DNA of 49,193 nucleotides, counting the filler, from Jimgerdemannia flammicorona (lineage: Eukaryota): NCBI GenBank assembly GCA_003990765.1. It is 2 parts of 2 records of this genome, joined end to end, with 100 filler letters (N's around TTAATTAATTAA, not from the genome) between each part and the next. Parts side by side here need not be neighbours in the genome. Positions count along the whole stretch, not along the records: positions 1 to 24,548 come from RBNJ01000960.1; 1 more part is not named here. The stretch is one strand, 5' to 3'. Below are positions 1 through 49,193 of the stretch, in pieces. The notes under the pieces are model-generated. The model was not told the origin of the DNA. It made no database searches and worked only from the letters and a program-made list of their open reading frames with translations. Position numbers and translations under genes: made by a program. The number at the start of each line of letters is the position of its first letter. Within the stretch, counting starts at the first letter, position 1.

Positions 1-135
1 ATAAGTTATACTATTAAAGACTAAGCTATATTGAGTAAGAGTTATAATTATTAATATATATAATAGTATTAAGACCGATAATTAATTAAATGTAAATTAA
101 AAATATTTATTAGTATTAATAGAATAATGCAATAT

Positions 136-961
136 TGTAATAACTCTCACTTCTATCCCTCTCTTATCCTTTGGATAATTAGGGAAGTGGACTATTACTT
201 AGGGACTTAGTACACAATGTGTACCAAGAAGCCTTTAGTTTGAGGAAGCACTTGCTTAAAGTAGTTGTAGCAGCAGTGCCTTATCTTTCAAAGGTCTTTT
301 TCTGGTTTGCCTTCTGTTTCAAAGGTCTTTCTCTTGTGCTCTATTTCGAGAGTCTTGTTCTTTGCTGTACACAGACTGAATTTGCCTTGGAATTCAGGTT
401 CAATGGGTTTACTTAAGTCTTTGGGGGTTTATATACTGGTCTCAGTTCTGACAGAAGTTAGCTAGGCTTCTGAAGTTTAGTCAAAAACACTAGAGTCACT
501 TAGATATCATTACTAAGACTCAGGGGAATGTGTGTGTGGGGGGGGGACTTGATTCCTGTATCAAGGACTGAACTAAAACTGCTTTATTTCAGATGGAAAA
601 CTGGGGGGTATTTATACAAGTTGGTCCACAATTTCTGACTAAGTATGAGTGACTAATTTGGTAACTATAATGAGATTTGTGATCATGACCTTTGTCAGGT
701 GGTTTTTGGCAAAAACAACTTTGTGATCAGGACCTCAATTACTAGGCAATGATCAGCTGCTGTGGCAACTGTTGCTGCGGTGCTGATTGTTGGGGATAAG
801 CTGGATATCGTTTTCCACATCATTTCATATCATTCGCATCGTTTGTCATTCGTAATTCATATGTCGTGCTTTGTTCGTATGATGATGTCATTTCCAGGTC
901 ATGTGATCATTCATCATTTGTCATTCATCGTTCGTCATTTGTGCTTTCTTATTCTATTATA
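136..961 (-). repeat. 3' LTR of element A
   Basis: Starts TGTAATAAC; ends TATTATA (CA end mutated to TA); colinear with 8533-9358. Confidence 0.95.
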
Positions 962-974
962 TCCTTCCCCTCTT
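962..974 (-). other. Polypurine tract of element A
   Basis: AAGAGGGGAAGGA on the minus strand, abutting the 3' LTR. Confidence 0.9.
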
Positions 975-1803
975 AGAAATCAATGTTCTCATTGATTGAG
1001 AAATTGAGAACCAGGGGAGAGAAAGATGGGGAATCCTCCTTAGAGTCATTACCATCTTCTTCAAGAGCAGGGGGGGTGGTGGTTGCAGATGGCTCACTGT
1101 CCAGGATGGAGAAGTCAATGAGGTCTGCAAATGGTTCTTGCATTGAAATAGGTGCTGGTATAGGGATTCTCCATCTGATGCAGTTGGGGCCATCCAAGTA
1201 GGGCTCTTGATCTTCATGCCTGAGAATATCCATTCAGATAGATGGTCCTTCAAAGAGGTCAGAGAGATCTTGGAGCCATTGGTCAGGGTTGTCATTCAGA
1301 AGGGGGCTCCAGTAGGGTTCGCAGTCAGTAGACTTGAGGGTAATCCAGGAGTTGGCTTCTTGGGCAACCTTGACTTCTAGGGCATCGACCTCAGAGAAAG
1401 AGAGGTTCTGGAAGTCCTTCAGTTGTATGTAGTTGAGGTTGGGGATCATGAAGAGTGCATGGCACATGATTTGATGGACCTTCTTGGCAAGTCTTTGCTT
1501 GTGCCTGTCTAGGTGAGTCCAGTCAGAGACCTGGTCTGTGGGTAGGCCACTTGTATGTTGGAGGAGCTAGTGACCGATTTCATATTCATGCCAGATTTCT
1601 AGGCAGCTGGTAGCAAGGTAGGCCCTTTCAATAAGTTCACAGCAGTCAAGGACATACTGTCCTAGGTCTGGGCTGGAGAGGTTAAGGGCCTCTGAGTGGC
1701 GGTTCCTTCCTTGGATAGCAATCTAGATATGTCCAAAGAGGCGGTCAACCTGGCTTGGGAGGGGCTGGCTACAGCGGGCAGTTTGGCGGCAGGTGGCAGG
1801 CAT
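973..1803 (-). pseudogene. Accessory ORF of unknown function (276 codons, 3 in-frame stops) in env-like position of element A
   Basis: One frame from ATG 1803 (MPATCRQTAR...YVLDCCELIERAYLATSCLEIWHEYEIG...AKKVHQIMCHALFMIPNL...FADLIDF...SPLVLNF) joins track ORFs 1234-1467 and 973-1233; homologous to the LTR ORF of element B. Confidence 0.88.
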
Positions 1804-1868
1804 TCTTGTCTTGTCTTTTTCTTTGTGAGGAAAGAGGGATGAGAGTTGTGGGGTATTCTTGCCTTGGG

Positions 1869-1876
1869 TATTTATA
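1869..1876 (-). promoter_or_regulatory. Candidate TATA box for the accessory ORF
   Basis: GTATAAATACC about 65 nt upstream of ATG 1803; same motif as the LTR TATA at 609-616. Confidence 0.5.
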
Positions 1877-2449
1877 CTTATTCACCTGTCTGATGTGACC
1901 TTCCTTTGGTCATGCTTTCTGGCAAAAATGCATGACCTGTGCTATAAGTGGAGCATGTACTGGTCACATGAGAAAATTCTGATTTCAAAGATCTCGTCAC
2001 CCATCTGTGGTTACACAGGGTTAACAGGTCTTGGTCTACTTTTTTTTTGTCTGGTTGGTACATTTGTGAGGACTGGCCATCCTTGTCTAGGGCAAGGGCT
2101 CCCATTGTCATGGCTGGGGGTTCAAACCTCTCGGAAATAGACTTTTCTTATAATCCGAGGCAATTTCTAGTAACAATATCTGTCACATAGATGGACTTAG
2201 ACTGGTTTCAACATTGTCGGCTTTCCTAAGTTTCACATGAAGTGTCTGTCATCATCCAGCGGAGATGACACAGATGGCATGAAATAGAGTTGTTCAAATG
2301 TATTTTGCTATACTGTACTAGATTGTTCTTTTGCTCGGGTATCTTTTCGTTGGTTATCCATAGTGTTCCTTTTTCTCTGCAATGTTTGGTATTATATGTT
2401 TCCAGTTAAAAATATGTGGTATCCTTCTGCTCGCTGTATAGTCCTATAC

Positions 2450-2660
2450 TTAGAGCTGTAGTTCCTTCCTTTGCTGGGGGGTGAGTGTTTCCATGTAGTC
2501 CTGGAGGGCTTCACGTGCATTCTTTAGGGCTTCTTCTTTTTCCCAGATAGCATCATGGGTGGGGTAACTCTTCCACTTGATCAGGAAAAAGTGCTTGACT
2601 GTTTTGGGATATTTGCAGACCTTGTGGTCAAGTACTTCCTCAATTTTGAATTCCTCATGA
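2450..2660 (-). pseudogene. Chromodomain at the integrase C-terminus
   Basis: EEFKIEEVLDHK...FLIKWKSY...DAIWEKEEALKNA matches the chromodomain pattern. Confidence 0.9.
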
Positions 2661-5600
2661 TCATTGATCCTAATTAGAGGTGGTGGTGGAACTGTATGCT
2701 TGGGGAATGGGTTCTCATGGTAGTCCACCAATTGGCTGATATGGAATACCAGGTGTACTCAAATATTATGGGGAAGTTGCAACTTGTAGTTGACTTCGCT
2801 GATTTTTTCCACGATCTTGTATGATTCAATTCTTCTAGCATGGAGTTTCTTGGCTGGTTGTTGTGCCAGGGTGTCTGGGTGGAGGTGGTCTGTTCTAAGC
2901 ATAACCTTGTCACCAATATTGTAGGAGGCTTCTCTTCATTTCAAGTTCGCGTACTTGGTCTGGTAGTCTTGTGCTTCTATGAGAGCATCTCTTGTCATTC
3001 GGGTAAGGTCAGAAATGGTCTCGGCCAGATCTTGGGCTGCTGAGACTGCTGATTTTGCGGTAATACTTGGGGTCCTTGGGTGTTGACCATGGTTCAGGAA
3101 GAATGGAGTCTTCTTTGTAGAGGTTTGCTGACTATTGTTGTAGGCAAACTCAGCATGGGCTAGGTACTTATCCTAATCATTTTGCTTGTAACAGCAGAAG
3201 ATGCTAAGCATCTGTTTGAGAGTCCTGTTGGTTTGCTTGGTTTGACCATCAGTCTGAGGGTAGTAGGCAGTAGAGAACTTCAGCTTGGTTCCATGGAGAG
3301 AGAAAAATGCCTTCCAGAAATTGCTTGTGAACTTGGCATCTTGGTCAGATACAATGGTGCTAGGCATGCCATATAGCCTGAATACTTGGTTGAGAAAGAT
3401 CTTGGCAATCTCTGGTACTGTAGCAGTGGTCTTGGTGGGTGCAAAATGGGCTTGTTTACTTAGGCGGTCTACAAATACCATGATGGCATCCCATCCTGCC
3501 TTGGTCTTGGGGAGTTGGACAATGAAGTCCATCGCAATCTGGTCCCAATTGTGGCTCGGGATAGGCAAGGGTTGCAGGAGTCCTGCTGGTAGCTTGTTAC
3601 CACTTTTGAACCTTTGGCACATCTCGTATGAGGCCACAAAGTCTTTGATATCCTTGGTCATCTTTAGCCAGTAGAACTCTCTTGAGAGGAGGTTGTAGGT
3701 CTTTTCAAAACCAAAGTGTCCTGCTGCAGGGGTATCATGGAGTTCCTGCATGATCTTGAGTCACAGAGTATCATTGTTGGATACAACCACTCTGTTATGG
3801 TCCCTGTAGATAAGTCCATCATGGTAGGTGAATCTCTTGGCCATTTGCCTCATGGGTTCTGGAACCTCGGCCTCTGGGTCTTGGCAGAATTGAAGGAATT
3901 TCATCAGGGGGCTGTCTTGCTGGTAGCCATCCTTGATCATTTGGGTAAGGTCTCTAATTACTTCGACCATGAAGACAAGTTCGTCTTCCATGTACCTGGA
4001 GAAACCATCAGCCACACGGTTGGTTTTGTCTGGGATATACTTGATTTCCATATCAAAGTTGGCAATGATTTCCATCCAGCGGGCTTGTCTGTGGGTCAGC
4101 ATAGGCTGTATATGAATATACCACAGTGCATGGTGATCAGTATAGGCTACAAATGGCTGTCCTAGGAGGAAATGGCATCATTCCTGGAGTGCAGTGACAA
4201 TAGCCAGGAGTTCCTTCTCATGGATGGTATACCGGGTCTCAGCTGGCTTGAGCTTCTGTGAAAGGTAGGCCACTGGGTGGTCTTCTTGGCTGAGTACTGC
4301 TCCAATAGCAATATCAGAGGCATCTGTGATCAGAGTGAATGGTCTGGTAGGATCAGGTACAATTAGCACTGGGGCCTCAGTAAGAAGTCTCTTGAGATGG
4401 TCCATAGCCAGGGTACATTCAGGGGTCCATTCAGCTTTGATGTTCACTCCTTTATGGGCCAGGCTGGTCAATGGGGCTGCAATAGCAGAGTATTCTTAGA
4501 TAAACCTTCGGTAATAACCGGCAATACTCAGAAAGTGCTGGAGTAGCTTGAGGGTAGTAGGGATAGGGATATCCTTAAGGGCTGATACCTTTCGGGGGTC
4601 CACATTGATACCTTCAGCAGAGATGATGTGTTCTAAGTACTCAATCTGGTCTTGGTAGAACTTACACTTGCTCATCTTGGCATAGAGCTGGTATTCTTGT
4701 AGAAGGATCAGTACTTGTCTAAGGTGGGTATAGTGTAGCTCTACTGTCTCGCTGTAGATTAGTATATCATCAATATACACAAGGACACAGATGTTGAGGA
4801 GTGGTCCAAAGATGTCATTCATCAGATACTGAAATGTTGCTGGTACATTGGTCAATCCAAAAGGCATGACTCAGAACTGGTAGTGTCTAAACTATGTTTG
4901 GAAAGCTATCTTCTCAATGTCCTTCTCATCAATGAGAATCTGGTGGTAGCCATTTCGCAGATCCATTAGAGAAAAGGTCTTGGCCTTGAAGATTTGGTGT
5001 AGCAACTCATCAATCCTGGGCAAGGCATATCGGTTCTTGATGGTGATCTTGTTGAGGGCTCTGTAGTCAATACACATTCGCAGAGAGCCATCCTTCTTCT
5101 TGACAAATAGAATGGGGGCTCCAAATGGAGAGTGGCTGGGTTCAATGTATCTTTGGGCCAGTAGTTTGGTCAATTCATCCTTGAGGGTCTTGAGCTCAGG
5201 TTGAGCCAGTTGATAGATACTCTTGTATGGGGGTTCAGATCCTGGGATAAGATCAATTCCATGTTAGATTTGGTGCTTGGGTGGAAGTCCTTGAGGATCT
5301 TGGAATACATCTTGGAATTCTTCAAACAGTTCTTGAGCTTCTGTTGGGATTGGGCTGCTGGTAGCTTCAGTGACTTCTTGTACTATACAGATGAAGTAGG
5401 TGTTTCCCTTTTTTCGAGAGAGTCTCTTCATTTGAATGATAGAGATGATTTTGATTCCTTGGTGGTTGGTATCTTCCTGGGGTGTCAGGGTGATCTTTCT
5501 GTCTTCATGGGTCAGGTTAACCTCATTGGTTCTCCAGTTAATGTCTGGGTTGTGCTGGGTCAACCAGGCTTTTTCTAAGATAATGTCTTGTCCTGGGAGG

Positions 5601-6164
5601 TCTACAATGCTGAAGTCCAACTTCTCTTGATATTTGCCAATCTTGAGCAAAAGGTCCTCGCAGATCTTAGTCAATGGTGCAGTTTTTCCATCACCAAAGG
5701 TAATACATCTTTTCTCAGTAGTTGGTCTGCTTTGGGCTCTAATCCTCTTGACAGTCTTGGTGCTGATGTAGTTTCCAGTAGCACCACTATCAAGCAAGAC
5801 ATTGATATTTTGTCTGTGGACTTGGCCTGTGAACTTGATGCAACTATCCTCCTTCTTGATAGTATTGAGCTCTTTATCCTCATTGTTGTCCCAATTGCTG
5901 TCAGTCTCCTCAAAGTCAGTTTCTTCTCATCCTTCACAAGTAGGGTTGTCTTGTTTGGGTTCCTCAGTCTGTTGAGCTTGGCACTTCTCGGATTGAATTT
6001 TGAAAACTTTGGAGAGGTATGCATGGCATTTACCAACATATTCCATGCAGTACATTTGAATGGAATGAGGGTATCATCTACATGGTGCATAACCATCTGC
6101 AATTCTCTTGTATCAGTTTTCATCATCTTCCTTCATGGTAGTGACCTTTTGACTGGGAGGTTTG

Positions 6165-6580
6165 TTGGTAGATCCAAACCCTTTCTTGCTCTGATCTGTC
6201 TGAGAGAGTTCAGAGACTTCTTCAATGGTGAGATCTTGATGGATTTCTTCAATGATTGCTTGGGCAATTCTTTGACCTGTTTTGACTTCAAATGAGGTGT
6301 CTCCAAAATTTTGCAAGATGACACGGATTTCACCAGTAAATCCTTGGTCAACTACTCCTTCTCCTAGCCCAATGTTAAACTCTTTGGCTAGGCTGCTTTG
6401 CTCAGCAAGGCGGATGTATGTACCTCTGGGGGCTTGTATTGCAATTTCTGTTCACATGGTGGCATTGGTACTTGGTGGGATGGTGAGGTCTTGGCTGTTG
6501 TAGAGGTCATATTCAGCATCAGTTGGGTGGGCCTTAGTGGGGATGGTAGCCTTGTACCATATCTTCTGTACTTTGATAAC
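6165..6580 (-). pseudogene. dut: dUTPase domain between Gag knuckle and protease (element A)
   Basis: Motifs DAEYDL, QSSLA, GVVDQGFTGEI, GQRIAQ, KGFGST. Confidence 0.93.
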
Positions 6581-8517
6581 ATTCTCAGGGTTCTTCTTTC
6601 CTGGACCTTCTCCAATAACAGTAATGTTCTGGTTACTGGGTTTGCCTGATCTGTTTCTCTTCTTGGGGCATTTGACTGAGATGTATCCTGTCTTCTTGCA
6701 GATGAAGCACAATCCTTTTTCATGGAGCTGCTTTTTCTCATCCTCAGTGGGAGGTCTGGGTCCTCTGGGGTTTTACTGGTTCCTTTGATCATATCTTTGA
6801 TCATATCTTTGGTCATTTCTTTGATTATTTCTCCTGGTAGGATTCCTCCTATCTTGGTTATCCTTCTTGTGTTCTTGATTTCGTGGAGCTTGTACAGTAA
6901 GGATTTCGCAGGCTCTTCTTTGTACTTGGGTAAAGCACTATGAGTAGTGGGGACATCCTTGGGGAAGACCTTGTTCCTTGATCTTCTGGGTGAGCCAGTC
7001 TGGTAGGGCTGCAAAGAGATGATTGGCTCTGGTACCATTGATGGCCAAATTGTTCTCCTGGTAGGTAAGTCTAACGGTTTTAAGATAGGCATCCATTCTG
7101 GTGGCAAAGGTCTCTAGATCCACTTCGCCATTCTTGTGGAACTTCATCTGGGACAGTTTGTTCTATGTTTCTTATATGTAGGCCACATTTCGGAATTTGG
7201 TCAATAGCAAGACCTTGAGTCCTGGGCCTGCTTTATAGTCATCCCAACCTGGTCTATTGTTGCCAGGTACTTGTCTATTGACTTGAGGGCGGGCTTCCCA
7301 GGTTACTGGGTGTTGTTCCAAGGTTCACCAGAATTCAGCTGCTGTTCCAGTGAAGAATGTGGCTACTGTTTCTACTTGTGCTGCTGATGTGGCAAACAGC
7401 TGTTGAAGGGTGCTGTTCTGGTTGTTGGTGAGCATTCCTATAGGTACTTGGTTGTCATTCCATTGGTTTGCTCGGTAGCCTGTGTCAACTGCATTGATGA
7501 AGTTTTCAATATCACTGTTTTTTCCACTGAATATTGGGATTCGCAAGGTCTTGGTTGGTTTGTTCTGTTCAGCAATTTGTCCTACTATCTCTGCTAGTGC
7601 TGCTAGCTGGGTAGTCAGTACTGCAATGTTGACATCTACCATTGTGTTGACTAGTGGTGGTGGGCCTGTTGGGGTAGATTCTCCTAAAGATTATTCTACT
7701 TGGTGGGGTTGTGGTGCTGTATGACTTGGGGTTACTTGGTTCCCAAATATTAAGTCAAAGAGTCCTGTGAGAGAGGGTAAACCAAACCTCTGTATAGGTG
7801 ACTGAGTTGGTCCTGGGGTCTGATCTTCTTGATCTGTGGTTCCTTGATAAGTTCCTAGGCCTGCTGTTCCTCATTGGCTATCGTCAGACTGGTACCCTGT
7901 AGGGTATTCATCTGACTCCCTTCTCTGATGAGATAGTGCATTCTCATACTGACTAGGTCCTTCAAAGAGGATATCAGTCTCTGGCTGAGTTGATGGGCCT
8001 ACTTCTTATTCAGCAGTAGGGGATGGGTGGCCTGCTTGCTTGTTCTCATACCTAGTTATAGCAGAGACATAGTATACAACTAGCCTATAGTAGAGGGAGG
8101 TCTTGGTTGGTGTATGATGATATCTGTCAGAGGCAATCCACTTGGCAGCTGCTTCTCTTGCAGCAGGGGGTGTAATATAATCTAGAAAATCCTGGGTGGC
8201 TGCAGCAGTAGATTCTGGGGTCCTAGTGGTTCCAATGTGTCCTCAGAGGAGTTCATAGAACCTATGGCAGCTAACAATATTCCTAAGTCCTGGGTAGTAT
8301 GTCCTAAAGGCCTGGTATAGATTCTTGTAAGCCTGGTCAATTACAAGCTAGTGGGTCCTTGGGTCTGTAGTTTCCTGGTACCACCTGGTCCTAATGGCAA
8401 GGGCTTCTCTGGCTCTGGTTTGAGGATCCATAGTTATTTCTGGGGGTTACTCCTGTCCAAGGTTGGTCTTGTTCCAACTTCAGGAGTGTGTTCTTAGATA
8501 CCTTCTTGGCTGGTAAT

Positions 8518-8529
8518 CTGCTGCTACCA
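8518..8529 (-). other. Primer binding site of element A (possibly initiator tRNA-Met)
   Basis: TGGTAGCAGCAG, 3 nt after the 5' LTR; tRNA identity tentative. Confidence 0.65.
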
Positions 8530-8532
8530 AGT

Positions 8533-9358
8533 TGTAATAACTCTCACTTCTATCCCTCTCTTATCCTTTAGATAATTAGGAAAGTAGACTATTACTTAAG
8601 GACTTAGTACACAATGTGTACCAAGAAGCCTTCAGTTTGAGGAAGCGCTCGCTTAAAGTAGTTGTAGCAGCAGTGCCTTATCTTTCAAAGGTCTTTTTCT
8701 GGTTTGCCTTCTGTTTCAAAGGTCTTTCTCTTGTGCCCTATTTCGAGGGTCTTGTTCTTTGCTATACACAGACTGAATTCACCTTGGAATTTAGGTTCAA
8801 TGGGTTTACTTAAGTCTTTGGGGGTTTATATACTAGTCTCAGTTCTGGCAGAAGTTAGCTAGGCTTCTGGAGTTTAGTCAGAAACACTAGAGTCACTTAG
8901 ATGTCATTACTAAGACTCAAGGGAATGTATGTGTAGGGGGGGGACTTGATTCCTGTATCAAGGACTGAACTAAAACTGCTTTATTTCAGATGAAAAACTG
9001 GAGAGTATTTATACAAGTTGGTCCATGATTTCTGACTAAGTATGAGTGACTAATTTGGTAACTATAATGAGGTTTGTGATCGCGACCTTTGTCAGGTGGT
9101 TTTTGGCAAAAACAACTTTGTGATCAGGACCTCAATTATTAGGCAATAATCAGCTGCTGTGGCAACTGTTGCTGCAGTGCCGATTGTTGGGGATAAGCTG
9201 GATATCGTTTTCCATGTCATTTCGCATCATTCATATCATTCGTCATTCATAATTCATATGTTGTGCTTCATTCATATGATGATGTCATCGCTGGGTCATG
9301 TGATCATTCGTCATTCGTCATTCATCATTCGTCGTTCATGCTTTCTTATTCTATTACA
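8533..9358 (-). repeat. 5' LTR of element A
   Basis: TG...CA termini with TGTAATA/TATTACA inverted ends; TATAAATA at 9006-9013 on the minus strand. Confidence 0.96.
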
Positions 9359-9877
9359 AATATTTAATTAGTATAATATTTTTTATTAATAAAGTCTATA
9401 ATTTCTTCTATCTATTTTTTAAAAAATAGAAGCATAAATAAGATAATAGTTAGATTAATTATTTTTAATATTCTCTAATTTTTAACTATTTGAAAATAGA
9501 CTAAAAACTAAAGTTTTCTCTTTAGAGATATAATTACTCTTTATAATATTATCTAGTTATTTTTTTTCTCTCTCTAACTATAGAGAGATATCTGAAATAT
9601 AGTTCTTATATAATATAATATAATAAGTAACTTACTAAGTAATAATACTCCAAATGAGCCAATTTGAATATAATTTATCATATGATATTTAGATCTAAGT
9701 TAAATCTAGATTCAATTCATTATATAACTGAGCTAATCTAGATTTAATGTAGATTTGATCTGATTTATTCAATTTAGCTCATCTAATCTTACTCATCCAA
9801 TTCAGCTCATCTAATATAACTCATTTAATTTGACTTATTTAATAAATATTCTAGTAAAATATATATATTAAGTATAT

Positions 9878-11428
9878 TATAACAGTGACTCCAGAATGAT
9901 GACATCAATATAGGAGACAGTCTTTTCTTGCAAGCCACCAGATCAGAGCACAAGAAGATCATATGGTATATAAGATGAACAATAATGACTAACTGTGAGT
10001 CATTGTGACCACAGTATGGGTATCTTGAGGAATATAAAAGAAGAATCAAGAAACTACAATAGTAGTAACCAATAAGACCCACTAATCCCAAAATAGCTCA
10101 AAGACTTACCATAAATGAAATGTCTGCTACTTGTCAAACCTCAAGATCAAGGAATCACTAAGGCATCTTAGTTGAAGAAAGAATGTTCCAAGATATCAGA
10201 AGAGCCATAAAGACCTATACAAAGAGAACTCCTAGTGTCAACCTGAGTACTAGTAACTCTTATTATTATATTCTCTACTACTGTAAAGTGGAAACAAGGA
10301 TCACCATTACTACTGAATGTCTCCAAATATAGCAAGAGTATGAAATAAGAAACCTCCTCTGCCAGGAGTTCCCACAGACCAGCACTCAAGAGCTAAAAGA
10401 TACCACTCTCATAGATATATACGAAACAAGGACAGCTAAAAAGATCTATCAGATCTTCAGACATATACTATGGTTGATCCCCAACTTAGAGTATGTTAGA
10501 GTCTCAGACTTCAGAGACCTGTCAGCCCACTGTATCAATATACTAGAAGCCAGAGTAGCTATAGAAGTCCAGTCCACTATCATTCTTGACAGTGATGAAG
10601 TAGAAGACTTCTGGCATCCTATCCTCCAGGACAACCTAGACCAATTCCTGCAAGGATTGATCTCAGTATTCTAAGGCCCAAGTATCTAGGTTAGATCTCT
10701 CCAAAACTCTACATTTGTTCTCTATTTTATAGAAGAGAACCTTATAGACTGGAGAGCCCCAGATCTCCTTGTTCTTGCCACCACCAAATGTGATGACATT
10801 ATTAGTGATGACATTATCCTATACAACATATGTGATATATGCAATATATACAAAACACATGATCTATGTGATGATGATGAATTTGCAGACCTCATTTCCT
10901 TCAAAGACATCCTGACCTCTGATGAGAATGAAGCCTCTATGGTCTTGAACATTCTGCTTTAAAGTCCTTTGGTGATATTGAATTATGCTAGCATCAGCAT
11001 TCTGATGTGATACTGAATTATTTCAGCATTATTTTCCTATACCACTGAAATTATATCAGTATCCTGAATCTATACAACCATCAGTACTGACCCTGAAACT
11101 TAGCAGTTTTTCCTATTCTGGAATTTTATTTTAGTTATTGGAATTTATATTTAGCTTTATATCTTAGCAACCATTGAATTATATTTTGTATAAATACCCC
11201 TTTTATTTCCTCTAAAATAAAGTCAATCTACTTAGTGTAATATACACACTTTCTTGCAAGCAATTTAAGAGATAACAAGATAGTTTAAAGATAAGAAGTT
11301 TGAGAACTATAAGACCTTGAGAAGGCACTCCAATAAGAACTTGCTTATAACAAACTTGAGTTAGTCTAAGAGATATACCTTGAAGAGAATCTGGCATATT
11401 TGAAAGACTCAGCAACCACTACATAACA
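9878..11428 (+). repeat. 5' LTR of element B
   Basis: TATAACAGTG (decayed TG start)...CATAACA followed by the PBS; GTATAAATACCCC at 11188-11200. Confidence 0.92.
10120..11010 (+). pseudogene. Accessory ORF inside the 5' LTR of B, homologous to 973-1803
   Basis: One frame: MSATCQTSRS...AKKIYQIFRHILWLIPNLEYVRVSDFRDLS...WHPILQDNLDQFLQ...IDWRAP...FADLISF...SPLVILNY; several in-frame stops; TATAAAAG at 10033. Confidence 0.87.
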
Positions 11429-11431
11429 ACT

Positions 11432-11445
11432 TGGTGCCCATTGGC
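11432..11445 (+). other. Primer binding site of element B
   Basis: TGGTGCCCATTGGC, 3 nt after the LTR end; tRNA not assigned. Confidence 0.7.
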
Positions 11446-11554
11446 TGGTGATTCAAGATGAATTCCTTACTTTTAAGTTAAAAAATGAACAACCACCACA
11501 ACAACTACCCTGACTACAAGAGTCACCCCTGCAAGAATTCAAGATAAGATAGAA

Positions 11555-14500
11555 ATGCATCCCCCTACATTCTATGGATATATTACTGAAGAGTCAATCC
11601 TGACCTTCATTGAAGACTTTAAACAATTCACTGCTATATAAGCTCTTCATGTAGATGCACAATTGGCCCTTCTACTAGTCAGCCTCAGAGGACCTACTAG
11701 AGACAAGTTCAATGTAGCCACTATTGCTGATAATGGTGCAGCTAAACTTGCCAATATAAAGGTCTTCCTCAGAACAATATACTATACTGAAGAGATCAAG
11801 CAAGCTCTCAAGAATCAACTCAATACTATCTGCCAGAGACTTAGTAAAGATCCCAACTCATTCTATATCCAAATCTGCCACCAGATTGTCTTGACTGGCT
11901 ATAATGATGCCCTCAAGGAACAAATAGTAGATTCAACCTTCCTCAAAGGAGTTCACCCTAAAATTGCCCTAGCAATTCAGTCTACCATAGCTATACTGAC
12001 CCTTGATCAGAAAGTAGTCTTTACACAAAGATATTGGACTGTCAGACACCCTGCCAAATACTCAATAGAGAAAATAACTGGTATCAAGATAGAGCTATCA
12101 AAGCCAACTAGTATTATATCTGCTACAGTTGTAAACAGACAACCAACCCCACCTACCCCCAAGATAGTCAAAGCTGACCCAGTGGAGGAACTCACTAAGC
12201 AGTTTCCCAAGATGACTGCACACCTTAGTAATGTTGTTAGAGAAGTCCAAAGTACCAACAGGAGACCAGTGCAGAGATTTATAACTGCTATAGAAGAATG
12301 CAACATCATATGCTTCAGATGTGGAAAAGAAGACCACTATGTAAAGAATTGCATGACCAAAACAAGATATAAAGCCCAACTAAGTAATATTAGCAGAACT
12401 AGAGAGCAAACTCATACAGTAGTTATCAAGAAGATTGGTGATACTGATGATGAAGAATACTATGAGGAGCTTGAATTTTACCTTACTACTGAAGGTACCA
12501 GAACCTAGTCCAAGTTCTATGATAAGAAGAGCAATAGAAAGCCAGTTGGAAGACCAAAGAAGACCCCAGCTATCACTATTCAAAGCAAGACTCAACTCAA
12601 GGAGAATGATCAAGACATAGAGTTAGATGGAGCTGCTTGCTAAATCATTGAAGGCACTACTCCAGTCTCAGGAGAAAGTGAAAGCAAGAAGAAATAGAAG
12701 CTGTATAAGACCAAGATCTATCAATATGATATCTATAAGGACCTCAAGAAACAGAAGGTCAATGCTACTTTTGGACAACTAGCCAAAGTCTCTACCTTTA
12801 GACAGTAGTTGAGAGTAGGACTTGCAATTACTACCAAGAATCAAGAGTATAAGATTGTAGAAGCTCACAATATACAGGAAGAATCAGAAGACTTAAGTGA
12901 AGAATCTGAAGACCAGTGCAAGATATCAGCCTATACTCTATGTCAGATCGAAGATTGTAACTTTGATACCATCATTGATACTAGTGCTGAAGGATATCTC
13001 ATGAGCAAGAAGGCAATTGACTGCCTAAGCTAGAACATTGAAGAGTCCACCAAGATAGTCTATATTATAGCAGATGATATACAAGCTACCCCCCTTGGCA
13101 AAATCCAAGAAGTCCCCATCAAGATAGAAGGAGCTACTATCTCAGTAGATGTGATTGTTACAAGTGCCACCAACTATAACATTCTCATTGACAACTAATG
13201 GCTTTACAAGGCCAAGGCCATCATTGATCTCAATGCCTAGAAAATGCAGATCAACTATAGAGAAAGAAAGATATAAGTCTCTATCAATGTCTATAAAGGA
13301 GTTCTACCAGATATGGAGGAAAGAGATGAAGAGGACACAGAAGTCTTTATGCACTCAGTGAATAAGAATAAGAACAAGAACAAGACACCCAAGCTTACAG
13401 ATGAGCAGTGGTATAACAAGATCATTGATAGCTATACTCCTCAAGAAAGATGCCCCCATGGTACTAGGATGTACTGTTCTGAATACCTAAATGACTGCTG
13501 GTCCTATATCAGTGAAGTCAGGAAAATCTGCCAATAGAAACATGAGCAAGAAGCCACTGAAGCAAAAAGGAAAGCAGAAGAAGATGACCAGCCCCCTGAG
13601 CTTCAAGCTGACAGTGATAATGAGGAGGAATAAGAATCAGATATCACTCTCAAGGTCAAGAAGTTTTACCCTAAAGCCAAGATCCCAGAATACAAGACTG
13701 AAAGAGCCATAGGAATGGACCTTGCCAGCATTCAAGATACTTCTCTTGAACTACAGACCACTACCCTACTTGGTATTGGAATTGGAGTCAAGCTACCAGA
13801 GAACTATGCTGGAATTATCAAGACTAGGAGCAGTCTGGCAAAAAGCAAAATCTCAGTTGAAAGAGGAGTAATTGACCCTAATTACACTGGTGAGATCTTC
13901 CTCATAGTCAGGAATCACAATCCCACCACTCCATTCAAAATCAAGAAGCATGATAGGATTGGTCAGATGCTGATCTATGAAATCAAGAAGCCTAAGATCA
14001 CTGAAGCCATCAAACTCATCAAGACCAAGAGAGGAGAACAAGGCTTTGGATCTACTGGAAGAGGAGCCTATGCTGTCACCAAGATCACTAAACTTGAGCA
14101 CAAGAAAGACAGGGACCAGAACAAGCACATATATACTATTGGAGAAAACTTTCCCCTGGAAGAACAACTTCTCAAGATTCTGTACCAGAATGAAGGAGTA
14201 CTTGCTACAGACTTTAGGGATATCCATAATTAAGAATTCAAGTACTACTATGAAGTTGATACTGGTGATACCAAGCCCATCTACCAGAAAGTCAGACCTA
14301 TACCACCTATCTATAGAGAATGGCTGTGAGCAAAACTCAAGAAAATGGAAGAAGCCAGAATTATCAAGCAAGCTATCAGTCTCTGGGCTTCACCCATTGT
14401 CCTTACTCCAAAAAAAGGAAGCAAGCCTGGAGAGTTTGCACCAAGACTCTGCATTGACTACAGGAAGCTCAATGCAATCATCAAGAAGGATAGGCAGCCC

Positions 14501-15579
14501 TTGCCAAATATTCAAGAAATCCTTATCACCCTTGGAAGCAAAGCCAAATACCATGCCACCTTGGATCTGTTCTCAGACTTTTATTAGATTAATCTCACTC
14601 AAGATGCCAGTGAGAAATCAGCCTTTATCACATCTGATACCACCTATATCTACCTATGAATATCATTTGGAATATGCAATACCTCAGCAAGTTTTCAGCA
14701 AATGATGAACAGAGTCTTCAGTAATAAGATTGGAAAATGGCTCTTTGTCTATGTTGATGATATAATCATCTTCAGCAATACTGCACAGGAATATATCAAC
14801 TACATATAGCTAGCCCTCAAGAAGCTCAAGGAGCATGGCCTCTATATCAAGCCCAAGAAATATAAGTTTATAGCTCAAGAAATTGCCTACCTAGGACACC
14901 TCATCAATCAGACCAGAATCCACACAGACCCTATGAAGATTGAGGCTGTTGCAGCCTACCTGAGATCCAGAATAACCACAGAAGTCCATGTCTTCCTTGG
15001 ACTGGCCAGCTACTATAGAAGATTCATCAAAGGATACTCTAATATTGCAGCACCTATCTACAAGCTACTGAAGAAGGAACCAAATTCGAATAGACTAAGG
15101 AATACCAAGAAATCTTCAATGAACTCAAGATCAGGTTGACTCAAGCACCTATCCTCAGAAGACCAGATTGGAACCTAGAATTCATCCTGTAGACAGATGT
15201 AAGTACTATAGGACTTGGAGCAGTCCTAGCTCAGAAGAAAGATGGACATGAATATGTTATCTCCTATGCAAGCTGAGGTATCTGCAGAGCAGAACAGAAC
15301 TATGAGTTATGCAAGCTTGAATGCTTAGCAGTAGTTTGGACAGTAGACAAGTTTCACTACTATCTAGCTGAGAAACACTTCACTATTCAAACAGACCATT
15401 CAGCTCTTGCCTGGTTATTCTACACTCTGAACTCTAAAGGAATATATGCCAGATAGATTTATAGGCTGCAAGAGTATGACTGTACTGTCAAGTACTACTC
15501 AGGAAGAACCAACACCAATGCTGATGCACTCTCAAGGATACCCCAAAACACTCCCATCAAGACTATTCAATATGAATAA
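11555..15579 (+). pseudogene. gag-pol: gag-PR-dUTPase-RT-RNase H of element B
   Basis: PPTFYG gag start, CFRCGKEDHYVKNC knuckle, IIDTSA protease, RLCIDYRKLN and YVDD RT, NADALSR RNase H end; one frame to ~15075, then a 1-nt shift. Confidence 0.92.
13648..14059 (+). pseudogene. dut: dUTPase domain between protease and RT (element B)
   Basis: IGMDL, RSSLA, GVIDPNYTGEI, DRIGQ, RGEQGFGSTG. Confidence 0.95.
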
Positions 15580-16819
15580 GGAGTTATACTATGGATTAAT
15601 CAGCTATCATGGACAGTGGAAGATGCTCAACCACCTTGAACCCTGGACAATTATCATCATCAATCAGACTTGGAAACAGTTTGAACTAGACAACACTATA
15701 CTCAGAAAAAGAGGAAAGCTAGTAATACCTAAACATAAGAAGTATTAAGTAATAAAGGAAGTACATAAGCAAAGACACCTAGGAGGAATCAATATATATA
15801 ATAAGGTAAGAAGAACTATATGGTGGTCCAAAATGGAAGAAGACCTGCACCAATTTGTCAAAGGGTGTGATAAGTACCAAAAACAGAAATAAGATCAGCA
15901 AGACTAGGCACCCAGGTCATCAAGAATTGAGCCTATCCCCTTCCACCACATTGTAATAGATATCATTGGGCCACTACCAGTAATACTATCAGGAAACTGC
16001 TATATTATAGTTATTATAGACCTCTTTACCAAATAGATAGAAGCAGGAGCATTACAAGAAGCCAATGTTCTCTCTATAGCTGACTTCCTATACTGAGAAA
16101 TCATCTGCCACTACAAGACACCAAAGCAAATCACAACAGATCATGGCACAGAATTTGTCAATGGATTCCATGAGATAATGTATCAGAAATAAAAGATCCA
16201 GCACATCAAGACCACTGCATACCACTCTCAAGGAAATGGACAGATAGAGAGAACCAATAAGACTCTTAAGAACATTCTAGCAAAGATCTCAGAGATATAT
16301 GAGAATTGAGATAACTATCTCCCAACTGCCCTCTCTGTCCTATGAGATATACAATTATAGAGCATACACTTTACCCCAAGAGAACTGCTCTTCAGAGAAG
16401 AAGATTCTGATGAAACCTCAGCTACAAATCTAGACCTAACTTAGAGATAGGTTGATACAGAAATCTGGAGACTACACCAAATTAGGAAGAAGGCTGAAGA
16501 TTACATTATCAAGTCACAAACACTAACAAGGAAGAATGTGGAAAAGAATCACAAGATCCTAGAATCCATCCAAATCAGAGAAAAGGTCCTACTGTATTGA
16601 AATATGATAGAAGCCTCATGGTCACGAAAACTGAAGCCCAAATGGAAAGGACCCTTCTATGTGTAAGATATCAAGGGAACTACCTTCTAGCTTAGAAAAA
16701 TCTCAGAGACCATACTGCCTACCATGATATATAGGAACAGACTCAAGAAGTACCATGAACCTATACAAGAGAAGCAAAACATGATGACCACCCATGAGGT
16801 TCTAGTCCACAAATCATAA
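15572..16819 (+). pseudogene. int: Integrase of element B, in a different frame from RNase H
   Basis: ATG 15572 MNKELYYGLI...HKQRHLG...CDKY, IVIDIIGP, TDHGTEF, YHSQGNGQIERTN, KWKGPF; 416 codons with internal stops. Confidence 0.9.
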
Positions 16820-16823
16820 CAGC

Positions 16824-17102
16824 ATGTCCCATGACCAGCAAGCTATCTGTCTGGACTATTCTCTAAGGGATATGGCACAAGCAACTACTCATCCATGAGA
16901 CTTTCAAAGCTAGAGAAGTTTGAACTGTCAACTGATTGATCAAGATCAGAATCAGGCCCTTGCTCTATATGTATGAAGAGAGCAACTCTTTACCATTATG
17001 CCAAAATATAAAGAGAAGATGTCAGCCTATAAACACCACTTTTTGACTCCTTGCCAGAGGTTATAGGATCAGCAAATTTTTCAGGACTAGACCAATGAAT
17101 AA
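16824..17102 (+). pseudogene. Possible short extra ORF (93 codons) between integrase and PPT
   Basis: ATG 4 nt after the IN stop; fills the space to the PPT; five internal stops, all TGA/TAG. Confidence 0.4.
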
Positions 17103-17126
17103 GGATGCTTGAGAAGATCCTTATTC

Positions 17127-17136
17127 AGGAGGAAGA
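17127..17136 (+). other. Polypurine tract of element B
   Basis: AGGAGGAAGA directly before the 3' LTR. Confidence 0.85.
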
Positions 17137-18684
17137 TATAATAGTGACCCCAGAATGATGACATCAGCACAGGAGACAGCCTTTCTTACAAGCTACCAGA
17201 TCAGAGTATAAGAAGATTATATGGCATATGAGATGAGCAATAATAACCAACTGTAAGTCACTGTGACCACAGTATAAGTATCTTGAGAAATATAAAAGAA
17301 GAATCAATAAACTACAGCAACAGCAACCAACAAGACCCACCAATTCCAAAATAGCTCAAAGACTTACTACAAATAAAATGCCTGCTGCCCACCAAACCTC
17401 AAGGTCAAGAAACCACCAAGATATCTCAGTTGAAGAAAGGATGTTCCAAGACATCAGAAGAGCTATGAGGACCCACTCAAGAAGGACTCCTAATGTCAAC
17501 CTGGATACTGGTAACTCTTATCACTATATTCTCTACTGCTGTGAAATGGAAACAAGGATCACCATTGCTACTGAATGCCTCCAAATGTGGCAGAAGTACA
17601 AAATAGGAAACCTTCTCTGCCGGGAGTTCCCACAGGCTAGCACTCAAGAGCTATAAGATACCACTTCTATAGATATACATGAAACAAGAACAGCTAAGAA
17701 GATTCATCAGATCTTCAAGCATGCACTATGGTTGATCTCCAACTTGGAGTATGTTAGAGTCTCAGACTCCAGAGATCTATCAGCTCACTATATCAATATA
17801 CTAGAAGCCAGAGTGGCTACAGAAGCCCAGTCCACTATCACCCTTGACAGCAATGAAGTAGAAGACTTCTGACATCCCATCCTTCAGGATAACCCAGACC
17901 AATTCCTGCAAGAATTGATCTCAGTATTCTAAGGCCCAAGTATCTAGGCTAGACCTCCCCAAAACCCCACATTTGTTCCCTATTTTATAGAAGAGAACCA
18001 TATAGACTGGAGAGCTCCAGACCTCCTTATTCTTACCACTACTAAATGTGATGATGTCATTGGTGATGACATCATCCTGCATGATATATATAAGATGTGA
18101 CATATATGAAACACACAACCTATGTGATAATAATGAATTCATAGACCTCATCTTCTTTGAAGACATCCTGACCTCTGATGAGGATGAAGCCCCTATGGTC
18201 TTGAACATTCTGCTCTAAAGTCCTTTGGTAATACTGAATTATACTAGCACTGGTATTCTGATATAATACTGAATTATTCCAGCACTATTTTCCTATATTA
18301 CTAAAATTATACTAGCATCCTGAACCTGTACAACTATCAGTATCAACTCTGGAACTTAGCAGTTTTTTCTGTCCTGGCATTTTATTTTAGTTATTGGAAT
18401 TTATATTTAGCTTTATATCTTAGTAACCATTGAATTATATTTTGTATAAATACCCCTCTTATTTTCTCTGAAATAAAGTCAGTTTACTCAGTACAATATA
18501 TATACTTCTTTGTAAGCAATCTAAGAGATAATAAGATAGTTTAAAGATAAGAAGTTTGAGGACTATAAGACCTTGGGAAGGTACTCCAATAAGAACTTGC
18601 TTATAACAAACTTGAGTTAGTCTAAGAGATACACTTTGAAGAGAATCTAGTATATTTGAAGGACTCAGCAATCACTACATAATA
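17137..18684 (+). repeat. 3' LTR of element B
   Basis: Colinear with 9878-11428; both termini decayed to TA. Confidence 0.92.
17378..18266 (+). pseudogene. Accessory ORF inside the 3' LTR of B
   Basis: MPAAHQTSRS...YILYCCEMETRITIATECLQMWQKYKIGNLL...TAKKIHQIFKHALWLISNLEY; small indel near 18050. Confidence 0.87.
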
Positions 18685-19458
18685 ATATATACTCTCTTTT
18701 ATATTGTTTTTATATTTTATTATATTGATAGATTTTTTTAAACAAATAATAGTATAGATGATACTTCTAGCCAAACTGCTTTAAGTTGTTATATCTTATA
18801 CTCTAATATCTGACAGTATTGTAAGAAGAATAGTGATAATATTATTTATAACTACTATAGATAAAAAATGATTAAATATTATATACTATCTTTTTTTTAT
18901 AAGTTATTATTAATATATATATTTCTAATTGAAATATTTTTATATATATTTTAAATATCAGACAAATATATAAAGCTTCTAGTAAATTAACTTTAAATAT
19001 AATAAGACATATAAAAATCCAACATCTAGACAAAATTGAGCAGATTGAAGTAGTGTGCAAATTGGAAGTACTAATAATAATAAGTATACTTTTTTTATAA
19101 AAAAAAAAAAAACTTTAGGAGAAAATAAAGCTAATATATATTAAACCTGATAAACAATATATTCAGCTCTTTTCTTTGAAGAAATTTCAAGATCTACTCA
19201 TTTAGTGAATTGTAATCTCTGATCGGCTATTTACTACTATTAAAAGTGCTTCATTATATACTATCAAATATCTACTTTTATAAAAAAAAAAAAAAACTGA
19301 TTTCAGATTTTTTTTACCTTCTTTTCTCTAAAATAGAATATGGCAGACAAATTTTATTTACTATTAATATATAGACATCACCTAATATAATATTATTTCT
19401 TGGTATAACAGATCATTGAATTGATATAAATTAGAAACTTCAATCTCTCACTCTCAAT

Positions 19459-20598
19459 TAGTGCTCTCAAATAAATTGAATCAATTTAAATCAAATTGAA
19501 TTGAGAGTATTTCAAATTAAATTGGGGATTTTTCAATTTGAATTAGGTTTGAATCAAATTGAGTTCAAATCAAATTAGGGGTCTGATTTAAAATGTTCAA
19601 ACCAAATTGAGGTCTGATTCAATTTGAAATTGGAAATCAAACTTTGAAATATAATAACTTAATGAAAATATATCCAAATTTGATATATTTTAGCTTGTTA
19701 GATTCGCCTTAACAAAGTAAATCTGATACAATAAAGATCATTAGATTTGAATATATTTTCATCACATTATTATATTTTAAATATTTAGGTTCAAAATTGA
19801 GATCTGATTCAATTTGAAATTGAAAATCAAAATTTGGAATACAATAATTTGATAAAAACATTTCTGAATTTAATGTATTTTAGCTAGTTGGATTCGTCTT
19901 AATAAGGTGAATCCAGTATAATAAAGATCATTAAATTTGGACATTTTTTTGTCAAGTTATTGAATTTTAAAAGTTTAGATTTGTAAATTGAGATCTGATT
20001 CAAAGTCAAACTTTGAAATACAATAACTTGACAAAAACATATCCAAATTTAATGTATTTTAGCTTATTGGATTCACCTTGATAAGGCAAATCCAGTACAA
20101 TAAAGATCATCAAATTTAGATATGTTTTTGTCATGATATTGAATTTTAAAAATTTAGGTTCATGAATTGAGGTCTGATTTGAAGTCAAATTTTGAAATAC
20201 AATAATGTGATGAAATCATATCCAAATTTGATGTATTTTAGCTTATTTGATTTGCCATAATAAGATGAATCCAGTACAATAAAGATCATTAAATATAGAC
20301 ATATTTTTGTCATGTTATTTAATTTCAAAAATTTAAATTCATGAATTGAGGTCTGATTTGAAGTCAAACTTTGAAATGGAATAACTTGATAAAAACATAT
20401 CTAAATTTGATGTATTTTAGCTTATTGGATTTGCCTTAATAAGATAAATATAGTACAATAATGATCATTAAATTTGGATATGTTTTTGTCAAGTTATTGA
20501 ATTTCAAAAAATTTAGATTCAAATTGAAATTCAAATTAAATTAGGCCTCAATTTAATTTGAAGTTAATTTAATTCAATTCAATTTATTGAAAGTACTA
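19459..20598. mobile_element. Non-autonomous TIR-bounded element (MITE/foldback-like)
   Basis: TAGTGCTCTCAAATAAATTGAA at left is an imperfect inverse of TTCAATTTATTGAAAGTACTA at right; AATTG-rich subterminal repeats; no TSD seen. Confidence 0.6.
19605..20525. repeat. Tandem array of five 179-191 bp palindromic units
   Basis: AATTGAG(G/A)TCTGATT recurs at about 19605, 19795, 19986, 20165 and 20344. Confidence 0.93.
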
Positions 20599-23500
20599 AC
20601 TAATAGTGAGCTACTCATTACTGATATATCCTACCAACTGCTCTCTCAAGTCATCTCATCTCTCTCCCTCTCTACTATCTTACTGCTTTACCCCCAAGTA
20701 ACTCCCAACTATTACTCAGAAGTTACCAGGTATCTTATACTCACTCAGTCAATATTCAGATATCTATATAAACTCTCTCTTCTATTCTATATTATAATAA
20801 TTCTTATACTCAAAAATTCCTCCTTCTACTAGATATCCTGATCAAAGTTCAATATGACATTTCTTTTAAGATATACTACTACAATACTTAGAACTTTGGA
20901 GGAAACCACTACTATGTATATCTCAGTACTCTAAGACCAGACTCTAGCCTAGTTTTATATATACTTTACTAATATCAGCCAACTGCTAGTCTATTGGCCA
21001 CAGATCCTATCCCACCCTCTATTGATACTCTATACTAATACTAATATCAAAGTCTATTAATAGTAAACCACTCAATAGAAGTCTGTCTCACCTCTATATT
21101 ATAGGTCTCTATTATGCTTCTCTCATATTACTATACTAATATAAATCAATACAGTAAGCCTCTTCTATCACCTCCTACTAGAATTCTCTATACTATAAGT
21201 ACTTACTACCCCTTAGTCCAACTATTGTAATATAGTAGATATAGAACTTGGTGAGTTGATAGAATTTTGTGTGGGGGAAAGAATATGTAAAAAAGACTTG
21301 TTTTGGAATTGAACTGACTTGATCTGACTGAGGTTTATTCACTCTAAAATACTGAACTAATTCTGCTACTAAATATGTGGCTAAGTATTAAGTCTTTTTA
21401 TGTGAAATTCTCAGATAGAATCTCATGTGAAATTCTATCTAAAATTCATAAAAGTAACAAAAGTTTTACTGATAATGTTTTAGATACAGTATCCACAGTA
21501 AAGATAATTTTCTAAACTATACTAAATTGGAAATCAGATTCAAGTACTATGATCAAATGTCTATTTCCTATTTCTATTTCATATCATATATCATACTATT
21601 AATAATAAATCATCCAAAGAACCTCTAGAGGAGAATCTTGTCTTTCAGATCTTTTATATTAACAGTATTCACTCTTTGCTCTGTAACTTGACAGCTCTCT
21701 TCAACTACCAAGCTCTAAGATAATGTAACCTCTTTGGGAAGTCCACTAGACTCAGATCTCTTTTATCAACTGAAGTCACCAAGACCTCCTAACTTATCTG
21801 ACTCTAGCTCTTAGCTCAAATCTAGTCTTTAGCTATCTTTAACAATCTCTTCACCACCTAAGTCAGAAAGTCTAAATAATATATCAGATACTATAACTTT
21901 AGCAACTAGTAGATATTAAGAATCAATATTTACTCAGTAAGAGAAATATAATATTCTCTCTAACTCTGAAGGACCTCTTCTTATTTCACCACCTTCCTCT
22001 CTCACTAAGCTCTGGGTAAGACTGATCTATATACTGACAGAAATATGTCCAGATACTGTACTACCTCTTTAGTAGTAACAATAGTACTTATACATAATGT
22101 CCCTATCTATCAAACTATTCTCTAGTACTATTATCTCACACTTATGCTAGTTAAGCTTTACTCTAGATTACTCTTTGTATATACTATTCTATAATAGCTC
22201 TCAGCTTCCCAACATCCTCATCAGAACTAAGTCTAACTACTATATTATTAGCAAAGATCCCAATCTTTTAGACAATCTCTAAGACTAGAAGCTCTAATGT
22301 TTTGTAAGAAATCCTATCCATCAATAGCTCTAATAACAATATATATAGAGTAAGAGACAGCAGATCTCTCTGAGGGACCTCTCTCTCCAATGAGAATGAG
22401 ATATTGTGATATTTATTATATAAGATTACTGCTCTACTACTCTCTAATAGACTAATTATTAATAACTAGAATTAGTGAGGAATATCAATTCTCTCTAATA
22501 TCTTCTTTAGCCAGACTTATTATATCTAATCATAGGCCTTCTTCTGATCCAGAAAGACCAACCATTCATTTAGTCTACTAGCTCTCACCCCCTCAATCAT
22601 ACTATGAACCCAGACTGTCCTATCTCTAATCAGCTTACTATTAACAAAACTCTCTACTCAACTTCTAATATCTGTTGAGCTATCCTCTACAATCTTATAA
22701 TAATTACCTTTATGATCAACTTCTTTTTCATATCCAGGAGTATAATTGGTCTCTAATTCTTCCAATACTCTCTCTTACTCTTATTTTTATACAGCAGTAT
22801 CACCAGACTAAGATCTTGACCCCCAACTTACTTCTCAGATATAAGGACAAAGTTGTATTATGCTATCATCTCTCTCAATACCCTTGAGACTCTTAACATC
22901 TTCTTTTAAAAGTCCCAAGACAGACCATCCTTACCAGAAGCTATACTCTATTTTGTAGCTAATAAGATACTCAAAATTTTGTCCTTCTAGACTGGCTAAA
23001 CCAAGTTCTCAAGACTATTAACCTATAGAGAGCACTAATTCTTCAGAGTATACTCAATTACCTTCTCATCAGTACTCTCTTCTTTCTCACTCTATAGGTC
23101 TCTCTATCTATTCTTCAAAGAACCTAAGATATTCTACATCTTATTCACCAGAGTACTCTCTTCATTAGGCACTCCATCTTACCACTGCCTTACTCTCTTC
23201 ACCAGAAGCAGTCTAGACAGATAATTAGTAGATCTCTCATCTTTCTCATATCTCTATCACTATAGCTAAGCTATCATACTCTATAGATGAGTCTTCTTCT
23301 CCTCTCTCAATACTCTCTTTAACTTCTCTATCTCTAGCTAGGTCTGCCCCAGCTTCCAATCTTTTACATTCTTCTATTTCAATATCTCTACCTACTCTAG
23401 TTATAACCTCTTCATTCTGCAAGAGGCTCACCTCACCTACTATCTCTACTGAGCTCCTTTAAACTACCAGTCTTACCTTAATACAACCTGATAGCCTTCT

Positions 23501-24070
23501 TTAACTTTATTCAATAGACCTCTACTAGAGAACTCTCACTTTCTCAGTAAATAATCTTTATCTCAATATTCTCCACTCAAGTATCTTATAACCTCTTCTT
23601 CTCTAATAAGGAAGAATTGAGATACTAATGTCCAGACCCATCTCTACTCTCTCTAAACTAACAATAGCCTTCAATGATTAAACTATGAGTACTACTTTAT
23701 CTCCAAAGTCACTCAGATATCTAATCTCTAGTAATCAGCCATCAGTATCTAATCTATTCTCATCTCAAATCTATTTACTCAATGAGTATAAACCCTCTAA
23801 CCACCCTATACTATCCTATCTATATCAACTAATGAACTTAGATACTCTACTTTCTCTCAAATATCCAGACCACTACTATAGTCCATAGTATATCTCTCTC
23901 TATCAGTTCTATCTAATAGTATATTCTATACTATATTAAAGTCTTCTCTCAGTATATCTACACTAGTTTCAGCAAGTGTGCTATACTTATAAAGTCTTTT
24001 CAGCTATTCTACTCAGTTACTTCTAACTGCTGAATAATAGTAAGAATCTACTACCACCAGATCTCACTTT
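20599..24070 (-). mobile_element. Heavily mutated L1/Tx1-like LINE ORF2 remnant (copy a)
   Basis: Colinear by eye with ~24990-28070; interrupted by a solo LTR; ends approximate. Confidence 0.8.
21226..21595 (-). repeat. Solo LTR inserted in LINE copy a
   Basis: TGTAATA...TATCATA flanked by CTAT on both sides; contains CTGAGGTTTATTCACTC, also found in the C/D LTRs. Confidence 0.65.
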
Positions 24071-24415
24071 GGTTTTTATCACTCTATTCTTAGTAGTTTT
24101 ATATATATTTTATCTTGATATCTTAAGTTAGTTTGAGTGAGTGTTTGAGTGATAACAATTGTTTATTGTTTAGCTTAAAAGTGAGAAATTTATCTTAAAT
24201 CATCAGCTAATATATACTAAGTTATAATATAGTGGATATATAATATATTTTGAATATTTAGTATTCTTTAACTTCTCAGAGTCTTTGATAGAATACAGAG
24301 ATAGATAAGATTGAAATATATCTGTCTATAGACTTATTAGTTTTTTGCTCTTTTTTGCTTTTGAACTATTTTGATCTGAGGTTTATTTATTTTAGATACT
24401 GGAATATTTATATAA

Positions 24416-24548
24416 TGTAACGTAGCGGACGCTTACTCTTGAAAGTACGTCGGATTTCTGTATCTTGAAAACTTGACTGTTCTGACTCTCGCAGAGTCTC
24501 TTGAAGTGGCAGGGGAAGGGTGGGTGAGTTCGAAGTGTATCTGCCCAC
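24416..24548. repeat. Probable end of a young, CpG-intact LTR cut by the gap
   Basis: Abrupt switch at TGTAACGTAGCGGACG from TA-rich to CpG-containing sequence. Confidence 0.5.
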
Positions 24549-24648
24549 NNNNNNNNNNNNNNNNNNNNNNNNNNNNNNNNNNNNNNNNNNNNTTAATTAA
24601 TTAANNNNNNNNNNNNNNNNNNNNNNNNNNNNNNNNNNNNNNNNNNNN
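24549..24648. other. Assembly gap with artificial spacer
   Basis: 44 N + TTAATTAATTAA + 44 N = 100 nt. Confidence 0.97.
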
Positions 24649-24709
24649 TAGTCACTTGGACTCTGCCTTTGTTACCAGTCTATGAATAAATATACATCAT
24701 TCCCACCCA

Positions 24710-27700
24710 CTATCCAATCCCCACAGGGGGGCCCCTCTCTACTTCCTCACGAATGAAAATCACCCTTTCACCAACAACCCCAACTTTCCCCCCACTTTGC
24801 CCACAGATTTTCTCCACCAATTAGTGCCTCTGACCACCCCACATCCCCCAACCCAGCCACCAGCCTGTTAAGGTGTCTTCCATAAGCCTATGCCATCGCA
24901 GCAGCCAGTCTCCCAAGCTCTGTCTCCTCCCATCCTCAAAAACAAATAGCCAATGACTGGCTAACCCCACTCAAATAGCTAAAGCCCAACCCAAAGTGAG
25001 CCACTCCTTCCCTATCCCCCCTACCAATCTATCTCTCAAGTCCTCCCACTGCTCCTGTACTTCATCACCCCTACCCCATACCCCTAAGCGATCCCCAATT
25101 GTCTGCCAAAAATCCCCCAATACCTCATACTCTCCCAGCCAATGTTCCGGCATCTGTACATAACCCCCCTCCTGCCCTACATTATGGCACTCCTCACAGT
25201 CGAAGCAACCCCCTACAACAAGGTGCCCCAATCGAAAGTTGAGCATAACATTCCTCCACAGCATGTGCCACCAAACCACTCAGTACTTTGGTGGCAGCCA
25301 CACTCTCACTGCAGCACTTCAGGTCCAAACACCATGCTAGTTCCACTCTTCACCAATTCCAACCACAGATCCTGGTCTGGTCCCCTTTGGCATTCCATTC
25401 CATCACCAATGTCGAACTCAACTAAAGGAGTGCCACCCAGCAGTATACGATCCCATCTCCACATTGCCGGGTCCCAATCCTCCTCTCCTTCATTCCCCTG
25501 CCAATAAATACTATGCGGTGCACCCCTTCTGCAATCCCCCACCAAAATCCTTTATATTGCAGTTGGGCAGTGTTCTGAAGCCCAACCAAGGAGAGGAGAT
25601 CGCCAGTCAAGCCCCTTGGCGATGCCTGCCTCTCCCATATCCTCTGTAGCAGAGGAACCCATCCACCACCTCTCAACTCCACCACCCTCTTCAGCCACCA
25701 TGCTCTCAAGCAGTGTAACTGTTTTGGAAAGTCAACCAGCCCAAGACCACCTCTTGTCACTGGTAGGGACAAGGTCTCCCAACTAATCTGACTCCGTCTG
25801 CCAGCCCAAATCCATCCCTTTACTGACTTCATCAATCTCTTCACTACCCAGGCCGGGAAGTCCAGATGATATGCCAGGTACTACAATTTTGGCAGCCAGT
25901 AGACATTCAAAATCGAGACCCACCCTGCCAGAGAAAAATGTCTTCCCCCCCAATTCTGCAGAGCCTTATCCCAGATTCCAATCCTCTGCTCCCACCAAAG
26001 CCTGAGCAGAACTGACCCATAGACTGACAAGTAGATACCTAAGTACCACACTGCTTCCCCAGTGGGGACAATTGTTCTTATAACTTCCCCTCCCATCAGG
26101 CTGTTGCCTAGCACTATCATCTCACACTTATGCCAATTCAGCTTAGCTCCAGAGTACTCCTTATACCACTTCACAGTCTTATTGAGCTCCTCAACATCAG
26201 CAATTGAACCCAAACCCACCACCATGTCGTCAGCAAAGGCCCCAACTTTCCATCCTATATCAAAGACAGAGAGCCCTGCTATCCTCCACCTAATTCGGTC
26301 CATAAGAAGTTCCAGGGAAAGAGCATACAAAATGGGGGACAATGGATCCCCCTGGGGCACCCCCCTACCCAAGGAGAATGCTACCCCTCTATGTCCATTA
26401 CACATGAGTGCAGCCCTACTCCCTTCCAGTAGGCTGACCATCGCTGACTGGAATTGATGCAGAACCTCCATTCTATCCAAAACTTTCGCCAGCCAGACTC
26501 TTTGCACCCAGTCATATGCCTTCTCCTGATCCAAGAAGACTAGATGCCCATCCCATCCATAGGCCCTTGCCCCTTCGATAATGCCATATACCCAGGCAGT
26601 GCCATCTCTGATGAGCCGACCACCCACAAATCCCCTCTGCTCAACTCCCACGACTTGCTGGGCCACCTTCTGTAGTCTTCCCACCACCACCTTAGTCACC
26701 AACTTTCTGTCCATATCTAGTAACATTATCGGCTGCCAGTTCTTCCAATCATCCCGCCTTCCTTTGTTTTTATACAACAGTGTCACCAGCCCAAGGTCCT
26801 GCTCCCCCACCCACCTCCCTGTCTGTAGAATAAGGTCACACAGTGCTGTCATCTCTCCCATCACCCCTGGGACTCCAACCATTCACTTCCAAAAGTCCCA
26901 GGGCAGACCATCCTCCCCAGGTGCCATACCTGGCATTGTCATGGCAAGAACCTGGTGGATCTCTTTCTCCTGTACAGGCATCACCAGGTCCCCTAGCCCT
27001 TCAACTTGTGGCAGGTGCCAATCCTCCAATGTTTGTTCAATTGTAGTGGCATCTGCCCCACCCTCCTCCTTACTCCACAATCTACTCTATCTCTCCTTCA
27101 GCGATCTAAGAATGTCCTATACACTATGCACCAGTACACCATCAGAGTCCAATATCCCTTCCCACCATTGCTGTACCCACCTCGCCCTAAGGGCCCTTGT
27201 AAGAAGCTTGGAAGGCCTCTCTCCTTCCTCCAGATCCTGCCAGCGAAGACATGCTGCCAAGCTCTGTACCCTTGCCTCTTCCTCCTCCCGCAGCACCTGT
27301 TGAAGTTCCCCAACCTCCATTTTCGCCCTCATTATTCTCCAATCTCCTTCTCCCTCCAACATTGTCAGCCTTGCCCACTCCTCCAGGAGCCTCATCAATC
27401 TAGTGGAGGCCCAATGCACTCGTCATTTTCGCTGCTTCCCTGCCTCCTTGCCAGCCTCCCTCTAGTAAATCCTGGCCATTTCCTTCATCCTCATCCACCA
27501 AGTCCCAACTGAGGCCCCTTCCTGCCTCCAGTTCTCCACTCTCAATTAAATGTCCTTAGCCCACTCATCCCACTGGGTCTTGTCATCCAACAAAGAGGAA
27601 TTGAGGCACCAATGTCCAGGCCCATCCCCACTTCTCCCAAAGCACCCCTGTCCCAAAAGCCCCCAGTGATCTGACCATGGACACCATTCCACCTCTAGTG

Positions 27701-28346
27701 ACTTCCAAACATCTAGTCCCCAGCAGCAGGCCATCAAAATCCAGTCGATTCTAGTCCCCAGACCCCCTGCCCAATGTGTATAGACCCTCCTATTCCCCCA
27801 GTACTCCCTTCCAGTATCTAATAGTGTACTCAGTCTTTCCACTTCCTCCCATGTCACCAGTCCTCCACTCCTGCTCTCAGCACCTCGTCTGCCATCTGTT
27901 CTATCCAGCAGTATGTCCCTAACCATATTGAAATCTCCCCCAAGCATATCCACCCCCACCTCTGCAAGTAATCCACTCTCCTGTAAGCCTTTCACCCATT
28001 CTACTCTCTCACTCCATACTGTAGGGCAGTAGCAGGAGCCAACCATAACTGGCTCCCAGCCTGCCCAAATCCACTCTCCCCAGACCAGTCTTTCCCCCCA
28101 GCACTGCACATTCTGTATCTCCCCTCTGCCTTTCCTAACCAAAATCCCAACCTTGCCCTTCCAAATCACCACACCTCCCCATTCCTTCATCCATTCCAAC
28201 CTATCAGAGTCATCTTCACACCAGACATCCTGCAATAGGAAGAGATCAGCCTCCAATCTCTTCATCTAAGTAAAAATGTTCCTATGTTGAGAAGCACCCC
28301 ATAACCCATTCATGTTCAAAGAGAAAATGTTGGTTGTACTGTTCAT
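24710..28346 (-). pseudogene. LINE ORF2: APE endonuclease, RT, C-terminal Cys/His region
   Basis: SLNMNG, LLQD, GGDFN, RIDW, WSDH; PGEDG, LDQEKAYD, GVPQGDPLSP, AFADD, YLG; ends GPPVGIG; several stops and two frameshifts near the 3' end. Confidence 0.93.
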
Positions 28347-28383
28347 AATGATGATACATATATAGTATGTCATCAATCAATCT

Positions 28384-30401
28384 CTACTGCTCCATGCTCA
28401 TCTCCTCCTGTGCCTTGTTCAGATTATGTTCCACAGCCACCTCCTCCTCTTCTGCCCTCTGAGCCTCCAATCCAGCCAGCAGTTCATTCATCTCACCATC
28501 TGCCTTCTCCTCAAACTCCTCTTGGTATTCGATGCACACCTCCTGTCAGAGCTGTAGTCTGTGACACTTGTTCCAGCAGTATTCAGCCCTCTCTCCAGCA
28601 ATGACCACCATCTCCACCTCCCTCTCCTTATCTACCTCATACCCTTCCTCCTCCAGGTACACCACAAGAATTTCCACCTTCAATGCCTTCATTATGCCAT
28701 CCCCCTGCAGTATCCCTGCCCAATGTTCATCACTCACAAGTCCACTTCCCCCAACTCTTCCACCACCAGGTTATTTATCATCCGGCACATCCAAAGCAAG
28801 TTCCCCACCTCTTTCCCCCTTGGAGTCGCCAGCCTCCCTCCATCCAACATTGTGGTGTCAGCTCTAGCACTTGCAGACTCATCCCATACTTCTGGGACAT
28901 CCACCAGCTCCTCCTCACCAGCCACCACCACCTGTCCCCCAAATGCCACCTCCAGGACTCCGAATTGCACCATCTGGGCCCCCCACATTGGCACATCTTC
29001 TACCACCCTGTTCTGGGAAGCTGGGCCATGCCTGATGAGAGGGGTAGTGGTAGGGGAGCCCTCTCAGTCCTCCTCCCAAACCTCGAGTGTACCATCCACA
29101 TATGGGTCCTTCCTAGCCTTCTCCTTGTCCTCCCCTGCCTCCTTCCTGTTCTTCCCCTCCCCCTCACTGGCCCAGACACTTGCTTTGGCTCCCCCTGTGC
29201 CCTTCACCTCGCTCACCTCCCCCAGTGGTCTGCTTTCCAGCTTGGCCAGCAACTCCTTCTGTCTCTTATGCCCCTGAGCCCTTTTCCACTGCTCCTTGGT
29301 CACTCAAATCCACTTTCCATCCACTACCTCCAAGTGTTTTGACTCCACAAAGGCCTCCCATGCCTTCGCTCACCTCTCTACAGTACCACTCAGCTCTTCT
29401 AGTGCTTCCAATAAATCCTCCTCCTCCTTCTCACTTCTCTTCACTCTTGTCACCTTACACAGGATCGCTCCCCAGACCATCACCGAAGGCCAATCCCTTG
29501 CCTTCCCAGTGGCTTCTTTCCCAGCCAACCGAATTCTCACATCTACATCACCAGTCCTGAGCGAGGTCCCTTCCCTGACCCTGAACCCGATATCCACCAC
29601 CTCTCTATATTCTGCCATGAAATCCTCAACTCTCTTCCTTGTCTCCATTGCCATCACCATTGGCACCCCTTTTACCAGCAGTTGGACCACCCTGGGGTCC
29701 CACTTCAGGCACCATGCCATTGGAACACACACCTCCCCAACCACCAATCCCACCTTCAGTGCCTCCTCCAGTGGTGCCACCTCCTCAAAACCCACCTCCA
29801 CTCCTTTCAGACCCCTCAAAAACTTCACAGACACTGCTCCTGCCACCTGCTTAGCGATGAGCCCTAGCACCATCTTCGCCGTCACCACTAGGCCCCGGAA
29901 GCACAGTGTGACTGTGAATGCTGAAATCGATTTTTTGAGTAACAGGGCCACTGCCAGACCTGTCACACTATCCGCCAAGTCCCCTTGTCTTCTAAGCCTC
30001 AGCTGCTCAGCCTCACCATCAGCCGTTACATCTGGATTTTTTTCCAGATCAACAGTCCCACCACCATCAGCAGTCACACCCCCCTCAGCCACTACTCTCT
30101 CAGCTCCACTGCCCTCCCTTCCAAGAGCCACTCCCTCCTGCACTGTTACCTTCTTGGTCTCCTTGCCCTTCCTCAGCCAGCCCTCCAGCCCTGATGCCTG
30201 CTGTCTCCCCTTCACCATCTCCGCGAAGCTTGCCCTTCCAGATCCTGATCCTCTGCCACCTCCTCCACCCCTTCCCTGTCCACCTGTCAGCAGGCCCCTC
30301 ATACCCCCCCCCAGGCCTGGACCCCTCCCCACCTGCTGCCAGTCAAACGTGCTTGGGCCACCCTGCCCAGTATGCACCTCAGGTTGCCTGTCAGTTGTCA
30401 T
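28384..30401 (-). pseudogene. LINE ORF1 (~670 codons)
   Basis: Track ORFs 29370-30449, 29064-29303, 28734-29006 and 28546-28737 joined; Gly-rich N-terminus, SFAEMVK; conserved in copies c and d; start could be 30449. Confidence 0.85.
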
Positions 30402-30499
30402 GTTGTTAGTCTCTTTTCGCCAAAAAATAATGTTGAAAGTGCCTTCCAAAGGTTGTGGTTCAAGTAGTGACTAAGAGTGTTCATGGGTATTTCTCATGT

Positions 30500-33400
30500 T
30501 TTCACACTTTATCTTCTATGACCCCAACCTTCCCCTCACTCTACCTGTATATCTTCTCCACTAAATGATATTGCTGACTATACTACAGTCTCCACCCCTG
30601 CCACTAATCTATCAGAGTATTCTCCATCAGTCCTTCCTATCACAACAGTTATGCCCCTAAGTTCAGATATCTCCTATCATTAAATACAAACAACTAGTGA
30701 CCCATTAGCACAACCTATATAGCCAGCATCTGCTCTAAAGTAAGTCACTCCTTTCCAACTTCTCTCACCAGTCTATCCTGTAAATCCTTCTACTGATCCC
30801 TCACACCATCCCCCCTCTACACAATATTCAATCTCTTCCCAACTGCTATCCAGAAGTTACTAAGTATCTTGCACTCCCCTAGTTAATGTTCAGACAAATA
30901 CACCAAACCCCCTTCCTGTTTAACATTATAATACTCCTTATAATCAAAGGTTCCCCCTTCCACCAGATGGCCTAATCAAAAGTTGGAATGATATTCCTTC
31001 TCAATTTGTACCACCAGACCATCTAATACTTCAGTAGCAGCCATCACTAAATCTCAGCACTCCTATTCCAGATCTCATTACAATTCCACTCTTTACCAAC
31101 ACCCACCAACTGCCATTTTCTGGGCCACAGATCTTGCCCCAACCCTCTCTGATACTCAATTCTATCACTAATATCAAAGTTACTAAGGGAGATACCCCAC
31201 ATTAATACTCTGTCCCATTATAATATTGTCAGTTCCCAAGGTCTGTCACTCTCTCCTCTCTGCTAATAAATGCCAATACAGTACACTCCATCAGTAATAC
31301 TCCACCAGAAGCTCTTGAACTGTATGTGCCCATTATTCTGAAGCCCAACTAAGAACAGAAGTTCTCTTGCAGATCCTCTCAGTGAGAATCTCATCTCTCA
31401 GACCTTCTTCAAAAGAGAAACCCAGCTGCTATCCCCCAGCTCAATAGCTCTCTTCAACCATCATGCTCTTAGACAGTATAACCTCTTTAGAAAGTCAACC
31501 AGTCTAAGTTCCCCTCTAGTCAATAGTAAGGACAAAATTTCCAAGCTAATCTAACTCCTCTTCCCTGCCCAGATCCACCCCTTGGTCAGTTTCAGCAGTC
31601 TCTTCACCACCTAGGTCAGGAAGTTCAGATGATATATCAGATATCACAACTTTGGCAGCCAGTAAGTATTCAAGATAGAAACATACCCTGTCAGTGACAA
31701 GTGACAGCCTCCTTAGCTCAACAGGGCCTCTCTCCAGATAACCACCTACTGCTATGACCAGAGTTTTGGAAGAACATACTTATATACTGACAGATAGATA
31801 CCCAAGTACCTCTCTCTCTCTCCAGTAGGAACAATTGTTCCAATGACATCCCCCCCCACCAGACCATTATCTAGCACCATCTTTTCACACTTGTATCAAT
31901 TGAGTTTGGCCCCCGAGTATACCTCATACCACTCCATAGTCTCCTTGAGTTCCTCAATATCAGTAATTGAACTCAGGCTGACCAATATATCATCCACAAA
32001 GGCTCCAACTTTCCACTCAATGCCAAGAACTGAAAGCCCTCCTATCCTCTACTAAATCCTATCCATTAGGAGTTCCAAGAAGAGTGCATACAAAATGAGA
32101 GACAGCAGGTCCCACTGGAGAACATATCTACCCAGAGAGAAAGCTCACAACTCTATGCCCACATCCACTAAAGCACTCAATCTCTCTACTTCCTCCTATG
32201 CCTCTAAACCTCCACTCCTACCCTCCACTCCCCACTCTCCATCAGTTCTATCTAATAATGCATCTCTGACCATATTAAGTCTCTGCCAAGCACATCCACT
32301 CCAGCCTCTGCCAGAGTCCCTTCCTTCAGGAGACCCTTCACCCACTCTACATACTCAACCTACTCTATAGAGCAGTAGTAGGATCTCACCATAACTGGTT
32401 CCCAATCAGTATAAGTCTACTCAACCTTATTCCTCCAATCTGCCTTTCCCCCACCTATTTATTTATTCTAGTTTATCCAAATCATCCTTGCATCTGACAT
32501 CCTGCAAAAGAAAAAGATCAGCCTCCAATCTCTTCAGCCAACAAAAATGTTCTGTCAACAAACTGAATCCTGAAGCCCATTCACATTTAAAGAGAAAATA
32601 TCAGTTGTACTGTTCATAAGAAGTAATGTAAAATAGTAAGTATATCCTCTACTGCTCTATATATATCTCATCTTGTGCCAGATCTAGATTATACTCTGCA
32701 GCTTCCTACTCCTCTACAGTCCTCTTAGCCTCCAATCCCGCCAGAAGTTCCATGAACTCCCCATTCTCCTTCTCCTCAAATTCCTTACAATATTCCAGAC
32801 AGACCTCCTGCCAGAGCTTCAATCTATACTGCTCTGCCCAACAGAAGGCAGCTCTCTCACCAGCAGCAACCACTAGTCTAGCCTCTCTCTCCTTATCAAT
32901 CTCATACCCTTCCTTCTCCAAGAAGACTATAAGAATTTCTGCCTTCAGTGCCTCCACCACTCTCTTACTATACAGAATGTGTGCCCAATGCTCATCACTC
33001 ATCACTTGCAGATCCACCTCCCCAAACTCCTCTGCAGTAAAGTTGTTTATCATCTTGCATATCCATAGCAGATTCCCCACCTCCTTCCCCACAAGAGTTA
33101 CTAGTCACCCTCTATCCAGCATCAAGATATCCTCCCCTGCACTTGAAGTCTCATCCCACACCTCCTTTTGAATATCCTCCAGTTCATCCTCACCCACTGC
33201 TACTACCAGCCCCTCTTTTGCTATCTCAGAGACTCCAAAGTATACTCTCTGGGCTCTCTGCATAGGTACATCCTCCACTACCCTGCCCCTTGAAGCTGGA
33301 TCTCATCTAATAAGTAGCATAGAGATCAGAGATCTCAAAGGTACCATCTGCATAAAGGTCATAACCCTTCACCTCCTCTCCATCATCTGGCCTCTTCTCT

Positions 33401-34745
33401 GTATTCTCTCTATCCTCACTGGTCCAGACACTCTCCTTGGCTCCTCCCACAATTTCAATACCACTAGCATCCTTCCTTGCCTTTCTTTCCAGTTTTGCCA
33501 ACAGCCTTCTCTGCCTCTTACATCCTTGGAACCTTTCCCACTACCCCTTATCTACTTGAATCCTCTTTTCATCCACTACTTCTAAATGAATTAACTTGAT
33601 GTACACCTTCTAAGCCTTAGCACTCCTCTCCACAGCACCACTCAGCTCCTCTAGCACCTCAAACAGATCCTCTTCTTCCTCCTCACTCCCCTTAACCCTT
33701 ATTATCTTATATAAGAAAGCTCTCCAGACCATCACTGAGGATCAGTCTTTAGCCTTCCCAGTAGCTTCCTTCTCTACTAACTGAATTTGAATATCTACAT
33801 CCCTGGTGATGAAGGAGGTCTCCACTCAGACCTAGAATCCAACATCAACCACCTTACTATACTCAGTTATAACTTCCTCAACTCTCTTTCTTGTCTTCTC
33901 AGTGGTCACCATAGAGACCCTCTTTACCAGCAATTGCACCACCCTGGGTCCCATTTTAAGCAGCATGCCATCAGTATACACACCTGTCCAACTATCAACC
34001 CTGTCTTCAGTGTCTCCTCTAATGGTCTAGTCTCCCCAAAGCCAATCTTCACTCCTTCCAGTCCCTTCAGAAACTTCATTTATTCTACTTTAGTCATCTG
34101 CTTAGTAATAAGCCCCAGGACCATTTTCACTATTACTGCCAAGTCCCAGAAGTACAAGGTGATGGCAAACTCTGAAAGAGACTTCTTAAGTAATGGTGTC
34201 ACCTCTAGTCTCATTACACCATCTGTCAGATTACTAGGCCTTGTGCCTTTTCTATTGCTCAGGCTATCATCAGCAGTCCCATCTAGATTTTTTTTCTGAT
34301 CATCTATCACACTCCTATCAGCAGTCACCCCCTCAGCCCCTATATCACAAACCCCACTACTCTGGCCCCCCAGAGAGACTCTCTCTTGTGGCCACTGCCC
34401 TGCAGTCTTTGCTGTCTCCTTGCCCCTCCTAAGCCAGCCCTCCAGCCCAGCTCTCTGCTGACCCCCCTTTATCTTATCTGCAACGCTGGCCCTCTCTGTT
34501 CTCTAACCTCCAGCACTGCTCCCTTCTCTACCACATCCTCCCTCTAGCAGACCCCTCATGCTTTCTCTCTAGCTAGTACCTCTCTCTACATACTGCTAGT
34601 CAAATGCACCTAGTCTACTCTGCTCATTACACACCTTGGAATACTCATTGGTTGCAATAATACTAGTAGCTTTTCTTTAGAAATTATGTTGAAAGTGTTG
34701 CCAAAAGGTTGTGTAATCTAAATATTACCAGAGAAAGATGTGGAT
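30500..34745 (-). mobile_element. LINE copy c with internal deletion
   Basis: ORF2 3' part at 30500-32150 jumps from mid-RT to the endonuclease near 32150; ORF2 ATG at ~32617; ORF1 at ~32650-34660. Confidence 0.88.
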
Positions 34746-35023
34746 TAATATACTTTATTCTGCTATACTGAATAGATTTTTTGATCATAGTAATTATAGG
34801 CTGGTTATTCTAATAGATGAGTATAAAGTACAATTTCTAATCAAAACTCATATAGTTTCAAATAACTTAAGATAATAAGTATTTGAAGAGACTTATTTTA
34901 CAATATCAAAGAGTCTAATAAACTTAGATTAGAACTTATTTAATATATAGTAGATTTGTGATTATATATATATATCTTGAGGTTCTTAGTTAAGAGAAGA
35001 ATATAATCATCAATAGTATATAT

Positions 35024-36293
35024 TGTAATATACCTGTCTCAATAGAGACAAATTACAAGGTTGAGGGTTGATAGTTTAGCTTAAGCTCTCAGTTACTATG
35101 TTAAAAGCAATAAAATGTTTTTAGTATTTAGTAATATAATGATCAAATCTGGGTATAACTATCACTTCTAGTATATTTTCTTATTAGGACAGTTCTCTAG
35201 ATATAGTAGTGATTTATAGATGTATGGTATAAGTAGCTTCATTCTAGAGTAATGGATAATTTCTGTATAGTATGATGATCTCCTTATATATATTAGTCTG
35301 GTAGTTTAGCAGTTACCTTAGATGATTTCTATATAATAATCTCTATATAGTATAAGTAGATTCTATATACAGATTTTGCAGATAGCTTAATCTTATACAG
35401 ATCAGTAGGTTTTTCTAGAAATATTAGATAATTTAGATATCTGAGATAGTACAGATAACTCAGATATTGTGAATTCTTTCTAGATTAGTAAGCTTATTAG
35501 GAATAGATGAATAACTTAGATAGCAGATAATTCAGATAACTTGGATACAGATTCTTAGCAAGTTACATCAAAACTGGCTTCATTTGTACAGGATTACATC
35601 ATAGACTGGCTCTACTATAAAGTTGTATCAGATAGACTGACTTGGTGACAAGGATCAGGCTCTCTGAGAATAGTGGTAAATAACTAAAAAATGGCAGATG
35701 ATACAGATTCTTCCTGAATTGGTGGACTTCTTAAATAACTTGGATTTTTTAGGCTTATCTAATCAGTGGACCAAAATTGGACTTATTCTCTATATTGAAA
35801 ACTAGACAGAGTGAGAAAATAGCTCACAATCTCCTAGTAGTAGCTGTAGAGTTTCTCTCAAAGTATGGTAAGCAGACTTGTATTTTGCTTTGAATTTTAG
35901 ACTGAGGTTTATTCACTCTTATCTCTGGGGTATATTATATAAGTTAGTTGCTATCTAGTTGCCTACCTAGTTGCTATATGGCTAATTATATAAGGCTATT
36001 TATAGCAGGTGTTTCTGGTTCTGTTCAAGTATGCAGATCCTGTTCAAGTTTTCAGGTTTTGTACAAGTATTCAGGTCTCATACAGATATCCTTTCTGATA
36101 TTTTTAGCTAATTATATAAGTTGTCATGACAAAGCAGTCCTTGCTGTCTATATATATTTAACTGTCTATTTGAATACCCAGATATATTTGACTGTCTTTT
36201 TGTATACTTAGATATATTCAGCTATTTTTTATATACCTAGTATGATATATAGTTATAATGTTTTCAGTAGTATAATTTCTACTGCTTATTACA
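35024..36293 (-). repeat. 3' LTR of element D
   Basis: TGTAATA...TATTACA; 35024-35100 matches 44100-44175 and 35820-35960 matches 43080-43230. Confidence 0.85.
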
Positions 36294-36299
36294 TCAGCC

Positions 36300-36850
36300 C
36301 CTACTAAAGAATTATCTATCTTCAGACTGTTCTTTAATCATTATCTCAATATATATAAGCATCCTCAGCATCAACTTCTGAACTTTCTTCCTCATTGACA
36401 TCTGGATCACTCTACTCTCTGGGTTCTTCTTCTTCCTCTGAGAACAGGATTTTGAAATAATTGATAATACTCAAATAGATGGCTAGATCTATCTCTTATA
36501 TATCATGCAGAGTGAACTGTACTTATTCTAATGCTATACTATTTTATTTGTAGATAGTATATTATCTGTCAGCAGTAGTAGTATGTCTTCATGTTAGATC
36601 TGTAGTATTCCTGATATAAGTCTGTTCTGGAGCTAGGAGGTTTTGCAACTATTTACCAATTATATAGTAGACCTATAGCTGGTAGACTTGAAGGAGACAT
36701 CTGGCTAAGGTGAGATTCTCTTGATAAATTTGAATTTACCAGAGAGAGTTTCCATTGGCTGGGCAGAATTGTGGTATGAAAATTAGAAGTAACTAAAATG
36801 AAATAAGAACAAGGGTCTGGAGATACTAGTCAATTCTCTGAATTATTATA
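36300..36850 (-). pseudogene. Decayed accessory ORF of element D, probable distant homolog of 973-1803
   Basis: One frame: QL*VYYIIGK*L...TDLT*RHTTTADR*YTIYK...FTLHDI*EI, then acidic tail SEEEEEP..DVNEEESSEVDAED. Confidence 0.6.
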
Positions 36851-37795
36851 TAGAAGAAGGTATATCTTGAGACGATTGATGTATACTGATATATTTAGGA
36901 TTCATTTGTCCAGACTTCTTAAATGGATGTTAGTTTCTATAATATTATTTATGTATAAGATAAGGTCCTTTCAATTTGGGCTCTAGCTTGGCAGCAAAGT
37001 TTGTCTCAATTATATTTCTCCAAACTAGTACTTGATCTCCAATCTTGATCTTCTGATTCTTCTATTTCTGATTATAATACTTCATTTGCCTTTCTTAGGC
37101 CTTGATAATCTGAGCTTGGGCTTAATTATATAATTGTTCTGCCTTCTTGAGGAGGTCTCCAAGGTTCTTATGATTAGCAGTTCTGGTTCTCTTAACAAAT
37201 ACCATTCAAATATCCTTTGTTTAGTGGGAGCAGTAGGGGTATTTCAGATTTTCCATAGGATCTCAGATATGCAGAGGTCCTAGTTAGTAGGATTGACTCA
37301 GGTAAGTCTTTTCTTGATAGTCTGATTCATTCATTCTATCATACTATTAGTCTGAGAGCAGTATGATATAGTCTATTTGAGGTGGATCTTATGAATTTTA
37401 ACTTAACTTATGATTATGTTAATAATGAATTCTGTGCCTCAGTCAGAGATAAGCTCTTTTGAGAGTCTATATCTGAGGATAAGTCCATAGAGAAGGCCAA
37501 CAATGGTCAAGACATCAGCAGTTTCCATTGGAAAAGCTTCAGGTTATTTGATCAGATGTTTTACAAATACTAAGACCTTCTTGATAAAACTGATAGATGT
37601 CCAATTACATCTACTCTCCTTCTTGGAAAGATATTATCTAATAGTATGATCAGTTGTAGTAGTGCTTGGTAGTTCTTCTTTCTTTGATACTTCTGATAGG
37701 TATCATACTTTCTGAGTATGTCTTGAACTTATATTCTGAGGTTGGGCCAATGTTAGTAGATTGTTCATAGCTTTTCTTCTGAGTTTCCTTGCAAC

Positions 37796-39650
37796 ATCCA
37801 CCTTTTAGCCCTCCTCATCCAGATAAACTACCAGCACCTCCTTTGTCAGAGCCTCAAAAATTCTATCACTCTGTATAATTTCTGCCCAATACTCCTCACT
37901 GATAACTTGCAGGTCCATATCACTCAACTTCTCTGCTGCCAAGTTGTTTATTACCTGGCACATCCACTGCAAGTCACCAATCTCCTTACCCTTAAGAGTT
38001 ATTGGTCAGTTGGCTCCAAATATCACAGAGTTCACCCCAGTACTCATCAACTCATTCCACTCCTCCTCAGAGACATCCACTAGCTCCTCCTCCTCAACCT
38101 CAACTATCTGCCCCCCACTTGCCACCTCAGATACTCCAAATCTAATATGATGAGTTCCCACCATCTCCATATCTCTCTCTAGTAATAAGCTAGATACCTT
38201 GATCCTTCTTCTCTATAACCTCAACATCCTCTTACACCTCCAACATACCATGATTATAAAGAGCCTGATCTCTCTTCTCCTGGCCCAAGCTCATATGCTT
38301 TAGTATCGACCCAATCTCCACCTCTGCTCAGATACTCTCTTTAGCTCCCCAACCCTCCTTTGCCAAGCTTGCCTTCTCTTTCTTCTTTCCCTTCAGACTC
38401 ACTAACAGCTCCTTCTGCCTCTTATATATCTGAGCTATCTCCCACATACCCTTGTCCACCCAAATACACTTTCTATCTACTATCTTTAAGTATGTCGATT
38501 CCACATAAGCCTGCCATACCTTGGCCTGCTGCTCTACTGCCTCACTTAGCTTCTCTAGTACCTCCACTAGGTCCTCCTCCTCCTCCACACTCCCCTTCAC
38601 TCTTATCATCTTAAAGATAAAGACTTTCCACATCATCACCACTAACCAATCTCATGGGTTCTCAGTAGCCTACTTTCTTACCAGCCTGAGATAAATATCT
38701 ACATCTCTTATCCTAAAAGAGGTCTCCTCTCAGACCTGAAACCTGATATCTACTACTTTACTATACTTAGCCATAACATCCTCAATCCATCCCCTTGTCT
38801 CAACTACCATCACTGTGGGCACTCCTTTCACCAGGAGCTAAACCACCCTTGGGTCTCACCTCAAATAGTATACTATAGAAACTATCACCTCTCCTATAGT
38901 CAGCCCTGTCTTCATTATCTCCTCTAAAGAAGCAGTCTTTATAAAGTCCCCCTAAACCCCTTCAAGCCACTTCAGAGACTTCACTGAGGCTGCTCTAGCC
39001 ATCTGCTTTAAGATCAGCCCCATAACTATCCTCACTGTCACTGCTAAGTCCTGAAAGCACAATGTGACTGTAAACTCTGAGATAGACTTCTCAAGTAATA
39101 GAGCCACTGCTAGGCTCATTACACTAACAGCTAGGTCTCCCTGCCCCTGTCCATCCCCCTATATAGTGCTACCATCAATAGTTACATCTCTTTTTTTTTC
39201 CTGATCTACTGTCACACTTCTATCAGCAGTCCTACTACTACTTCTAGCCACTGCTCCACCAGCCCTCCTACCTACTATCAGAAGTCAATCCTCCAGTACT
39301 CACCTCCTTCAACTTTTCATTATGGCTAACCCTTCCACTACTATTTCTGGCATTTAATTCTCCCAAATTCACCTTGTCTGCAAAACTCAGCCCCCCTGCC
39401 CTCCTGCTTCTGCACCAGACCAGCCACCTCTGCTTGGCCCACCCTGGCCTCTAGAATCTCTCAAGTCTCTATCCCCAATTCATACCCTCTTCTGATATAT
39501 TGCAAGTTAAAGGCCCCAAGTCCACCTAACCCAGTATATATCAGTTTGCTTGTTTATTACCATATCCTTAGTAGCTTTCTCTAATAAATGATTCAAAAGT
39601 TTGTTTCAAAGTTTGTGTGACATAAATGTTAGCAGAGAAAGAAGCAGATT
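37796..39650 (-). mobile_element. LINE copy d (5' UTR and most of ORF1)
   Basis: Homologous to 28650-30470; ORF 38328-38642 matches ORF1 (EEEEDLVEVLEKLS). Confidence 0.85.
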
Positions 39651-39659
39651 AGTAGTCTT

Positions 39660-40075
39660 CTTATCATCAGCAGTCCTGCTCCCCTCATCCACTACTTTCC
39701 CAGCCCTACTGCCCTCACTGCTATAGATTACTCTACTATATCCTGCAGCCCTCATTACTCTTCTTTAATCAGCCCTCCATTCTAGTTATTGGATAACTCT
39801 CCTTCACCTTATCAGTGAAGCTTGTTCTCCCAGTTCTCTGTTCTCCAGCACTGCCTCCTCTCTTTCTGTATCCTCTAGACAGTAAGCTCTGTATACTTCC
39901 CCCTAAGCCATAACTCCTCTCCACATGCTGTAAGTCAAATATACTAGGGACACCCTACCTAGTTGATACCTCAGAATGCTTATCTGTTACTATATTACTA
40001 GTATCTATTCTCTAAAAACAATGTTTTGAGTATTGTCAGAAGTTTATATAACCCAAATATTACTGGAGAAAGGTG
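39660..40075 (-). mobile_element. LINE copy e (5' UTR and ORF1 start only)
   Basis: Repeats the 5' motif seen at 34670-34745 and 39570-39650. Confidence 0.7.
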
Positions 40076-42242
40076 TATTGGAGGGCCTGATAGACCTTGG
40101 TCTTGTGATAATACTATATAGAAATAAAGATAGGAGGGAGGATTGGAAAAATTTGTAGCTAATAATGCTTTTAGATATAGACAGGAAGCTGGTCACAAAA
40201 GTACTTATTAGGAGGCTGCAGAAGGTGGTCCAACAGATTAGATAAGAAGTAATAGAGCCTTATTGTGAACCAGTCTATTAGAGATAAGATAGTATAAGTT
40301 TATAGCAAGATTGAGAGAACAAGGGCTTGTGGACTGAATGAGAGATTGGTCTTTCTAGATCAGAATAAGACATAAAATCATATTCACTAAGTCTGGCTGG
40401 AGAAGGTACTAGATAGAACTAGTATTCTGCTTCAATTCTAGATATCTCTAATCTATCTATTAGAGAATAGTAGGGTAGTACTTAAATATTTATAATGGCC
40501 ATTATGTTACTGCTTTCTTATTAGAGAGAGGAGTATCTGTTGTCTCCTATTCTATAAGTGCTATTATTAGAACTATTAATAGATAGAATTTGTCACAAGA
40601 TAGCTGAGCTCTCAGTTTTTGATATTATCTGGAAAGTTAGAGCCTTTGTAGATAATAGGGTAGTTGGTCTAGACTTGGTGGTAGATGTAGATGCACTGAG
40701 AGAGTTAGTGAAATAGTATAAGAAATATACTGAAGTAAAGTTCAACTGGAATAGATATGAGACTATGGTTTTAAATAATAGTCTGATGAGTGGGAACATT
40801 ATTGAAACAATTGTTCTAGTAGGGGAGGCAATGTAATATCTGGGCATTTTTTTATCAATATATAGATCTGACTTACCTAAATCTTAGTAAGAGAGAAAGG
40901 TTGATATCTGAGAAGAGACTCTCTAGAGTAGGGGGGGGTAGCATAACTTTCTGCTAGGTCAGATATTAATACTTAATATCTATTAGTTGTCCATACTGTA
41001 GTATTGGATAAATTACTTAAATTTTCTTATCTAGCTAATGAAGAGATTATTGAAGATAGCAAAATATGGGATCTGGGCTAGAAGGTAGTATCAATAAGTT
41101 GAGAGGTCTTGGCAATACTAGTGAATAGAAGTAACCTTAGTTGGGTAGACTTCTCTAAGAGGCTGTATTGCCTAAGGAATTGGTGGTTGAAGTAGACTAT
41201 TGAGCTGCAGGGAGATAGGTGGGTATCACTAATACAGAAGCTCTAAGAGATAAGATTGTCTTCTAAAGATACTTTAGGTAATCTGCTATTACTGATTGGC
41301 TGAGGAGTAGTAGATACTTGTAGTATAAGAGCTTTTAATAGAAAATAGTAGATGGAGCTCATCATATTGGTCTGTATTAGAAGAATAATGAGGGGGGAGT
41401 ATATTGGGATCTAGTAATATAATAGTAAAACAGACTATATTTAGATAGATTATTACTAATAACTTTGGTATTATTGCTAAAGTATAGTACCAGAGAGAGA
41501 TAAGACAGAAGTTGTGACTAGTTAGCTAGTAGATAGCTGGAATTAGCAAAGAGTGAGACTGGACTAATATCTGGTTCTGGAGTTATAAGATATAGTAGTA
41601 GCTATCTCTGAAGTTCTAGATAGTATGGTGGTACTTACTGAGAAGAAATATTATATTGAACTTTTGCTTAGATCTTGGTTGATAGAGGTACTTTCATTGT
41701 GAAGAGTATTGTGATATCAGACAGGAGTGAGATTTTGTATAAATGCCTAAATATTAGCTAGAATAATATATAATTATTAGTAACTTCTGAGTAAAAATTT
41801 TAGATTATCTGAGGGTGAGGTAGCATATTGATAGAGTAGGGGATAGATGGGGGGATTTGAAGGTGAGGTTGATAGAGAGTATTAGTAATGAGTAGTTTAC
41901 TATTAGGTGGATATTAGTATTTTGGCTAGATATTATCTATATATATTTGAAGAGAGTAAGCAGATGAGCTTAGAAGAGAAGGTAGTAAGATAAGAGTGAT
42001 TGATGAGGAATATATTGTCTGGCTGGTGAATGGAATAGAGTACCTAGAGTAGTCATTAATAATATCTTTTGAAGGTTATTTGTAAGTAGAGCAGTAGAAG
42101 AATTATAGTAATTAATGGTCTAGTAATCTTTAATAATAAAAGTAAGAAGGAGAGACCCCCTAGAGATATTGGATAGGGGTGGGGTTGCTGTATATTTATA
42201 TTTATAGATTGGTTTAGTAATTACTGATAAAGTTCAAGTAAC

Positions 42243-42316
<74 letters not shown>
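40076..42316 (+). mobile_element. 5'-truncated LINE copy f with poly(A) tail
   Basis: Begins in RT (DLGLVIILYRNKDRREDWKN), AFVDN, ends PPRDIG*, 3' UTR, then 71 A at 42246-42316. Confidence 0.88.
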
Positions 42317-42319
<3 letters not shown>

Positions 42320-42320
<1 letters not shown>

Positions 42321-42710
42321 ATCAGAAAGCCTATCATAGATAGATAAATAAAGAGAAGCTATATATAATATATCAACACTGGCCCAACCTCAGAACACAA
42401 GTCAGAAGTTTATTTAAAAAATATAAAATCTGCTAACAATATTAAGAAAAAAGAATTACTAAGTATTATTATAATCAATTATACTACCAGATAACATTTT
42501 TAAGAGATAAAGAGTAGATACTATTAGACTTCTACTAATTATACTAAGAAGGAACAAATATATTCCAATATTTATAGAATATTTAACCAAATGATCCAAT
42601 AGAAATTACTAATGATATGACTATTATTGGTCTCTTTTATAGTCTCTGAAGAACTTTTTTCTGATTGAGATATATAATTTATCAACACAATTCACATTAC
42701 ACCAACTTCA
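42320..42710 (+). pseudogene. Highly decayed Gypsy integrase fragment
   Basis: Reverse-complement similar to ~37420-37780 (shared TGGCCCAACCTCAGAA). Confidence 0.6.
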
Positions 42711-42784
42711 AGCAACAGTTTTTTGATACAACTTGGAGAAAAGGTATTATAACAATGTCATTGAGCAAGAGTTCTGATGGGTAC

Positions 42785-44175
42785 TGTAACAGACCAAAAT
42801 GTACCACCCGAATTATAACTTAGCCAGATGATGTGAACAATTAGCATACTTACTCAGCATGATGTAACTTCCAGTGTATCATAGTTACTCATGCCCACCA
42901 CACTTATAATTAGCCAAGACACCAGATCAGGATTGTTTACCTGTGTCCTGCAGACACACTCATGTCCGGTGGACACACTCATGTCCTGCAGACACACTCA
43001 TGTCCTATGGACACACCTGTACCCAGAGGACACACCCAAATATTACCAAAGATAGCAAATCTATAGTTAGCCACATAGTAACCAGATAGCAACCAACTTG
43101 TATAAATTACCCCAGAGGCGAGAGTGAATAAAACCTCAGTCCGAAAAGTTCGAAATTGAAGCAAAAGACAAGTCTGCCTACCATACTTCAAGAGGAACTC
43201 TACAGCCACTGTTAGGAGATTGTGAGCTTATTTCCCCTTTCCACTCCAGTCTACTTTCCGATACAAAGAACGAGTTCATTTTTGGTACCCTTGCCAGATA
43301 AGCCTGAAGAATTCCAGTTTTCCACCAAGTTCAAGGAAGAACTTCACCGCATTCTCAGAGAGCCCACCTTTCTTGCCACAAGACAGTCTCTGACGCAACT
43401 TCACAGTGATCCATTCATGCAAACAAAGCCAGTCCTTGATGCAACTTTGCCAAGAGCCCCTCTCCAAGCCGCCATCCCGTTTCCCAGTTAAAGCCTGCCA
43501 TTTTCGAGTTATCCGTCGTATTCCCAGTTGAAGCCACCGATTTAGAAGAATCTGTACCACCCGAGTTAATTCCCAGTTGAAGCCGCTGATTCAGAAAGAA
43601 TTCGTGCCATCTGAGTTATTTCCCAGAAGCCCACTGATTCAGGAAGAATCTGTGTCATTCGCCGTTTTCAAGTTATCTGCATTCCCAGAAGAGCCATCTG
43701 AGTTATTCGTTATTTCCAGTGAGCCCAAGAAAAATCCATGCCATATAATTCCCGGTGAATCGAGTCATCCACCAGAAATCGCATACTTTTGGAAATCATC
43801 ACGCTACACAAGGATCATCAGGCAGAGATCATCGCGCTACACAGAGATTGTCATGCAGAAATCACATAAGGAGAACTGCCAAATTGCTAGACCGTCACGC
43901 ACAAGGAGATCATTGCGCTATACAGAAATTGTGCCATTCCCAGTTGACCCAAGAAGGAAGTCCATTCACACACAAATCGCTGCTACATCCAGAGAACCAT
44001 CCCAATAAGGAAATCGCTCGCAGATATCCAGCTTTGACTATTATACTGCTAAACACCAAGGACCTCAGGAATCTTAGAACATTTTGTTGCTTTTTGACAA
44101 AGTAACTGGGGGCTCAAGCCAAACTACATCAACCCCCAACCTTGTAATTTGCCTCCATTGAGCCGGCATGTTACA
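42785..44175 (+). repeat. 5' LTR of element C (1391 bp)
   Basis: TGTAACA...TGTTACA inverted ends; TATAAAT at 43101; AATAAA at 43127; followed by the PBS. Confidence 0.9.
42944..43036. repeat. Five 19-bp tandem units in U3 of LTR C
   Basis: Consensus TGTCC-NNN-(G/A)GACA-CACTCA. Confidence 0.9.
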
Positions 44176-44177
44176 TT

Positions 44178-44195
44178 TGGGGGCTCAACTGGGAA
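44178..44195 (+). other. Primer binding site, tRNA-Pro type
   Basis: TGGGGGCTCAACTGGGAA versus the classical tRNA-Pro PBS TGGGGGCTCGTCCGGGAT. Confidence 0.8.
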
Positions 44196-44751
44196 GATTT
44201 CAAAATCAACATGACTTTTCAGCTCACAAGATCCCACAGTCAAACTGGATACATTTGATACAACACCAACCTCTGCTACTACAGGAGAACTAGTCATCAC
44301 TAGCATTTGGACAGGAAGAGAAGTAATTATCTCAAGACTTGCCAACTACCCAGCATCAGAAGGATCCCAACCAGAAGCAGGAGGCAGTATAGCCCGAAAT
44401 CCTCAGCCAGATCAATCAGATCAACCAGATCAACCAGACAATACAGGCAGCCCTGCTGGAGACTTTGGAGAACTTGTACAAGAACTAGAAGACTTTATTA
44501 CCTGGACCCAACACCTTACAGCCAGATACCCCACACCAGTCCCACCAATTTCACCAATAGAACCCCTACCACAACCTCTTGCAGAACCAGAAGTAGCTCC
44601 TACAAGGATACCTAGGCCTACTCCACCTCACCCAAGGACCAGGACACCATCTTCAAGATACCCAAGCACTCCTGTCTCTAGTGACAGTTCAGAAAGTGAA
44701 TCAGAATCAGAATCTGAATTCGAACCAGAATCAGAAGAAAGTGATGAAGAA

Positions 44752-47700
44752 ATGGCCACTTTATTGCCAATCTTTGCAGGATACCTAGAGGAAGACCCCA
44801 GAGAATTCCTTGATGGAATCGAAGGAATCGCAGCCTTGAGGAATCTCTCAGATGAAAGGAAGATTGCCATCTACAAAGCTCAGCTCAGAGAATCAGCCAG
44901 AGGGATTTTCCATCGAACAGCAAATAACTCAGATTCAGAACTAGCAAGACAGATACAAGCAGCAGTCTCCTATGAGCTAGAATATCAGGCCATGGTCAAC
45001 TGGCTCATAGAAAAGTATGCAGGAAATGAAACCTGCCACAAGGCCCAGGAATCCATCATGGGAATGAAGATGAATCTTGGAGAATCACCCAGAGCCTTCT
45101 TCACAAGAATCCAGAAGAGAATGCACTCTGCTGGGTTCAATGTCACCAACCAAGACATCATAGGTCCAATGACCTTCATGAATGGAATTCCCCCAAATAT
45201 TGCCCAGCATGTCCACACCCTAGGCATCAGAAGGTCTGAAGAGCAAGTAGATGCAGCCCAAGGATTCTTTGATGTCAGGCAAGGAACTACCTGGAGTGAC
45301 CATGACAAGAAGGAAGATAAAGAAGATATCCTGGTCAAAGCCCTACAAGGACTCCTTCAAGGACAAGAAAGGTCTGAAGAAAGAAGGCCAGCCAAGGAAG
45401 GAAAGAAGGACAGAAGTGAAATTCAAGACCTCAGCTCGAAGTTAGACTGATTGGTTGGGCAGATTGAAAAACTCACTACACGCAAAAACTGGAACTACCA
45501 AAACAACAGAGGATACTCACTACAGAGGAGCCAAGGTTATCCACCAAGAGTTAACAGGAATTACCAGCAAGAAGAAAGAAGGTACCCTGCCTGAGACAGA
45601 GCCCAAGTCCAATGCTTCTACTGTAGACAATTCAGACACTATGCCACTGAATGTGATAACAAAAGAAGTGACCGAAGGGACTCAGAACCACAAAACTGAA
45701 GGAATGACACTCAGTACAAGAAGACTGAAGGCCATCCTGTTGAAGATTTCGAGGAAGCAAGCAATAGTGAAGACTACAGTGACCTAGACTTGTATCCTAC
45801 CAAGGTTACTACCCAAAAGACAGTCTACCCAGCAGAAAAAAGAAAGAGATCTGTGGGAAGACTATCCAGGAACATCAGCAGAAGAATCATTCAAGAAGGA
45901 GATAAGGAACATGAGGAGGAACAAGTTGAAACACCTCCCCAAACCCCCTCACCTTTTGTGCCTGAGACAAATGAGTTGCCACCAGAAGATGAAGAAATGG
46001 AACAAGAAGAATGGGAACCTGCTGCTCCAAAGTCTAAGAAGAAGTACACCCTGAAGACCATGCCTAGAGACATTTACAATGAAGCCTGGCAGAAGATTCA
46101 AGAAGCCAAGATGGAAGTCCCTCTTCTGCAGTTCTTGCAACTGACACCAGCTGGAGTCCGAAACAAATTACTAAGAACCACCAGATCTAGCACTGGCCGA
46201 GTTCCAATCCCACAGCAAGAACCAGCTTCCATCCCAGTTCAAGCAGCTGAAAGACATGTCAGCACCTACTTACATGGAGATATTGGAAGACAAAAAGTGA
46301 AAATCCTCATAGATACAGGAGCAGCTGTCTGTGTTATTGCCAAAAAATTCTTGGACACCCTCCAATGGCCCATTGATGGACCATCCAACCTCAGCATCAT
46401 AGTAGCATATGGAGCCCGAACTCAACCCCTTGGAGAAGTACGAAATATCACTATCTCCCTTGGACACATTCAGTTCTCCATCCCCAAAGCTATTATCACT
46501 GAAGCTGTCACCTATGACATGATCCTTGGCACCAACTAGATGAAGGAAATGAATGCAGTTGTTAATATTGGCCAACAAGAACTCAAGTTTGACTACCGAG
46601 GCAAGAAGTATAGAGTTAAGGTGACCAGCTATGAGCAATCAAAGAAGAAGAAGAAGGTCACCATTCAAGAAGAATATGCCAGCAGTGAGGAGTCTACTAC
46701 AGAGGAAGAAGAAGAATCCGAAGATGGAAATGATCCCAGACTCAATCCACGAATTAACCTGGTGGATGATAGACCAGAAGACAATGTGTGGGCTAAGAAC
46801 ACCATCCCCATTACCATCGGAGCCATTACAGGAGAAGCCAAAGGATGCCCCATATACCTCAAAAGACACAAGTGTCCTGAGCACTCCTCCAAGATCATGG
46901 GAACAAGGAAATCGCCTGGCACAGCCTGCCCAGAATGCAGAAGAAAGAAGAAGAAATGCAGACAAGTTCCAGAAACACCTGTGACCTAAGCTGCAGAAGT
47001 ACAAGCAATTTGGGGTCAAGAATCATCTGAGGAAGAAGAAACTTCTGACCAAGAAGTTCCTGAACAAGAAGCACCTGATGAAGAAGAAGTCCCTGAACTC
47101 ATCCCCTGAGATGACCCTCATTGGACACCACCTGAAGACAATGATCCCTGGAACACAAAAGAAGGACCCAGTACCATCACCATTATCCCCAAGAAAGAAA
47201 CCCACCAGGAGAAAGCTTTCCAGCTAAAAAGATGTCCACATCAAATGGTCTTCCACTCTCCCCGAGACTACTGCTATCAGTGTTATTTATTGGACCAACA
47301 AGAAAGACAGAGACCTCAGAGACCAGAACTCCCAACTACTCTTGCACAGTCTACCACCTTCCAAGAAGTCACCACAAGGCTGCAAAGTCGATTTAGGGGA
47401 CAAGGCTTCTTTACCCGGACAGAAATATACCCCTTGTCTACCCTTCCCCCAACCTATGATCAGGATGGGCACCGATTCCCAAGACAACAAGAGATAAATA
47501 GCCAAGAACATCATTTCCGAGCAATGGGATATTGCAACCATAGAAGACACCCTGACTGCCAAGACTGCAGACATCAGAAGATTCACCTCAGTCATGATGT
47601 TGTAGTGCACACCTTGAAGAAGGGAGATAACCAAAGCCAGATTCGAAAAAGTCAGATTCGAAAAAGCCAGACCAAGAAGCCTGGAAAAAGAATTCTCAAA

Positions 47701-49193
47701 ATCTATGATTTAGGAGAAGACATCCTAGCCCTCATCAGACATACAACCCACCAAGGATGGGCAGAAGATGTCACCAACTTCATGGAAGCCCTTGACCCTA
47801 CAGGAAGGAGGAGAATCAATTATCTCTGAGATCCCTCTACTGGAGCCAGATGGCCACACCTCAACCTTAGAGCTTGGAGGCTTTCTGCCAGTGGAGCTTC
47901 AGTCTTAGGAAAGCCTGAACTCAGCAAGGATATTGCCCAGTATGCCCTGCTACACCCCAAGGCCAAACCCCCGACCAAAGCCCATCCAGAGAATATAAGA
48001 TATGACCTTCACAGCCTGGAGGATGAATCCATCAAGCCTGGAAAAACCTTCATGGTCAGAACCAGATTAGCCATGCAGCCACCTCAAGGAGCTTATATCC
48101 AACTGACCTCAAGGTCTGGACTTGCCAGACAGGGGATAACTGTAGAAGGAGGAACTATTGACCCTGGATATACAGGTGAAATCAAGGTTATCCTACACAA
48201 CAGTAGTGCAGAATGGCACCGAATCATTAGAGGACAGAAGATTGCCCAAGCAGTCTTCATGAAGGTCAAGACCCCACAGTTATAGGAAGTCTCTGAACTA
48301 ACTGAAGGAACAAGACAAGCTGAAGGATTTGGAAGTTCAGACAGAAAAGAGGTACATCTCCTTCAAGTCAACTGCCTCAAGAGGAATGTTCCCCAGCAAG
48401 TATACCGGCAACCAGTCAGACTGCACAAGAATCTCATCCTGGAGCCTGGAGAACAAACTACTTTCGAAATCTTTGCACCACCCGACCCCAGGAACCTTTT
48501 CTTTGAACCGAAGGAAGATATCCCACACCTGGACATAGAGGGACACACATTCCCTAACAAGATGAACCCAGTACACTCCCAAGCAACCAACCAAAGTTGG
48601 GAGACCATCATCCTGCCAAAAGGAACCATCATAGGACATCTGGTGCCTTTTCTCAACCAAACTCATAGGGAAGTTTATGAACTAAATCTATCAGGAAACG
48701 GCAAAAGGTCCCAGAAGAAAGGAAAGGCCCCTCTGCGACCCAGGAGACAGTGAAGCCTTCCACCAACATTGGAGAAGAATTGACACCCCAACAACAGCAA
48801 CAATTAGTAGAACTTCTCAACAAATATCAAGATATCTTCACCACCAATTATGGCAACCTGCCATACAACCCATTATATCACCACAGCATAAATACAGGAA
48901 GTGCAACACCCATCCGGCAGAAACCCTATAGAATACCCCATCACTTGAAAACATTCAAAAAGGAGCACATCCAAGAACTCTTAGACAATGGAGTCATCCG
49001 ACCCTCTACCAGTCCCTGGGCCAGCCCTATACTTATTGTACCAAAGAAAGGAGGATGGAGACTCTACGTGGATTACAGAAAACTCAACTCAGTCACTGAA
49101 AAGGATGCTTATCCTTTGCCAAGAATCGATGACCTTTTGGACCAGCTACAAGATGCCAGATACTTCAGCAGTATGGACCTCTTTGCAGGATTC
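44752..49193 (+). pseudogene. gag-pol: gag-pol of element C (partial)
   Basis: LPIFAGYLEEDPREFL gag, CFYCRQFRHYATEC, LIDTGA; ORFs at 44752, 45790, 46540, 47245, 48052 and 48562 share one frame; frameshift near 48740 before RT. Confidence 0.93.
47938..48342 (+). pseudogene. dut: dUTPase domain between protease and RT (element C)
   Basis: RYDL, RSGLA, GTIDPGYTGEI, GQKIAQ, RQAEGFGSS; one internal TAG. Confidence 0.95.

Follow-up and report, generated by a model that had tools for sequence, protein, structure and literature searches.

Two Gypsy elements, A and B, within the 49,193-nt stretch of Jimgerdemannia flammicorona DNA that was analysed (the window) carry three copies of a homologous accessory frame. 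The copies in the window are dead. Comparison with intact relatives elsewhere indicates that the gene itself is protein-coding and is kept by selection there, as the first-pass annotation had supposed. As an explanation we favor, at about even confidence, an ancestral accessory gene that lies at the 3′ end of the element, would be transcribed from its own promoter, and encodes a protein with a predicted helical core and an acidic tail.

Accessory frames in elements A and B

Element A is a bona fide LTR element on the minus strand, with TG(TA)...CA LTRs, target-site duplication (TSD), primer-binding site (PBS) and polypurine tract (PPT). The 5′ LTR (8533–9358, minus strand, TG...CA) is followed by a PBS opening with TGGTAGCAGCAG, the 826-nt 3′ LTR (136–961, minus strand) is 93.2% identical to it, and the 5-bp TSD ATATT is present at 131–135 and 9359–9363. 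The accessory frame lies inside these boundaries at 973–1803 on the minus strand, and consists of 276 codons plus a terminal stop in a decayed copy with three internal stops (codons 27, 79 and 190). The PPT (962–974, minus strand) is directly adjacent to the 3′ LTR, and the stop codon of the frame (973–975) overlaps it. The chromodomain (2489–2650, minus strand; Pfam Chromo, E = 1.6e-09) forms the C-terminal end of pol, at residues 1961–2014 of the frame window:960-8530(-), with the accessory frame downstream. The frame described earlier between chromodomain and PPT was thus recovered in full. The pol frame closes near 2420, and a spacer of about 617 nt separates it from the accessory ATG, which opens in a different reading frame.

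Element B lies on the plus strand, with a PBS, a PPT (AGGAGGAAGA, 17127–17136, plus strand) and two LTRs that are 86% identical, the 5′ LTR at 9878–11429 (1552 nt) and the 3′ LTR at 17137–18685 (both plus strand). Here the accessory frame is contained within the LTRs, and tblastn located copies homologous to that of A at 10120–10761 (E = 3e-40) and 17378–18019 (E = 3e-43). The first of these, B1, occupies 10120–10962 on the plus strand (280 codons plus TAA) and has four internal stops; the second, B2, occupies 17378–18218 on the plus strand, with internal stops and a change of frame around 18100–18124. B1 ends with ..MVLNILL followed by TAA at 10960–10962, and the intact relatives P0006 and P0013 end in the same way. 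Both A and B thus contain a frame that is separate from gag and pol and inside an LTR element, the generic definition of an additional ORF (aORF).

The paired segments of A and B quoted in the first-pass annotation are present in the window. The strings given for B are a composite of both B copies and not one sequence; the segment SPLVILNY is located past the natural stop of B, and the CC of the quoted motif is not kept in the intact relatives.

A search of the six-frame translation of the window with family profile HMMs matched A (982–1803, i-E 2.5e-116), B1 and B2 only; the best other match was at 36544–36681 (i-E 2.4 and 0.98). The weaker third copy reported in an element D was not found in the window, either by HMM or by tblastn with all three subtypes, and the gene said to be shared by three Gypsy lineages is seen there in two elements. 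At the right end, the window edge cuts through the RT of a third Gypsy element, whose 3′ end falls outside the window. The accessory copies are dead, and their stops are as dense as those in pol (1.09 per 100 codons in the A frame, compared with 1.04 in A pol), in a genome hypermutating C to T.

Homology, selection and intact relatives

BLASTP of A against B1 gave 84/215 identities (39%, E = 9e-47). The Smith–Waterman score of A against B was 360, far above the scores of 300 shuffled controls (33.1 ± 4.8, maximum 52; z = 68.8). The end-to-end alignment claimed for the two proteins was supported over these 215 residues, but was marginal for the tail alone, where 42 of 1000 shuffles reached the observed score. 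Self-BLASTN of the window revealed no A–B match within the accessory frame.

This similarity had been attributed to probable exchange between lineages, and an accessory gene that moves by recombination between unrelated Gypsy elements, as a module independent of pol, is one alternative to common descent. The accessory identity is slightly above that of all pol domains (RT 35%, RNase H 34%, dUTPase 32%, integrase 27.5%), and RT usually evolves more slowly than accessory genes do. The domain order also differs, as had been noted (dUTPase-PR-RT in A, PR-like-dUTPase-RT in B), and the different places of the dUTPase amount to a modular rearrangement. In the available parts of PMC5408684, extra ORFs are shared between types of retroelement in bdelloid rotifers. 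However, the difference between 39% and 35% is small, comes from decayed copies of two elements, and fits co-divergence. A and B also have in common the dUTPase, the LTR termini (T[G/A]TAA[T/C]AG...) and an LTR core of about 40 nt with TATA box and poly(A) signal (TTGTATAAATACC...TCTGAAATAAAG). The LTRs, described earlier as different, thus differ in length (826 and 1552 nt) and agree in termini and core. Since the accessory frame is about as conserved as RT and RNase H, and the termini and core promoter are common to both, no exchange is needed, and we consider it rather unlikely. Judged from these sequences, A and B are diverged relatives and not unrelated lineages.

Outside the window, the family comprised 14 member sequences in 7 clusters, all of them metagenome records in the collections searched. 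A search of 1.84 billion representatives returned five matches, all family members, and 5.8 billion clusters, searched with a profile, likewise yielded five. At least seven open frames of 247–342 codons occur in independent metagenome contigs. The intact proteins include P0005 (342 aa), P0006 and P0013 (247 aa), and P0010, P0014 and P0018 (324–331 aa), and all full-length intact relatives begin with MP. Three subtypes, 29–46% identical, have this start and the overall architecture in common. Protein conservation between families and the existence of open copies, which also characterize aORFs, were both found (E = 9e-47 between A and B1; intact proteins of 247–342 aa).

The genomic layout of the intact relatives was read from one contig, L001, in which an open frame of 291 codons stops at a PPT|TGTAATA.. 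junction identical to that of A. The ending ..IDF stop is kept in A and L001, and could stem from the overlap of these codons with the T-rich stretch and the PPT. At the nucleotide level, A and L001 resemble each other only within the frame, save for one 45-nt block upstream of it (A 2056–2099, L001 10–54), which gave no significant coding signal (E = 0.068). A 946-nt contig from sequencing run X7 spans 952–1819 with 86 substitutions and no gaps. Contig L002 (9.5 kb, weak match) was a bacterial false positive encoding NeuB, SecA and others. No relative was found among IMG/VR viral contigs, and no fused or longer form among proteins of 511–2000 aa, the latter being weak evidence. The ESM Atlas gave sub-threshold leads only, including one Mucoromycota cluster at 0.89, and nothing for subtype C.

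For A and L001, pN/pS was 0.393, compared with a mean of 0.862 and a minimum of 0.615 in a neutral simulation (0 of 300 runs as low). The Nei–Gojobori omega was 0.21, with pS at 0.647 and dS near saturation. Differences by codon position numbered 83, 63 and 130. The B1 and B2 copies, expected to be neutral, also showed a low pN/pS (0.38; simulated mean 0.60, 5th percentile 0.454), indicating that mutation bias depresses the ratio and that the simulation misses sequence context. The B LTR pair differs by 207 transitions and 6 transversions, and CpG observed/expected ratios of 0.02–0.22 point to heavy cytosine-directed mutation of repeats in the host genome.

Promoter motifs, LTR core and polypurine tract

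Each frame is preceded by a TATA box. In A, the motif GTATAAATACC (1867–1877, minus strand) lies 73 nt upstream of the ATG, and is an 11-mer identical to that of the LTR core promoter, with no resemblance between the internal promoter and the LTR core beyond 12 nt. With at most one mismatch, this 11-mer occurs six times in the window (shuffle mean 0.87; 0 of 100 shuffles reached six). A one-mismatch occurrence at 41737–41747 was set aside because of its unrelated context. In B, TATAAAA is present at 10033–10039 and 17291–17297 (plus strand), in each case 87 nt upstream of the B1 or B2 ATG, and the corresponding distance in L001 is 80 nt.

The LTR core of A (582–617, minus strand) contains TATAAAT at 616–610 and AATAAAG at 588–582, and would provide the genomic promoter and poly(A) signal. 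The succession of TATAAAT and, after 27–28 nt, AATAAAG is kept between the A and B LTRs, and recurs in B at 11188–11222 (5′ LTR) and 18444–18478 (3′ LTR), both on the plus strand. Because the core sits downstream of the accessory frame, the B frame is placed in U3. The gene precedes the PPT in A and L001; in B, the PPT precedes the cassette.

We propose that the accessory gene dates back to the common ancestor of the A and B families. The cassette consists of its own TATA box, 73–87 nt before the ATG, and a sense frame of 250–340 codons; a subgenomic transcript would end at the LTR core, with its poly(A) signal. Along the RNA, A and B share one order (pol, cassette, U3 core, R), and differ solely in the place of the PPT. 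With the PPT after the gene, as in A and L001, the gene stays internal; with the PPT before the cassette, as in B, reverse transcription copies the gene into the U3 of both LTRs. Each B LTR, and in principle a solo LTR too, would then be a unit of promoter, gene and terminator. What the data show is the homology, the selection, the anatomy of the cassette and the PPT shift; use of the internal promoter, the subgenomic mRNA and a regulatory role are inferred.

No sequencing run recorded as RNA contained the stretch. Coverage by run X7 was set aside as expression evidence, as it consists of contigs whose RNA origin is only guessed; the frame and LTR are covered, many pol bins are not. Of 12 runs listed, four were used (X1, X2, X7 and X12), all of them contigs, and no joint across the pol–accessory spacer was listed in them. 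Run X1, labelled soil metagenome, covers all 30 bins, but may itself be the source of the window. Searches for tRNA and Rfam families gave no matches.

The accessory protein and its possible role

The protein would be soluble, with a short basic N-terminus, a mostly helical core of about 190 residues and an acidic tail. Five proteins have polar or basic N-termini and Kyte–Doolittle means over 19 residues that peak at 0.59–1.07, without any transmembrane-like segment. The signal peptide and transmembrane anchor that define an Env are thus lacking, and no Pfam env model matched, in agreement with the earlier view that the protein is not env. The helical core and acidic tail described earlier were also recovered: AlphaFold predicted helices through residues 21–187 and a disordered tail, and the tail (54–122 residues, pI 4.05) contains 18–27 D/E and 2–6 K/R, with F, W, L and I interspersed. 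The core has a pI of 5.6–6.4 and is not basic, so a classical DNA-binding domain is not favored; no basic nucleic-acid-binding region was seen beyond the first 45 or so residues. An acidic-hydrophobic tail is not by itself diagnostic of an activator. Patterns for 9aaTAD and Atg8 interaction match some tails, inconsistently across subtypes, and were not used.

The family, which the first-pass annotation did not recognize, had no significant match in Pfam (best E 0.13–0.19, none at E ≤ 0.1), and a profile search of PDB sequences gave 0 matches at E ≤ 10. Confidence in the two AlphaFold models was low (mean pLDDT 55.5 and 42.1), and with them Foldseek against the PDB gave 0 matches at E ≤ 0.001 and a wide fold search with VIA reached Z 4.7 at best, with no chain at Z ≥ 5. 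These checks, proposed with the original claim, returned no confident match to a described retrotransposon domain. Given models of this quality, the fold searches are no evidence for a new fold. No Pfam gag model matched, and a capsid-like fold is still conceivable with such models. No description of the protein was found in the literature, a weak negative since text is not searchable by sequence.

The role is probably regulatory, and we tentatively suggest a regulator acting in trans. The core would recognize a target specific to the element, which could be LTR DNA or a protein of the element or host, and the acidic-hydrophobic tail would recruit host machinery that raises element transcription or counters silencing. 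The fuller proposal of an LTR-borne activator or counter-silencing factor with its own promoter, carried into U3 by the PPT shift in one family, is more doubtful; each B-family LTR, solo LTRs among them, would then be expressed autonomously and could supply the factor to all copies. A counter-silencing factor would have value in a host genome that hypermutates repeats at cytosines.

The protein might instead be a cofactor of replication or structure, helping RNA export or packaging, or using its acidic tail as an adaptor to histones or integrase that guides integration. The predicted helical core of near-neutral charge and the acidic tail are compatible with such a role, and A carries a chromodomain, which suggests that chromatin contacts matter to this element. 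A precedent is CERV of the C. elegans element Cer1, an extra LTR-retrotransposon protein needed for export of genomic RNA in the available parts of PMC10309623. Against this, there was no significant Pfam match to gag, capsid or RNA-binding models, the basic region is short, and nothing positive was found for any partner; a cofactor role is possible, if unlikely. A captured fragment of a host gene, carried along and of no use to the element, is improbable. LTR retrotransposons do transduce host sequence, but the two large collections gave only five matches each, those among the representatives being all family members. Moreover, the three subtypes keep their architecture and MP start, pN/pS is below the neutral expectation, and the position and TATA box are conserved. 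It is highly improbable that there is no protein and that what has been conserved is a cis-acting region of the nucleic acid near the PPT and U3. The last codons do overlap a T-rich stretch and the PPT, but this account is opposed by the open frames in independent contigs, by the excess of third-position differences (130 compared with 83 and 63), and by protein similarity of 39% that persists where nucleotide similarity is lost.

The ancestral accessory gene that we favor resembles the aORFs of Ty3/Gypsy elements (plant Tat, Ogre and Retand; fungal; rotifer) in being an extra sense frame, conserved within the family, between pol and the 3′ LTR. The protein was compared with these by description only, and without a significant Pfam match. 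To our knowledge, extra genes of LTR retrotransposons are attested and almost all lack a known function. Fungal elements are drawn with an 'add. ORF with unknown function' in the available parts of PMC2864245, and the ORF3s of bdelloid rotifer elements in those of PMC5408684 are env-like proteins or GDSL or DEDDy enzymes; unlike the latter, the accessory protein has no enzyme signature. Elements in both sources carry dUTPase at variable positions, and the placement of the gene inside the LTR, as in B, is not described in the parts available.

The B frame is reminiscent of sag of MMTV in that it lies wholly within U3, ahead of the LTR core promoter, and is duplicated in both LTRs. MMTV sag is a gene inside the U3 of a retroviral LTR, and its product is a membrane glycoprotein. 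In A and L001, by contrast, the gene lies outside the LTR, before the PPT; the accessory protein has no hydrophobic segment that would give the type II membrane topology of Sag, and no significant Pfam match, and the host is, as far as the evidence goes, not a vertebrate. The tas/bet region of foamy viruses holds 3′ accessory genes with an internal promoter, and the accessory gene described here likewise lies 3′ of pol and has a candidate internal promoter. Its acidic C-terminal region is of the activator kind in composition only, the core is not basic, and there is no sequence homology to Tas (no significant Pfam match; 0 matches in the PDB profile search). VANC proteins are anti-silencing proteins of plant VANDAL DNA transposons. 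The parallel with these non-enzymatic, transposon-encoded accessory proteins is purely functional, and they belong to another transposon class.

The protein family is new in that it has no Pfam model, solved relative or name in the collections searched. The same cassette, internal in one family and in U3 in its sister family, offers a natural comparison, and the PPT shift explains the difference. If the protein is not a regulator, it represents a well-delimited, selected orphan gene. If it is, retrotransposons would have a counterpart to the accessory regulators of retroviruses, the B family would illustrate how LTRs can acquire genes, and solo LTRs would gain importance because a trans-acting factor could come from them.

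Copies and homologs of the accessory frame

Element A is a complete but dead Gypsy insertion, with LTRs at 136-961 and 8533-9358 (minus strand, 93.2% identity) whose termini read TG(TA)...CA; the 5-bp target duplication, ATATT, is perfect. Its pol frame contains Pfam domains for dUTPase, protease, RT, RNase H, integrase, a Tf2-type SH3 domain and a chromodomain (about 2489-2650, minus strand). As described in the first-pass annotation, translation, Pfam and LTR mapping place an accessory frame of 276 codons plus a terminal stop (973-1803, minus strand) between the chromodomain and the polypurine tract (PPT), with internal stops at codons 27, 79 and 190. The frame lies about 617 nt from the end of pol, in a different reading frame, and its stop codon overlaps the PPT (962-974, minus strand), which abuts the 3' LTR. 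Stop density is equal in the accessory frame and pol (1.09 vs 1.04 per 100 codons), indicating that the whole element decayed together. A run labelled soil metagenome (X1) has cover in all 30 bins of the element, but this run may itself be where the window comes from.

Element B, a second decayed Gypsy-type retrotransposon, has LTRs of 1552 nt (9878-11429 and 17137-18685, plus strand, 86% identity), each containing a homologous frame on the plus strand: B1 in the 5' LTR (10120-10962) and B2 in the 3' LTR (17378-18218), the latter with a frame change near 18100. The proteins of A and B1 share 84/215 identities (39%, BLASTP E 9e-47), and the alignment held against shuffled controls (Smith–Waterman score 360 vs 33.1 ± 4.8 in 300 shuffles), establishing the homology of the copies. 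The acidic tails alone aligned marginally, with the observed score equalled in 42/1000 shuffles. The proposed pairing of SPLVLNF in A with SPLVILNY in B was not retained: the B frame ends in '..MVLNILL' and a stop, exactly as in the intact relatives P0006 and P0013, and SPLVILNY sits beyond this natural stop. Located at 10963-10990 and 18219-18246, right after the stop, it approximately repeats the C-terminal P-x-V-L-N-F motif of the family, and may be left over from a small duplication or be fortuitous. A third copy had been assigned to another element, D; two profile searches of the window recovered the A and B copies alone (next-best matches i-E 2.4 and 0.98).

Intact relatives were found in metagenomes. 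HMMER over 1.84 billion representative proteins gave five matches at E <= 0.001, and 5.8 billion clusters, searched by word index, yielded one match with a single protein and five with a profile. The family comprises 14 member sequences in seven clusters, all from ENA or JGI/IMG metagenome records, where they are named 'hypothetical protein' at most. An A-like subtype includes P0009 (the 291-codon open frame of contig L001) and P0005 (342 aa); a B-like subtype (P0006, P0013; 247 aa) and a third subtype (P0010, P0014, P0018; 324-331 aa) show 43% and 29-30% identity to P0009, respectively. An MP start is common to every full-length member. No fused or longer forms were present among proteins of 511-2000 aa, which is weak evidence.

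The 3' end of L001 matches that of A, the last codons running into a T-rich stretch, followed by the stop, the PPT and the LTR start TGTAATAAG. Between pol and the accessory gene, A and L001 cannot be aligned, apart from a 45-nt block (A 2056-2099, minus strand; L001 10-54; 80% identical). The coding signal of this block is non-significant (E 0.068), and it could be a cis element.

A TATA-gene cassette and its position relative to the PPT

In all three lineages the accessory frame is preceded by a TATA box. Its distance to the ATG is 73 nt in A (GTATAAATACC, 1867-1877, minus strand), 80 nt in L001 and 87 nt in both B copies. TATA-like heptamers are rare across these regions (just 3-5 per 1.5-2.3 kb), so placement within the same ~40-nt window in three independent lineages is, by our own informal estimate, unlikely to be due to chance. 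The 11-mer in A repeats the LTR core promoter motif exactly. At <=1 mismatch it occurs six times in the window (shuffle mean 0.87; 0/100 shuffles reach 6), and five of the six matches are the four LTR cores and the site upstream of the A frame. Beyond this motif, the likeness of the internal promoter of A to the LTR core does not continue.

A block TTGTATAAATACC...TCTGAAATAAAG is conserved in the LTRs of both elements, lying 344 nt into the LTR of A and at LTR position 1312 in B. This block probably supplies both the genomic promoter and the poly(A) signal. In B it is downstream of the accessory frame, which puts the frame in U3. Along the RNA, A and B share one order (pol, TATA-gene cassette, U3 core, R). 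Structurally they differ in nothing but the position of the PPT: in A and L001 it comes after the gene, in B (17127-17136, plus strand) before the cassette. Since the PPT sets the LTR boundary, its shift alone puts the gene into both LTRs of B.

Selection, mutation bias and ancestry

Comparison of the A and L001 frames gave pS = 0.647, pN = 0.254 and a Nei–Gojobori omega of 0.21, which is limited by a dS close to saturation. Differences at codon positions 1/2/3 numbered 83/63/130. In neutral simulations with transition and transversion numbers matched to those observed, none of 300 runs gave a pN/pS as low as the observed 0.393 (mean 0.862, minimum 0.615). The expectation of a dN/dS well below 1 was thus borne out for this pair, but the LTR copies of B, for which neutral drift is expected, also gave a lowish pN/pS (0.38 vs a simulated mean of 0.60 and 5th percentile of 0.454), in part because of the mutation process. 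Between the B LTRs there are 207 transitions against 6 transversions, and identity is 85.2% in the frame and 86.3% and 88.2% in the flanks, which we take as equal divergence. Given the near-saturated dS and the low ratio in the B LTRs, dN/dS is supportive and not conclusive alone; greater weight lies with the open frames found in independent contigs, and with them selection on the frame is established.

The base following changed C's between the B LTRs was A in 117 cases, C in 49, T in 39 and G in 2, and the CpG observed/expected ratio was 0.02 in B, 0.18 in A and 0.02-0.22 over all segments tested. The C-to-T process in the window is RIP-like or methylation-driven, and LTR divergence is therefore no clock here. 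CpG depletion extends to the satellite and AT-rich spacer.

The first-pass annotation had A and B differing in LTR, PBS, domain order and chromodomain, and proposed exchange between lineages. The elements do differ in LTR length, in the PBS after TGGT, in where dUTPase sits with respect to protease, and in the chromodomain (none in B at Pfam E <= 0.001 or tblastn E <= 1e-3), but share a dUTPase, LTR starts (T[G/A]TAA[T/C]AG), the LTR core and the PBS opening TGGT. Between these decayed copies, protein identity is 39% for the accessory protein, 35.4% for RT, 33.6% for RNase H, 32.1% for dUTPase and 27.5% for integrase; conservation of the accessory gene on a par with RT is notable. With the LTR starts and core also shared, exchange is not required, and inheritance of the cassette from a common ancestor of A and B is the simpler reading.

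The dUTPase lies before the protease in A (6160-6550) and after a protease-like region in B (13649-14128). In a third dUTPase-bearing Gypsy element, cut at RT by the right edge of the window, it lies at 47959-48345, between protease-like matches at 46279-46536 and about 48780-48945. Variable dUTPase positions are described for Gypsy elements of fungi (Postia, Phanerochaete, Tuber; PMC2864245) and of bdelloid rotifers (PMC5408684). From the chromodomain, the CpA bias of the C-to-T changes and the CpG depletion, we would guess that the host is a fungus.

Elsewhere, the window contains a tandem array (19604-20527; 179-nt unit, 5 copies, 81% matches, 23% GC) and diverged non-LTR (LINE-like) copies (24700-34700 and 40092-42316; 64-72% alike), in which C strongly outnumbers G on the plus strand. 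On the minus strand these copies carry RT (25884-26882) and an endonuclease/exonuclease/phosphatase domain (27549-28265). An unbroken A run of 71 nt occupies 42246-42316, and upstream of the right-end Gypsy element are short tandem repeats of 19/38 nt (42944-43016) and 49 nt (43520-43650). The 88 N's (first 24549, last 24648), read as an assembly gap, fall in the filler joining the two records.

The accessory protein and its possible role

The protein family had not been recognised at first pass; likewise, Pfam gave no significant match (best E 0.13-0.19) and a profile search of PDB sequences gave none. AlphaFold predicts, at low confidence (mean pLDDT 55.5 for P0009, 42.1 for the B type), a mostly helical core with a disordered tail, in agreement with the earlier description of a helical core and acidic tail. 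The predicted helices of P0009 span residues 21-34, 50-86, 92-98, 103-116, 120-125, 131-135, 139-152 and 176-187, followed by two short strands. Fold searches returned generic helical bundles only (Foldseek, 0 matches at E <= 0.001; best VIA Z 4.7), and are uninformative on fold novelty. The core has a pI of 5.6-6.4; the tail (54-122 residues, pI 4.05) contains 18-27 D/E and 2-6 K/R with interspersed F/W/L/I. The absence of any hydrophobic segment or signal-like N-terminus in the protein indicates that it is not env, as previously argued.

We infer that the cassette's own promoter would give an mRNA of ~1.1-1.3 kb ending at the LTR poly(A) signal, and each LTR of B-type elements would then be a complete expression unit. 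The protein would act in trans, with its acidic-hydrophobic tail recruiting host factors. We favour, tentatively and at well below even odds, a regulator that acts on transcription or against silencing. That repeats in the host undergo strong cytosine-directed mutation makes a counter-silencing role attractive, as context only, and a replication or chromatin adaptor is a comparably doubtful candidate, about as likely as the regulator.

Extra ORFs in LTR retrotransposons are of an already known kind. The present family appears to be undescribed: it lacks a Pfam model, is unnamed in every source, and is not described in the literature text searched. PMC2864245 may depict a similar 'add. ORF'. 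The paired placement of the gene, internal and in U3, is accounted for by a PPT shift and makes an unusual variant that lends itself to testing.

Follow-up and report, generated by a model that had tools for sequence, protein, structure and literature searches.

We found that both LTRs of element B, a decayed, dUTPase-bearing Ty3/gypsy retrotransposon on the + strand, each hold a whole accessory cassette consisting of a TATA box (TATAAAAG), a conserved 5′UTR, and a frame of ~280 codons. The layout of this small conserved cassette in the LTR is real and out of the ordinary, and was seen in one dead element in which both gene copies are broken. Its position relative to the conserved TATA/AATAAA module of the LTR makes U3 the most likely location of the cassette. 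The explanation that we favor, with moderate confidence, is that B and a second element, A, represent related lineages carrying a conserved cassette (TATA box, short 5′UTR, and stand-alone ORF of ~270-290 codons), and that in B, which is dead, this cassette sits in U3 and would have been transcribed from its own TATA box.

The window, i.e. the whole 49-kb stretch of DNA that was analyzed, is made up of nested, decayed eukaryotic retroelements:

~135-961 and ~8532-9358, - strand: LTRs of element A
9878-18685, + strand: element B, 8.8 kb
19.6-20.7 kb: 179-bp satellite
25.4-28.3 kb, - strand: LINE with endonuclease and RT domains
~44.2 kb to the window end: element C, a third gypsy-type element

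A tblastn search with five family proteins placed the cassette at exactly three window sites, namely the two LTRs of B and A at 1803-1000, and detected none in the visible part of element C. The window contains no solo LTR of B. The position of the dUTPase within Pol differs between element A and elements B and C. The features of B are as follows:

9873-9877: target-site duplication TATAT (5 bp), left copy
9878-11429, + strand: 5′ LTR, 1552 bp, starting with TATAACAG and ending with CATAACAA, delimited by alignment of both repeats
10033-10040, + strand: TATAAAAG, putative cassette promoter in the 5′ LTR, 87 nt 5′ of the ATG at 10120
10120-10962, + strand: accessory ORF, 5′-LTR copy, a pseudogene of 280 codons followed by the natural stop, TAA at 10960-10962
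11188-11221, + strand: LTR core module, with GTATAAATAC at 11188-11197 and AATAAA at 11216-11221; putative genomic promoter and poly(A) signal (U3/R border region)
11432-11448, + strand: primer-binding-site-like TGGTGCCCATTGGCTGG, TGG-initiated, 2 nt past the 5′ LTR
11489-16832, + strand: internal region with gag (CCHC), protease, dUTPase, RT, RNase H, and integrase, identified by Pfam and by tblastn with the A polyprotein
17127-17136, + strand: polypurine tract AGGAGGAAGA, immediately 5′ of the 3′ LTR
17137-18685, + strand: 3′ LTR, 1549 bp
17291-17298, + strand: TATAAAAG, 3′-LTR copy
17378-18218, + strand: accessory ORF, 3′-LTR copy, a pseudogene
18686-18690: target-site duplication TATAT, right copy

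The B repeats are genuine LTRs. Their homology opens with TATAA(C/T)AG, which in the 3′ copy directly follows AGGAGGAAGA, and the LTR start resembles that of A (TGTAATAG), with a family-like terminus (TATAATAG). The primer-binding-site-like sequence (TGGTGCCC...) begins at 11432, 2 nt beyond the end of the 5′ LTR. The TATAT duplication lies in AT-rich flanks and its register is uncertain by 1 nt, and it is thus supportive evidence, short of decisive. When the cassette (TATA box to stop codon, ~930 nt) is subtracted, the B LTR comes to ~620 nt, in the size range of the 826-bp LTR of A. Pfam and tblastn gave the same domain order, gag(CCHC)-PR-RT-RH-IN with the integrase 3′ of RT, in both B and A. 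The internal region of B is interrupted by stop codons and frameshifts, and B is a dead Ty3/gypsy LTR retrotransposon. A Pfam scan of the 77-residue pol tail of B detected no chromodomain, and B was therefore not classed as a chromovirus; A is a chromovirus (chromodomain PF00385, E 6.4e-11).

A prior reading of this DNA from its sequence only (hereafter, the sequence-only reading) had described an ORF of ~890 nt in both LTRs, ending at 11010 in the 5′ LTR. The repetition was borne out, as the stretch 10120-10962 recurs at 17378-18218, but the frame is not open and ends at 10962; no standard-code ORF of at least 100 codons was found at 10120-11010. All five B-type relatives terminate in ...LN(F/I)LL exactly at the TAA at 10960. 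This TAA (10960-10962) is the natural terminator, and the stretch from there to 11010 is therefore outside the gene. The 5′-LTR copy contains four premature stops (TAA 10159, TAG 10330, TAA 10672, and TAG 10687), and the 3′-LTR copy contains TAA 17654, TGA at 17867, two further stops (17930 and 17945), and, opposite 10842-10843, a deletion of 2 bp. The stops at 10672/10687 (= 17930/17945) are common to both copies; either the inserting copy was already defective, or hot CAA/CAG codons mutated in parallel.

The cassette of A has a different location, as detailed by the following features:

135-961, - strand: A 3′ LTR, ~826 bp, with the LTR start at 961
962-972, - strand: A polypurine tract GAGGGGAAGGA, separating the stop of the ORF from the start of the LTR
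973-1803, - strand: A accessory homologue, 276 codons and a terminal TAA, located outside the LTR, with in-frame TAG 1725, TAG 1569, and TGA 1233
1866-1877, - strand: GTATAAATACCC upstream of the A accessory ORF, identical at 12/12 positions to A's own LTR TATA region
~8532-9358, - strand: A 5′ LTR, 93.1% identical to the A 3′ LTR

The homologue in A thus lies outside a shorter LTR (~826 bp), in agreement with the sequence-only reading; the ORF (1803-973) ends in a stop codon that directly adjoins the purine tract (972-962), and the LTR start, T(G/A)TAATAG, comes right after GAGGGGAAGGA. GTATAAATACCC is located ~65-75 nt 5′ of the A accessory ATG. A relative of A type, L001, was obtained from a metagenome and has an intact 291-codon ORF in the standard code with a TAA terminator. 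It carries TATAAAAG, with the same TATAAAAGAA as B, 80 nt 5′ of its ATG, and its form (AAAGACTTACCACAAA) of the 5′UTR motif AAAGACTTAC(C/T)ACAAA matches B at 15/16 positions. A TATA box ~65-87 nt 5′ of the accessory ATG therefore recurs in A, B, and L001. In both A and L001, the accessory stop codon is followed directly by the purine tract and LTR start, such that the cassette is positioned between pol and the polypurine tract, whereas it is inside the LTR in B.

The proteins of A and B are 38% identical, and the DNA surrounding the two genes does not align. A and L001 are 58% identical over 266 codons, with a pS of 0.647 vs a pN of 0.254, which indicates that purifying selection acted on the accessory protein while the elements were active. 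L001 was the one relative among 117 pattern matches in the second metagenome scan. No relatives were found among 468 pattern matches in the first metagenome scan, 66 in viral contigs, or 86 in contigs of prokaryote genomes.

The sequence-only reading had also proposed that a shift of the polypurine tract captured the gene into U3. The cassette is inside the B LTR at a site that fits U3, but the direction of any such shift is unassignable: when the LTR boundaries of A, B, and L001 were aligned to read the direction of change, they contained no alignable DNA beyond the TATA box, UTR, and LTR core. It is conceivable, if rather unlikely, that B was a one-off, whose parent had the A-type layout and which arose through one aberrant replication cycle (e.g. 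plus-strand priming at an upstream purine tract), with the in-LTR layout never propagating. Such an event would agree with the cassette being outside the LTR in both non-B DNA contexts (A and L001), and with the four collection scans, which retrieved no second B-type locus and whose sole DNA relative was of A type. The two stops common to the B copies likewise fit a defective source. However, the DNA 3′ of the B stop codon shows neither a remnant of a purine tract nor a TGTAATAG-like LTR start, and the B LTR opens with the family-like TATAATAG terminus. Furthermore, the B-type proteins form a distinct clade and end ~20-30 residues before the A type, which argues that B-type elements diverged as a lineage.

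The cassette was placed relative to the putative promoter sequences of the LTR. The accessory ORF of B begins 242 nt into the LTR, and its end is 226 nt upstream of the conserved LTR TATA. Between A and B, conservation of LTR DNA is limited to TGTATAAATACCCC, ~20 nt, and AATAAA (84% over 45 nt, E 7e-7). Each of the four LTRs contains an exact copy of the 10-mer GTATAAATAC, and one more precedes the ORF of A; with one mismatch allowed, there were nine matches vs 3.7 expected. We infer that this TATA/AATAAA module represents the core promoter for genomic RNA, and that the poly(A) signal coincides with the start site or lies immediately 5′ of it. The accessory ORF of B is upstream of the module, as the sequence-only reading had noted for the main LTR TATA (11188-11197), and this order makes a U3 position of the cassette most likely. 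Its claim that the ORF has a TATA box of its own ~85 nt before the ATG was also correct, TATAAAAG at 10033-10040 being 87 nt 5′.

The polypurine tract and LTR start of B lie upstream of the cassette, hence its location in U3 in the preferred explanation. The cassette would be transcribed from its own TATA box, and its mRNA would terminate at the LTR poly(A) signal ~255 nt beyond the stop codon, giving a transcript of ~1.1-1.2 kb. The genomic RNA would begin at or just past the same poly(A) signal, and we propose that, for this reason, it would not be shortened in the 5′ LTR. Reverse transcription would then copy the U3 cassette to both ends of the element, and a solo LTR would retain it.

A quite improbable variant is that the upstream TATAAAAG (10033) is itself the genomic promoter, with the ORF as the first cistron in a very long R/leader. 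The box is a good TATA box followed by a conserved UTR, as this variant would have it, but the same cassette promoter is outside the LTR in A and L001 and so cannot be the genomic promoter there. In addition, B retains the TATA/AATAAA module shared with the A LTR, and with an R of ~1.2 kb, the 5′ LTR would have an active AATAAA at a long distance from the cap, which general retrovirology suggests would be a problem.

The two LTRs of B are 86.2% identical in pairwise alignment (1336 matches, 214 mismatches, and 3 gap columns), and their 14% divergence rules out an assembly duplication. The long LTR is very improbable as an artefact of a tandem or recombinant arrangement or of assembly, with the 3′ part of an upstream element abutting B: the region is a nest of repeats and tandem LTR-element arrays do occur, but the homology of the copies starts exactly at the LTR-start motif after the purine tract, the DNA to the left of the 5′ copy is unrelated and AT-rich rather than pol, and TATAT is present at both flanks of these divergent copies.

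The differences between the B LTRs were dominated by transitions (208 of the 214 sites, with 6 transversions), as were those between the A LTRs (56 of 57 sites). The observed/expected ratio of CpG was 0.01-0.02 in B and 0.14 in the internal part of A; L001 is visibly CpG-rich. In the preferred explanation, the host of B uses the standard code, and methylated cytosines within its repeats undergo heavy deamination. The premature stops fit strongly transition-biased decay. In the 5′ copy, TAA 10159 and TAG 10330 face CAA and TGG, respectively, in the 3′ copy, and TAA and TGA in the 3′ copy face AAA and TGG in the 5′ copy. At the four internal stop positions of the 5′ copy, the relatives have Gln, Trp, Gln, and Gln/Arg. 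TGA 1233 of A and TAG 10687 of B fall on a single codon position, at which the relatives have Arg, Lys, or Gln.

Per C/G site, the differences between the B copies amounted to 0.258 at codon position 1, 0.255 at position 2, and 0.378 at position 3, and to 0.327 in the non-ORF part of the LTR. A raw dN/dS of 0.27 between the copies was considered as a sign of constraint and rejected, since a 35:1 transition bias together with GC-rich third positions makes this ratio untrustworthy. We attribute the post-insertion divergence to neutral decay, apart from a small excess at position 3 that has no explanation; the differences between the two copies showed no clear post-insertion constraint.

The least probable of the alternatives, to which we give hardly any credence, is a ciliate-type code (table 6, TAA/TAG = Gln) that keeps the accessory frame intact. 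Under this code, the 5′ copy is read without interruption between 10120 and 11010, and the gag-to-RT frame of B has an open run of 946 codons that includes 12 TAA/TAG and lacks TGA, but this stretch was chosen as the longest TGA-free run. The relatives' standard-code ORFs end at the position of TAA 10960, from which it follows that the code is standard, and the ORF of L001 is open under table 1 and ends with TAA. In-frame TGA also occurs (one each in the A ORF and the B 3′ copy, and 11 in the gag-pol of A, a single frame of 1859 codons that also has 7 TAA and 6 TAG), and other decayed frames contain it as often as TAA/TAG. Moreover, stops in one B LTR oppose sense codons in the other. A caution follows for similar sequences: in transition-decayed repeats, CAA/CAG to TAA/TAG changes can imitate a reassignment of stop codons.

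The accessory protein belongs to a small family, with five representatives among 1,835,955,588 proteins; four relatives were found at E ≤0.001 among 840 candidates. The proteins are 138-342 aa in length, and none is fused to pol. The conserved MPA start is present in one of the five B-type database proteins (P0004), and the others begin at an internal Met. Pfam assigned no family to P0001 or to the L001 ORF, and the best match of 10 family members had an E of 0.088, below the cut-off (matches with E up to 1 were inspected). A PDB profile search with the family gave no matches at E up to 10. With P0004, the best score in the ESM Atlas was 0.83, below the bar of 0.9, and the Atlas's own model had a pLDDT of 0.35.

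Structure prediction by AlphaFold2 gave a pLDDT of 33 from five alignment rows. With 10 rows, the mean pLDDT was 55 and the pTM 0.48, residues 14-160 being mostly at 60-89; this middling model is helical to approximately residue 185 and poorly ordered beyond. It had no Foldseek match in the PDB at E ≤0.001, and a wide VIA-align comparison gave a best Z of 4.4, with none at Z ≥5. The first 60 residues of the B-type proteins are net basic (+8 in P0004), and the tail (the last 60 to 120 residues) is strongly acidic in four full-length family proteins, with a net charge of -14 to -17 over the last 60-70 residues; P0010 is truncated and has no acidic tail. Conserved tail motifs are IDWRAPD/IRWRSP, DLI.F, and LNF. 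Overall, the prediction is of a protein whose N-terminal part is helical and whose acidic tail is probably disordered. From this composition and the middling model, we tentatively suggest that the accessory protein may be an adaptor or regulator for the element.

P0001 has nine Cys, compared with two each in P0003 and P0004, an excess as expected if transitions made Cys codons. The sequence-only reading had pointed to an additional CDIC..H..C segment in the B copy. We rejected this segment as a zinc-binding candidate and regard it as mutational noise: none of the five B-type relatives that span this site has Cys there, the segment is absent from all of them, and within B it is restricted to the 5′ copy, the 3′ copy being frameshifted at this site.

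An LTR location has consequences for the gene. A gene inside the LTR is doubled with each insertion, survives LTR-LTR recombination in solo LTRs, and its expression need not depend on transcription of the element itself. With A and L001 keeping the cassette outside the LTR and B holding it inside, these elements provide a natural before/after pair for the movement of an LTR boundary.

Gene-derived units within LTRs have been described in the TRIMp3 elements Cassandra, Helenus, and Ajax, whose LTRs contain such a unit with its own promoter (PMC10886601). According to the available text of that source, these elements are small and non-autonomous and their units are pol III units derived from tRNA or 5S rRNA, in contrast to the TATA-driven, protein-coding cassette of B, an element of autonomous type (PMC10886601). 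Among fungal chromoviruses, the PosPlaTy3 families of Postia placenta have a dUTPase at varying positions in Pol and additional ORFs of unknown function (PMC2864245), and Boty/BcGypsy1 of Botrytis carries brtn (bioRxiv 10.1101/2021.04.13.439636). Judged by the published dUTPase-bearing chromoviruses, the host of B is probably a fungus (PMC2864245). Compared by description, these are likewise gypsy elements with a dUTPase domain and extra ORFs, but the available text of the two sources does not place the additional ORF inside the LTR (PMC2864245; bioRxiv 10.1101/2021.04.13.439636). A paper on bdelloid rotifers gave a single match for ORFs in LTRs, which was unrelated (PMC5408684). A literature search of incomplete coverage returned no description of a protein-coding gene inside the LTR of a non-retroviral LTR retrotransposon, and searching on the U3 region and superantigens returned retrovirus papers only.

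Two retroviral systems offer further points of comparison. Mouse mammary tumor virus (MMTV) is an infectious betaretrovirus of mice, and its sag is a superantigen gene in U3 of the LTR. The likeness to sag drawn in the sequence-only reading is one of position, as the accessory ORF, probably wholly in U3, is present in both LTRs; the sequence and fold searches with the protein gave no clear match to anything known. Unlike MMTV, B is a Ty3/gypsy retrotransposon with a TATA box directly 5′ of the ORF, and its sister lineages keep the gene outside the LTR.

In spumaviruses (foamy viruses), an internal promoter drives the 3′ accessory genes tas/bet. B resembles them in having a 3′-located accessory gene with its own putative pol II promoter apart from the LTR promoter. 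In A, the identity of the cassette TATA and LTR TATA over 12 nt would suit co-regulation. An extended version of this likeness, which we offer as speculation and consider improbable, is that B was part of a propagating gypsy-type lineage with a pol II protein-coding cassette in U3, whose protein would regulate both the cassette and LTR promoters in a foamy-virus-like circuit that evolved independently. If this were true, each insertion would deposit two expressible gene copies, and each solo LTR would stay a gene carrier. The two systems differ in that nothing marks the accessory protein of B as a transactivator, there is no homology between them, and in B the entire gene, not merely its end, is probably in U3.

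The two LTRs of element B, one of three decayed Ty3/gypsy elements (A, B and C) in the window, differ with an extreme bias towards transitions. Between the 5′ LTR (9878-11429) and the 3′ LTR (17137-18685), transitions outnumbered transversions by 208 to 6, and this bias was accompanied by a CpG observed/expected ratio of 0.02. A C followed by A was the site of 117 of the 208 transitions, a raw count that is not normalised for dinucleotide content. Judged by protein identity, the accessory copy in the 3′ LTR is closer to the relatives in its family than the one in the 5′ LTR (78.7% vs 65.6% identity to P0003, a B-type database relative of B's accessory protein).

We also compared the two dead accessory copies of B by codon position, counting differences per C/G site over 10120-10830 and 17378-18088. 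The rate was somewhat higher at third positions (48/127 sites) than at positions 1 and 2 combined (55/214), with the non-ORF part of the LTR intermediate (88/269). This position-3 excess may be a sequence-context effect.

One homologous codon of the accessory ORF, following GPSI, is a nonsense codon in both A and B:

1231-1233, minus strand: TGA in element A
10687-10689, plus strand: TAG in element B

Relatives carry Arg, Lys or Gln at this codon. We read the two stops as mutable codons that decayed in parallel rather than as a conserved stop.

In L001, an A-type relative from metagenomic DNA with an intact accessory ORF outside its LTR, a 12-nt motif, GTCAGGCGGAAC, occurs twice (168-181 and 1481-1492). 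One copy lies upstream of the promoter of the cassette (TATA box, 5′ UTR and accessory ORF) and the other within the LTR (E = 0.005 in a pairwise search). The pair could represent a shared regulatory site or could be due to chance.

Outside the elements, a tandem satellite (19604-20655; period 179 bp, about 5-6 copies, 60-84% alike) adjoins the right side of B within a stretch of 25-29% GC. Strand asymmetry is strong and of opposite sign in 22000-34000 and 40000-42316. GC skew is about −0.45 over 22-34 kb, which contains a minus-strand LINE and repeats spaced 4-5 kb apart and about 70% alike, whereas it is +0.42 over 40-42 kb, where CpG observed/expected is 0.00 and TpA/ApT is 1.26. The latter stretch terminates in an A run of ~71 nt (42246-42316) that resembles a retroposed tail.

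The location of the dUTPase domain varies among the three elements, compared over these stretches:

2294-7870, minus strand: gag-pol of element A
11489-16832, plus strand: internal coding region of element B
44215-49193, plus strand: element C

In A the domain is flanked by gag and protease; in B and C it follows protease and precedes RT. Between dUTPase and protease, both A (dUTPase, Cys/His, protease; ...YAPCR*YPHSIQMYCMEYVGKCHAYLSKV) and B (protease, Cys/His, dUTPase; ...YTPQERCPHGTRMYCSEYLNDCWSYISEV) have a stretch rich in Cys and His.

The gag-pol of A forms one 1859-codon frame with zero frameshifts and 24 in-frame stops (7 TAA, 6 TAG and 11 TGA). Several of the TGA codons, judged by eye against other Pol proteins, fall at sites where Arg or Trp is usual in gypsy Pol, which fits decay of CGA or TGG.
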